A DNA stretch of 63,469 bases, filler included, from Asterionella formosa (GCA_002256025.1; 10 parts of 10 records of this genome joined end to end with filler, not necessarily neighbours in it), one strand, 5' to 3'; positions 1 through 63,469 are shown, counted from the first letter of the whole stretch. Numbers and translations are program-made. The notes: generated from the letters alone by a model not told the origin.

Positions 1-189
1 TAGATGATGTGGAAATTTATATTGATGACGTGGGTTGTTTTTCAATGAATTTTCCGGATCACATTCATTTATTGGACACTTTTTTACATCGTTTACAGGC
101 AAATGGTTTAACAATTGATCCATCTAAGTGTGAATGGGCGGTCCAAGAGACAGATTGGTTAGGCTATTGGTTAATTCCTAATGGACTGC
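1..189 (+). mobile_element. Ty3/gypsy LTR-retrotransposon reverse transcriptase fragment, truncated at both ends
   Basis: Frame from 3 reads DDVEIYIDDVGCFS...HIHLLDTFLHRLQANGLTIDPSKCEWAVQETDWLGYWLIPNGL, with the YxDD catalytic motif and the KC..a...v.wLG gypsy RT signature. Similarity stops abruptly after NGL. Confidence 0.85.
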
Positions 190-719
190 CAACAGTTGTC
201 TCCTTCATTTTATTTATGTACAATTTTTCAATAAGTCTAACTCCTTTTAGGTAATCTATGACTTCTCTTTCAAGTTTGTACCTGTACTCCGGAATACTCG
301 ATGATAACTACTATGATGGTAACAGTGTAAAATCATCAAAATACTACATGAAGATAAAATAATTAGAAATAGCTTCAAATGATCCCAACAACTGTTTGAT
401 CACTGTGGCCATAAAAGCCCAATTTTGGAGACTTCAGGAAAACTGCATGCATTTCCTGAAATTTGCTGACAGTTCCCTGAAATCTCCTGAATGACATCAT
501 TTCCTGAAATTCATACTGATAGGAATTTTCTGAAAGTAATGCTCATTCCTCATAGCATGCTGTTCTCCCATTTCTGCCACTATAGGAATCGATGATAGCT
601 ATCTATTTCGCTGAATCATTGATTTGAAGACGTTCTCTATATGTGAAAGAAAACGAGAATTCTATGCTGAATGGGCACAAAGGCATATAGCAGAGCGACA
701 TCATCACCATTTGAATGCC

Positions 720-2012
720 ATGAAGATCCGATTCGCTTGCCTTCTATTCTTGCTTTCGCGCAGTTTACTGATATCCACCTCGACTTTCATACTCCCTAGG
801 AAGGTTCAGAATTCTTCGGGGAATTTGTTTGCCCCTACGAGCAAGGAGAATGAAAATTCCATGAATGAACTCAAAGAATTGCAGCAACGGGCTGGGTATA
901 TCGCTTCGTCATTTAAACCCAAAGATTTTAATCCCATCCCAGTTTTGAGAAACTGCCATATACAAACCATTGGATCCTTTTTCGTCCGCGATATTCCGGA
1001 ATGTGCTATCTCAGTAGAACCTACCGCGACGTTGCTAGCCCTATTGAAACTTTCAAACCAGCAAACAGAAGTACCTCCATTTTGGGAGGAAAGGAAACGA
1101 TTCAATACGCCAGACGGGGACTTTTTTGATGTTGACTTTAAATATTCCACCAATTCCAAGGGTTTAGTGGTTATTATGCATGGTCTCGAATCAAATTCGA
1201 AATCGTCACTGACACAACAAATGGCCAGAGCATTTGGATCATTAGACTTGGACGTCTGCTGTATCAATTTTCGCGGATGCTCTGGTGAACCAAATCTTAC
1301 TGTTGGAGGATATCACTTGGGATTTACTTCAGATCTCGTGCACTTCTTAGGACTACTGGCACCAGCGGCTCAGCCCATCTTTTTGGCTGGATTTTCTCTC
1401 GGCGGAAACTGTGTCTTGAAAGCTCTCGGAGAACTCGAAGCGGCTGCAGTAGAATCTTACAACATTCAAGGAGCAGCGACGTTTTGTGTTCCCATGGACA
1501 ATGAGCGGAATGCTCCCTGCTTAGGTCAACCCGGAATCAATCGTCTGATCTATACCAACAACCTACTAAGAACGCTGCGACTAAAGGCTCGAGAACAGCT
1601 GGACCAGTTTTGCAACGGAGACGAAACAACTACCCTGTTTGATTACTTTGGGGCAGTGAATGCGGCGACAATTACCGACTTCGACGATGCTTTCATCGCT
1701 CCTATTTATGGTTTTGATAATGCCATGGACTATTATCGAAAAACTTCGTCTGCTTATTTCTTGGAAAGAATTGCAGTGCCTACCTTGATTTTGAATGCCA
1801 AGGACGACCCATTTATGGATACTGACTACTTTCCTTTGGAGAAGTCACGGGAGCATGGAGGACAAGCGCCTGTAAAGATGGTACAAACTAGTAACGGGGG
1901 GCATTTAGGCTATGTCTTTCATCAATTAGGAATTGGAGAAACTGTCCCTGAAACTTCATGGGCACCGGCCGAAATGGCAAGATTTCTGAAACACGTTATG
2001 GATTCAATATAA
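720..2012 (+). CDS. Alpha/beta hydrolase, YheT/ABHD-like, with N-terminal signal peptide (possibly plastid-targeted)
   Basis: HGLES, GFSLG nucleophile elbow, NAKDDP acid and GGHLG His motifs. The first ATG is at 720 (the ORF track start is TTG). N-terminus MKIRFACLLFLLSRSLLISTSTF. Confidence 0.85.
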   Translation: MKIRFACLLFLLSRSLLISTSTFILPRKVQNSSGNLFAPTSKENENSMNELKELQQRAGYIASSFKPKDFNPIPVLRNCHIQTIGSFFVRDIPECAISVEPTATLLALLKLSNQQTEVPPFWEERKRFNTPDGDFFDVDFKYSTNSKGLVVIMHGLESNSKSSLTQQMARAFGSLDLDVCCINFRGCSGEPNLTVGGYHLGFTSDLVHFLGLLAPAAQPIFLAGFSLGGNCVLKALGELEAAAVESYNIQGAATFCVPMDNERNAPCLGQPGINRLIYTNNLLRTLRLKAREQLDQFCNGDETTTLFDYFGAVNAATITDFDDAFIAPIYGFDNAMDYYRKTSSAYFLERIAVPTLILNAKDDPFMDTDYFPLEKSREHGGQAPVKMVQTSNGGHLGYVFHQLGIGETVPETSWAPAEMARFLKHVMDSI

Positions 2013-2090
2013 ATATGGTGGAGCTTTCGAAATCAAATAGGTTCTTTAATTCCTTACTCTATTGTCAATTCAACTACAATTGGAGTGCGA

Positions 2091-3533
2091 TCACTTCTTC
2101 TTCTTTTCACCCTTGGTGGCTTCCATAGAATCACGGATGAAAGGCAAAAAATCTATGCCTCCCATGTACTTCTGCAATACTTCAGGAATCCTGACACCCT
2201 CCTCTGTTTGATAGTTCTCCAACAAGCAGCAAATGCCACGACCAGTAGCACACAATGTGCTGTTGAGCATATGGACATAGCTGTTACGTGCAGTCAAATC
2301 GCTTTTGTCCTTCTTGGATTGTCCGCATCGCGTTCCGACTCCTCGTGCTTGATAGTCCGTACAGTTGCTGCACGAGACCAACTCACGGTATGTTTGTTGT
2401 CCAGGGAACCATCCTTCCAAATCATACTTCTTGACAGCGGCGTCATTGAGAGCACCACTCACAATGCAAACGACGCGGTAGGGAAAGTCCAAGGACTCGT
2501 AAAATTCCTTCGCGGCCGTCAACATGCGCTGCTGTTCCGCTTGGGATGTCTCAAAGTCGTCGACGGTCAAGCAGAACTGTTCAATCTTTTCGAATTGATG
2601 TACACGAAAGATGCCACGGATATCCTTTCCACTAGAGCCAGCTTCCTTTCGGAAGCACGTGCTGATTCCAGCATACCGCAGAGGCAATGACTTTTCTTCC
2701 ATCCACTCGTTTCTGTGGTAAGCACAGATGGGCTGTTCTGAAGTGGCGATCAAGTACTTTTCCGAGGCATTGTCTGGATCATCCGTCTTTCCCGAAACCT
2801 TGTATAGCTGCTCATCAAAGTCCTCTAGTTGAGCAATGCCGGCCATGACTTCCTTGTTCATAAAAAAGGGCGGCTGCAAGATATTGTATCCACGTGCCAT
2901 CAGAAAGGCGATTCCATAGTTGATCAGAGCTTGGTTGAGCAAGACGCCAGCATTTGTCAAGAAGTAAGCTCGATGACCAGCAACTCCCTGACCACGAGTA
3001 GGTTCATATCCTCCAATGCGCCATAGCAAATCATCGTGTGTTCTGGCCTTGATCTCGGGAAAGGTGTATTCTAGAGATCCTATGGGGCAAGGGAGAAAGG
3101 TTTCCTTTCCAGCCGCTTCTGGCGGCTCTGGAAACAAGGAAACCACAACATTGTCCTTGTCTTCATCGTTACTAATAGGAACTTCAGGATCCACCATGTT
3201 GCCAATCTTGTTGAGAAGTTGATCTCTCCTCTTGGCGATCTCTGGAAGTTCAACATCCATCTCCTTGATTTCTTGTTGAATGGCCTTCATTTGGGCCACT
3301 TCATCGTCACACGGCTCCTTCGCCTTCATCTTGGGACCAATGATTTCCTTTTGCAGCTTGTTGACGTCTCTTCGCATGTCTGACTGCTTTTGCGTCAAAG
3401 CCCGCCAGACTTCATCCTCTCGGAGGACATCATCCACCCATTCAGGAGGTTTGTTGCGCTGGCGCATGTAGTTGCGGTACTTTTCTGGGTCGCCGCCCTT
3501 GTAATCACGGAGTTCGTTGATGTCGATAGGCAT
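2091..3533 (-). CDS. SARS: Seryl-tRNA synthetase, cytosolic eukaryotic type
   Basis: YLIATSEQ, CFRKEAGS, GIFRVHQFEKIEQF, ELVSCSNCTDYQ and HMLNSTL motifs. Start placed at the ATG at 3533 (MPIDINELR); the ORF-track start is a TTG. Confidence 0.95.
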   Translation of the reverse strand: MPIDINELRDYKGGDPEKYRNYMRQRNKPPEWVDDVLREDEVWRALTQKQSDMRRDVNKLQKEIIGPKMKAKEPCDDEVAQMKAIQQEIKEMDVELPEIAKRRDQLLNKIGNMVDPEVPISNDEDKDNVVVSLFPEPPEAAGKETFLPCPIGSLEYTFPEIKARTHDDLLWRIGGYEPTRGQGVAGHRAYFLTNAGVLLNQALINYGIAFLMARGYNILQPPFFMNKEVMAGIAQLEDFDEQLYKVSGKTDDPDNASEKYLIATSEQPICAYHRNEWMEEKSLPLRYAGISTCFRKEAGSSGKDIRGIFRVHQFEKIEQFCLTVDDFETSQAEQQRMLTAAKEFYESLDFPYRVVCIVSGALNDAAVKKYDLEGWFPGQQTYRELVSCSNCTDYQARGVGTRCGQSKKDKSDLTARNSYVHMLNSTLCATGRGICCLLENYQTEEGVRIPEVLQKYMGGIDFLPFIRDSMEATKGEKKKK

Positions 3534-3827
3534 GCTTGTGGTAATGCGAGGAAATGGAGCAGTATGATGGCAGTACAATGGTGGAGACGCAACCCTGGGT
3601 TCAATAATGAGGAGAGAACCGGGTACTCGATAACAGTTATTATTAGCAGCGGCTGCCCGAGCAAGGCGTCCACCCAATTCGCTATGTACGGTAGCGATGA
3701 CATATTTTGTAGGCAGCAGATTGGATCATGTTCAGACTCTTACAAGTTTTTGTGCCTGCGATACTACATACCGGAAGTGGAAACAAGCAGATACTAGAAA
3801 TTTCTGTACACCATGTCCCAGGTATGT

Positions 3828-3966
3828 AGGAGAACTTGGTACCTGGTACCTGGTAACGGTACCTGGTACATGGTAACGGTACCTGGTACCTGGTACCGTT
3901 CCGGTGCACGCACCCACATTTTCATACCAGGTATCGTACTACCGGGTGGGTCGTCGGTACCTGGTA
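3828..3966. repeat. (TACCTGG)n / GGTACC-rich array in the SerRS-Sec63 divergent intergenic region
   Basis: ggtacctggtacctggtaacggtacctggtacatggtaacggtacctggtacctggtacc at ~3838-3897, with further copies to 3966. Confidence 0.85.
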
Positions 3967-4260
3967 ATTAAAAGTACCACGGGAGTCGAATTTATCGGAC
4001 CTTCCAGGTGGAAGCCTTCCTCGTAGATTATGTCTATTCAATAATGCTGTAGCGACCAGAAAACATACCTATTTCATTATTTGTTGCCGGTTTTTATAAT
4101 AGTGTTAATAGTTCAGTCGTTTGCTTGATGTTTGATGTATCATACGGCAGATGATGGCTAATTAAGTTTATAATAAAATGGCACACACCAGGTATCAGGG
4201 TGATCAAAAATTCCAAAGACTGGTATTCATTAAAACACAAAGCCACAATTGCATCTGGCC

Positions 4261-6312
4261 ATGTCGTCAACAGACGAAGGAGTTCCCTTCTACTTGATGC
4301 CGTTAGCGGCAGCACTAGGCATGTACAGCATCATATTTGGAACGCGGGTGCTTTATTTAGTGTACGCGAACTTGACTGTCAGAAACAACGGCACTTCCAT
4401 TCCACCGTCCATCCGCTTGACGGGCAAGACGTTCCCCTTCTTGCTCGGCAGTGTCGTTGCTTCCGTATTCCTGTATGCCAAATGCGTCGCTAGTATTGAT
4501 AATGCGATGCGGGAGAACGAGCTCAGTATGTTCGATCCATTTGATATTTTGGGCGTGTCAGAGTCGTCCAACGCGACTGTCATCAAGCAAGCCTATCGCG
4601 CGCTGTCCAAACAACACCATCCAGACAAGGGAGGAGATAAAGGACTATTCCAGAAGATCAACAATGCCTATCGAGCTCTCACGACAGAAGAAGGAAAGCG
4701 TAATTATGAACAGTACGGACATCCCGACGGGAAGTTCCAAGGGAATACTTTCCACTTCGCTTTACCAAGTTGGCTCCTAAAGCCGCAGGGAACCACGGCT
4801 GTCGTCCTAGTAGTGCTCTATTTAGGCGTGTTTGCTGCCCTGATTTACTTCGTTGTGAATTGGACCAGAAAGACGGAGGAGCAGGTGAAGGAAACTGAAA
4901 AGAGCAACATCGTCGCAGGTGCCGATGCTGCATATTTGTCGAGCACATTGGGACCTGAATCGACTCATTTGGACGTTCTTTTGTGCATTGCAACAACTCC
5001 AGAGAACATTGTCCTATCAATGGCGCAAATTGAAAAGGTGGAAGAATACAAGCAAGAGAAACTAGTAAAATCGAAAGATGCATCCGCCAAGGAATTGAAG
5101 AAAAAGGATACCTTCGATTTGGACGATGGGGTTTGGGATGAAGACGAAGGTGACGATGATGAAGCCAAAGCAGCAGCTGCCAAGGCGAGGAAGGAAGAAG
5201 AGATTAAGGCCGATGCTGCCAAACAATTGGCTGCGGCAACTGGCAAGTTATCCGTCAAGTTGGAGGGCATTGATGAAGGGGTTTTGGGACAAAAGTGGGT
5301 GGAAACAACACTTGCTCAAGGCAAGCGATGGCCGCCGCAAGATCTGCGTTTCTTGAAAAATGCGACTTTTGAATACAAAGGCAAGAATCTAAGTGCGATG
5401 GATCACCCTGCTGTGAGAAGAAATCTTTGCATGACAATGGGACGCTTGAACTCCATCTTGCTCAATTCTCACCCTGACCTTCTAGAGGCCAGTTCAAAGG
5501 GACTAATTGACCAAACTTACTTCAAGGGAACCATGGAGTACCGCCAGAGATGTGGTCTCTTGTTGGAAGCCGCGCTTCGTGTTGCCATGACAGTTCAATC
5601 CTACCGCCTTGCCAAGACTATTGTCGAGACCGTAAGTATGTTCAAGATCGGAGTTGAAAAGCCAACGGACAAAAAGACCATAGACTGGTTCCATGGTGTC
5701 ATGAAAAAACAGTACGGAGGCGAAGCTGGTATTCCTAGATTGGAAATTAGCCAAGTGCAGATTGAGACGCCAGATGAGGAGGAGATTGCCACCGAAGACT
5801 TGTGTGTCCTTTCGTTGGAAATGAGTCGTGCACATGCTGAGCGATTTACTCAAGTCAAGATTGCCGCCGCTCAGCAGCAAGGGATTCCTCCTCAAATCGC
5901 CCTTCAAACATACCGTGAGGGGTGGTGGATCTTGGTAAGAGCCAAGAAACTGGGTGGTAGTATAGCCCCAAAACTGGGAGTTCCTGAAAACGAACTCACC
6001 AAGACATTTGCGCCAGCTGACATCGACAAATTTGCATCCGAAGCACCCGAGAATCGATTACTGACCGCATGGCCCATGATTGTTCAAAATATGGCACAAA
6101 AGTCTGGAAAGGTCAAGGTACAGCTCATGGCGCCAGCTGTGCCTGGGAAATACAAGTTTATCATCTCTGTTATGTCGCAAGAGTTCTTGGGAGCTGATCA
6201 AGAGTTTGAAGTAGAGCATGAGGTTGTTGACTCAGCCACGGTGACGCGAGTAGAGGCTGAACCGAAGGAAGGAGAGACGCAAGAAGATGAAGAAGCTAAG
6301 AAAGATAATTAA
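4261..6312 (+). CDS. SEC63: Sec63-like ER translocon J-domain protein
   Basis: Two N-terminal TM segments, FDPFDILG...HHPDKGG J domain, NYEQYGHPDG, FALPSWL, a third TM, and a C-terminal EGWWILV...APAVPGKYKF...SQEFLGAD Sec63 fold with acidic tail. ATG at 4261. Confidence 0.88.
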   Translation: MSSTDEGVPFYLMPLAAALGMYSIIFGTRVLYLVYANLTVRNNGTSIPPSIRLTGKTFPFLLGSVVASVFLYAKCVASIDNAMRENELSMFDPFDILGVSESSNATVIKQAYRALSKQHHPDKGGDKGLFQKINNAYRALTTEEGKRNYEQYGHPDGKFQGNTFHFALPSWLLKPQGTTAVVLVVLYLGVFAALIYFVVNWTRKTEEQVKETEKSNIVAGADAAYLSSTLGPESTHLDVLLCIATTPENIVLSMAQIEKVEEYKQEKLVKSKDASAKELKKKDTFDLDDGVWDEDEGDDDEAKAAAAKARKEEEIKADAAKQLAAATGKLSVKLEGIDEGVLGQKWVETTLAQGKRWPPQDLRFLKNATFEYKGKNLSAMDHPAVRRNLCMTMGRLNSILLNSHPDLLEASSKGLIDQTYFKGTMEYRQRCGLLLEAALRVAMTVQSYRLAKTIVETVSMFKIGVEKPTDKKTIDWFHGVMKKQYGGEAGIPRLEISQVQIETPDEEEIATEDLCVLSLEMSRAHAERFTQVKIAAAQQQGIPPQIALQTYREGWWILVRAKKLGGSIAPKLGVPENELTKTFAPADIDKFASEAPENRLLTAWPMIVQNMAQKSGKVKVQLMAPAVPGKYKFIISVMSQEFLGADQEFEVEHEVVDSATVTRVEAEPKEGETQEDEEAKKDN

Positions 6313-6401
6313 ATAAAGGAATGCATATAGTACCCTGCCTTATATTCGTAAGTTTGTGTCTAAAATATTCCGGATAATTGTGGATTCCCTCATTCACTGG
6401 T

Positions 6402-8896
6402 TTATTTCTTTGCCTTTCCTTTTGCCATGCTTGGATTCTTGGCCATGCGCATCATTGTGGGGGTAAGCTCCAAAATCTCATCCTGAGCCAAGTACTCAAC
6501 ACAAGCATCCAAAGACATTTCGATGGGAGCAACGATACCAATGGTAATACCCTTATTAGCTGATCTCATGTTTGTCAACTGCTTGAGCTTGCACACGTTG
6601 ACCTCCAAATCACCAGGACGTTGGTGGATACCCACAATCATGCCCTTGTAAACTTCCTCTCCAGACCTGGTGAAAAGTTTTCCCCTGTCCTGGGCACCCT
6701 CACATCCAAAAGAAGTGACGGTACCATCAGAGAAGGCTAAGAGCGATCCCTTGTCACGTCCTTGAATTTCCAGGGGAATCATAGGCTTATAATCGTCAAA
6801 GACGCTATCGATGATTGCAGTTCCACGAGTGGCAGTCAGAAGGGCAGAACGAATTCCCAACATACCACGAGTAGGAACTAGGTATTTGATAATACTCATG
6901 CTACTATCTCCGTCTTCCAAACCCATATCTTTGAGATCTCCTTTACGCATGTTCAGCAAGTCAATAACTCCACCAACATATTCCTCTGGAACACGGACTT
7001 CAACGGACTCCCATGGCTCAAACTTCTTGCCGTTCTCGTCAGTCCTAATAATAACTGTAGGAGGCCCGACCTCCAATTCAAATCCCTCTGTTATATTGTA
7101 TTGGACAAGCAAGCACGTGAGAAGTGAATCATCCCATAATTAACACATGTTAATAAATAAAAAAACTTGCGACACTCACCTCGTCTCATGTTCTCAATAA
7201 GCACAGTCAAATGCAGTTGACCACGTCCCGATACCATGTATTGGTCGGCCGAATCCGTTTCTTCTACTCGGAGGGCCACGTTTCGGTCCAATTCCTTGAA
7301 GAGCCGGTCCCGGATCATACGACTGGTTAAAAATTTACCCTCTCTTCCGGCAAGTGGTGATTTGTTGACTCCAATAGTCATGCGAACAGTAGGTTGTTCG
7401 ACGGCAATAGGCTCGAGAGGCAAGGCGGCATTAGCGCCGGCGTTTTCGTTGGTCACCAAGGTGTATCCAATCTCGACATTGTCGAGACCAGCAAACATGA
7501 CAATCTCTCCAGCGCTAGCATTTTCAACTTCTCTTTTTCCAAGATTGTCGAAGACAAAAAGACTACCCTAAAATGTTGTCACAGAACATTCATAATGACA
7601 AAATCAGCAAAAATAGAGGATAAACCAACGACGAAAGGAGAAGGGCACAAAACTTACAACACGGCCAGTTCTCGATGGCTTTTCGGGATGAACCAGGGCC
7701 ACAGCCTGACCCTTCCGGATGACCCCGTTGGTGATACGAGCAATTCCCATCTTTCCCTTGAAATTATCGAAATCAATATTGGCTACAAGAGCTTGTAGAG
7801 CATCAGGTTCTGTACTTGTGACGCTTGGTGCATCAATTGCCTCCAAAATAGCATCAAAGAGAGGAGCCATGTCTGTCGCCATTTCAGTAGGGGAATGTCC
7901 GGCAATTCCATTCAATCCAGAAGCGTAAACGACACGAAAGTCCATTTGTACATCTGTGGCACCAAGCTCTGCAAATAAATCAAAAGTCTTGTCAACAACA
8001 TATTCAGGGCGAGCCGAAGGACGGTCAATCTTGTTGACCACCACGAGGGCCTTCATGCCCTTTTTGAGGGCCTTATCCAATACAAAACGCGTCTGTGGCT
8101 TGGGACCCTCGACACTATCGACAACCAGCAAAACTCCATCCGCCATATTGAGCACACGCTCCACTTCTCCACCGCTGCGATGTCGCAAGTTTTCCCGAAA
8201 TGGTGAGAGAAACTCCAAACACAAGTAGTACAGCGTAAACGATTTTCGTTTCTTCTACTTACAAATCGGCGTGACCCGGTGTATCCAAAATGTTATACTT
8301 CACTCCATCTCTCATGACAGCCAAGTTCTTGGCAAGAATCGTGATCCCACGCTCCTTTTCTTGATCTTCACTATCCATGACGCGGATACCAGCTTCATCG
8401 GCCTGTGCTTCATCACGAAAGACACCATTCTGGCGAATCAATGCATCGACTAGGGTCGTCTTTCCATGATCGACGTGAGCGATCACAGCAATGTTTCTTA
8501 ACGAGCAAAATAAATGACATGAGTGACGAAAGCCCCTGAAGTAGAATTCACAAACACATCACGTTGTGTGTGCGTCGTCGACGATGAATCTTGGAGGATA
8601 TAATTGTTCTTTGGAAGAATATCAATAAAAAATGTTCTTGGATGGACAGAGTGGCCGCCTTGTCAAATGCACATGAAACATTCGAGGCACTCCGCCACTG
8701 GCTAGCATACGGGTATGTCGTTTTAATAGTCAAGCATATCTGGGACGTACCTGAGTTTAAGATTAGTGCCAGCCGGAGCATCCGCAACAGCTGACATTGA
8801 CAGTTGGCATGTGGACTTGACTACAAAAGCAGGGGTGCTGAATGCACTACATGAGGCGATCAACGCCAACGCGAGGACTATATTAGAGCTCACCAT
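6402..8896 (-). CDS. typA: Plastid-targeted TypA/BipA GTPase, 5 exons (8896-8751, 8496-8263, 8174-7658, 7567-7180, 7087-6402)
   Basis: Splicing at GT-AG sites restores [40 protein letters not shown] and ENMRREGFE. N-terminus [19 protein letters not shown] is a signal peptide plus ASAF-type motif. Confidence 0.92.
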
Positions 8897-9099
8897 GGTT
8901 GAGAGGATAATAAATGATTGGTGCAGCAGGACGTTTTAGATTCTTGGCTGGGCTGGGCTGTGCTGCGTTTTTGCTACCTGGGAGTACCATCACCATCATG
9001 AGGGGAGCAAAACGATCGCTCCATCAGCCAAGGCGCAAAAATCGTGATGCGTATGTCGTGCCGCCTACAACGTACTCACCACATTGCATAAACCTTATC

Positions 9100-9218
9100 C
9101 CGGTACCTGGTACCTGGTACCTGGTAGCTGGTAGTCAGTACCAGGTACCCTGGTACCAGTACTCCGGGGGACATTCTGTACTCCAATTATTCTCATGCAT
9201 ACCGGTACCTGGTACCAA
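9100..9218. repeat. (TACCTGG)n array in the typA/STK19-like divergent intergenic region
   Basis: ccggtacctggtacctggtacctggtagctggtagtcagtaccaggtaccctggtaccag and ccggtacctggtacc. Confidence 0.85.
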
Positions 9219-9650
9219 GAATCAGGAGGAGGGAAATGAATGGCGGATGAGATCGCTGTGCTGGTTATGTCGTCCTACCAGCAAGTTGCGATAAATGAGA
9301 AATTTAGCTTTATTTCTATGTAGTCTAATGAATAATTATAAGTGTCTACTAGCAGTCGTAGTACGTACGTATGCTGCACCATCCAAAAAGGAGTACCCGG
9401 TACCTGTGAGTAACAGCTACTGGGACCGTATGTAGAGCGAAAACTGTTGCGTTACGACGTTGTATATTTATTTAGGGTTAGGGCCAATATCTATATTCAT
9501 ACAGGAGAAATAATAAAAATGTTATGTAGCTAGTACCCCCCTTTTTGTCACAATCGACGCATTAAAAAATGCAGTATGACAACAACATAACACAACCACG
9601 ACGCCATCATTAATGTCGCTCGCTACCATACCGTCTCACGCTCCGCCAGC

Positions 9651-10580
9651 ATGTCGACAAAGAAGGAAGCAAATCGTCTTGCAAGAAAGACAAATGGACT
9701 CAAGGTGACTTTCAAAAGAAGGGCTTGTCCATCAGGAAAAAAGAAGACGTTTGTTGCCGCCAACAGGGGTTTGCCAGTGCCATTGGCAGCAAGTTTCATC
9801 GAGGTGGCGACGAAGGAGGACGAGCAACTTGTTGAGGACGACATTCCTTGTGACACAATGCTAGCAATGCAATCCATAATTCAGGCTCAGCACTGTCTCT
9901 TTATTCCATCTCAAGCAGGAGGGGGGGACGCCACAGTACCTTTGGTTCTGGAATCACAACTCTACCAAAAGTTGGAAAATCCAAGAGAGGGAGACTCGAT
10001 TCTCACGAAGGAACTATTGAACTTGATTCACACCAATCAACTGAGGCGCATGGTATCAACAGATGCTACACTTGTAGCATTGATACACACCAGGGACTAC
10101 GTTAGAGCTGTTTGGGATGCTCACCATGCTTGTTGTAACGCAGATGCAGGAGGGCCCATTTCACAATCGTTGCGAGACATTACCCCATGGTTTCTTGCCT
10201 CGCTGTCCAAGTGGACCACACCCACCATATCAAGAGTTGAGATGAGCCATCTTTGGAAATCAAGTGCGAAGCACTTGTCACAAGCAATAGACATTCTTGT
10301 TATGAAAATGGGAGTGTTAATGGCCACGAATGAACCGAACATATTTATGTTTTGGTTACCAAATTGGGGTATAGTATTGCAAGCCATCAACAAGGCACAG
10401 AAAAGTATCCTGATGCGCATCAAGCGGTCCGCTTACAAGGAGATTTCAGAACAAAGTATTCGAAACTTGTCCTTACCAGGTGGTATTTCAGCCTTCTTTG
10501 TCGTGCAAACTCTCATTGCTATTGGTACCATACAAATCTATGAAAAGCCAGTTGGAACATTTATTCGATTGACAAAGTGA
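9651..10580 (+). CDS. STK19: STK19-like winged-helix protein
   Basis: Basic N-terminal NLS-like stretch, CDTMLAM, LVLESQLY, and FWLPNWG...ILMRIKRSAYKEI, resembling the Stk19 family C-terminal WxSxPxxG...KRxKYKE pattern. Confidence 0.7.
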   Translation: MSTKKEANRLARKTNGLKVTFKRRACPSGKKKTFVAANRGLPVPLAASFIEVATKEDEQLVEDDIPCDTMLAMQSIIQAQHCLFIPSQAGGGDATVPLVLESQLYQKLENPREGDSILTKELLNLIHTNQLRRMVSTDATLVALIHTRDYVRAVWDAHHACCNADAGGPISQSLRDITPWFLASLSKWTTPTISRVEMSHLWKSSAKHLSQAIDILVMKMGVLMATNEPNIFMFWLPNWGIVLQAINKAQKSILMRIKRSAYKEISEQSIRNLSLPGGISAFFVVQTLIAIGTIQIYEKPVGTFIRLTK

Positions 10581-10692
10581 ATGAAAATTCAACAAAAAGA
10601 TTTCCTTTTTATATTATAGTGTGTTTTTGTATCAAATAGAAAACGTCCGACGAGATACATGCGCAACCACAAAGGATAAAAAATGTTAAAAG

Positions 10693-12993
10693 TTACATGT
10701 AAACTTCGTCCTTGTCTACCACCAGTTTAGATAGAGACCTGGTGATAAGCGTCATCATTATGTGACCATTGTTGCGAGGAGCCAAGTCCATATACGTTTG
10801 CAAACCATTCGCTTGGTTTTGGATGGCCCACCACAAAAAGACGTGGAACCCCTGTTGGGCTCTGGCGCTCACTGCAGTCGTGGACGACAACATCAAGGCA
10901 GTGTCCAAAAAAGGCAACCCAGCCTTGCATAAAAAGAGCTTCTCCCGTTGAGCATTTTTGGCAGCGTGGGAAAGGGAGCGGGCAACTGCGAGATGTACAG
11001 CTTCCTCCTCACTAGTACGCATGCATTTTAGTATGGCGGACCTGTAATCCTTCAAGTCAATGGATGTCAAAAGGATAGGCCCAACGGCAAGACACGCGGC
11101 TGTACGAACGACGACATCGTTATGCTTCATCCATTCCTTGACAGTGTTTCGTTGAGACTCATTCAGAATTTGAGGTTGTGAAGTCAAAAGGGCCTGACAT
11201 GCAATTGCTCGACCGTGCAAGCACTCGACTTCAGATTCCCCTTGAGTCGAACAAGAGTGACCCATGGTTGACATTGATAAGTCATCTCTGGTTTCTTCAA
11301 TAGGGAACACAACATCGAGGATAGCTCTTTCTCTGGATGCAACTCCCAACAAAGTCACAGAGGCGCCGAGTACATGAGCAGCCCCAACCCGGACGCTCGC
11401 TTCCTTGTGGGTCAGGAGCGACAGAGCAACGTCCAGGGCTTGTTGCGGTGTGTCTGGCATCGTCAGTGAGGTTTTGGGAACATTATTTAAGAGGGAGGCT
11501 AAGCCTTCAAGTGTGCTTGCCTGAAGAGCAGCACTCCAAGAAGCGTCACTTGCGTTGCTTCGTTTTTCGACAGTAAATCCGCCACCATCTCTGGTATAGT
11601 CAACCATGTGCATAGTCCAAGCATTAGCCCGTTGAACAGGCCAGAGTGTTGCCAAGTGGCAGAGAGTAGCAATGGTCTCCCTTCGTAATGAATCAGAGAC
11701 GGAAGTTAGTGCGCCATCTAACGCTACTTGCAACAGCTGAAAAGACTCGTCGTTCAGACTATGGGCTTCCCATAAAGGTCGCAAACTAGTCTTCCAAGGT
11801 TTACCAGATTCAACTGCCAAAACAAACGGAACTTTGCCAAATTCATCTGCCACAGTTGCGGCTTTCGGGTACGCGGCTAAAAGCACTCCTGTCATATCGT
11901 CATTATTCGTTGTGTGCGCCATTCCGTTCTGCCGTGGTCGACCGAAATCAGCGTTGTATACAACTGACCCTTGTCGACTGCTCTTTGTAACATAATTTCT
12001 TGACCAGGGTTGCCCGACAGTTCGACAAGCAATATGAAGTGGTAAATTCAAATCTCCGTCCTGCTGGGAAATCGCATCAGGATCAATTTTGAGAATAAGT
12101 CTAATAAAAACGGACGGACATCCATCTACGCCAACAGCAGCATGTAAAACAAGAAATTTTCCATCCACATTAATTTCTTTCTCGGATGTATTGTCCTTGA
12201 TGGTTCCTTTGTACGCTGCTCGCAAAAGCAAGGATGTGGCGTGCCAACATTCATACAGATCACCCTTTTTCGATGTGCATTTTTCCCGAGCTACGTCGGC
12301 CAACACATCCTCCCTGAGAGCATCTTGCAGTTCTTCGGCGTAGTCATCCACCATCAACGACAATGGAGTACGCCCACGCTCATCCTGAGCAACAGCACAC
12401 GAAGAATCCATCCCCAGCAATAGTCTCAAAACCTCAAGTCGGTGAGGAGACCTAAAGCCAGCGCAAGCACAGTGCAACGGCGTTCGCCCACGACGATCCA
12501 CGAAATCTCGAAGCGAGCTGACATCGTCCGGCACGACCTTTTGGATTGTGCGAGGTTCTGACCCGCAAAAGCACGCGAAATGGAGGGGAGTAAGACCATC
12601 CATTGTCGTGGCCGACAGAGCGTCGGGGTTGGCTCGGATAAGGGCTTCGACAACTTCGGGAGGCGGTTGGCGTCGACAGCAGACATGAAGCGGCATGTTG
12701 TTGCACTTGTCTTGGTATCGAGCTTCTTTGGGATGCGAAACCACGCGCTTGATGAGAGCTTTCCAATCTCCAACAAGAGCATGTTCGTACAACGGGGGCG
12801 CGTCCGTTCCCATCAACATTGCGGATGCTGCCGACGGAGACGATCCGCCGGCGTAAGTCTGCTGATTGGATGATGACGTTATGCTGGAAGACGAGGTCGA
12901 CGGGGACATTCCTTTTATCTCTGCAAGCTTTACCTTGAGGACCTCTGGGTCTTGGAAAGGGTCCCATGGTAAGGTTGAGTGAAGAGTGCCCAT
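10693..12993 (-). CDS. Ankyrin-repeat protein fused to a GCN1-C-terminus-like HEAT region
   Basis: Ankyrin motifs NNMPLHVCC, GLTPLHFAC, GRTPLHCAC, GRTPLSL, LNLPLHIAC, GKVPFVLA. The last ~350 aa align collinearly with the last ~330 aa of the adjacent GCN1. First ATG 12993; an upstream exon cannot be excluded. Confidence 0.85.
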   Translation of the reverse strand: MGTLHSTLPWDPFQDPEVLKVKLAEIKGMSPSTSSSSITSSSNQQTYAGGSSPSAASAMLMGTDAPPLYEHALVGDWKALIKRVVSHPKEARYQDKCNNMPLHVCCRRQPPPEVVEALIRANPDALSATTMDGLTPLHFACFCGSEPRTIQKVVPDDVSSLRDFVDRRGRTPLHCACAGFRSPHRLEVLRLLLGMDSSCAVAQDERGRTPLSLMVDDYAEELQDALREDVLADVAREKCTSKKGDLYECWHATSLLLRAAYKGTIKDNTSEKEINVDGKFLVLHAAVGVDGCPSVFIRLILKIDPDAISQQDGDLNLPLHIACRTVGQPWSRNYVTKSSRQGSVVYNADFGRPRQNGMAHTTNNDDMTGVLLAAYPKAATVADEFGKVPFVLAVESGKPWKTSLRPLWEAHSLNDESFQLLQVALDGALTSVSDSLRRETIATLCHLATLWPVQRANAWTMHMVDYTRDGGGFTVEKRSNASDASWSAALQASTLEGLASLLNNVPKTSLTMPDTPQQALDVALSLLTHKEASVRVGAAHVLGASVTLLGVASRERAILDVVFPIEETRDDLSMSTMGHSCSTQGESEVECLHGRAIACQALLTSQPQILNESQRNTVKEWMKHNDVVVRTAACLAVGPILLTSIDLKDYRSAILKCMRTSEEEAVHLAVARSLSHAAKNAQREKLFLCKAGLPFLDTALMLSSTTAVSARAQQGFHVFLWWAIQNQANGLQTYMDLAPRNNGHIMMTLITRSLSKLVVDKDEVYM

Positions 12994-15900
12994 GGTGCTC
13001 TTGAATGCGACCAAATGACTTTCTTGCGTTGTTCAGAATAAGGGAGCTAATATGTGTGACCGTGAACGTGACCTCCTTCCATAGGTACCCAACTGGTCAG
13101 TACTTGTCGCCTTTCCTTCAGTTCTCAGTTGAATAGGGTTGAATCCCTTCGATTGGACTTCGACAGAATTGACTCGTCGCTATTGATCCTCCTCCAGAAT
13201 CGACGCGATAGTCTTGTTACTCCCGGACGAAATGACGGTGAAACCACTAGCACCCTGGCTGCGGAAGAAGCAGATGAGCCCTTGGGACGCGCACCAATGT
13301 CAGCAATAACAGATGAAACAATTGAGATCTCGTTCTCTCGCTTCACATCAAGTGCCTGGTACAATAATGACTGCAATGCTATGACGCGTGCAACACAGCA
13401 ACAAATATATCAAAGTTCGAAACGAATGATGGTATAATAATCAGCAACTCGAACACAGGTACCTTTATCTTACCTTCTTGGAGCTTAGAAGCAAAGAAAG
13501 AACCCTGCGATCAATCACTTTAGAATATCGTACTTGTGCGTTGCCAATAACTGTTGAGATGGCCGGTAATACCAGGACATGCATGCCGGTATACACATAC
13601 CGGTATGTGGTAGGATGAGTACTTTACATCAATATCAAATGTACCGGGAAGTCTATGTAGGCAGTGCCAGGTACATAATTGTGGTGCTCGACCCATGAAA
13701 ATTACGCGGCACGGCAATTGCTGGGTGGCTTTTATAACGTTTCGGTCAAGGCGGCCGGCGACTTTTCATGAGTACCGTTAATGCCTTCTTGGATACTGGA
13801 CTGTACATGGCGGGTGTAGGTTGGTATCAGGTACGGACTTCTATTTACGAGAAGGCAATGAGAATTTCATCTTCTCTACTACGGTAGTTAGTATGAAATG
13901 GCGCTATTTGCACTTATTTGTAGATACTAGATATTATGTAAAGTACTTACCTTTTTTACTCTACCTATAATACTATTCCCCTGTTCTTCAGAAAGGTCAT
14001 GATAATATATCTACAGGAATATCAATCAGATTTTGTTTAATCGTTGTATTTCGGACCATTTCCCGATACCGAGATGTCCTAACGGTATGTATAAAAAATA
14101 ATTCAAGAATCATATCTCTACGGTACCAGGGTACACAGCCCGGACGCATCATTTGCAAAATAAATGGAAAAGCCGACATCGGTAAAATACATCCAGAATT
14201 TGAAGAATGAGAACTGGTTGCTGCTAACGGACTAAGTCCCTGGTTCACCCGGTATTGATTGCGAAACAAACCACCTTTCTTCGTACATGTGCAAACTACC
14301 CCGGCTTTCTTATTTCTCTTTCCTAGTCCATAATGACTGTGATGTCAATTATTATTCATACAGTTCGTCTCGCATGTCGTACAGATGTTTAAAAAAATAA
14401 ATGGTAATACAAATGTGCATAGAAAACATTCTAGACTACCGGTATCCCTAATACATATATGTTTAAAAACCTTGCCATTATTGTTGGCAAAATCAGACAA
14501 GGTTCCTCCCACATTTGAACCCAAAGGCAAAAATTAAAATATTGCTGAGGGTTACCGAATTTCCTTGGAACTTGGAATTTGTAGGAGCTAATATCGAATA
14601 TCAATTATTCCACTTGCATTTTTTAAACTTTAAATGTTTTTACACTGGCTGCTATGTATGGATCTCAGTTGACAGCCATCAAGATTGATTTGGATTTGTC
14701 TTAACCTTGCTTGTTTGTCATTTTGTTTACCTGTAAGCGGATTGACAACAGTTCCTGTTAATCTTGAGTAAAGAAGTAATTGGGTTAGTTCAATCATTTA
14801 CACAATTTTATTCATTGTTTGAATTTGTTTGAATATTTCTTCTGAAAGGGAGTAAATTTACAATGTTATGCCCTATGCTGCTTGGGTTCTCATATGCCTC
14901 CTTTCCAAAATTAGATCTACTTTGATTGATCATTTTCACACTGCTAGTAGTATGTATTGATCTCAAAATTGGCGCATGATAGTAGGCGTGAATACAGGAG
15001 ATTTTAGGACTAAAAATTCATTAACAAGACTCTGATTCTGATGAGGACATGTCTGCACATAGCTAGTGATTCTGATTCAAATATATTGGAGACTGTTGGA
15101 AAGGCAAGAAATGTTGTCAAATTTTTGGATGATGATTGCTCCACATTGGCAGCTTTTGATAATGAATTAAATATATCGGCTATCTTCAAATAGCATCCAT
15201 ATAAACTTTTGGCAAGAAACTGCAGAAAAGAAGCTTCAATTTGTTATTATGCAAAAAATCATTTGCATACATAGGTAAGCTTCAAATAGTAGCAGCAGTT
15301 GACTTCTGGCAAGAAAGCGCAGAAAGGAACCTCGGTTTTTTACTCCAATTAAAATCATTTCCCCTGAATCATCTAGTTTTTTCTCATGATAGTAAAACCC
15401 TGAAGTTCTTCTCTGCAGTTTCGTGTGAGATTCTATATCCTGGCTGACGTAAAATAGATTTGACCTATAACCATACTTTGAGCAATGACTCTATCCAAGC
15501 ATATGGAAATAGTGTCAAATGGTGAAAGCTCCATTTAGAGATATTAATATTTATTTTACTTTTGAAAATTTTGTGTTACTATTCCGGATCAATATTTTCT
15601 ACAAATTTAGTTCGACCAAGGGTTCAAATGCAGAAACCTTTTAAGACCAGGATAGTGGAAAAATGAATATTAACCAGATGCACGTGTATAAATTTGGAAT
15701 GACTATAGCATCCACGCAGGTGTGGAACTAGATACAATTTTTTGCAACTTGCCGATCCCTTCTTCATGAAAAGAACTCACAGAAAAGCGGCAAATCAGGA
15801 AAATCAAGATGTCACTAAAATCTCGATTTTTGTGATAGAAATTTGACTTCCTGGTAGGCAAAACATTTGATTTCGACAAACTTGCTTAACTCATTCCACA

Positions 15901-16950
15901 TGCTGCTTCCTTAATCGTTATTTATCAAGGCCATTAGCTGAGGTGGAATCTTGGCCTTGGGTCTTGAGTAGTCATTTTGGGATGTCTCTATGAAGGGGCA
16001 TGGTGGGAGGACCATGCAATTGGAATGCACCACACTGGCTTCCTTCTTGTCCTTGAAGTGGTTTATTCATTGATCTGCGAAGTTTTAGATAGAAACAGTG
16101 GGTCAGTAATTCATTTGTTACAACTACTAGCTACAGCAGCAATGAAACACACATACATGCACCATTCAACTGTTTCACGGAGGAGCCCATTATTTTGCAG
16201 CGATTAATCCAGGCAGCACCACAGGTCACTCAAGATTTAAGAAGAGCGCTGATTTTGTGAAAGGGCGTGTTGAAATGTCAAATGAATGTAGAGAACAATA
16301 ATCAGTGTGATGATCAGTGTCAGTAATGCATTGGCTCAATCATAGTGGTTTCAAAATCAATCATTAAATAATAAATTCAAGAAAATGTTTTACTATACAT
16401 AGGAAAATATGAATAGATAAATTAATATCACCATTCCATGTCATGCTTTATCAATCTACAAGTTCGTACGTGATAAGAGCTGATGCATGATGTGTCATAG
16501 TGTTAACATCTCAAGCCTCAACAATGAGGACTGATTTTTAAAATCATTTTTATCAGGTGAGGTCATCTAAATCAACCTATTTTGTATTTCTGTTGGTCCT
16601 TTGTCAAATTGACTATGTCAAGGATTTTGACAACATGATAAAATAATTTTCCCATCTGAAATTGAGTGTGGCCAAAGCCGTCTCAAAAGTCACGATACAT
16701 TGGTGGAAACTTGGGAAATCAACCAAAAGCATAGGGGATTCGACATGTTAGACAAACCTATACTACAGAACCAGTGTTCATGAGTATATGAATTGCCTAC
16801 CAGATCCTTTCCTCTGCTACATCACAGTCAATGTCACCAATCTTTCTCAGGTTGATCCTTGCTAAATTTGTTGCCAAGGGGCACCCCACATTCTATTCTA
16901 TCCCTGTAGTATAGTTTTAAGGCACCATAAAAACGAAGTTCAATTATTAT

Positions 16951-19900
16951 CTAATCTTCCAGATCAACCATCTTGATTCTGCTTAGCACCTTTGAAAAAA
17001 TAGATTTCATGGACTTGGAATTGTCAAAGTTGGCAACTTCCAAGTAGGCATTCAGCCCAGCCTCACCATTCTTCACATCCAGAGCTAGCCAGAGCACATC
17101 GTTGAATGCGAATTGTACACGTTGACTTCCACTCATGGACAGCTCCAAACATGCATCCATTATGGACTTGCCCAGGAACCATACCTTATTCTCCAGTTGT
17201 GTTGACAGTGTTATAGCTAGACACAGACCCTTGGCTAAGGCCTTGAGAACTTCAATACGCTCTTGCTTGTTCTTCATAATAGAAGTGATGAGGTTTTCAG
17301 CCTTAGCCAGCCGAGCCTTTGGGTCAGCTGCACTTCCAATGCTGGCACCAAGAGCAGTACATGCCGTTTCCTGTACAATGCCTTTGTCATCCTTTGTATA
17401 CTTCATAATGAGTGAGGCCATCTGCTGAGAAATATTATCATCAATGATGGAACCAACTGAAGCAAGGACGTAGTGGCATGCACATGCCTTTCCATGTCGT
17501 ATTTCCCCAGTTTCCCCTTTGGGAGAACTTAGGATATCAGATTGAATGACTAACATTGTTGCATCCTTCCCTAATAGCTTGCAGGCAGCTCCCATCACCT
17601 TGGCAGCACCCTCCCGAACACCCTCATCCTGGTGTTGCAGAAGTTCTTTGCTTGCCTCCAGAGCGGAAGGAATGCTATCCGACAGTTTTGCCTTATCTCC
17701 TCCTTTTGTTAACACGGCAGCCAGAGCATCAAGGGTCGCCATTTGGATTGCCGCGATTCCACCTTCCATACCCTTCCCTAGCGAACCAGAAACCAATTCT
17801 TTCAGAAGTGGGTCTACACGAGTGGACAACGGCATCAGAAGACCCAACGCTTGAATGGCCTCAACACGAACCTGCCGACTGGGGTCTGACAAAGCCTTAA
17901 CAAAAGTCGTTTGGAATTGAGGAACAAATGCTCGCAAAGCTGGTCCGCCTTTGACTAGGACAAGGCCTAAGGTTCTCAAGATAGCAATCTTGACATCAGC
18001 TGGATTTCGGTCGCCAACAATACGAAGCAGCGGACCAGTCATTTTGATAATTAGAGGCCCGGCGAGATATTTGTTTGCTGTTAGTGAAATCAGTTCCCCC
18101 AAACCAGAAGCAGAAATTTCTCGAATATTGGGGTCACCATAGAGAATACCTCGTTGGTATATCGGCAACAAGGGCTCTAATCCTATAAAATAAACAAGAA
18201 AGTTGTGAAAAGGAGAAGCGATACACCCGAGAAACATGTAATTTTGATTGGCAATCAGAAAGACTAATCGTTTATTCCCCCCACAAATGATCGGGACAAC
18301 AAAATTTCATCATGTTGCCGACGAATAAAACAAGAAAAGGCGAAATGACTTACCTTTTGACACATTGAATCCTGGCATGAAAAACTCGCCGTCTCCAACT
18401 CCACCCTTTCGCCTTCTGGCGTCACTAACCATACTGCCAATGAGATTGCGAACAAATTCGATATGTTTTACGAGTTCCTCGGCAGGTACGTGCGTAGACA
18501 GCGCATTTAGCGCAGAATGACTGGACTTTAATACACTGGGGTTTTCATCCATGAAACGATAAAGAAGGTCACGAAGTATTATCGGAATTTGCTCGTAGAA
18601 ATCATTTTTGTCTTTCCCTAGGATGGAGAGGGAAACAGGCATATTAGTAAATTGACGATAACAACGAAGCTAATGTAAAGCGTCCAGTGCTTGTCAGACA
18701 GAAATCTCATTGTAGACCCTCACGGTAGTTGCCTTTTAGGTGGAACAAAATAGAGCAAAATAGAGTTTTTCCTCATCCAAACAGAATGGAAAAATAAATT
18801 TGACAATGAACGCAGTGACTTACTTTCTTCGACCAAAATTTGAAACATCCAGCAACTTTCCTTCCGAATCTCTGCCTTCTCATTGGCACATTTGCTTGCT
18901 ATTTCGGTGACCAACCAGTTCACACCACTTTCGTCAACGTTCTTACAAATTGCCCGAGCAGCTTCTCGAATGGATTCCTCGTGTTCTGGAGTATTGCCTG
19001 TAGCAATCATCCCTAGCTCTGAGATGATCGATGGAATTATTGAAGCAAAATGGCTGTATAACGTTGTACTTGTAACTGCTGCGATTCCAGATAGTGCACG
19101 CGCGTGATTGATTGTAATGGGGCTCTTGATCAAGCGAGGAATGATGTAAGGAAGGAGTTCCCTGCTGCGAATGCTTAATATTCCAGTTAGTCCATGTAGG
19201 GCGCGCACTCTGGACATGTCTTTCTCATCCCCATTTTCTAACGCAACGAGAAGGGATGGAACAATTTCATCAAGTGCTCGATTTCCTACAACATTGTGTA
19301 GGCTCTGGAAACACGAAGCAGCCATCACACGAACACCTTCGTCTTCATCACAAAGAGCATCTTGAACAACCTTGACAATAATCTCGATAAACCGGAGAAT
19401 TTGATCTCGAGTTGAGCAACTAATGACTTCAGAAAGACCAACACAAACACCAGTTCGTGTATGCTTGTCACCGTCGTAGAGCGCGTTTCGTAAAACAGGA
19501 ATGATCTCTGGAAGGACAGAGTCGCCAAGCTTGTGAACAATGTCTCCAAGGCATCGTCCAGCAACTTGCGTTCTCTCCGGGTGGCCACTCGCTAGAGCGT
19601 CGACAATCTGGCCGACCAGGATCGGTAGAATGTCCCGTAGTGTACGAGCCGTAACACTAACAACTGTCTTCCAAACTTGAACAGCGCTACTACGCACCAC
19701 CGCTGCAGTATCGTTACGGGCCAAATACAAGCTGCTGAGCACTCTCTTCCTGGTCTCGCTTCCCAGTGTGATCGCAATTTGAACTTGAGCTCGCTCAGCT
19801 TTTCTGACATCGTCTTGCGTATTCCCGTCTCCAGTGATAACGCTTGTTCCTCCAATCATACTCAACAAATCACCCAGCAATGTAAGTGACGCCACACGAA

Positions 19901-22900
19901 TACGGTAATCCTCGTCGACAAAACCAGCTTCAAGACTTGGAAGGATTTTGTCTGAGTGGACCTTTCCATGACTTCTAATTAAGACCCGACCAGCACGCAT
20001 GGCGACATCACGGACAGGCTCGCTATCATCGGATAATCCACCAATCAAGGCAGGAAGGGAAAGGTCGATAAGGGATGTAAACGCCTGCCCTAGAGCAGAA
20101 GGAAGAAAAGTAAGGACCCAAAGTACTCCCTCCCTTGTACTTGCTCGTGGATGACTTCGGAGAGGGAGAATCTCATCGCGCATTACGACGTCGACAATGG
20201 AGGCCCCTCCAGCAATCAATACTTCAGTAAGACCTTGGGCAGCCCCACTTCGCTCAGCAGAAGTCACCGTGTCTTCGCACAACTGTTCAATTAACCAAGT
20301 ACGTAATTCTGGTAAGTTGTCCTCCCCAAGGCCACGAGTAAGCGATCCAAGGGCTTTTGCAGCTGTACTGCGTACGTCAGGAATGGGGTCCAACAATGCC
20401 AGTTTCAGATCAGGTAAAAGGATGGGAAGATACGGAATTAAATCTTTTGGCTCGTTGACCATTGTGCATATATTGCCGGCAATGAGAGCTCCATACCTCT
20501 TTGACGACGCAATGCGGTCTCTTAGTCCACGATGAAGGATTGGAACGATCAAAGCCAAACTAGGCGCATCGATAGCATGAAGAAACTCAGTTTCTATCAA
20601 AGATTCCAGAGCTTTGATGGTTCCTTCAGCAGGATCTGTCAGTGCCTTTAAGAGGACCTTGGAGATGGAACTAATTTCGGGATTCTTTACAACTTTTGAT
20701 ATTTCGTCTAGGGCGTCTTCTGCGCTAGCTTTGACTTTTGCATGTGTATCACCAAAAGCCTCAATTAACTTGGGAACGACCTTCGGTAAAGCGGAGGCAA
20801 GTTGTTTTGGTGCCAGGTGGCTCATGCTACCGAGCATTTGTATAGAGGCCTGTTTTGTTCGCCATGAAGGATCATTGAATGACGAGAGAACGGCTGGCAT
20901 GACCAGCTTGACACCATGAGCTGAGAGCTTACTCATTATGAGGCCAGCAGTGTTTGAAGAAGCAGAACGAACATGATCGCTTCCGTCGCTAAAGGCCTTC
21001 AACAGCGACGGCAATAAAACAATGACATAGGGTTCGAATAGCAGTCCCAGTCGGTCGCTAAGGAGCTCGATTGCAAACAAGGCGCCTTCTTTGTTTGTTG
21101 ACGAGCCTGTGTCAAAAGCACCTTCTAACTGCTTGACGATTTCAAATTTTTTCAGACTAGCGATGCCACTCCCCTTCACAACCGCAGATATACCATGAGC
21201 GGAACCTCGTCGCTTTTCCCTTGTGTCTCCGTAGAGGCAGGCTTGGAGTAAGCTGGAAAGTAGGGCTTCCACTCGCTCTTGGGTGCGGCCTTTCTTCATC
21301 AGTTTCACCAGACATGCTGCCACACTGGCCTGTACTCCTTCACTGGGAGTACCCAATGCTGAAAGTAGCATATCGACGGCGTTATCGATCTTACATTCGT
21401 TGTCTGGCCCTTTCAAGTGAATTGCAACCGCGCCTAGAGCAACAACTGCGCCTTCCTTTCGCATGTCTGAAGCATCAAAATCTTGAGGAACCTTATCTCT
21501 CGGTAACTGGCCTAAGAGATCGGGATTTGCTTTTCCTGAATTCAGAACACTCTCAAGGCTTGGCAACAGCAAAGCTGTAGCATCATCTGATCCACCATAC
21601 ATTGTAACGATGTCACGGAGGGCGTTCCTTGCCAGTCCACGCACATTGTTGTTTCGATCGGCAAGTCCATACGCTAATAAGAACCCGGTTAACAGTTCCA
21701 AGGTTGAGGCCTCGAGAGATATCTTCACTGATGGTTCTGTGATTGCAGTAATGGCGTTCAACATTCCTATTCTGGTTGCAATCTTATCATCAGAGTCTAT
21801 TTCTGCTTCTATCTTCTCCGTGACCACTTTAAATTGATTTGCCAACAGCTCGTGATCAAACGTCCTGTCTTCCTTTGGTTTTAGAAAGGGAGACTCAACT
21901 GGCAACTTCTTCTTTGTTGCCTTTGGATTTCCAATTCCTGCCATGGCTAATGCAGATTTCGGTGGGGCCTTCTTCTTGGGCAATCCTGTTGAAATGGATT
22001 TCTTCGGAGGGGCCACTAGAACGAGAGGCTTTTTGGAGGGCAAAGCTGAAGGCATGCCGAGTGGCGCTGTTTTCCCTTTTGCATTGTCGAATACGGTAGG
22101 GTAGCATTTGATGTATGTTGCGCATAGTTTCTGAATATTTCTCTCAACAGAATTAGGGTGCATTCCCATCGCAGTTGCATTTGCTATTGAAGATGCATGA
22201 GCTATGGATTGGTCAACGTGCGTCATTAGCGGCAAGAGTGGAATTGCATACATAACTGACGGAGGTTGTAGTACATCGCCATCTGACGATGAGAAGGTAC
22301 TCCAGGCAGCTCGAGCCGCGTCTCGAATAGCATCATTATTTTCGAAGCAGTTCATCCATATTCTATTTTCTATCAATGGGTTATTTTTCACCAACTTTCG
22401 GCTATGCTCTGCGATTGCCCGCAATGCGATCATAGCTCCAATGCGACAATTCTTGCCACCGAGGGCGCCTCTGTCATCCAAAAGTGGAGCGATTTCAGCG
22501 GCAGTCAAGGTTGGACCTTCTGCAGCATCATCGGTCGTATAACAAGCCACAAGAGTAGAATATGGATTCGGATCAACAAAGGTCTGTGATCTATCGTGCG
22601 ACAAAAGCTCGAGAACAGTTGCAGCCATATCCTTTCGTAGTGACGCCACAGGTGAGTCCATGTCCTCTCCGGCAAGCATTGACGTATGTCGTGCTAATAT
22701 GCTCAACGCTGATTCACAGCCCGGGGTTGTCCGGGGCCCAGTCAATGCTGCTCGCAAAATCGGGAAAACGAAAGCAAAGGAAGCTCCGGACAAGTGGTCG
22801 TTAAATTCCTCGATTGCCGATATAACTCGGGATGCTGACTGGCATGGAGAGGGAAGGGCACGAATTCGGAGACCATCATGAAAGTTACAATTTGATTGAT

Positions 22901-25204
22901 CGGTCGAAATACAATTGGTGTCGCTACTACAACAAATCGTCAGGGCTTGCGCCATATCTGAAGCATAACTTTCCTCGATTTCGTAAACACATGTAGCCAA
23001 TGTGGTCAATGTCGACACAGCTTTCTTCCGTAGCTTGGACATCTGCTTGAGAGCGATACATTCAGAAACTGCAGTGGCAAGGACCTGTTTGCCAAGTGAT
23101 GGTAGGCATGAGTTGCCAACATCGACATCTGACAAGAAAAGTGCTTGAATTGATGCCAAGGTACGACAAAAATCTCCATCAAGAATGCAGAATATACGTT
23201 GCCTTTCAATGTTTTGTTCTGCAACAACCTTCTTGTCGTCTTCAGACAGCGCCGAAGTTGACTGTCCCGATAGCATTGCCTGCTTCCTAAGAGCCAGTTC
23301 CCTCTTCATTTGGCGCTCCCATTCTTCATCTTCTAATTCTCCGCCAAAGCCAGTATTACTCCGCTTACTCTTTCCAGTGCTTTTCTTTACGTTCGCCGAT
23401 TTCTTCTCGGTGGACGAGGCGCCGGACTCTTTGGTTTTTCCGTACTGCTCGCCGAAAGGAATATTTTTGGGACTAAGGAAAAGATCAATATCTTTCTCCT
23501 CGAGAGCAGACATATTCTGATGAGACAAGCTCAGAGCGGCGGCGAATCGCCCAGCTAGTTCATCGGAGCAGATCTTTCTTGTCAAGGCAAAGGGCTTCAT
23601 CACTTCGGTTTCCGGATCGTCAAAAGTTGGATCGAACAAAGAAGCGATGCCACCTAAAGTTCTAATCAGACTCATTGCGCAGTTATGTAACTCCTTGCTG
23701 ATAATAACCTCCTCGCTTGAGCCTTTGTAAATGTAGAGAGAGCAAGAAAATCTTGATATTTGCTCACCAACTTCTTTGATTAATTTGTCTTCGTTTCCTT
23801 GGGTTGACCAGCTGACAAGGCGATCCTCTATCAGCTTTTGGGTACCCGAAACTACTGCGCATCGTTGTGGACCCTTGGCTTTCTGAGTTGTTCCTATATG
23901 CATCAGCAACCAAGCACTTGCCAAGCTTGATGCATTTGTTGTATATCCTCCAAGCATCGACGCAGCATGACGAACTGAACTTGAATCGAATCCATGGTGA
24001 GAATCTGTAGACGAGAATTGGCCCTTACCCGCTGACTTCGTTTGTGACTCTTCACCGGGAGAAAAAGCCTCTCGGGCTTCTCGCGTAGCATCCAGGGAGT
24101 TAGCTGTGCTTTCGTTTGCAGTGGTAATCAGATTCACGTGTCGAATGAGGGACTCTATAATTGCGTCCGCAACTCCAGTCTGATATGTCAACACAGTCTT
24201 CAACGAAGACATAATTGAACCTGACGCTGTGGACCACTTCGACGATGCAGGATGACTAATGCAGCAACAGAGAGCATGCGCGGCAGATGTTTCGTTCAAA
24301 CTGTCAAATATACTTGAATCCATCTCTTTCTTTTCTAGAAACTTTGCATAAAACGCAAGCGTTTGGGATAGCAACTGAGACACGGTTCCGTTTGTTACAG
24401 CGGCATCAGTCATTGCCTTTCCAAATACAAAGGAAGTCTTTGCAACAGAGGCCGACCCGGCGCTGAGGACCTTGTTAATGCTTGGCAACAAGTCCAACGT
24501 CCCAGAAGCAACAGAGTTGACAAGGCCAATGTACACAGAGATCAGCCCATCAAGCGAGGCGATAGCACTTGAAGATGCATGCTTCTTTTCTGCTCCATCG
24601 ATCAAAGATTGTAAACCTTTCTCGATTTTTGTGTCCTTGCACAAATCAATGATCAAAGACTCCTGCATGTCCATATTGAACATAGAAAACATGGGACCGA
24701 CGCGCTGAAGAGTGTCAGGCCCACTACCAGCCAGTATTCCTGCTCTTAGAAATAGCATGGCATCGTCATAACCCTTCCCTCTGCCGTCATTCCGCTTGGC
24801 GAGAGTGACCCAGGTCCAAATAGCTTCAACTCCAGCCTCCCTTGCCGACGTTGCTGTTTTAAGCTCCTTGTCGAGTGCTGTTGCCAATCCTTTCAAAACC
24901 ACTGATGAAATGTCGGCATCAACTAAAGTAGCCTTTGGTATCTCACTCCCTATTTTGCGAAGCGCAGTGTAGGCTTCCTGTCGGAAGTCTGCTTGAAGTA
25001 GTGAACCATTGATGGAACTTACAAGTGCAAGAGCGATTTTGGACAAGGCCTGTGATGTAGGCTTCAAAGCAGCTAAACTTACGAGCAAAGACTGCGACAA
25101 ATAACGATTAGAAGCTTTTGTTGACTTGAGCTGCTTTAGAAGTGAAGGAAGCAACTGTGGGTCACCCTCTAGGGAATCAGTCACGTCGAGATCCTTGAGC
25201 TCAG
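16951..25204 (-). CDS. GCN1: GCN1 (eIF2-alpha kinase GCN2 activator), 5' end lost at the contig break; exons <25204-18824, 18617-18354, 18182-16951
   Basis: HEAT array with EGALFAIELLSDRLGLLFEPY, KLSAHGVKLV, SWRTKQ, HAIDAPSLAL, ERSGAAQGL and TGPLLRIVGDR. Two GT-AG introns join the three ORFs in frame. Confidence 0.93.
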
Positions 25205-25304
25205 NNNNNNNNNNNNNNNNNNNNNNNNNNNNNNNNNNNNNNNNNNNNTTAATTAATTAANNNNNNNNNNNNNNNNNNNNNNNNNNNNNNNNNNNNNNNN
25301 NNNN
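25205..25304. other. Artificial contig linker (44 N + TTAATTAATTAA + 44 N); identical linkers at 50465, 52091, 53717, 55343, 56969, 58595, 60220, 61845
   Basis: Fixed 100-bp spacer with stop codons in all six frames, present nine times. Flanking contigs are in descending length order. Confidence 0.97.
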
Positions 25305-25906
25305 CCATGGCTGCTCTTGGCTGACAGTTGCCAAGTTAAGTACAAACACAACGAGGGCGCACAAAAGACAGTCCAATTTTAATCGACTGGCTGATACTTA
25401 GTTGTGAGACTCACCATTCTGCAATGGGGTGAACTTTGATCATTGCTTCGTTCAAAGCACAATCAATTCGAATGCTGTCCAGTGAAACAGCCAATGAAAA
25501 CAATTGTGGCGAAAAAGCGCAGAACAGATTAAGAGCGAGATTTCATAGGAATTAAAATAACAGGGCATATATGATAAACTGCTCCTTGTGTAGACTATAT
25601 TTGATCATTTCCATATTTCATACTATACAGGTGCAGCATGGATGACTCCTCCCGCCCTTTCATTAGATATGCAGCCATGTTGCGATAATTCTACAGGACC
25701 TATAATATTGGTAGTCTGGTGGTCATTATTTCCGCATTGTATATATTTGAATTATGTATAATCAAAATTGATATTAGTATACACAGGATGTGCCGTATAA
25801 TGAGCGTGTTTAAAACTATGCAAATGTTCAACCATATATACATTTAAACTTCTTACAAATCTTTCTATATATTTATTCATGACTGAAACATTTGAAATCA
25901 TGTTTT

Positions 25907-26253
25907 CATGTGGTTCCTTGTCATGCATATAGCACTTTGCTCCTGAAATGAAGGATCATCACACATGATGACACGGAAAACGAAAGTGATAATACAGCAC
26001 AAAAAATGCTTGCGGCTTAGAAGAGAAGGGCGGAATCAATTGATGGTAACAAGTCAAGAGCAAATGCCTTTCATGTTCCTTGTCATGCATCCACTTACTG
26101 AAATGAAGGATCTCAAGCGACACATGATGCGAAAAACTGAAGTGACAATACAGCACGATGATACACCATACGGCTAAGAATGAGTGAATATGATGGAGAA
26201 GGGCGGAATCAACAAGCTGTGCATAGCATCACGGTTTGTCAAGAGCAAATGCC
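25907..26253. repeat. Degenerate ~165-185 bp tandem duplication
   Basis: Both halves carry gttccttgtcatgcat...ctgaaatgaaggatc...acacatgatg...aatacagcac...gagaagggcggaatcaa...gtcaagagcaaatgcc in the same order. Confidence 0.8.
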
Positions 26254-27965
26254 AGGATGATCAATTGCTGGGATTAAAAATACGGAATGACTCATCCCCT
26301 TTCAGTGATTGTATAGCTCCTTTTCGATTTGGTGGCTGGCCAACCATCAATGTGGACAAAAGAAATCGGTAAGTGCTATCATCTTTAGATCAATCCACAA
26401 CTGTTGGAGAAACTGACATATATGTGTTGCTTCTTTCAGGATAATGGTAGACAAACAGTATTTGTAAGTTACAAACAGCAGTGTTGGAGCCCATTTATTG
26501 ATCGATACTTTCTCATTCAATGTTCAATTGACACGCACACTATTTTACAGAAATATGCATCAGTTACTTCCTCAATTTTTGGTAAGTGAAGATAGAAGCG
26601 AAATGCCGCATGTTGTTGTGTAAGCAAAACATGAACAGCTAACAATGAATTGCTTCTCTTTGTTAGTATGGCTGATTGGAACAACGAAACGGATTCAATA
26701 GTAATAGGAAAATGCGTGAATGCAAACTCAGATCCGTCAGGAGTAAATGGAAGAAAGCAGAGGAACAACGGCAAGGCAACCAGTACAACAACCTTCAGAA
26801 TTGGATTGGGGGGAAGGTGGAAGTGAAAGCGGCACCAACAATCATTGCGATGAGACCACTGTAGAACATTCTGTAGCCACTTAAGATATAGAATCATAGA
26901 ACCATTCTTAGCTAAATATAGTTCTAAATTTCGATCAATTTCATCCTATGTTAGACAGTGATATCGATGAGAATTACAATCATGCTAAGATAGATGCATG
27001 ACAAAAGCATACACATCATATGACCATGTTCAACTAATTATATGATGCAATGGTATTATAACTATGATAGTATCATCATACTTCAAGCTCGGTAAAAGTT
27101 TACTGCATGATCATAATTATATGATACATTGATCATATTTTTGATTGAAAAACTATCATAAATTTAAAAATCCTGTGCCACTTAGCGTACAATACTCTTG
27201 ATCCTATATTCATGATAGTTTTTATTTACAGACTTAATCACTACAACTATTTCTTCAAGATTGTATTTGAGAGACCAGCCAGCCAATAATTTGTGGGAAA
27301 GCAATGCAAACATGTTACTATCATAGGATTCAAGCATGCTGTTCCAAATCTATTGTATGGTTGCTTTATCAAATCTGCACTTAAATGATCCTACTGTTTT
27401 ATTTGACCTCTTTTGAGGTTCTGCAGAACATTAGCCAACACAGGTTGATGTTTTTCTGGATTAAGATACTTTCTCAAATGTTTTTTGAGAAGAGGTGGTG
27501 TCAAGAAAAATGGTTCCTCATGCATCTCCACTTTGCTTGAGATGGGCAAAAGTGGAACTCGAAAAGGCACAAAAATGCTTTTTTCAAATGTAGTTGCCAA
27601 TTTTAATCATTCTATGTATTGTATATGCATGGATCTGTGGCTTAGAGCAATGCACACTATAGGACAACTGAGCCAGAGAAAAAAATGGTATGCTACCAGT
27701 ATACATACTGGGTACCTGGTACCGGTGGTACCGGTACCTCGCACCACGTACCTGATACCGTCCCGGTAGTAGACAGAAAGGAATTTTGTCGTGGAATCGA
27801 AGTAGTCACAATTTAAATTCCTCGCCCGTCCCCAGTGCTGACATAACGGTGCCGGTACCGGTTAAGGCGGGAGCAGCGAGCAGACGGTGGATTCTTCAGT
27901 TCTGATGTGCAACAAGCAAGTGCACCCAAAAAGCTCGTTGGCTTTTCCTCATCATCACATCCGCC

Positions 27966-29170
27966 ATGGCGTCCCACTTCAGCGCTTTCGTAAGTCAATC
28001 GTTCTTTTCACTGCGACTATTACGAGCACTTCTTTGAGTGAAGCGATAAATTCGCTGTAATTCCAGCGTCCATTTCCCCACGTCTTGTCCATTGGCGATG
28101 CAGAAATCTGCTGGACTAAAGAGCTAGAAAAGCCTCTCTTTGATTCGCTTGTTTATCTGACAAATAAACCCGTATATCATATTAAGTATAATAAAATGAT
28201 GTAAAATATTACCGGGTATGTATCTCACTACGTGACGTTTCCTTCCTCACCGTCGTTACAGCTTCGATCCAGTGCAGGACAACGGGCTGCCGTCAAGGTG
28301 GCCGCCGCCACCAGTATGATTGTGATGCCCACCGCTGTTGTAATGCTGGACGATGCCGCACATCCGATGCACATGAAATGGACCCACACTGGGTACTTTA
28401 CATCCTATGATTGCGGAGCCCTTCGTCGTGGCTTCCAGGTTTACCGTCAGGTATGCGCAACATGCCACTCCGTGAAAGGAATCCGTTGGCGTGAGCTGGT
28501 CGGTGTGACCCACGACGAAGCAGCGCTCAAGGCCATGGCCATGGAGTGTGATTACGTTGACGGCCCCAACGGTGAGGGTGAAATGTTTGAGCGCCCTGGA
28601 AAGATGACTGACAAACTCCCTGCGCCCTATGAGAACAACGAACAGGGACGGGCTGCCAACGGTGGTGCTTTGCCCCCGGATCTGACATTGATGGTCAAAG
28701 CAAGACATTCCGGACTGGATTACTTATTCTCCTTGTTGACTGGATACGACGACCCTCCTGCTGGAAAGGAAGTTATGCCTGGCCTTTACTACAACCCTTA
28801 TTTCCCTGGTGGTGCCATTGCTATGCCTCCCCCTTTGAGTGACGGTGGCGTTGAGTACGAAGACGGAACCATTTCAACTATCTCCCAACAGGCCTATGAT
28901 GTCTGCCAATTCTTGAACTGGTACGTTCTCACTTTTTGTTTCTTAGATAGTCTATCGAAGGAGTGTAGTTCCGATCCAATTTCTAACGCGTTTTCCCTAC
29001 ACAGGACTGCTGAGCCTGAGGCTGACATGAGGAAGAAGTGGGGAACTGTTTACTTTCTCACAGTAATCTTTGCTGCTTTGTCGACGGGGTACTACAAGCG
29101 TTTCAAGTGGAATCTCTACAAGACCCGCCAAATCAGTTACATCAACCCGAACAACATGCCAAGAAAGTAG
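27966..29170 (+). CDS. CYC1: Mitochondrial cytochrome c1, 3 exons (27966-27989, 28262-28920, 29005-29170)
   Basis: RRGFQVYRQVCATCH heme motif, ANGGALPPDL, YYNPYFPGGAIAM, C-terminal TM then YYKRFKW. Exon 1 is MASHFSAF followed by GTAAGT. Intron 2 is 84 nt and stop-free, which explains the read-through ORF. Confidence 0.95.
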
Positions 29171-29237
29171 TAGGTGCGCCTGCTGGTAGTTGTAAAGATA
29201 ATGAAAATGAGTGGTTGACGTAGCTATCATTTATTCA

Positions 29238-29585
29238 TTACACCGTATGTCCCCCTGTCGAATTCTTTTGGTAGGCATCCTGGTTTCTAAATTGGCTCTT
29301 TCTCATGGCCGCCAAAAACTCAGGGTCTTTGGCAAGAAACTCTTGAAAACTGTCTGTTCGCCCAAGAGCGTCAGCAATGGCATCTTCTTCTCTCTGACGA
29401 ACTTTTTCAAAATTCTTATTCAGGTCCTTTAGGAGCATTCTCTTTTCTTCCTTCAAACAAGCATCAAGAGCGAACTTGATATCGTTGCACGCCCCAATGA
29501 ATTTTCTCCAATTTCCGTGGCATTCATGCAGCTTTTGAATTTGGTCCTGGCAATCAGGGTGAGGTCTGCTCAGTGGAGGATGCAT
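29238..29585 (-). CDS. CMC2: Twin CX9C-type COX assembly protein, Cmc2-like
   Basis: MHPPL...C..........LHECH...KFIGACNDIKFALDACLKEE matches the Cmc1/Cmc2 family pattern. Confidence 0.82.
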   Translation of the reverse strand: MHPPLSRPHPDCQDQIQKLHECHGNWRKFIGACNDIKFALDACLKEEKRMLLKDLNKNFEKVRQREEDAIADALGRTDSFQEFLAKDPEFLAAMRKSQFRNQDAYQKNSTGGHTV

Positions 29586-29681
29586 AATACCGGTAGCTGT
29601 TTCCTGACGGGTGCTTTGAAGAATGTGATTTATTGTTTATTTTTATTGTGGCAACAACGTGTTGTGACGGTGATACCCGGT

Positions 29682-29779
29682 ACCAGCAAGTTGCGGTAAT
29701 CTTGCTCAAACGAAGGATTTAGCTATCTTTGTCCCAGATTAAAATGTTGGTTCGAGCAAAATTACCGCAACTTGCAGGT
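29682..29779. mobile_element. ~98-bp MITE-like element with ~30-bp imperfect terminal inverted repeats
   Basis: Left arm accagcaagttgcggtaatcttgctcaaac against right arm gttcgagcaaaattaccgcaacttgcaggt (3 mismatches). The same left end, taccagcaagttgcg, recurs at 9276-9290. Confidence 0.6.
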
Positions 29780-29972
29780 TCCCTGGTATGGTAGCGTCCC
29801 TGGTGCACCAGGAACCAGTACTTGGTTACCTGGTGCCAGGTACTCCTCCTAACTACCTGATGGTAGACTGCTAGTGACCATAGAACTAAGTTAGGCACAA
29901 AATTTATATACTTCGAACGGAATACTAATTTGAACGAAGTAATCCTTGAAGGTGTGAGTGTATCGAAGGAAA

Positions 29973-32843
29973 ATGCTGTTGCTACGATTTGCCCTCCGGA
30001 GGTTTCGTCCTAGTACAGTAGGACTGTCCAGAAGAGATCATGGGACCATCATGATAGCAGCAGAGCACACCATCAAGCATCGAAGGCAATTTACATTGGC
30101 AACTTCATCAGATGGACTATTACTGGTTCAAGAGGAAGCTGACCCCGCGGACATGACCACGACGAATGATACTGATAATGTACCTGCCAGTAATGTTGAT
30201 AATGTGCCTAGGAAGCAGGAGGGGCTCGAGTTTATCAAGGAAGTGGTTGATGGACCTCCCACTCGGTTTGGTTCTGGAACCATTGCATCCCTGACGGAAT
30301 CAGCAGTTGTTGGAACCTGCGGACAAACTGTGGTCTTGTCAACAGTGGCAATAGACAAGGAATCATCGACAATCAGGTCGCTATCGCATGCGCTAGATTC
30401 GCTCTCGTCATCCATGGTGCCACTGGTTGTTAATTATCAGGAACGATACCACGGAGTGGGCAGAATACCCCAGAATGGAAGGCGGAGAGATGCACTGCGG
30501 CCCACGGATGAAGAGATTCTAGCAGGCAGAGCCATTGATCGAGCACTTCGACCACTCATAAAGAAAACCAACCACGACATTCATCTTAATTGCAGTGTAC
30601 AGGCATATGATGTATTTGGTTCATCGAGTGGTCACCCAATAGCATTGGCACTCAATTCTGCTTCCCTTGCCTTGAAACCATTTATGACTGAGCCTGTTGC
30701 GGCCGTCAACATGTGCCTCATGAGGAATGGTTCCGTCATTATGGATCCACGACCATTCCAAGTCGCTGAATCGAGTGCGGAACTCTTATTTGCTGGAACA
30801 AGGGACAAGGTCATAATGATGGAATTCCATTCACCCACTCAACCTCACGGACTTTCGGAAAAATCACTAATGGACTTGATTCGAGTTGGACATGCTGCAA
30901 TTCAACCTCTATTGGACATACAGCAATCATTTTTGCAATTCAAGAAAGAAGATCCCTCCGATGAATTTTTGAGACTATCCTTGGGATTACCTCAGCTGGC
31001 TGGGTCAAAGAATTCGGAATCTGAGGAATTAGGGAAGCTCCTTCTAGAGCAGGCAACAATTATCATGACAGAGGCAACGACGTTTTGTGAAGAAAGAATT
31101 GGTGATACTCCACTTCGTTTATTTGGATACCAAGACGAAATAGAGCGTAGAATTGAAGTCGATGCCAAGATTCATCCATCGTACGGTCCGCTTCTTACCA
31201 AGACTGTACGAGGAAGGAGAGAACACATGGTTTACTCTGCCATTGAGAAGCTTTTAAAAGAAGAATTTTTACCGTCCACAGAAAATCTGAAAGAAGTATA
31301 TCAAGAGGCAAGAACGGAGAATGAGGGCATCCCTTCAATTATCGCAAATGAGGTCAGAAGCCGATTATTGCGAAAAGCATTATTTACAACAGCAACCAAA
31401 CACGGCACTCGAGGTGACAACAGAGGGGAACCTGGGTGTGGTTACAAAACAATTCGCCCATTAGCTGCGACTGTTCCCATCCTCCCTGATGTAGTTCACG
31501 GCTCGGCGCTCTTTTCTCGAGGGGAAACTCAAGTCTTGTGCACAGCAACTCTTGGTGCTCCTTCCGATGGCATATCGAATCAAAACCCATTCCAAGACAC
31601 CAAAGATCCCAGGACTGTAGACTATAAAAGTGATGGACCATATGATCACTTGCCAGTTGGGAGCTTACGCTATATTAGATCTCAAGAAGCGCTGATTTCT
31701 GATTTCAACTCGCGGAAGGTTAAGGCCGACAAGGAACAGACAGGAGATTCGGGAACTCTAGATGAAAAGAAATCCATCTTTTTGCATTATGATTTTCCTG
31801 CCTTTTGTAAAGGAGAAGTTCCAAAGTCACCAAATGCTGCCAACCGACGAGCGATCGGGCATGGACGCCTTGCTGAGAAGGCTATTCTCCCAGCAATGCC
31901 ACCACCGCAAGCGTTCCCTTACGCTGTCCGCTTGACATGCGAAGTGACAGGCTCAAACGGCTCATCCAGCATGGCATCAGTTTGTGGCGCAACATTGGCC
32001 CTTTTAGATGCAGGAGTTCCAATGTTGGCTCCGGTTAGTGCTGTGAGTATTGGCCTAGCAAGTGACAGCGAATCCGGAGAATTTGGTCTCCTACTCGATA
32101 TTACCGGAACTGAAGATCACTATGGTGATATGGACTTTAAAGTCGCTGGAACTGGAACCGGAGTTACTGCGTTTCAACTTGACGTGAAAAAGCCCTTGTC
32201 AATTGAGGTTTTTGAGAGCGCTTTAGTGTTGGCGAAGGAGGGTCGTCAAGTGATTTTGCTTGAAATGGAAGCATTGGCTCGTACCAGCAGTTGTGAAATC
32301 CTATCCAACTTAATGCCTCGCTCTGTACTCAAAGATTCAGCTCCTCGTGTCGAGGTTGTTCGTTTTGATCCATTGCGAAAACGCGACCTCATCGGTCCAG
32401 GTGGAACTGTCCTCAGACAGCTTGAGGAGCGATACGGAGTTTCCCTCGACCTCACTCAGGAAGGACAATGCCTTTTGTTTGGAGCTAACCCCGAAATGGT
32501 GAAGGAAGCAAAAGCGTCAGTAATGGACCTTGTCGCAGATGTCGAAGAAGGCGGTGTCTATGTTTGCACTGTCATTGAAATCAAAGATTTTGGTGCGATT
32601 CTCGAGGCCCTTCGCAATAAGGAAGGATTGTTGCACGTGAGCGAAATCTCGGATGAAACCCAGGAGAACCCCGATGGTAACTACGGTTTGGTCCATGATT
32701 ATTTGAAGGTTGGGCAGAAGATTGAAGTGCTTTGTACTGGTGTAGACCCAGTCCAAAACAGTATTCGCTTCAGCAGAAAGAAACTTCTGCAACTGAGGAA
32801 GTCAGCAGCGACAGCGCGCCCTAGTCCTGCGTCGTTAGTTTAG
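29973..32843 (+). CDS. PNPT1: Polyribonucleotide nucleotidyltransferase (PNPase), probably mitochondrial
   Basis: HGSALFSRGETQ, RRAIGHGRLAE, SNGSSSMAS, EDHYGDMDFKVAG, KH motif LIGPGG and S1 motif EGLLHVSEI. Arg-rich N-terminus MLLLRFALRRFRP from the ATG at 29973. Confidence 0.93.
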   Translation: MLLLRFALRRFRPSTVGLSRRDHGTIMIAAEHTIKHRRQFTLATSSDGLLLVQEEADPADMTTTNDTDNVPASNVDNVPRKQEGLEFIKEVVDGPPTRFGSGTIASLTESAVVGTCGQTVVLSTVAIDKESSTIRSLSHALDSLSSSMVPLVVNYQERYHGVGRIPQNGRRRDALRPTDEEILAGRAIDRALRPLIKKTNHDIHLNCSVQAYDVFGSSSGHPIALALNSASLALKPFMTEPVAAVNMCLMRNGSVIMDPRPFQVAESSAELLFAGTRDKVIMMEFHSPTQPHGLSEKSLMDLIRVGHAAIQPLLDIQQSFLQFKKEDPSDEFLRLSLGLPQLAGSKNSESEELGKLLLEQATIIMTEATTFCEERIGDTPLRLFGYQDEIERRIEVDAKIHPSYGPLLTKTVRGRREHMVYSAIEKLLKEEFLPSTENLKEVYQEARTENEGIPSIIANEVRSRLLRKALFTTATKHGTRGDNRGEPGCGYKTIRPLAATVPILPDVVHGSALFSRGETQVLCTATLGAPSDGISNQNPFQDTKDPRTVDYKSDGPYDHLPVGSLRYIRSQEALISDFNSRKVKADKEQTGDSGTLDEKKSIFLHYDFPAFCKGEVPKSPNAANRRAIGHGRLAEKAILPAMPPPQAFPYAVRLTCEVTGSNGSSSMASVCGATLALLDAGVPMLAPVSAVSIGLASDSESGEFGLLLDITGTEDHYGDMDFKVAGTGTGVTAFQLDVKKPLSIEVFESALVLAKEGRQVILLEMEALARTSSCEILSNLMPRSVLKDSAPRVEVVRFDPLRKRDLIGPGGTVLRQLEERYGVSLDLTQEGQCLLFGANPEMVKEAKASVMDLVADVEEGGVYVCTVIEIKDFGAILEALRNKEGLLHVSEISDETQENPDGNYGLVHDYLKVGQKIEVLCTGVDPVQNSIRFSRKKLLQLRKSAATARPSPASLV

Positions 32844-32969
32844 ACTGAGCAATCTCAAAGTGCAACAAAAGCATGTAGTTTAACAAGGAAGTGTCAAGAT
32901 TTGTCCAGCTAAAATCTTGACTAGGATAAGTTACTATATTACTCTCTGTGTTCCCAGCCAAGCCGTATG

Positions 32970-34796
32970 TTACCGGACAGAAACTGTCGTTTCGGTTGCT
33001 TTGGGTGTGCCACACTCCTCAATTGCTTTCTCGTCGTCGCATTTTACCCCCTCTGCCCTTGATATACGCTTGTCCCAACGAATTTTCGTGATCCATATTG
33101 CACCTCCCAAGGAAATAGTGAATACAAGGACCACAGCGCAAAATGATATGATGACACTAAAGCTTTTCTCATGTAGCCTTGAGTTGAGCTTCTTACCATG
33201 TAAGGAAATGTCGAAGCCAAAGTGGGCGAATTGAGCATTCAACATGTCGCCAGCGCCCAGGACTATTAACCCCTCGATCTGCATGGATTGGTACTTACGA
33301 CCGCGGAGTGATCGTCGAAAGAAGCTAGGGTCAAATCTCGTACGAATTATTGTCGACGCATTCAAGGTCGTAGCCCACGTGTACTTGTCTTTGGTGTAGT
33401 TTGCAATCCTTTGCACAACTCTGGATCCTTGTCTCAGAGTCAGGTCTCGGATATCAAGCACAGAGTGCTCTGTCGCTACTGATCGCAAGCAAATGAAAAG
33501 CTCATGCTGTTCGCTTTGTCTGTAGTTCTCCAAGCAGATTTGTTGTGCGTCACATTGGCATATCTGTACTCCGTCTATTGCGGTTGGTGCCGCAGTTGGT
33601 GAACTTGAAATAGGGACAACAACCAGTGGCTCACTGGGTAATCCCTTTGGATATGATGGGTTCACAGGAGTGTCAAATAATTCTACAACTCCATTTTTCC
33701 CACTAGTCATACTAGCTCCGACTATACGAGAACCATCTCCAGTGATCGCGAGTCCGAGACCGCCAAACATGGGACGAGAATTCGCACTTTCACATATAAT
33801 CCAAGCACTGCGGTCCCAATCAAATATGTAAACTTCTTGCGAATGCGTCTTTTGTGACAATACAACTCGATTGCCTTCATTGTCCAGCTTGACTGTGTAT
33901 CCGAAACTCCCATTTCCCGTTAGTGTTAGACCCCGTTTCTTCCATTGATTGTCAATGAGATCAAAGATACGTGCTTTGCCATCCCGAGTAGAATCGCTTG
34001 CGTTCCCTGGTGAACCTATGATAATAGTGTTCCCATTCTTTGCAGCAATATCAACTGCAAATCCAAACTGTTCTCCAGAATTAGAACTTGATAGTGTTTG
34101 ACCCACTTGGATCCAACCAAAATATATAGATTTTTCGTAAACTCGCACTGTCTCTGTTCCTAGCGAAGAAATAACAATTCGATCTGTGTCGTCGGAAAAT
34201 GCAATAGACCACCCAAAGAGGTCACCAGGTTCGGAGCCACCTAAGCTCCCTTCGCTTACCCATTTTCCATTGCTCGATAGTCTGAAGAATTCCACCATGC
34301 CAGTACTAAGCTTGAAAGTTTCCGAGCTGATTGCAACATGATTCCCATCGGCAGACATCATAACATCGCGTCCATTGGCTGAACCGACGATGACATCACC
34401 CAGAGCCCGCGGCGATGTGAGGTCGCTGAGGCTAAATACTTGTACAAAATTCGGCTGGTTGGATCTCACAGCAATACGTTCGAAGGATCTTGATGTTGAA
34501 AAGAACGATCCTCCAATACCAGTAAGAGTAGATTGAAGTTGCCACGTCACCAATCCTGTTTGTCGCATGAAATAGATGTTTCCGTTACTGGGAGTAAGCG
34601 AAAAATCGTCTCCTCTTTCTGTGGCTCCGATCGCCAGCATCGTACCCTCGATACTGTCTATGGATAAAGTAGTACCGAATGTCAGGTTCGCCTGTAAATC
34701 AGGCATCAAAATAGTATTCTCTACCTTGTTGAAGTCACCAGAACGAAGATTGCGATAGTCAATCCCATGACGTTTTACACGACGACGATGGAAACT
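32970..34796 (-). CDS. FG-GAP/integrin-alpha-like beta-propeller protein with a PT-rich linker, Cys-containing domain and C-terminal TM; 5' exon uncertain
   Basis: Repeats FGTTLS..LAIGA, FGWSIAFS, FGFAVDIA..IIIGSPG, FGYTVKL; SSSPTAAPT linker; TM FSVIISFCAVVLVFTISLGGAIWIT. The frame is open up to a ttttag acceptor at 34797. Confidence 0.65.
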   Translation of the reverse strand, partial: SFHRRRVKRHGIDYRNLRSGDFNKVENTILMPDLQANLTFGTTLSIDSIEGTMLAIGATERGDDFSLTPSNGNIYFMRQTGLVTWQLQSTLTGIGGSFFSTSRSFERIAVRSNQPNFVQVFSLSDLTSPRALGDVIVGSANGRDVMMSADGNHVAISSETFKLSTGMVEFFRLSSNGKWVSEGSLGGSEPGDLFGWSIAFSDDTDRIVISSLGTETVRVYEKSIYFGWIQVGQTLSSSNSGEQFGFAVDIAAKNGNTIIIGSPGNASDSTRDGKARIFDLIDNQWKKRGLTLTGNGSFGYTVKLDNEGNRVVLSQKTHSQEVYIFDWDRSAWIICESANSRPMFGGLGLAITGDGSRIVGASMTSGKNGVVELFDTPVNPSYPKGLPSEPLVVVPISSSPTAAPTAIDGVQICQCDAQQICLENYRQSEQHELFICLRSVATEHSVLDIRDLTLRQGSRVVQRIANYTKDKYTWATTLNASTIIRTRFDPSFFRRSLRGRKYQSMQIEGLIVLGAGDMLNAQFAHFGFDISLHGKKLNSRLHEKSFSVIISFCAVVLVFTISLGGAIWITKIRWDKRISRAEGVKCDDEKAIEECGTPKATETTVSVR

Positions 34797-36246
34797 CTAA
34801 AATAAAATCGCATGAAAGACTTGTGAGATATTGAAGGCTCTGACCTGCTTCACGCTACAAGAAAGCTTGACGCTTTCTGTTTGTGACAGCCTCCCCCAAT
34901 GCAACATGTCAACCTTACCCTTCCTCCAACGTTTTGCGTCTTGATCAAAGTGATCATCAATAGCGCGGTAGGTATGGACCTCATGAAAGTCGTCGAATGA
35001 TTTGGAGAAAACTGTGGCATGTTCGAGTTTGCGCCACAATTTTGAAATTCGAAATCGTGGGCATTCACAAACCATTTTTTTTCCCACGTCGGAATAACAC
35101 ATCACCGTTGAGAACTCTCGTTTTGTGTCGTGCAGCCAAACAGTAAAGGTGCCTAAATGGCCATGATGGGTAAACCCTGTGGGGCTCAATTTGTAATCAA
35201 ATGATTGCGAGCGCGCTACAAGATGCCAGGAAAGCAAATCTGCGGGATAAATGTCACGAGTTATCGACAACTATCGTTCGCTGCATTTGGAGAGCTCCCG
35301 ACTATCGCATCGACCCTTCAAACGTCATTGGGGACAGCGATTCAATCCGCTGATGATAAAGCTAGCATAAATGACACCAGCGAAGAAAGCCAACAGAAAG
35401 CATCGCCATTGTGCAATGACATTATACGCAATGTCAAACTTCAGAACTTATTCCTCCCTTCCAGGTTTTGCCATGTGGTATGATACCTACACAATTGACT
35501 ACCTGGTACCGTACTCGAGTACGGTACCAGGGTACCTGGTACCACACTTCACTAAAGGTATTTGAATATATACTGGGCGTATAATAGACTACGTAGCTAA
35601 CTGCTTTGTCGATTTTTGTCGACCAGCCCCGGAAGAAACAAAGAATGGGCGATTTTTCAAATTACTCCGTCCCGCGCCAGCCAACCTCAACCATCACATA
35701 TATCTACTGGCATGCTGGTAATGTGCGCGTGTTAGACGCATCATCTCTCCTTTCATACCAGGATACTGGATGAATTTGAAATTTTATTTTTTTATGTATA
35801 AAAATCATATCAACTCGCCGGAATGAAGTGAGAACGTACCCACCCTAGTTCACAATTCTGATCAGGACCATCATTCCCATGATACACATCATGTCACAAT
35901 GTCACCCAAAATGTCCACATAAATATAAGTTGTCCTATGTATGGTCGCAATCCACATCTAGAGGAGAGCTAACATGCAGTTCCTAATGTGCAGCTCTACT
36001 GGTTCCAGGTACCTGGTAAAGTAACAATGGAGGGACAATTGTCGAAACCTGTAGATAAGACTGAAGTCTAATGCAATGTGACGTAGCGGTATTCTACCTC
36101 ATTCAAAACAACTTTCCGCTATTGGTTGTAATAACTGTATCCATAAACTTGACATAATCTCTCCACAAGTTGGATATTAGTATAAACCTCATGAGCTCAT
36201 GAGGAATCCATAGACGTTGATGTCCACTTTTCTACATAACGCAGTT

Positions 36247-37761
36247 TCATGCTGGATCAGATTTCGGCATGCAAACGCCTGCTCGACACTGATACAAGGT
36301 CTGAGCAATGATTTCTTCTCTGGAAAATTTTCCACCTGGCATGGGAGGGCACTTAGCAATTGCACCACTCAACAAAAGATTTGTTTCCGCATCTGCCAAA
36401 GCTTTAAAGTCTGCCTCCAAAGGCTTGGGGTAGCCTTTCGGAATGCCTCCTTCTTCCAAAAAGGCAAAGGCTCGACGATAATCCTTCCCGGTGAATTTCA
36501 AGTTATTTTTCAGGTGAGCCGGAATGATTCTTTCAAAGGGCCATTTTGCAACTTTATCAGCAAAGTCGAGCACCTCGATTGGGTTTCGGTTCAAAATCAA
36601 TTTTTGCAAAATGGGAGCAACCAAGAGGCCACCGGAAATGGCACGAAAGGAAGCTTCATCGTCACCAACCCAATCCCAAGGGTAAATTCCAGCGAAATCT
36701 GAGTTGATATCAGGACGACGTTCTTTCAGAGCTGTCTCGCTGGAGATTGGAAAATGGTTAGCAATTTCTTTGAGAGTCCTAGTTCACGGTATTTATGTAT
36801 ACTGTACTTACATATCCTTGATTATGATGGCGCACGGCATAAAAAATAGGCCAAACAACAAGACACGCTTCCAACCCTTCTTTCTCACTTCGGGGGTGTC
36901 TTCAACAATGTCAGTAACTGTATCACGAGCATGGTACAAGAGGGGCCTTGGGTCGGAGTTGTAAATTTCTGGCACTTCGTCTGACACCTCAACAACTGTG
37001 TCAGTTACCAATAAAGTCCTGGTTCCCTTATGAAAAAATACAGTCTCGCCAAATGCGCCGTCTTTGCTGATGATTGGACCTAGCGTCAAAAAGTCAAAAT
37101 CCTTGGTCCACTCTTCTGGAGCGTCGGCAGGCGAGGAAGGGATCGTCTTAGTTCGCCCTGGTGGGAATCCAAGGAATGTGTCTGGCAAGTTGCTAGGGAA
37201 GCTGTACTGTCCAGGCTGAACCCACACCTGAGCCGATGGGAACTTTTGCGCAAAGACGCCAGCATAAACCTTGTGTTCAAGAGCAACCGATCCTAAAGCA
37301 ATGTGCTTGACAGGACCATATTTATCGACCAACTCTTGAACAAGCCCGATGCATTCTTGCGTCGCGGCCACTGGATCATAGACAAATAGACCCCCTCCTG
37401 ATAGCTTTATTATTGACATTCTCAGAGGTACCTGCACATCCAGAATACCAAATTTTTGATCAAAGGTCCAGACTTGTCCATCGACAATTGTTTGTCGAAT
37501 AGTCTTTTTCTGCTTGTAAGTTCCAACGGGTAGGATGCCCCAGAGCCCATAGTCTGTAGGGTCTGTTTCTCTGGTTCCCACATACGATATGCCCAAGCCT
37601 AGAGCAGCAACTGACAATTCACCCATTTGTCGGCGGGATAGTCCTTCACTGCCAACCGACGAAGCGAGGAACGTTTGCTGTCTCGACTGGGGAGATTTGA
37701 GGGCGCTGAAACCGGCACATATGTGCAAAGAAGCGATAATCAGACCAGGAAGCCAATTCAT
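36247..37761 (-). CDS. DUF4336-like protein, probably plastid-targeted; exons 37761-36812 and 36739-36247
   Basis: RMSIIKLSGGGLFVYDPVA, LEHK, ETVFFHK..TLLVTD, WPFERIIPAH; 72-nt GT-AG intron; N-terminal signal peptide ending ICAGF. Confidence 0.8.
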
Positions 37762-38312
37762 GATTTCCGCTGTGATGTGGATCGAAAGGATTTGTCAATC
37801 GAGAACTGAAAACCGGGGGGGGGGGACGAGAAGGGAACGTCAGAACTAAGTACTTCCTCGTCAGCAAGATTTAAGAAATTGCTGAGGGGAAGCCGAATGG
37901 AAGTAAAATTATTATTATATATATATATATAAATATCCGTATTTTTGGTTTATTGTTCCATAAACTTTTATGGCACGACTACTGTACATCTAATATTTTC
38001 AACTGGAGTACGTGCGGTATGCAACAATATGCGAATCATGAATGGTATTGTTCTATGCATTGCTTCAGGATTCTCATATGACCATGATGCTGGTCGTAAG
38101 GGGGTTATATAATAAATATTCCGGAATCCGGAATACTCAAATAGTTATCAGGGCACTTTTCTTTCGTAGCACCCCTCATTTATAGGACACCTTTCACAGG
38201 TACATACAATTGTGTGAATACCAAATCATATCATACCTTTAGATATAAAATTTGCAACTAATTATGACAGGATACATTTATAAACATTTTTGGCTTTGAA
38301 AATAGCGAGGTC

Positions 38313-41116
38313 CTAAGCCCAGTAGATGTGAGTGAGTTTCATTGCCTTTCCTGTTGTGTCGTGACATCCTAGCATTCTAATTCCGACTTCAACAGGCCTA
38401 GTTTCACCCTTTGTGTAGTCAGGGTCGTCAAGCAGTGTCTGGATTTCCACAACACGCTGAAGAGGCTGAGTGAAATTCTGGGCAAATGTCTGCTTATCAA
38501 GAGACGTGATGTGGCCGTCAATTGCATATTCAAAGCGAAACTTATCACAATAGTCTGGTGGTTGCGCCTTCAATAGACGTTGGTTCGCCTCAAATTCGTG
38601 CGCTTCAAACTGCATATTACCATTGTTGGCCGGTGGCGATGCATGACGAAGGGAACGCCTTTCATTGTTGATTGACTTCCAATTTCTTGTTATTGAGTTC
38701 TCCATAACACTGTGCCATGTCTCGATCTTCAGCATGATGATACCTTCTAAAATCGCCGGCAGTGTGAGCACTAGCCAGCCACTATATCCATCCATGATCA
38801 GTCCACCTCTTCTGTCACTGTGCCCAGAAAGCAAACAAGTTGTCCCGGGTTCGCGACCACACTCAGAGTTCCATGTACCATCACAATAGCCAGCAGGGCT
38901 ATCACTCATCTGCCATCCTAACCCTGGATTGATCACATCGACATCAAGCTTTCTTATTCTTGGAGGAAGCGCATCATAGGAACGCCCATTGCTGATAATG
39001 GCAAGGACATCGACCGCACCTTCTGGTGGATCAAGTTTTGGGTTATAGGGCCCTGGACCAGTGTATTGCGCCGCAGAGCTAGCATGAGGAATATATCCAT
39101 TGGCAGCAGGCTTCAGAAGCGTCTGTATACTTGTCTTATCAGGGTTCGCACGCGGAGTGAACTCTGTAGCTCCGTACAACGTCGTGTTGCACACTCGGAT
39201 GGGTATCTTTCCATCATATGCCTTCATACAATCGCCCACGTCAAAGGGAAGTGCGCGAACTTTGTTACGAATATCCTTGTAGTATTCTGTAACATGCCAC
39301 AGTTCATCCGGCAAAGTAAAGTCAGGCGTCGCCTTCCACTGAGTCAAGACTTCGTTTATAGCAAGCAAAACCATCATAGCGATAATTCGACCGGTTAATT
39401 GATGGGACAGGTTACCCGGGTGCCAGCTAACTTGAGAGCCAGGTGTTGCATCTTGCTGTGTGTCCGGTGCAATTGGTCCAGAGTAGTCCTCTGGCCAGCA
39501 AATGGAATCGAACTTATGGGTGCTACATAGGTCTCTTCGTTCATTGCTGCATTTCATGTATCTTGAAGCATACGGGATTTTCAATGCTACGAACAAAGGG
39601 TATCAGGATGAGCGGTTGATTCAACTCTGCCTGAAATAGTATCGAAAATAGGTATATAGGGCACCATGAACATATTATAAAGAAAGTGACATACCTTGAA
39701 TTTCATCTTCACACGTGGGGATACCAAGCATTGCCGACCCATAGTGCCCAATGTCTGCACCACATTCATCGTGTAACATTTTCAAGTTGCCAAAGTTCCC
39801 CCCTAAAAGCATTGGTACTCGGTTTCCACCAATCAAGGCTTGGCGCTCGAAAAGATCCACAGCACCTCCGTCTCGCCCCTCCGTCATTCCAGAGTCCCAA
39901 ATCATGATATCAATTTCATCTCCATAAATAGACCGAGCTCCAAGAGCACTGTGAAGAGTCCCTAGACCACCCTGCGCCAAGTTACGTGACGTCAAAGGAA
40001 TATTTAGCATGGCAAAAACAGGTTCCATGACCTTGTGAAATTGCATAATGTAGGACTGCTTGAAAGAGTTTCTACGAACATGATATCAGATCAAACAAAG
40101 TTAGTAATAAAGGTATTTTGGATCATCTATATAGGCGCCGAAACGTACCCATGACCTGCAGCAGCAGAGTGTCCTCCCAATATGACGCCAAAGGAATCGT
40201 TGGTCATCAGAGCATGCAGAATACGCCTTTTTAGTCCCTCGAAACTCTTCCTATCAGTCCATCCACCATTTTCTTGGAGCTCCTTGCCACCGCTAGGGGT
40301 GTCGCCATTTGAGAAATTCAAAAAACTGAACTGAAACATTTCGGACCGTTTCACAAAGTCGTCGCCAGGCATGTCGTTGGTCCCTTTACCATATTCCGCC
40401 AAAATAGCTTCCATGGAACGGTTCACCAGCTTGATGCCTTCATCCAAAAATGCAGCTAGGTAATCCTTGTCAACCTGCCAAGCGTCCTTCGGAAATTTTA
40501 CACGAGGTATGTCACGATTGCCAAATTCTCCACAGTAATCGTGTTTAGGACGAGACTCTGCTTTGGGATCGGTAAATTCCCATTTTCCCCATTCCGTCGC
40601 GAGTTTTCCTTGCAGTTCGACTGCTCCAGGACGCATGACACGTACAATTTGGTCGGGTTTCGTAAAGCCAAATGTATTGTCGTCGGGAATACCACTGCTC
40701 TTCAAGGAGTCTCCTATTGCCACTGGCTCTGCTGTGGCTGGAACCGGAGCTACAGTCTCGAATGATGGTGCTGTTGTGGCTGGAACCGGAGCTGGGGTGT
40801 TCGGTGGACCTTTCGCAGTCGGCGCAGTCGATGGTATCCTTGGAATTGTCGTGTTCTTCGATTCGACATCATCCACATATTCTCCTCCTTTGCCCTCCCG
40901 AAATCGCAATTGTTCTGAATCCAATACAAATAGAATGCATACAACGGCGATAATGGCGAAGATACAAATCCCCCATCGTCCACGGTAGGCTCTGTTGCAC
41001 ATGGAAATCGGATCCACTGCATTCTTCGGATTTTTGGGAGGACTAATCAGCAGGCCTTCTACTTCTTCCATTTCCAACATCCGATCGTCTGTCGGAACTA
41101 GAGATAATGGCTTCAT
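38313..41116 (-). CDS. Type II membrane protein with SGNH/GDSL-like domain; exons 41116-40149, 40071-39695, 39586-38313
   Basis: Single N-terminal TM, P/T-rich stem, GGHSAAAGHGN block I, NLAQGG, IWDSGMTE and SWHPG. Two GT-AG introns join the three ORFs in frame. Confidence 0.7.
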
Positions 41117-41209
41117 CTTGGAATGCTCGTACCGTAAGTCTACGTTGGGAGAGGGTCAGGAGTCTCCCGCTTGACATCTAATAAATACAGCAAGCCTCTA
41201 CAATAGCCA

Positions 41210-41475
41210 CTACCGGTACCAGGTACTCGAGTAGCAGGTATTATTTCTCACAACGACACAAATAATGTGCCCGAATTCAAATACCGGTACCGGTATACCG
41301 GTAGTCAATGACATTACCGGTATGATGTGTTCACAGCGTTTCTCGCATCATGCTATTTGAATATTTCTCAGTACCTGGTACTGGTACTACAGGGTAGGAG
41401 TACCTGGTAGGTACCACGTTCCCGCCGTCGACACGCAAATCATGTTACCCTGGTACCAGGTAGCACCAGGTTCCA
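41210..41475. repeat. TACCGG/TACCTGG-rich array upstream of the SGNH-like gene
   Basis: taccggtaccaggtac, ataccggtaccggtataccggtag, gtacctggtactggtac, gtacctggtaggtacc, ccctggtaccaggtag. Confidence 0.75.
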
Positions 41476-41635
41476 CAAATTTTTGATGCTCCACAAACCG
41501 GTAGTGTGTTTTGATCTATGGGTAGAATAGAAAAAATGATTAAAAATAATACCAGAATTATTAGGATCCATTGGTTCGGGTAATATGACCTCAACATACC
41601 GGCACATCTATAGCTATGCTGTCGTTGCTCTTGCC

Positions 41636-43162
41636 CTACATTTCCAAATCAACTCGGAGCTTTGGCTGAACTCGAAGCAGAGGAGGTCGAACTCCGCCAA
41701 ACTGAGAAATCACCTGAGGATCATCTGCGTCATTGTGAACACCAACAGTCAAACTGTTTCCGCCCATATTGTACCCAGCAAAACCTTGAAAGCTCCCAAA
41801 TCCATCTGGACGAATCATGGCGACCAAATCCAAGCCTAAATCAAGAGCACGAGAATTTGGCTTCCTTTCCCGACTTGTCGTCTTTGTGATTGCTCTCATA
41901 CGTTTGAGTTGAGCTTCGGGGGAATCTGGGAAATCTCGCAAGGCATCATTCAGTTTGGCCGACATTTCTCGAACTGCCTTGTCCTTGGTCAATCCAAGTG
42001 TAGGGACAGTAAGATTTTCCACAGTGGATTCAAAGGCAAAGGCAGCTGTCCTCATGGCAGCAGCATTATCATCAAATGCAGATTCTTCGCTAGATGCAGA
42101 TGTTCTCAGAAGCTTGGACTTGAACTTCTTAAGAGTCGACCGTTCCAGGTTAATAATTTGAGATAAATAAAGGTCTCGAATAGCAGTTTCGATTAGTGCT
42201 TTCAGATTGATTCTCATTTCCAATCGATATTGGGCAACAAGTGGCAAGCCGGCAGAAGATAAGGTTTCGCTATCGAATCCATTCAGCGTCTTGCTATAGA
42301 GGCCTTCCGCCTCCTTTCCAAAGTTCTCCACTACTAACCCACGCGACGAACGAAACTTCCACGCAGCAATCTTCGATCTAGTGGCCTTGGTGTGCTTTGC
42401 GTATGCTTGATGACAAGTTAAGTATGCTTGCGCGACCATGGGGGGATCAAGAGCTTCTGATGCAACACCAGCTTCACGAATCTTGCTCTGAGCACTCGAG
42501 AGGGCATCACTCAGTGTAGCGGCTTCGGAAGGCTTGGAACTGGCAGCAGTCAAAGCAGCAGACAAGGCCTCTTGTGCGTCGCCCTCGCTCTGCAACGAAA
42601 GAACGATGACCTCGTACATGTCAGCAAAGCTAGGAGTGCGTTCATTTGATTCGGCAGCGGTAGCATCAAAGATTTCTCTGATTTCAGATCGAATGCTAGC
42701 TTCAGTTTCCTCGTCAACTGGACCCAGAACACCAAGAATCAACGTCTGCCTGCTCCCACTATCAAGCGCCAATCGAGTCCGGAGTAGGGCAGTCAGGGTA
42801 CGAGCATGTCGAGTGTTTTGCAGTCCAATTTCGACATCCCCTTCTGTAATGCCGTCTACAATGACTGCTCCAGCCACCAAGGATGTGGTGGTCAATGACA
42901 TACGCTCGGGTGCGCTTGCAACAGTAAGTGTAGCGCCCCGACAAGACAAACAAGGCGTGTCTCCTGGCATCAAGGAAAGAATCTCGTCGGAGGTCCCCAA
43001 CAGTGAAGGTGTTCCTGGCGAAGAAATGATGGCAACAACTCCACTAGCTGTAGATACAATCGGAATCTGTCGATGAAGAGCTCCAGACGAATCCATGAGG
43101 ACAGTGGCTGATACTAGATCAGCCGACAGTAGCAATAGTAGGGCGGAGCGTAACAGCTTCAT
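41636..43162 (-). CDS. Signal-peptide protein with a diverged RHD3/Sey1-like region
   Basis: Intact 508-aa ORF with signal peptide MKLLRSALLLLLSADLVSA. FADMYEVIVLSL, VENFGKEAEGLYSKTLNGFDSE and RINLKALIETAIRDLYLSQIINLERSTLKKFK recall Sey1/RHD3 segments. Family call is from memory only. Confidence 0.55.
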   Translation of the reverse strand: MKLLRSALLLLLSADLVSATVLMDSSGALHRQIPIVSTASGVVAIISSPGTPSLLGTSDEILSLMPGDTPCLSCRGATLTVASAPERMSLTTTSLVAGAVIVDGITEGDVEIGLQNTRHARTLTALLRTRLALDSGSRQTLILGVLGPVDEETEASIRSEIREIFDATAAESNERTPSFADMYEVIVLSLQSEGDAQEALSAALTAASSKPSEAATLSDALSSAQSKIREAGVASEALDPPMVAQAYLTCHQAYAKHTKATRSKIAAWKFRSSRGLVVENFGKEAEGLYSKTLNGFDSETLSSAGLPLVAQYRLEMRINLKALIETAIRDLYLSQIINLERSTLKKFKSKLLRTSASSEESAFDDNAAAMRTAAFAFESTVENLTVPTLGLTKDKAVREMSAKLNDALRDFPDSPEAQLKRMRAITKTTSRERKPNSRALDLGLDLVAMIRPDGFGSFQGFAGYNMGGNSLTVGVHNDADDPQVISQFGGVRPPLLRVQPKLRVDLEM

Positions 43163-43613
43163 GTTGTATCACCTTCTTAATTTTAAACTGTTCCGTTGCA
43201 ATTTCTGACTTCCTTTCCAACGAATGTCTGAAGAATGCAGCAATCGTTGATGCAACCTTTTCTGATTTCGATCTCAAAATCCCTCAATAGCAACCAACCC
43301 TATCAATGTGGCTGTGTCTCTATTAAACCAGCGTATGGGATGTAATCGAACTGTCCAATAAGAAATACATAGCAGGTAGTAGGTAGTATTACAGGTATGT
43401 ACGATGCATACCGGCTGTCAGCAACATCAACAGCATCAGCCATGTATCAGCCATGGTGATGGTGAGCATGGGATTCCTCCTATCTCCTGTTGGCGTGTTC
43501 CACCTGTCAAGACGAGATATCCTCAGCCAAGAGATTAATTTAGCAATTAACAGGTCGGAGCTCAGCACCCATCAGACATACCCTACCTCATCCCCTGTAC
43601 ATATGTAATAGGC

Positions 43614-43850
43614 CTGGTATCATACTTAGGTACATGATACCTGGTACCGGGTACCTACTCCGTAAACTTACCGTACCTGGGAAGGTCAGGTAGCGCACTT
43701 TCTTGCGATCATAATGGGTTGTTACCCCTGGTACCAGGTACCTGGTACCAGGTATATAGCAGGAGTATCGTACGAGCGATATGATGGCTAGTGGTGTGCG
43801 TGCCCTTTCAATTGTGTCACCTTCACGTCGTAATGTTGGTACCGGTACCA
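43614..43850. repeat. (TACCTGG)n array in the divergent intergenic region between the RHD3-like and decarboxylase genes
   Basis: gatacctggtaccgggtacc, cctggtaccaggtacctggtaccaggta, ggtaccggtacc. Confidence 0.8.
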
Positions 43851-44190
43851 GAGCTAGAAATGGTAAAAGAGCTATTTAGCATTGTTTGCGTCCTAGTAAA
43901 ATCCGTCTTCTATTTCAGCTTTCTACCGGTAGTTATTCTTCGTTAAGTGTTGATACTACGACATGAATGACATTTCTCGTCAGAGGCATCGCTGTCCTGG
44001 GCGGCGCTCGTGTCGTGGTCTTCATGGCGCTTTATTCTATTGGCCATGATTTCTTTATTATGCATCACGCTGACATCGGCAGAGAAACGTCAAAGCATCA
44101 CCATACTGGTGCACACACATTTACATCAGTTCCTTCAATTCTCGCTACCAAGTACCGGTAACCTTATAGTCTACTAGAGTCCACCCCACC

Positions 44191-45777
44191 ATGCTGCTAT
44201 CCATTCTCTGTCGTCGTCACCATGCTACTGCAGCAGTAGCTCGAGCAATTCACCGTTCCCTCGCGACGAGTGTCTTGTCGAACTCAAATTCAATTCATCC
44301 AAGATTCAAATCCTCGTTGGCTTCCGATGTGGACGACGAGGTCATGATTGATCAGGATATCTCAATCGGAGAGGATGCACTGCCAATTCCTGACTTTACT
44401 GCCAAGGCGGGTACACCTTCACCGTGGGCTGTCTTTGATGCATGGGGTGCCGGTGCCGGAGTACGTGACCCCCTTACATCAGATCAAGAAGCCAAGCTGT
44501 CACCAGAGTCGGTTCGCATTCCATTGAATGAAAATGAACGGTCATCTTTGCCGGATGAGACGGAAATTCTGGCAGCGTATGATCAGCTATTGCAGCGCAA
44601 GTCAAGTGTGCATTTTGGGTATCCCTACAATTTAATGTACAATCACGAAGAACTTTACGAATTCATGAAGTATTCGATTAATAATCTCGGAGATCCGTTC
44701 GTGGCTTCCAATTATGGAGTTCATTCTAGACAGTTTGAGTGCGCAGTTATCGATTTCATGGCAGACTTGTGGAAGATTCCGAGAGGAGAATACTGGGGTT
44801 ATGTCACGACCTGTGGAACGGAAGGAAACCTTCATGGGATTCTCTTGGCACGAGAATGCCACCCAGATGGCATACTCTATTCGTCATCGGAATCCCATTA
44901 TTCCGTTTTCAAAGCTGCCAGATATTATCGCATGGACTCGAAAGCTATTCCTACCTTGCCCATGGGCGAGATTGACTACGATATCTTGGCTAGTGAGATT
45001 GACAAGAATAGGGATCGCCCAGTCATTCTTAATGTAAATATTGGAACAACTGTCAAGGGAGCTGTCGATAACTTGGATAGAATTCTTCGCATGCTCCAGA
45101 CTCTGAAAATCCCAAGAGAACGTTTTCATATTCATTGCGATGGTGCTCTCAATGCCCTCATGTTACCTTTTGTGGAATACGCCCCTGAAGTCTCATTTCA
45201 GAAGCCAATTGACTCCATTGCCGTCTCGGGACACAAGATGCTTGGTTGCCCTTTCCCTTGTGGGATTGCACTGACGCGAAAGGAACACGTCAAAAAGGTG
45301 GAGCAGCGCATCGATTATCTCAATTCTGTCGACACGACCATTATGGGATCTCGGAACGGCCAAGCAGCGCTCTATCTCTGGTATTCCCTTCGCAAAAAAG
45401 GTATCGCTGGGATTAAGCGTGACGTCGTACATTCAATGGAAACGGCCCGGTACTTGCGAGAAAAGATAACAGCCATTGGACTTTCATGCCGTCTCAATGA
45501 TTTGTCCTCGACAGTTGTTCTCGAGCGTCCCATGGATGATGCCTTAGTCAAGCGCTGGCAACTAGCGTGTGAAGAAGATATTGCGCATGTTGTGGTTATG
45601 CCGAATATTACAAAAGAAAAAATCGATTTGTTTGTACAGGAGTTGGAAGAATGTAAGAACAAGTATGGACGTATGGAACCCAAGCGAAAGGAATCGCCTT
45701 TGTCCAAGTTGGCTAGTAGTGCTTGGGGTGGAGCTACGTGCATCAAGCCAGTGGAAGATTTCAAGAGTGACTTATAG
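44191..45777 (+). CDS. SDC1: Group II PLP-dependent decarboxylase, serine decarboxylase (SDC)/histidine decarboxylase family
   Basis: GYPYNL, INNLGDPF..SNYGVHSRQFE, WGYVTTCGTEGNLHGIL, HCDGAL, SGHK (PLP lysine), TIMGSRNG and RWQLACE. Confidence 0.88.
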   Translation: MLLSILCRRHHATAAVARAIHRSLATSVLSNSNSIHPRFKSSLASDVDDEVMIDQDISIGEDALPIPDFTAKAGTPSPWAVFDAWGAGAGVRDPLTSDQEAKLSPESVRIPLNENERSSLPDETEILAAYDQLLQRKSSVHFGYPYNLMYNHEELYEFMKYSINNLGDPFVASNYGVHSRQFECAVIDFMADLWKIPRGEYWGYVTTCGTEGNLHGILLARECHPDGILYSSSESHYSVFKAARYYRMDSKAIPTLPMGEIDYDILASEIDKNRDRPVILNVNIGTTVKGAVDNLDRILRMLQTLKIPRERFHIHCDGALNALMLPFVEYAPEVSFQKPIDSIAVSGHKMLGCPFPCGIALTRKEHVKKVEQRIDYLNSVDTTIMGSRNGQAALYLWYSLRKKGIAGIKRDVVHSMETARYLREKITAIGLSCRLNDLSSTVVLERPMDDALVKRWQLACEEDIAHVVVMPNITKEKIDLFVQELEECKNKYGRMEPKRKESPLSKLASSAWGGATCIKPVEDFKSDL

Positions 45778-45971
45778 AGTATGTGACAGGTGACTCAAAC
45801 TTCAGAGGCAGTAGTAGATTGAGACTCAAGAAACTAAGCTTTTCCCAATAACTCAGAAAAACAGGGAATAATGCGTCTTGCTTGATAAGGCGATTTTTTA
45901 ATAGCAATGTCTTAATTTGCAAAAGCTAGCATTGAATATCAATGTTTGTGCATGGCTTTCGGGAGATCCCT

Positions 45972-47579
45972 CTAGCAGGGCTTCCCAGATTGACAGACCC
46001 ATTCAGTGACAAGCTTTGCTCCCCAGCCTGTTGCGCCAATCTTGGTACTCCAAACAGGACCTGCCATGTCTACGTGTGCATACGGCTTGCCATCGACAAA
46101 TTCATTTAGGAACAGTGCTGCAGTAATAGCCCCAGCATAACGCCCTCCGATGTTGCGTAGGTCGGCAATCTTTGACTTTATATCTTCTTTGTACTCCTGC
46201 TCGAGAGGCAGTTGCCACAGCTTCTCTCCAGTTACTTCAGCAGCCACTTTTAATTCTGATGCCAATTCATCATCAGATGTCCATAAACCTGCCATAGCAG
46301 TACCTAGGGCTCCCATGCAGGCTCCTGTCAGCGTTGACAGTTCAATTATTCGTTCGACTCCAACTTCTTTGTCCATGTATACCAATGCATCCGCCATGGT
46401 GAGGCGTCCCTCAGCATCAGTATTACCCACTTCGATCGTTTTCCCATTCATGGCCGTTAAAACATCTCCAGGCACCATGGCTCGCTCGTTGATCATGTTC
46501 TCGCATGCAGCAACAACAAAGTGAGCTTCCACGCCTTCCGGTTCAAGTGCTGCAATAGTTTTTGCGGCACCAAAAACAGCAGCACTACCACCGCAGTCAA
46601 ACTTCATCAAATCCATCATTTGTGTTTTGATGTTGTAGCCACCTGTGTCCATAAGTAAACCTTTGCCTACAACGCCGACTTTCCGAAGAGGATACTTTTT
46701 GGTGCCACTCTTCCTTGGGTGGTAAGTCAAGTGGATGAACTTGGGAGGAGTTTCACTTCCACGTGCAACACCTAAATAGGCCCCCATACCTCTTTTTTCG
46801 CAGTCTTTTGCTTCGAGAATTTTGCACGTGATCCTTCCCCTTGACTCGGCAGCGATGCGCATGGCAGTTTCTGCCATGCTATATGAATTGAGGAAGTTGT
46901 GAGGAGCATTGACGATGTCTTTAGCAAGATAGATACCCTTGGCTATTTCTACTCCTTCCTTGATAGCAATTTTTGACTCTTTAACTTCGACAACGTCATC
47001 AAAAATAAATTGGACAGATTCCGTATCCGTAGCGTCAGAGTCTCCATCGGCCTTGCTTCCTCGGAATCGTCTGTCTATGTAGAGACCCTCAAGCAAGGCA
47101 GTAGTAGCATCACGAATTGGTTTGGTTGAGTTATTTGACGGCAGGAATACAGCGCACTTAGATATTTCCTTCTCGGTCTTCAGGGTCGAAGCAATTGCAG
47201 CGCCAAGCTTACGACCTTGTTCGTTCCCGTCCTTGGAAAGTTCCAGCACCAACAGGCGCGTCATTTTCCTAGATCCATTTTCTTCTGGAACGCTTACTCG
47301 CACAACGCTCTTGCTCTTCTTCTCCAGTAAGGCATCCAACAGACCATGATACTTCGTATTGAGCCACATTGCGGTGTTTCCAGTTGCATTTGTGGAATTG
47401 TGGGGAACAGCAAAAACCACCAAGTCATAGTCGTTTAAGTTAACCTCATTCACTTGCATGACCTCGAGAGTTGTAGACACTAATGGAGTCCACTCCATTC
47501 TGCCACACGCTTGATCGAATGACCATGAGGAAAAGACCAACGGAAGCACTAAAGACAAACAGAAGAGAAGCGACAGCAT
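45972..47579 (-). CDS. M17 leucyl aminopeptidase with N-terminal signal peptide
   Basis: VGKGLLMDTGGYNIK, MKFDCGG, NTDAEGRL, TLTGA and HVDMAG motifs. Confidence 0.92.
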   Translation of the reverse strand: MLSLLFCLSLVLPLVFSSWSFDQACGRMEWTPLVSTTLEVMQVNEVNLNDYDLVVFAVPHNSTNATGNTAMWLNTKYHGLLDALLEKKSKSVVRVSVPEENGSRKMTRLLVLELSKDGNEQGRKLGAAIASTLKTEKEISKCAVFLPSNNSTKPIRDATTALLEGLYIDRRFRGSKADGDSDATDTESVQFIFDDVVEVKESKIAIKEGVEIAKGIYLAKDIVNAPHNFLNSYSMAETAMRIAAESRGRITCKILEAKDCEKRGMGAYLGVARGSETPPKFIHLTYHPRKSGTKKYPLRKVGVVGKGLLMDTGGYNIKTQMMDLMKFDCGGSAAVFGAAKTIAALEPEGVEAHFVVAACENMINERAMVPGDVLTAMNGKTIEVGNTDAEGRLTMADALVYMDKEVGVERIIELSTLTGACMGALGTAMAGLWTSDDELASELKVAAEVTGEKLWQLPLEQEYKEDIKSKIADLRNIGGRYAGAITAALFLNEFVDGKPYAHVDMAGPVWSTKIGATGWGAKLVTEWVCQSGKPC

Positions 47580-48919
47580 CGTACATAAATGGTAAAATCA
47601 GATGATGGTCTAACTTTCCAAAGGAGGAAAATAAAAGATCCGACATGAAGACCTGTACCGGTATGTGAATACAGGTATAAAAAAACGCACTCCATCCTCA
47701 TACTGGTAGTCGTCCACCGCCGATGACCCACCCCAACATGATAGATATAATGATTCTCTGCTTGCTGATAGCTTTTTCAACCTAAGTCCATGATACTAGA
47801 TAGTTGAGGTGATTTCCTTACTAAATGAAATTCCATTGTTGCTATCATTACGAATTCGAATAATGCACTGCAACACTTCTTGTTCCTCTTGTGTGGTTAG
47901 TAAAGTACAGAAATTCTGATCAAGGGCAACAACCACAATTGCCTCAGTTTGGGCAATATCTGATCCATTTCCTCAGCCTTCTCTTGACAAAATGCAAAGT
48001 CTGCCTTTAGATTTTGTTCAGTGTCACAGAGAGGAGTCTACTTAATCTTCTTGAGTATTTTTTTCAAATTTTTCTGCTTGTTGTTGGCAACAAACTGACG
48101 TTTAATATTGCAACCCTTCAGTGTTCCATTTCAATGTGGTTATTTTTTGTTTGTGGAGTTTCATTGAAACTGTCACCCTTTTTCCTTTGGAGCTTCCATC
48201 CTCGATTGATCTATTTGTAAATCTGTTTATATAATCTAGGCTTTTTCAGCCACCCTCTTTCAAGAGAGTGCGTGCACCACCACTGCCCCAGTCAACTAGC
48301 GCCCAGAGTCACCACGTGCTGCCACTGCTGGGAGATTTATTTTTCTTAAGAACTCAGGCTTAGTTTGCCAGGAAGCGCCACGAGGGTTCCTCTATCAACT
48401 ATAGAGTGGAATTAAGTCCCGTAATAACTTCAGTTAATAATGCAATAAAAATTAAAAAGAAATGCTTCAGAGTTTACTTTTTTCTAATAGCTATAAGGGA
48501 TATCTAAATATTTTCATGCACCCACTTAGTAAGTAAAATCAATCAGTCAAATTCAGTCATGGTACCACGTAGTGTTTATTGGTGGGTCTAGGACAATGAA
48601 TTATACAATACCTCATAGTGAGGTTCCTACTGGAGAACATATTGAGACTTACGTAATGTATGCCAGGAAGACCCGCCAGCCAGTAATGCACATTTTATGC
48701 GCACTTATTCAGTTTCGACTCTCTCCCAATGATTTGTCCCATGCCTACCGGAAGAGTTAGGCTGGCTTTTCATTCCAAACTTTCTTAAGTAGCTTTCTAT
48801 ACCGTTAAATTATCATTCAATAAATCCAAGTCGTCTTCTGATCATCGAAATCGTGTTGAACAACTTGTACAGGTGAAAGTATTCAGGAACTGAAAAGACG
48901 GTTTGGTTATAGAGTTCAC

Positions 48920-49000
48920 AAATCGCTCAGTAAGAACTTCTAGTCGTTGTCAGCAAACTTTTCAAAAATCACTCAGTAACTTCTAGTCGTTGTCAGCAAA
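48920..49000. repeat. Short direct repeat (~36 bp x2)
   Basis: aaatc(g/a)ctcagtaa[gaa]cttctagtcgttgtcagcaaa occurs twice. Confidence 0.8.
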
Positions 49001-49118
49001 TTCCATTCGAAGTCTGCAATTTCTTGTCATATGTAGTCACCAACTGGATCAGTACTTGTAAACAAAAGAGTCATTTTGAAAATATCAATGGACTATTATT
49101 TGAAATTTTTATATAGTG

Positions 49119-49176
49119 AATCAAACAAAATTTCAAATTTTGTTTGATTTAGGTCGAACCAAGTTGGTTCGACCTA
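49119..49176. repeat. Two abutting perfect inverted repeats (15-bp and 13-bp arms, 1-nt spacers)
   Basis: aatcaaacaaaattt-c-aaattttgtttgatt followed directly by taggtcgaaccaa-g-ttggttcgaccta. Confidence 0.9.
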
Positions 49177-50244
49177 CAGATTACATAGGGTATCGTGTTG
49201 CATACTGTGAAAGTGTTAAATCTCGTCGTCGCTTTGTTGTTTTGAATTGTGCATAGTAATCTAAACAACGTGAACCAATGCGCCATCGGAGTTGAAACCA
49301 GTTAAGTCAAATAAATCTTGTTTGTATCTCAAAAATCAGCCCTTTCGTGACCCTTTGAGCCAAGCCATGATCAGCAATCACATGAACATCAATCAATCTT
49401 TACTCATATATGAATTGAGATACATGTATATATACTTGGCATCGTAGGTGCTAGGCAGTGGATGGAAGGATCACGGTGAATTTAGGAGACTGTTGGTAGA
49501 TAGATTAGACTCTATTGATATTTCTTCATACATTAGTAAATATTGACTTATGTTCACAACCAGACTCAAAGATTGATTCATATATGAGTATAGATTCATT
49601 CATGTTTATGGCATGAGTATAGATTGATTCATGTTCATGGCTTGAGTCAAACGATGCATCATGTCTGGGCTGATTTGGAAGATACAACAAATAATCATTT
49701 GAATTATCTTTTTCAACTATTGGCGACTTTAATTTTCGTTGTCATTATAAGTGATATCACAATAATTCTTTTACCGTTGTATTGTATATATGATGCATAT
49801 GCATATACTATGTACCAAATAGCATAGCGTCTTTCTCATTATCCATGGAAAATTTCGTTATTTTCGTCATGGTCAAGGCAGAGCTGGCAAGATAGTACAG
49901 GATTCTCGAGCCGCCTACAACAACTCCATTGTAGCGTTGTATGTACAGAAACAAATATATACTAGCTTCTATGAGGGCTACCTCGGGTACCCAAGGCATA
50001 TGTCTTAAGTAGCCATAGTACCTGGTATGTGTTAGATGTATCATCTTTTTTGCAAATATACCAGTAGTACCAGTACCTGGTACAGTACGCTGTTGCATTA
50101 GGCGTGATAATCACTGTGCTTATGTATATTGATACCTTAAAAGGTAATGTTTTGTTCATAGCAGTATTAGCATGGCTATTAGGGGGTATATAGTACATAG
50201 TTCTGTTTCATGTATATACCACATCTAAGACGCGAAATACGCCA

Positions 50245-50464
50245 CTTTTCGAAATTTCGTCTACGTATGAGTGTTAATTATGTGGTACTTCACATGCATT
50301 AATGCCACTCTTCACGTAAAAAAGATTACTTTTAACGGTTTCATGTGAAGTTTTAACTGTTTCATGTGAAGTTTTCACAATGAATTTTGAACGCGAGACT
50401 GAATTAGTTGATGTTTCAAATAATTCATTTGACTTTTCGAAATTTCGTTTACGTACGAGTGTTA
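50245..50464. repeat. Direct repeat at the contig end (32-bp copies ~188 bp apart)
   Basis: cttttcgaaatttcgt(c/t)tacgta(t/c)gagtgtta at ~50245 and ~50433, with an internal gtttcatgtgaagtttt x2. Confidence 0.7.
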
Positions 50465-50564
50465 NNNNNNNNNNNNNNNNNNNNNNNNNNNNNNNNNNNN
50501 NNNNNNNNTTAATTAATTAANNNNNNNNNNNNNNNNNNNNNNNNNNNNNNNNNNNNNNNNNNNN

Positions 50565-52090
50565 TTATTGAGAAGAATCTTCCAGGCTACACTGATGTGA
50601 GCCCAAATGTGATCTCTGTTGATGTTTCTACAGGTGATGCAACTGGTTTGGAGTTTGTTGATGAGCTCCCTTCTTCTGCTCCAAGTGTGAGCAGTTCACC
50701 AAGCAACATGCTTCCGAAAACCATTTCTGGTGTTGTCTTTGAAGACATTGACAATGACAACAAGAAGGATAATCCTTTGGTCGGCGTTGTTCTTGTGCTC
50801 ATTGACAAGGACGGAAATATCGTTGCCAACACAACTACGGACTCGAATGGGTTATTTGTGTTTGAGGGCGTTCCTCCCGGAAAGTATACTTTGGTGGAAC
50901 AGAATCCTGATGGGTACATTGATGTGACTCCAAATGTCATCAACGTTGACACCAGTAAGAGTGATATTACTGATTTGGAGATAATCGATGAGCCTTTGCG
51001 TACAGTTAGTGGCATTGTTCTCGAGGACACTGACAACAATGATAGTGGCGATGAGCCATTGGTTGGTGTTGTATTGTTACTCCTTGATGATAATGGCAAA
51101 GTGGTGGCCAATACAACTACTGACTCGAATGGCGTGTTTACTTTCGAGAACATCGCTCCTGGAAACTACAGTGTGGTTGAACAGAACCCTCCTGGCTACT
51201 CTGATGTTAGTCCGAATGTCATCTTTGTTGATGTGAACAAGGGTAATGCAAGCATAGAATTTGTAGATGAGCTTGGTTCTTCTGCTCCTAGTTTGGCTCC
51301 TAGCAGCAACAACCTCAGAACTATGATAGGTGTTGTCCTTGCTGACGTTGACAACAACGGGAGTGGTGATGTTCCATTGGCAGGAGTTGTTGTGGTTCTT
51401 GTTTCTGAGAATGGCACTGTTGTTGCAAGCACCAGCACCGACTCGGACGGGAAGTTCATTTTCAAGGATGTTGTCCCTGGCAAGTACACAATTATTGAGA
51501 AGAATCTTCCAGGCTACACTGATGTGAGCCCAAATGTGATCTCTGTTGATGTTTCTACAGGTGATGCAACTGGTTTGGAGTTTGTTGATGAGCTCCCTTC
51601 TTCTGCTCCAAGTGTGAGCAGTTCACCAAGCAACATGCTTCCGAAAACCATTTCTGGTGTTGTCTTTGAAGACATTGACAATGACAACAAGAAGGATAAT
51701 CCTTTGGTCGGCGTTGTTCTTGTGCTCATTGACAAGGACGGAAATATCGTTGCCAACACAACTACGGACTCGAATGGGTTATTTGTGTTTGAGGGCGTTC
51801 CTCCCGGAAAGTATACTTTGGTGGAGCAGAATCCTGATGGGTACATTGATGTGACTCCAAATGTCATCAACGTTGACACCAGTAAGAGTGATATTACTGA
51901 TTTGGAGATAATCGATGAGCCTTTGCGTACAGTTAGTGGCATTGTTCTCGAGGACACTGACAACAATGATAGTGGCGATGAGCCATTGGTTGGTGTTGTA
52001 TTGTTACTCCTTGATGATAATGGCAAAGTGGTGGCCAATACAACTACTGACTCGAATGGCGTGTTTACTTTCGAGAACATCGCTCCTGGA
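50565..52090 (+). CDS. Internal fragment of a large SdrD-B/Cna-B-like repeat protein (927-bp unit = 3 domains)
   Basis: Frame open across the whole contig. ISGVVFEDIDND..D.PLVGVVLVL.D.DG..VANTTTDSNG.F.F..V.PG.Y..VE..P.GY domains are separated by SAPSVSSSPS linkers. Confidence 0.85.
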
Positions 52091-52190
52091 NNNNNNNNNN
52101 NNNNNNNNNNNNNNNNNNNNNNNNNNNNNNNNNNTTAATTAATTAANNNNNNNNNNNNNNNNNNNNNNNNNNNNNNNNNNNNNNNNNNNN

Positions 52191-53716
52191 TTATTGAGAA
52201 GAATCTTCCAGGCTACACTGATGTGAGCCCAAATGTGATCTCTGTTGATGTTTCTACAGGTGATGCAACTGGTTTGGAGTTTGTTGATGAGCTCCCTTCT
52301 TCTGCTCCAAGTGTGAGCAGTTCACCAAGCAACATGCTTCCGAAAACCATTTCTGGTGTTGTCTTTGAAGACATTGACAATGACAACAAGAAGGATAATC
52401 CTTTGGTCGGCGTTGTTCTTGTGCTCATTGACAAGGACGGAAATATCGTTGCCAACACAACTACGGACTCGAATGGGTTATTTGTGTTTGAGGGCGTTCC
52501 TCCCGGAAAGTATACTTTGGTGGAACAGAATCCTGATGGGTACATTGATGTGACTCCAAATGTCATCAACGTTGACACCAGTAAGAGTGATATTACTGAT
52601 TTGGAGATAATCGATGAGCCTTTGCGTACAGTTAGTGGCATTGTTCTCGAGGACACTGACAACAATGATAGTGGCGATGAGCCATTGGTTGGTGTTGTAT
52701 TGTTACTCCTTGATGATAATGGCAAAGTGGTGGCCAATACAACTACTGACTCGAATGGCGTGTTTACTTTCGAGAACATCGCTCCTGGATACTACAGTGT
52801 GGTTGAACAGAACCCTCCTGGCTACTCTGATGTTAGTCCGAATGTCATCTTTGTTGATGTGAACAAGGGTAATGCAAGCATAGAATTTGTAGATGAGCTT
52901 GGTTCTTCTGCTCCTAGTTTGGCTCCTAGCAGCAACAACCTCAGAACTATGATAGGTGTTGTCCTTGCTGACGTTGACAACAACGGGAGTGGTGATGTTC
53001 CATTGGCAGGAGTTGTTGTGGTTCTTGTTTCTGAGAATGGCACTGTTGTTGCAAGCACCAGCACCGACTCGGACGGGAAGTTCATTTTCAAGGATGTTGT
53101 CCCTGGCAAGTACACAATTATTGAGAAGAATCTTCCAGGCTACACTGATGTGAGCCCAAATGTGATCTCTGTTGATGTTTCTACAGGTGATGCAACTGGT
53201 TTGGAGTTTGTTGATGAGCTCCCTTCTTCTGCTCCAAGTGTGAGCAGTTCACCAAGCAACATGCTTCCGAAAACCATTTCTGGTGTTGTCTTTGAAGACA
53301 TTGACAATGACAACAAGAAGGATAATCCTTTGGTCGGCGTTGTTCTTGTGCTCATTGACAAGGACGGAAATATCGTTGCCAACACAACTACGGACTCGAA
53401 TGGGTTATTTGTGTTTGAGGGCGTTCCTCCCGGAAAGTATACTTTGGTGGAACAGAATCCTGATGGGTACATTGATGTGACTCCAAATGTCATCAACGTT
53501 GACACCAGTAAGAGTGATATTACTGATTTGGAGATAATCGATGAGCCTTTGCGTACAGTTAGTGGCATTGTTCTCGAGGACACTGACAACAATGATAGTG
53601 GCGATGAGCCATTGGTTGGTGTTGTATTGTTACTCCTTGATGATAATGGCAAAGTGGTGGCCAATACAACTACTGACTCGAATGGCGTGTTTACTTTCGA
53701 GAACATCGCTCCTGGA
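52191..53716 (+). CDS. Variant unit of the SdrD-B-like repeat protein (partial)
   Basis: Same endpoints as 50565-52090, with a PGYY variant. Confidence 0.85.
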
Positions 53717-53816
53717 NNNNNNNNNNNNNNNNNNNNNNNNNNNNNNNNNNNNNNNNNNNNTTAATTAATTAANNNNNNNNNNNNNNNNNNNNNNNNNNNN
53801 NNNNNNNNNNNNNNNN

Positions 53817-55342
53817 TTATTGAGAAGAATCTTCCAGGCTACACTGATGTGAGCCCAAATGTGATCTCTGTTGATGTTTCTACAGGTGATGCAACTGGTT
53901 TGGAGTTTGTTGATGAGCTCCCTTCTTCTGCTCCAAGTGTGAGCAGTTCACCAAGCAACATGCTTCCGAAAACCATTTCTGGTGTTGTCTTTGAAGACAT
54001 TGACAATGACAACAAGAAGGATAATCCTTTGGTCGGCGTTGTTCTTGTGCTCATTGACAAGGACGGAAATATCGTTGCCTACACAACTACGGACTCGAAT
54101 GGGTTATTTGTGTTTGAGGGCGTTCCTCCCGGAAAGTATACTTTGGTGGAACAGAATCCTGATGGGTACATTGATGTGACTCCAAATGTCATCAACGTTG
54201 ACACCAGTAAGAGTGATATTACTGATTTGGAGATAATCGATGAGCCTTTGCGTACAGTTAGTGGCATTGTTCTCGAGGACACTGACAACAATGATAGTGG
54301 CGATGAGACATTGGTTGATGTTGTATTGTTACTCCTTGATGATAATGGCAAAGTGGTGGCCAATACAACTACTGACTCGAATGGCGTGTTTACTTTCGAG
54401 AACATCGCTCCTGGAAACTACAGTGTGGTTGAACAGAACCCTCCTGGCTACTCTGATGTTAGTCCGAATGTCATCTTTGTTGATGTGAACAAGGGTGATG
54501 CAAGTATTGAATTTGTAGATGAGCTTGGTTCTTCTGCTCCTAGTTTGGCTCCTAGCAGCAACAACCTCAGAACTATGATAGGTGTTGTCCTTGCTGACGT
54601 TGACAACAACGGGAGTGGTGATGTTCCATTGGCAGGAGTTGTTGTGGTTCTTGTTTCTGAGAATGGCACTGTTGTTGCAAGCACCAGCACCGACTCGGAC
54701 GGGAAGTTCATTTTCAAGGATGTTGTCCCTGGCAAGTACACAGTTATTGAGAAGAATCTTCCAGGCTACACTGATGTGAGCCCAAATGTGATCTCTGTTG
54801 ATGTTTCTACAGGTGATGCAACTGGTTTGGAGTTTGTTGATGAGCTCCCTTCTTCTGCTCCAAGTGTGAGCAGTTCACCAAGCAACATGCTTCCGAAAAC
54901 CATTTCTGGTGTTGTCTTTGAAGACATTGACAATGACAACAAGAAGGATAATCCTTTGGTCAGCGTTGTTCTTGTGCTCATTGACAAGGACGGAAATATC
55001 GTTGCAAACACAACTACGGACTCGAATGGGTTATTTGTGTTTGAGGGCGTTCCTCCCGGAAAGTATACTTTGGTGGAACAGAATCCTGATGGGTACATTG
55101 ATGTGACTCCAAATGTCATCAACGTTGACACCAGTAAGAGTGATATTACTGATTTGGAGATAATCGATGAGCCTTTGCGTACAGTTAGTGGCATTGTTCT
55201 CGAGGACACTGACAACAATGATAGTGGCGATGAGCCATTGGTTGGTGTTGTATTGTTACTCCTTGATGATAATGGCAAAGTGGTGGCCAATACAACTACT
55301 GACTCGAATGGCGTGTTTACTTTCGAGAACATCGCTCCTGGA
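53817..55342 (+). CDS. Variant unit of the SdrD-B-like repeat protein (partial)
   Basis: Variants AYTT, DETLVDV, KGDAS, TVI and LVSVV. Confidence 0.85.
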
Positions 55343-55442
55343 NNNNNNNNNNNNNNNNNNNNNNNNNNNNNNNNNNNNNNNNNNNNTTAATTAATTAANN
55401 NNNNNNNNNNNNNNNNNNNNNNNNNNNNNNNNNNNNNNNNNN

Positions 55443-56968
55443 TTATTGAGAAGAATCTTCCAGGCTACACTGATGTGAGCCCAAATGTGATCTCTGTTGA
55501 TGTTTCTACAGGTGATGCAACTGGTTTGGAGTTTGTTGATGAGCTCCCTTCTTCTGCTCCAAGTGTGAGCAGTTCACCAAGCAACATGCTTCCGAAAACC
55601 ATTTCTGGTGTTGTCTTTGAAGACATTGACAATGACAACAAGAAGGATAATCCTTTGGTCGGCGTTGTTCTTGTGCTCATTGACAAGGACGGAAATATCG
55701 TTGCAAACACAACTACGGACTCGAATGGGTTATTTGTGTTTGAGGGCGTTCCTCCCGGAAAGTATACTTTGGTGGAACAGAATCCTGATGGGTACATTGA
55801 TGTGACTCCAAATGTCATCAACGTTGACACCAGTAAGAGTGATATTACTGATTTGGAGATAATCGATGAGCCTTTGCGTACAGTTAGTGGCATTGTTCTC
55901 GAGGACACTGACAACAATGATAGTGGCGATGAGCCATTGGTTGGTGTTGTATTGTTACTCCTTGATGATAATGGCAAAGTGGTGGCCAATACAACTACTG
56001 ACTCGAATGGCGTGTTTACTTTCGAGAACATCGCTCCTGGAAACTACAGTGTGGTTGAACAGAACCCTCCTGGCTACTCTGATGTTAGTCCGAATGTCAT
56101 CTTTGTTGATGTGAACAAGGGTGATGCAAGTATTGAATTTGTAGATGAGCTTGGTTCTTCTGCTCCTAGTTTGGCTCCTAGCAGCAACAACCTCAGAACT
56201 ATGATAGGTGTTGTCCTTGCTGACGTTGACAACAACGGGAGTGGTGATGTTCCATTGGCAGGAGTTGTTGTGGTTCTAGTTTCTGAGAATGGCACTGTTG
56301 TTGCAAGCACCAGCACCGACTCGGACGGGAAGTTCATTTTCAAGGATGTTGTCCCTGGCAAGTACACAATTATTGAGAAGAATCTTCCAGGCTACACTGA
56401 TGTGAGCCCAAATGTGATCTCTGTTGATGTTTCTACAGGTGATGCAACTGGTTTGGAGTTTGTTGATGAGCTCCCTTCTTCTGCTCCTAGTGTGAGCAGT
56501 TCACCAAGCAACATGCTTCCGAAAACCATTTCTGGTGTTGTCTTTGAAGACATTGACAATGACAACAAGAAGGATAATCCTTTGGTCGGCGTTGTTCTTG
56601 TGCTCATTGACAAGGACGGAAATATCGTTGCCAACACAACTACGGACTCGAATGGGTTATTTGTGTTTGAGGGCGTTCCTCCCGGAAAGTATACTTTGGT
56701 GGAACAGAATCCTGATGGGTACATTGATGTGACTCCAAATGTCATCAACGTTGACACCAGTAAGAGTGATATTACTGATTTGGAGATAATCGATGAGCCT
56801 TTGCGTACAGTTAGTGGCATTGTTCTCGAGGACACTGACAACAATGATAGTGGCGATGAGACATTGGTTGATGTTGTATTGTTACTCCTTGATGATAATG
56901 GCAAAGTGGTGGCCAATACAACTACTGACTCGAATGGCGTGTTTACTTTCGAGAACATCGCTCCTGGA
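55443..56968 (+). CDS. Variant unit of the SdrD-B-like repeat protein (partial)
   Basis: Variants KGDAS, and DETLVDV in the second copy. Confidence 0.85.
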
Positions 56969-57068
56969 NNNNNNNNNNNNNNNNNNNNNNNNNNNNNNNN
57001 NNNNNNNNNNNNTTAATTAATTAANNNNNNNNNNNNNNNNNNNNNNNNNNNNNNNNNNNNNNNNNNNN

Positions 57069-58594
57069 TCCAGGAGCGATGTTCTCGAAAGTAAACACGC
57101 CATTCGAGTCAGTAGTTGTATTGGCCACCACTTTGCCATTATCATCAAGGAGTAACAATACAACACCAACCAATGGCTCATCGCCACTATCATTGTTGTC
57201 AGTGTCCTCGAGAACAATGCCACTAACTGTACGCAAAGGCTCATCGATTATCTCCAAATCAGTAATATCACTCTTACTGGTGTCAACGTTGATGACATTT
57301 GGAGTCACATCAATGTACCCATCAGGATTCTGTTCCACCAAAGTATACTTTCCGGGAGGAACGCCCTCAAACACAAATAACCCATTCGAGTCCGTAGTTG
57401 TGTTTGCAACGATATTTCCGTCCTTGTCAATGAGCACAAGAACAACGCCGACCAAAGGATTATCCTTCTTGTTGTCATTGTCAATGTCTTCAAAGACAAC
57501 ACCAGAAATGGTTTTCGGGAGCATGTTGCTTGGTGAACTGCTCACACTTGGAGCAGAAGAAGGGAGCTCATCAACAAACTCCAAACCAGTTGCATCACCT
57601 GTAGAAACATCAACAGAGATCACATTTGGGCTCACATCAGTGTAGCCTGGAAGATTCTTCTCAATAATTGTGTACTTGCCAGGTACAACATCCTTGAAAA
57701 TGAACTTCCCGTCCGAGTCGGTGCTGGTGCTTGCAACAACAGTGCCATTCTCAGAAACAAGAACCACAACAACTCCTGCCAATGGAACATCACCACTCCC
57801 GTTGTTGTCAACGTCAGCAAGGACAACACCTATCATAGTTCTGAGGTTGTTGCTGCTAGGAGCCAAACTAGGAGCAGAAGAACCAAGCTCATCTACAAAT
57901 TCAATACTTGCATCACCCTTGTTCACATCAACAAAGATGACATTCGGACTAACATCAGAGTAGCCAGGAGGGTTCTGTTCAACCACACTGTAGTTTCCAG
58001 GAGCGATGTTCTCGAAAGTAAACACGCCATTCGAGTCAGTAGTTGTATTGGCCACCACTTTGCCATTATCATCAAGGAGTAACAATACAACACCAACCAA
58101 TGGCTCATCGCCACTATCATTGTTGTCAGTGTCCTCGAGAACAATGCCACTAACTGTACGCAAAGGCTCATCGATTATCTCCAAATCAGTAATATCACTC
58201 TTACTGGTGTCAACGTTGATGACATTTGGAGTCACATCAATGTACCCATCAGGATTCTGTTCCACCAAAGTATACTTTCCGGGAGGAACGCCCTCAAACA
58301 CAAATAACCCATTCGAGTCCGTAGTTGTGTTTGCAACGATATTTCCGTCCTTGTCAATGAGCACAAGAACAACGCCGACCAAAGGATTATCCTTCTTGTT
58401 GTCATTGTCAATGTCTTCAAAGACAACACCAGAAATGGTTTTCGGAAGCATGTTGCTTGGTGAACTGCTCACACTTGGAGCAGAAGAAGGGAGCTCATCA
58501 ACAAACTCCAAACCAGTTGCATCACCTGTAGAAACATCAACAGAGATCACATTTGGGCTCACATCAGTGTAGCCTGGAAGATTCTTCTCAATAA
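57069..58594 (-). CDS. Variant unit of the SdrD-B-like repeat protein (partial, contig reversed)
   Basis: Reverse complement of the same 1526-bp segment with a few SNPs. Confidence 0.85.
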
Positions 58595-60374
58595 NNNNNN
58601 NNNNNNNNNNNNNNNNNNNNNNNNNNNNNNNNNNNNNNTTAATTAATTAANNNNNNNNNNNNNNNNNNNNNNNNNNNNNNNNNNNNNNNNNNNNTGAGGG
58701 TTGGGTTAGGTTGGGTGGGGCTTTGTTAGCTACTATGATTTGAGAACACTCTACTACCGGTAGGGCGGGGCAGGTGAATACCTGGTACTCCTACCGGGGT
58801 ACACCTTTCACTTAGGGTTGATGTGGTAGGAATGGTACGGCCAAGCACGGAAGAATTGCCTGTGGGTTTCTTGACTAATTTGAGTGTTTTCATCATTGTT
58901 GTCAAAAGTCCATATTCCCCCAAGGTACCTAAATGCCCCTAAAATCATTACCGGTATTTGAAGAGGGGATGAATCCATTCCTGTTGCAGCCACCTGTTCG
59001 ATTCCAGAGAGGAAAGCAACCTATTAGCACCTCTAGCCTAGTCCTCAACAAAAAGAACAGGAATTGCGTGTGTGGAAGAAGCCAAATTGAAATGGATTAA
59101 AAAATCGACCTGCTATATTTTGAATGCATTTCTAATATCTCGATTTGCTACACAATGTTCCCCTTTTTTCTCTGCCTCTTTTAGTAAGAACTGTTTGCTG
59201 TCTCACCCACTTCCCTTCTTCTATTCTGATTCTTAATTGTCTCTTCCCCTCTCCTGTTACTCCAACTCTAAATTCGCCTACTATTCCATTGTTTGATCTG
59301 TTTTGTTGCTGTCCTCATCACACTTACAATGAGAGGGAATTACTTGTTAGACATGTTGGTTTACACCAGCAGCACAACATGAAATTTCAAAGTGTGATAT
59401 GAGTTGTCAACAAGAATAAGGACAAAAATGAATTCCAAGATTAGTTTAACAAGCTCAAAACTAAGTGAAGGCAAGTCGAAAGTAATTAAGAAACACTGAG
59501 GATTGACAGAGTAAGGTCAACAGTGAAAACTATCAAGAAGGCTAGAAGCAAACAATAACAGTACTAGCTAGCTAGTGGCACTAGCTACAACAGGTAATTT
59601 TTTAGATGACTGCTGGTCTGCCCACAAGAAGGAATACAACACCACTTTTAACATTGGAGTACAACACACCTCTATATAGACTACCTTATTGTTGCAACAT
59701 GATAGTGTTGTGAACTGCAGCTAGGTACCTACTATCGGCTATCTCGAGTTATCACTGCCTAGCTTCCACTATGAGTTCTTTACTGGTAGGTCTGAGTTGA
59801 ATTTGTCACGACCACAACTACCGGTACTACCTGTACGGCACGTTCCTGGTATTTGCTCATGATGAGGATGTTAACGCCTTGCTATACATACATGGATGAA
59901 TACTGGAGTACATAAAAGCAATGATGCATACCGGCATTATTCATACATGAAGTTTTTACTATATAAATGTTACGTTGATGTTATATATTCATTTGTGTAG
60001 ATATCAAATTCTCTGGCTCTAACGCATCATTCATGCCAACCATACCAGGAAAATAACCATGATCCAAAAGACCAGCAATTGCCCACCCGCACGCTCTGCT
60101 AGTAACTATTAAAGGTGTTTTTGTGTTGATAATTTGATTTGCTGCCTTGTTGTGATCGCATTGATACGCATCGTGCACCTGTATCATATACCGGTATATG
60201 ATTCATTGACTGTATTAGTNNNNNNNNNNNNNNNNNNNNNNNNNNNNNNNNNNNNNNNNNNNNTTAATTAATTAANNNNNNNNNNNNNNNNNNNNNNNNN
60301 NNNNNNNNNNNNNNNNNNNATATAGACAAGTAATTGCTATATAACATATTAAGTACCGGTAGTGTAATATATAG

Positions 60375-60792
60375 TGTTGAAACATATTAGAGATTCCTGA
60401 TTCCAGATCAGATTATGAAAGTGTTAACTCTCTCAATTCTGACTACGGTACCTGGTACCTGGAAGGTCCGGTAATCAGTGTACATAGCGTTCAGGTTGCT
60501 CGTTTTCTGTTCATCGATGCACAATATGTACGAGAAAAGGCAGGAGTACATCCCCAAATACTATTGGACTATGTACAGGTGGAAAGGTGGTACCTGGTGA
60601 AGTATCTAACTAGAAGTAGTAGTATTTGTTGAATATATGAGCTTATTAATTAATCCTTATGTATAACTCATTTCCTGAACTGACATCAAAGTATAGAATG
60701 GGTGTTAGTCGAGTTCTCTCATTATTGAATTCCGATATATTTGACATAACCCCAACTCTATATATATCTGTATCGATGTGCAGGATTGCTCA
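60375..60792. mobile_element. Possible LTR downstream of the integrase
   Basis: Lies 3' of a PPT-like tract on the minus strand. TGTTG at 60375 gives a canonical CAACA end on the minus strand. No second LTR copy is available to confirm it. Confidence 0.4.
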
Positions 60793-60818
60793 CTCTCCCA
60801 CACTTGAGGGAAAACCTT

Positions 60819-61844
60819 TTACCTATGAAAAGGTTTGATACGACGAATATTAATTCGTTCGGTAATATGCATAGTGCGTTGAAAAGTAACTGTACCATTG
60901 GCATGTACTTGAATAATAGTATAAGGACCTCGTCCACGATCATCCAAAGTAGTAGGATTATCCAATAATATTAAAATCTCGTCACCCACTTTGTAATCAT
61001 AAGATCGACGACGGAAATTTGCACGACGTAAACGTTCGTCAATTATCACCTGTCGACGTTGATGTATTAATTGTAAATCTGTAATCAAAGGAATATTTAA
61101 TATCATATCACGTTGGAAAACCCATGCTCCTGGTGAAATACGTAATATACTATGAATAGTAGCTCGAGCTGCATATGACGCAGCTGCAAAACATGTATCC
61201 ACAATATTTTGGGCTTGAAATTCATTGATTGGAGGATGAGCCTTTAACATAACTCGTAGACTATTGCTGATAGATTGATGGAAACGTTCACAGATAGCAT
61301 TTGCTTGTGGATTCTTTACTGTGGTAGTCACATCTTTGATTCCATTCAATACTAACATGTGTAAGAAAGGAGCACCAGTAAATTCACCTCCATTGTCATG
61401 TATACAACGTTCTGGACGGGGATATCTGGCTAACCAATCATTTTCAAATTTCATTGCAATATATTCTGATGTTTTATTGATGATACGTGAAATTTCTGCT
61501 AAATTGGTGACTGTGTCAATACAAGTTAGAGCACGAAATTCAATCGTTTGAGCAGCCACTGTTATCTTCCATGGACCAATTAGATCTACTGCGACTTCTG
61601 ACCATGGTAATAATAATGCATTCCTGGGTGGAAGTTCACCAAAACCAGTACCAGGTAATTTTGTACGTTGACATGCTTCACATACTCTTACAATATGTTC
61701 CACTCTTGTTTTTAATATAGGGTGATAAAAATGTGTAGCAATTGTAGCATTTAATCTTGTCATACCCACATGAGCTAACATCTGATGATACCAATTAATA
61801 ATAGGATCCAATAATGATGTAGGAATAGCAATACGCCAAGTATC
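60819..61844 (-). mobile_element. Ty3/gypsy integrase (3' end of pol), 5'-truncated at the contig edge
   Basis: HHCC zinc finger (WYHQMLAHVG...CEAC), D-D-E core (VAVDLIGPW, CIHDNGGEF, NAICERFH) and GPY motif (GRGPYTII). A purine-rich gggagag follows the stop codon. Confidence 0.93.
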
Positions 61845-62222
61845 NNNNNNNNNNNNNNNNNNNNNNNNNNNNNNNNNNNNNNNNNNNNTTAATTAATTAA
61901 NNNNNNNNNNNNNNNNNNNNNNNNNNNNNNNNNNNNNNNNNNNNTATTATGACTATTCTATTGCTGTTCCAAGTACATCGTTGTCAGCACTCACGCATGT
62001 ACCTAATCTGGTGGCTGCGCCGGTATGGTTCGTACGGCGCATGTATGGAGCATCATATGCAGATATTAACACAAGGTACCCGGTAGTCTTGTCTTTCGAG
62101 CCCTTTAACAGTTGCAACTGTTGCAATTTAAAATATTTTTTCACCTCCTCACGAAATCAGCAGGCAGATCCAGAAATGTCATCAAATCGATAATCCCCCA
62201 TTCATATTAATTGCGTCATACC

Positions 62223-62845
62223 ATGACTTCAAGTATGTTTCCCTTTTATACTCCCACCAGAACGAGTGTTCAGCTTGTGTTCAGCTTCACGAACAATACT
62301 CTCCTTCCGCTTTCGACTGTATCTGTGGCAGAGGGAGGACAGCATACAATCATATCGGCAATAAACGATTTCGTCTCATAAGCGCCTCCTCAAATATTTA
62401 TGAAGATACACTTCAGCTTGCTAAACTCGACTGCCAGATTGTCGCCCGTTCCTTATTCGGAGACGGAGTCTCTCGTCCACAGTCTGGAACTGGAGGCACA
62501 TGGAACAGCAACAAAATCAATGATTTTCGATTTTCAACCCATTGAAGAGATGGAATCCATCTGAACATGGGAGTAGAATTGGCGATGACGCCAACTTCGA
62601 ATTATGTTGAGGGCATATCCAAACTGGCTAGGCCATGGTGTACTGGGAACATGATTGCCGGAATTCCATGCGAACCACAGTGCGACGACGAAGCCGACTC
62701 GTTTGATGCACTGGTCTCGGAACTTTTCTTGGAAGAAGCATCGATGTACCGGTAATACATTCCAATCGAACCTCTTAACCCAAACGACGAAATTCCAATA
62801 GAAATTAGCAGTACATTGTCCTCCTTTCTGAATGAAACGTTGTAA
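62223..62845 (+). pseudogene. DUF6824-like (diatom-expanded) domain pseudogene
   Basis: Removing one copy of the 11-bp tandem duplication gtgttcagctt (62266-62287) restores MTSSMFPFYTPTRTSVQLHEQYSPSAFDCICGRGRTAYNHIGNKRFRLI. Further stops and frameshifts follow downstream (e.g. TAA at 62753). Confidence 0.65.
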
Positions 62846-63469
62846 GTTGAGGCGGCGAAGCAGTCGTCCTCAAACCGCCTCCCACGGCAACAAGTCACGT
62901 ATTACGATGTGATCGAATGATTTCGTCCGCATGAAAAAAGGCGCAAACCTTAAGCCATGACATTGGGATGATCTGTGATAAATTTGCAAGTATGAGGTGG
63001 TGACCGACTGCAGCTTATTGGGAGGATAATATCGAATTGTTTTAAAATATCTTTCGAAAGTGCAAATTGCTCGTTCACGTTACAAACTAAACGTTGTTAC
63101 TACGGGTCATTGACATTGTTCATACCATATGAATCACTACTTTTATTGATTTTGTGATATGGCGTGAAACTGGAGGGCTAACGTGAAGTTGGATTTACCG
63201 GCAATGTCTTGCCACTACCAGTTACCAATAGGTAGCAAAGTGTGCAGTAGAGCAACAACCTTAGATTGAATCGTTGAACTCGAAAACCTTTTTTTTTGGC
63301 TAAAGTTTCCCTAGATTCGACGTTTCTTGCTCTCATTCTTTTTACCATCTCGGCTGTCGTCAGAAGGATATGAGCGAGATCGGCTATGCTTCCTCTAGTC
63401 GTCGTTCATATTCATTTTTGGATCACCTCTCACCTCATCATCAGAAGTACGGATGCGAGTCGTTTTCTT

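Follow-up and report, generated by a model that had tools for sequence, protein, structure and literature searches.

GCN1 (yeast Gcn1, human GCN1) senses stalled or collided ribosomes and co-activates GCN2, and small regulators (IMPACT/Yih1) compete at it. The extreme C-terminus is the least understood part of this sensor. A contact between the GCN1 tail and the P-stalk has been reported (PMC8040806; bioRxiv 10.64898/2026.09.19.752920, both as far as the available excerpts go), and the same excerpt of PMC8040806 places the yeast R2259A and F2291L changes within Gcn1 residues 2052-2428. It also describes homology between the N-terminal HEAT domain of eEF3 and a central part of GCN1 (PMC8040806). 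Here we describe a diatom gene in which, very probably, the last ~310 residues of GCN1 were copied as the C-terminus of an ankyrin protein.

The locus, its transcripts and its product

The window, i.e. the whole stretch of Asterionella formosa DNA that was analysed (63,469 nucleotides), carries GCN1 and, directly downstream at a distance of 4 kb and in the same orientation, the ankyrin-tail gene. As far as the window reaches, GCN1 extends over 16922..25204 on the minus strand (RNA contigs, open spliced frame, Pfam); a contig-joining linker lies elsewhere in the window, at ~25205-25300. The gene comprises at least 2619 codons, with introns at ~18182-18352 and ~18618-18823 and a spliced frame that stays open. 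Its last exon is the ORF 16951..18237 on the minus strand (product P0002), and a loose T-run end in the RNA contigs marks its poly(A) site at 16922. The spacer that separates the two genes (13592..16921, assigned to neither strand) contains no long ORF, is low in G+C (0.356 at 14001-16000) and has almost no RNA cover.

The ankyrin-tail CDS occupies 10693..12993 on the minus strand and encodes 766 aa plus stop without an intron, as supported by an uninterrupted ORF, the database protein P0004 and RNA contigs. The ORF itself (10693..13014, minus strand) has 773 codons, of which 766 are counted from the first Met, in agreement with the earlier claim of an intact frame of 760+ codons; its product, P0001, differs from P0004 at 2 residues and is otherwise identical. 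RNA contigs from three of four runs (X1, X2 and X4, from two studies) bridge the ankyrin/tail junction at ~11750 collinearly and without an intron, so that a single transcript crosses it, and the ankyrin N-terminus that the sequence-only reading saw fused to a GCN1-like tail belongs to one intact, transcribed ORF. An intron in the 5' untranslated region (13280..13472, GT..AG on the minus strand, from RNA contigs) was removed in one X2 contig and kept in the X1, X4 and X6 contigs.

Could the fusion be an artefact of the gene model or the assembly, or a recent local duplicate that is decaying to a pseudogene? The window does hold the linker mentioned above, and the X6 contigs break at 11750. However, this break coincides with a T>A polymorphic site and is bridged by the three other runs, the same ankyrin plus tail architecture occurs in 76 clusters that include transcriptome-derived proteins, and the fused tails group in a separate, deep clade that is not the sister of the window's GCN1 (see below). 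Bridging contigs, tree and clusters contradict the artefact or pseudogene explanation, which we consider extremely improbable; ankyrin module and GCN1-type tail form a single real gene.

The product consists of an MGxxxS start, a disordered Ser-rich stretch, ~350 aa of ankyrin repeats and an eight-repeat HEAT solenoid. P0001 starts MGTLHST, and its N-terminal MGTLHSTLPWDP (12958..12993, minus strand; MGxxxS/T, then W.P) was recognised from pattern counts in the family. It has the Met-Gly start pattern of N-myristoylated proteins (Met-Gly, then a small residue or Ser/Thr at position 6), which we take to be that of PROSITE, and looks like a myristoylation signal. An MGxxxS-type start is found in 35 of the 76 family cluster representatives versus 0/47 tail-less ankyrin relatives, and most of the family models that do not match begin inside the protein. 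The ankyrin module (P0001 residues 68-417; 11764..12813, minus strand) consists of tandem repeats by both Pfam (Ank 8.4e-15, Ank_2 1.7e-14, Ank_4 1.7e-12, all above cut-offs) and Foldseek, where the full AF2 model matched ankyrin and DARPin chains only; AF2 models it as paired-helix repeats with pLDDT mostly >85. After a 4-residue turn behind the last ankyrin repeat begins the C-terminal HEAT solenoid (10696..11757, minus strand; AF2, phmmer), 354 aa with 16 helices, modelled at pLDDT 91 and pTM 0.89. Inserted in it is a family-specific, disordered Ser-rich loop (..DDLSMSTMGHSCS.., 11236..11295, minus strand), opposite which GCN1 shows a gap in the BLASTP alignment of P0001 with P0002; pLDDT is <50 at residues 567-586, and all of 7 sequences keep D570, S573 and S575.

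Descent of the C-terminal domain

We regarded as a GCN1 orthologue a protein of ~2600 aa with PF24987 and PF24984 (the EF3-like central HEAT region) and PF23271. The neighbouring GCN1 matched these families at 1.1e-64 (HEAT_EF3_N), 5.1e-26 and 8.6e-28 (HEAT_GCN1), respectively, whereas P0001 matched none of the three at E <= 1 and is not a GCN1 orthologue. The similarity concerns the tail. The corresponding part of GCN1, the source paralogue, is P0002 residues 115-428 plus stop (16951..17895, minus strand; Pfam, alignments) and carries PF25801, HEAT_GCN1_C_2, on residues 162-422 (2.5e-14). BLASTP of P0001 against P0002 gave 79.0 bits (E 8e-20, 84/284 identical, 30%) and paired P0001 495-764 with P0002 162-421; the segment that aligns significantly, P0001 494-765, lies at 10720..11535 on the minus strand. 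The ends of the two proteins, proposed from the sequence to be collinear, are thus collinear over 284 aa, a 33-residue block has the same 16/33 identities in this alignment as had been counted by eye, and the alignment stops 9 and 7 residues short of the C-termini, in keeping with the claim that both proteins end at nearly the same point. Another proposed pair, ALTSVSDSLRRETIATL / ALSDPSRQVRVEAIQAL, falls outside the significant alignment with the window's GCN1 but is covered in alignments with other diatom GCN1 tails (P0043, P0053, P0115, P0118 and P0119), which begin at tail-query residue 19-20. Homology begins at P0002 ~115, downstream of TGPLLRIVGDR (P0002 67-77), which the sequence-only reading equated with the yeast segment carrying the Arg for RWD/GCN2 binding (putatively R2259).

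We asked whether such a match could be generic HEAT-repeat resemblance or chance, and not descent from GCN1. Several searches gave generic results only. For the window's own tail, Pfam gave HEAT_2 and HEAT and did not reach PF25801 at E <= 1. In Foldseek the tail model found only generic solenoids (importin-4 best, 5e-4; huntingtin, CAND1), and a profile of 7 tails run against PDB sequences matched no GCN1 chain and gave weak generic HEAT matches, the best being an artificial alphaRep (7.8e-4). When the GCN1 tail itself was the PDB query, the sole GCN1-like chain was 8i9x_LR, matched mainly upstream of the copied part. A feature search of a protein atlas brought up a mixture of HEAT families (0.92-0.93) and was set aside as not discriminating. 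Structure prediction yielded confident ankyrin and HEAT models but, because the tail model finds only generic solenoids, adds nothing specific on GCN1 descent.

The sequence comparisons, in contrast, were specific. The 354-aa tail aligned with the 2154 aa that make up the rest of this GCN1, a region of dozens of HEAT repeats, at best with 26.6 bits (E 0.005, 38 aa). A phmmer scan of 1,835,955,588 representative proteins with the tail gave 57 matches at E <= 0.001, made up of relatives with the ankyrin fusion, tails of GCN1 and short fragments. Pfam, applied to 56 of the 57, identified 15 ankyrin N-termini, 6 GCN1 proteins with EF3-like or HEAT_GCN1 domains, 9 proteins in which PF25801 was the sole match, 7 that showed nothing beyond generic HEAT, and 19 short fragments without a family; no other named HEAT family appeared above cut-off among these 56. 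PF25801 was found in 5 of 7 family tails, and the tail query matched all 12 of P0109-P0120 and 0/55 non-diatom GCN1 proteins. Taking a match to PF25801 or to bona fide GCN1 tails as the mark of a GCN1 tail domain, we assign the P0001 tail to this class. The C-terminus-to-C-terminus alignment and the protein scan contradict mere HEAT resemblance, to which we give almost no credence; judged from these alignments, the C-terminal domain and the GCN1 tail are genuine paralogues.

Age and spread of the family, and gene order

Both modules occur together in 76 distinct protein clusters. The named sources are all diatoms (Skeletonema, Thalassiosira, Cyclotella, Cyclostephanos, Discostella, Conticribra, Stephanocyclus, Ditylum and Asterionellopsis), and they label the proteins 'hypothetical protein', 'Uncharacterized protein' or 'ankyrin repeat protein'. 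Among 98 further relatives of the ankyrin module, the 51 closest carry the tail. We found no earlier description of the ankyrin/GCN1-tail fusion in the literature searched, where most subscription journals are missing.

In the tree, the fused tails form one clade (support 100/98), and a split at 100/100 separates them and the diatom-type GCN1 tails from the other GCN1 tails; the diatom GCN1 tails are monophyletic at 90/92 only. The date of the duplication is loose, because 3 of the 23 rows labelled 'diatom-type GCN1' bear a diatom name and no non-diatom stramenopile GCN1 was identified for the tree. Mean identity was 28.7% between fused and diatom GCN1 tails, 15.9% between fused and other GCN1 tails and 22.4% between diatom and other GCN1 tails. 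In columns that are at least 80% conserved both in the fused and in the diatom GCN1 tails, the residue is the same in 23 of 24; these common residues, for the most part hydrophobic or Gly/Ala, may have been kept for structural reasons. The number of clusters, the support of the fused-tail clade and the invariant residues agree with the earlier view of an old fusion that has been kept: as far as such comparisons can tell, the family is old and under constraint, and the fusion had a single origin, in the common ancestor of the diatoms sampled or earlier.

The duplication had also been called local. The same-strand GCN1 4 kb upstream fits this, but no GCN1 lies beside the gene in two distant relatives, L005 (8 kb upstream) and L003 (4.3 kb), nor in L004, the third of 6 metagenome-scan loci with useful flank. 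A tandem duplication that began inside the GCN1 tail and reached the end of an adjacent ankyrin gene would join both, and the gene order in the window is the order expected from such a junction. A local origin is thus plausible, and the adjacency of GCN1 in the window could be a relic that has persisted, or a coincidence. The ankyrin/GCN1-tail gene is a clean example of chimeric gene birth.

Possible function and comparison with known systems

What might a separate copy of the GCN1 tail do? The copied part should be the HEAT arm distal to the core of the RWD/GCN2-binding region. As read from its sequence, the fused protein is without the N-terminal ribosome-binding three-quarters of GCN1, the EF3-like region and the part that should hold R2259 and F2291, so that it could not replace GCN1 in activating GCN2. 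The copied tail might still dock on the P-stalk or on some GCN1-tail partner peculiar to diatoms, and the ankyrin repeats and the putative lipid anchor would connect it with a second partner or with a membrane. The fused protein would then be an adaptor, or a competitor at the binding site of the GCN1 tail. A possible role in collision or amino-acid signalling that involves no GCN2 binding had been suggested from the sequence alone. This lipid-anchored P-stalk adaptor or competitor, which would reuse the GCN1 arm, is a tentative proposal and in our judgement rather unlikely. Decidedly improbable, as we see it, is the more specific version, in which diatoms would have moved the P-stalk-contacting tip of GCN1 onto a myristoyl-anchored ankyrin scaffold to give a membrane-associated stalk reader or competitor. 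If true, such a reader would sample stalled ribosomes or keep them tethered, or else control the access of GCN1 and GCN2 to the stalk, and would constitute a lineage-specific branch of translational stress signalling.

It is quite conceivable, if short of what we expect, that the tail was neo-functionalised, i.e. that it kept the HEAT scaffold, lost the GCN1 ligand and left the protein as an ankyrin/HEAT scaffold whose role has nothing to do with ribosomes or the GCN pathway but lies, for instance, in membrane or cytoskeleton organisation. Such a change would be compatible with the identity to GCN1 tails of only 28.7%, the mostly core-type nature of the shared conserved residues, the family's own inserted Ser-rich loop, the many other architectures among the nearest ankyrin relatives and fold searches that give generic solenoids only. 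Yet, of the 24 columns that both clades conserve, 23 hold the same residue across the whole diatom radiation, the kept residues include H-G, W and Y positions outside the generic HEAT consensus, and all closest relatives of the ankyrin module keep the tail. Taken as a whole, our explanation, a diatom ankyrin/GCN1-tail chimera with the proposed role, seems to us likely.

Because a stand-alone copy was kept across the sampled diatom radiation, the data suggest that the GCN1 tail works as an autonomous functional module. The fused protein is small and tractable (766 aa versus >2600) for finding the ligand of this tail, and the GCN1-derived tail links a widespread diatom family to the translation-stress machinery.

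The last ~310 residues share homology with GCN1 and run collinear with it as far as the C-terminus, in the region that Pfam defines as PF25801, HEAT_GCN1_C_2. Unlike GCN1, the fused protein lacks ~88% of that protein, with no EF3-like domains, HEAT_GCN1 domain or N-terminal arm, and has ankyrin repeats and a myristoylation-like start instead. Tail-less diatom and stramenopile ankyrin proteins are related in the ankyrin module at 23-35% identity, but the 47 compared have neither the tail nor the MGxxxS start, and some carry kinase or HECT domains. A precedent for a segment of the GCN1 solenoid in another protein, beside a different module, is eEF3 (Pfam PF24987 and PF24984), to the extent that the excerpted source describes it; there, however, the segment is central and not the tail, the partner domain is an ABC ATPase and not ankyrin, and the distribution is fungal or wider and not diatom-specific. 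The fused protein may also share its logic with Gir2/DFRP2, which in the excerpt of PMC8040806 is a separate protein that tunes the GCN1–GCN2 axis via one interface. Gir2/DFRP2 and IMPACT/Yih1 carry RWD domains and bind GCN1, whereas the diatom protein instead copies a piece of GCN1 itself.

The ankyrin-protein gene and its GCN1 neighbour

The ankyrin-protein ORF occupies 10693..13014 on the minus strand (773 codons, 766 aa from the first Met), and its product is identical to its database counterpart P0004 save for two residues. The same strand carries, ~4 kb upstream, the ORF of the last GCN1 exon (P0002, 16951..18237, minus), preceded by a 2154-codon GCN1 exon (P0003, 18720..25184, minus) that matched Pfam HEAT_EF3_N (1.1e-64), HEAT_GCN1 (8.6e-28) and HEAT_EF3_GNC1 (5.1e-26). 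We compared positions 8500-25200 with RNA contigs from four runs of two studies, which carry no strand information. Contigs of runs X1 (9602-13473) and X4 (9635-13502) were each collinear over the entire ankyrin ORF and the ankyrin/HEAT junction, as was an X2 contig (9604-13279, joined to 13473-13591), bearing out the sequence-only reading of a fusion to an ankyrin N-terminus in one intact ORF. In run X6, two contigs met end to end at 11749/11751, where position 11750 is variable (T>A, the variant being present in X4). The X2 joint removes a GT..AG intron of the 5' untranslated region (13280-13472, minus) that is still present in contigs from X1, X4 and X6.

Joints in the RNA contigs also marked two GCN1 introns (~18182-18352 and ~18618-18823, minus), and the GCN1 contigs stopped at 16922 with a loose T-run that represents a minus-strand poly(A) tail. 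The spacer at 13.6-16.5 kb had almost no RNA cover, a low G+C content and no long ORF. From the contigs bridging the ankyrin ORF, the GCN1 poly(A) end and the near-silent spacer it follows that the two genes are separate transcription units in tandem, with the proviso that the contigs are strandless and that the ankyrin ones run into a convergent downstream gene. This 309-aa ORF (9651-10580, plus), spanned by RNA contigs together with the ankyrin gene, has a weak Stk19-like match (PF10494, 7.6e-6, 26 bits, under the 27-bit cut-off).

Elsewhere in the window, TTAATTAATTAA lies between two N runs at ~25205-25300; this linker, with stops in all frames and typical of joined contigs, breaks GCN1 in its 5' part, and past 25200 the RNA contigs continue. 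Two ORFs appear to be ordinary neighbours, one with DnaJ and weak Sec63 domains (4249-6312, plus) and one like polynucleotide phosphorylase (29958-32843, plus; RNase_PH, KH and S1 domains). Five near-identical 513-aa ORFs fill 50597-58562, four of them direct on the plus strand with a period of ~1626 bp (starts 50597, 52223, 53849 and 55475) and the fifth inverted (57021-58562, minus); the two that were scanned contain five SpaA/SdrD_B/CarboxypepD_reg prealbumin-like domains apiece.

Specificity of the tail for GCN1

BLASTP aligned the ankyrin protein with P0002 at 79.0 bits (E 8e-20, 84/284 identical residues). The alignment is collinear (P0001, the window protein, 495-764; P0002 162-421) and ends at most 9 and 7 residues from the respective protein stops; the claimed collinearity and nearly shared end point are confirmed and lie far beyond chance. 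As a control, the 354-aa tail reached at best 26.6 bits (E 0.005, 38 aa) against the other 2154 aa of the same GCN1, which argues against a generic HEAT resemblance. The copied segment is the C-terminal end of GCN1, and the tail alignments agree with the earlier placement of its start just after the TGPLLRIVGDR repeat.

With Pfam, the window's fused tail matched HEAT_2 and HEAT only, and PF25801 (HEAT_GCN1_C_2, the GCN1 tail model) was not found in it at E ≤ 1; the neighbouring GCN1 tail matched this model at 2.5e-14, and it is present in 5 of 7 family tails. The decisive specificity test was a phmmer search of the 354-aa tail against 1,835,955,588 representative proteins, which returned 57 matches at E ≤ 0.001 (44 at E ≤ 1e-10). 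Among the 56 scanned with Pfam, 15 had ankyrin N-termini (three of these also PF25801), nine had PF25801 as their sole family, seven had generic HEAT alone and 19 were short fragments that matched no family. The other six were GCN1, whole or fragmentary, with EF3-like or HEAT_GCN1 domains, two of them full-length (2828 and 2847 aa) and hit at their extreme C-termini. In none of the 56 did another named HEAT family, such as importin, PP2A or CAND1, pass its cut-off. A seven-tail profile searched against solved structures gave weak generic HEAT chains only (top alphaRep, 7.8e-4), Foldseek with the tail model gave generic solenoids and nothing specific to GCN1, and a protein atlas feature search did not discriminate between HEAT families.

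Distribution, age and origin of the fused family

A first word-indexed search found six relatives (tail identity 31-78%), five with ankyrin domains and one also with PF25801. A search with the ankyrin module gave 490 matches; the best 120 included 98 further proteins, and 51 of these carried the tail (hmmsearch E ≤ 1e-5). Among the matches listed, tail carriers were the top scorers, and weaker scorers, kinase and HECT architectures included, lacked it. Over all relatives collected, at least 76 distinct 90%-identity cluster representatives had both modules. All named sources are diatoms (Skeletonema menzelii, S. potamos, Thalassiosira exigua, T. profunda, Conticribra weissflogii, Cyclostephanos tholiformis, Stephanocyclus meneghinianus, Cyclotella cryptica, Discostella pseudostelligera, Ditylum brightwellii and Asterionellopsis glacialis); most records are nameless, so this does not imply absence beyond diatoms. 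Members are named 'hypothetical protein', 'Uncharacterized protein' or 'ankyrin repeat protein'.

The window's GCN1 tail, used as a query, matched 15 GCN1 proteins at 43-58% identity and at least 98% coverage, below which values dropped to 31% identity and at most 72% coverage (named sources Solanum, Cinchona and Histoplasma). In a local phmmer search, the ankyrin-protein tail matched all 12 of P0109-P0120 and none of the 55 other GCN1 proteins (P0121-P0175). One of the latter, the Histoplasma GCN1-like P0152, goes by the name '60S ribosomal protein L19' and has PF01280, and the PDB lists the GCN1-like chain 8i9x LR (2898 aa) as 'Ribosomal protein L19'; a gene-model fusion of GCN1 with L19, or a label propagated into databases, appears to lie behind this.

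We built a tree of 65 rows, comprising 28 fused tails (from 21 full-length proteins and seven long fragments), 23 GCN1 called diatom-type by full-length similarity (the only named ones being Coscinodiscus, Pseudo-nitzschia (Psemu1) and Thalassiosira sp.), and 14 of the 55 other GCN1, picked for having at least 319 residues left past the alignment start. The remaining 41, mostly models ending short of the tail, were excluded, as were short fragments and near-identical cluster members. In a careful IQ-TREE run, with which a quick tree was concordant, the fused tails formed a single clade (support 100/98), in keeping with the suggestion that the duplication is old; fused and diatom-type tails separated from other GCN1 tails at 100/100, and the diatom-type GCN1 clade had 90/92. 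Mean identity was 28.7% between fused and diatom-type tails, 15.9% between fused and other GCN1 and 22.4% between diatom-type and other GCN1. Because the fused tail is collinear with the GCN1 end in plants too, the direction was from GCN1 to the ankyrin protein. The copying was a single event that predates the divergence of the sampled diatoms and postdates the split of their GCN1 tail from the plant/fungal type.

The duplication had also been called local. In the window the order is GCN1, the 4-kb spacer and the ankyrin-tail gene, all on the same strand. Such an order is what the junction of a tandem duplication would show if the duplicated stretch reached from within the GCN1 tail to the end of an ankyrin gene lying downstream. 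Since the genome has thousands of genes, chance adjacency of parent and derived module would be unlikely. A 52%-identity relative (L001) keeps the convergent downstream Stk19-like neighbour (L001:552-1253), on a contig that stops short of the upstream side. Two relatives at ~30% identity showed no GCN1 over 8 kb upstream at L005, 4.3 kb upstream at L003 or 10 kb downstream at L004. These other loci give mixed evidence, and a local origin is plausible but unproven.

Protein architecture and possible function

AF2 modelled the tail confidently (pLDDT 91, pTM 0.89) and the full-length protein at pLDDT 79.5 and pTM 0.71. In the model the N-terminal 60 residues are disordered, ankyrin-type helix pairs run from ~61 to 410, and a four-residue turn separates helix 400-410 from helix 415-429, with 16 HEAT helices through to the C-terminus. 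The model suggests a single continuous solenoid. A disordered stretch that GCN1 lacks is inserted as a loop (P0004 567-586) and has the motif D..S.STMGHS; its D570, S573 and S575 do not vary across seven sequences.

Family members start with MG-x-x-x-S/T, often followed by W-x-P, a start that resembles the PROSITE myristoylation pattern. This putative signal was present in 35 of the 76 family representatives and in 0 of 47 tail-less ankyrin relatives; most representatives without it visibly begin within the protein, and a few narrowly miss the pattern.

PMC8040806 maps binding of the Gcn2 RWD domain to residues 2052-2428 of yeast Gcn1, reports that R2259A and F2291L disrupt it, and describes a C-terminal arm that extends to the factor-binding site on the leading ribosome and appears to touch the P-stalk. 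The best reading, itself doubtful, is of a putative lipid-anchored adaptor or competitor that would reuse the docking function of the GCN1 tail. The same residue occupies 23 of the 24 columns conserved at ≥80% in both the fused and the diatom GCN1 clades. The main rival, quite possible if short of probable, is a putative neo-functionalised scaffold that would no longer share GCN1's ligand.

The ankyrin plus GCN1-tail architecture was not found in a literature search covering few subscription journals, and a GCN1 tail detached from GCN1 and set on an ankyrin scaffold appears not to have been described before. The event itself, a chimeric gene arising via partial duplication, is of a known kind, and eEF3, in which a HEAT-solenoid segment has likewise been re-used, is a known precedent.
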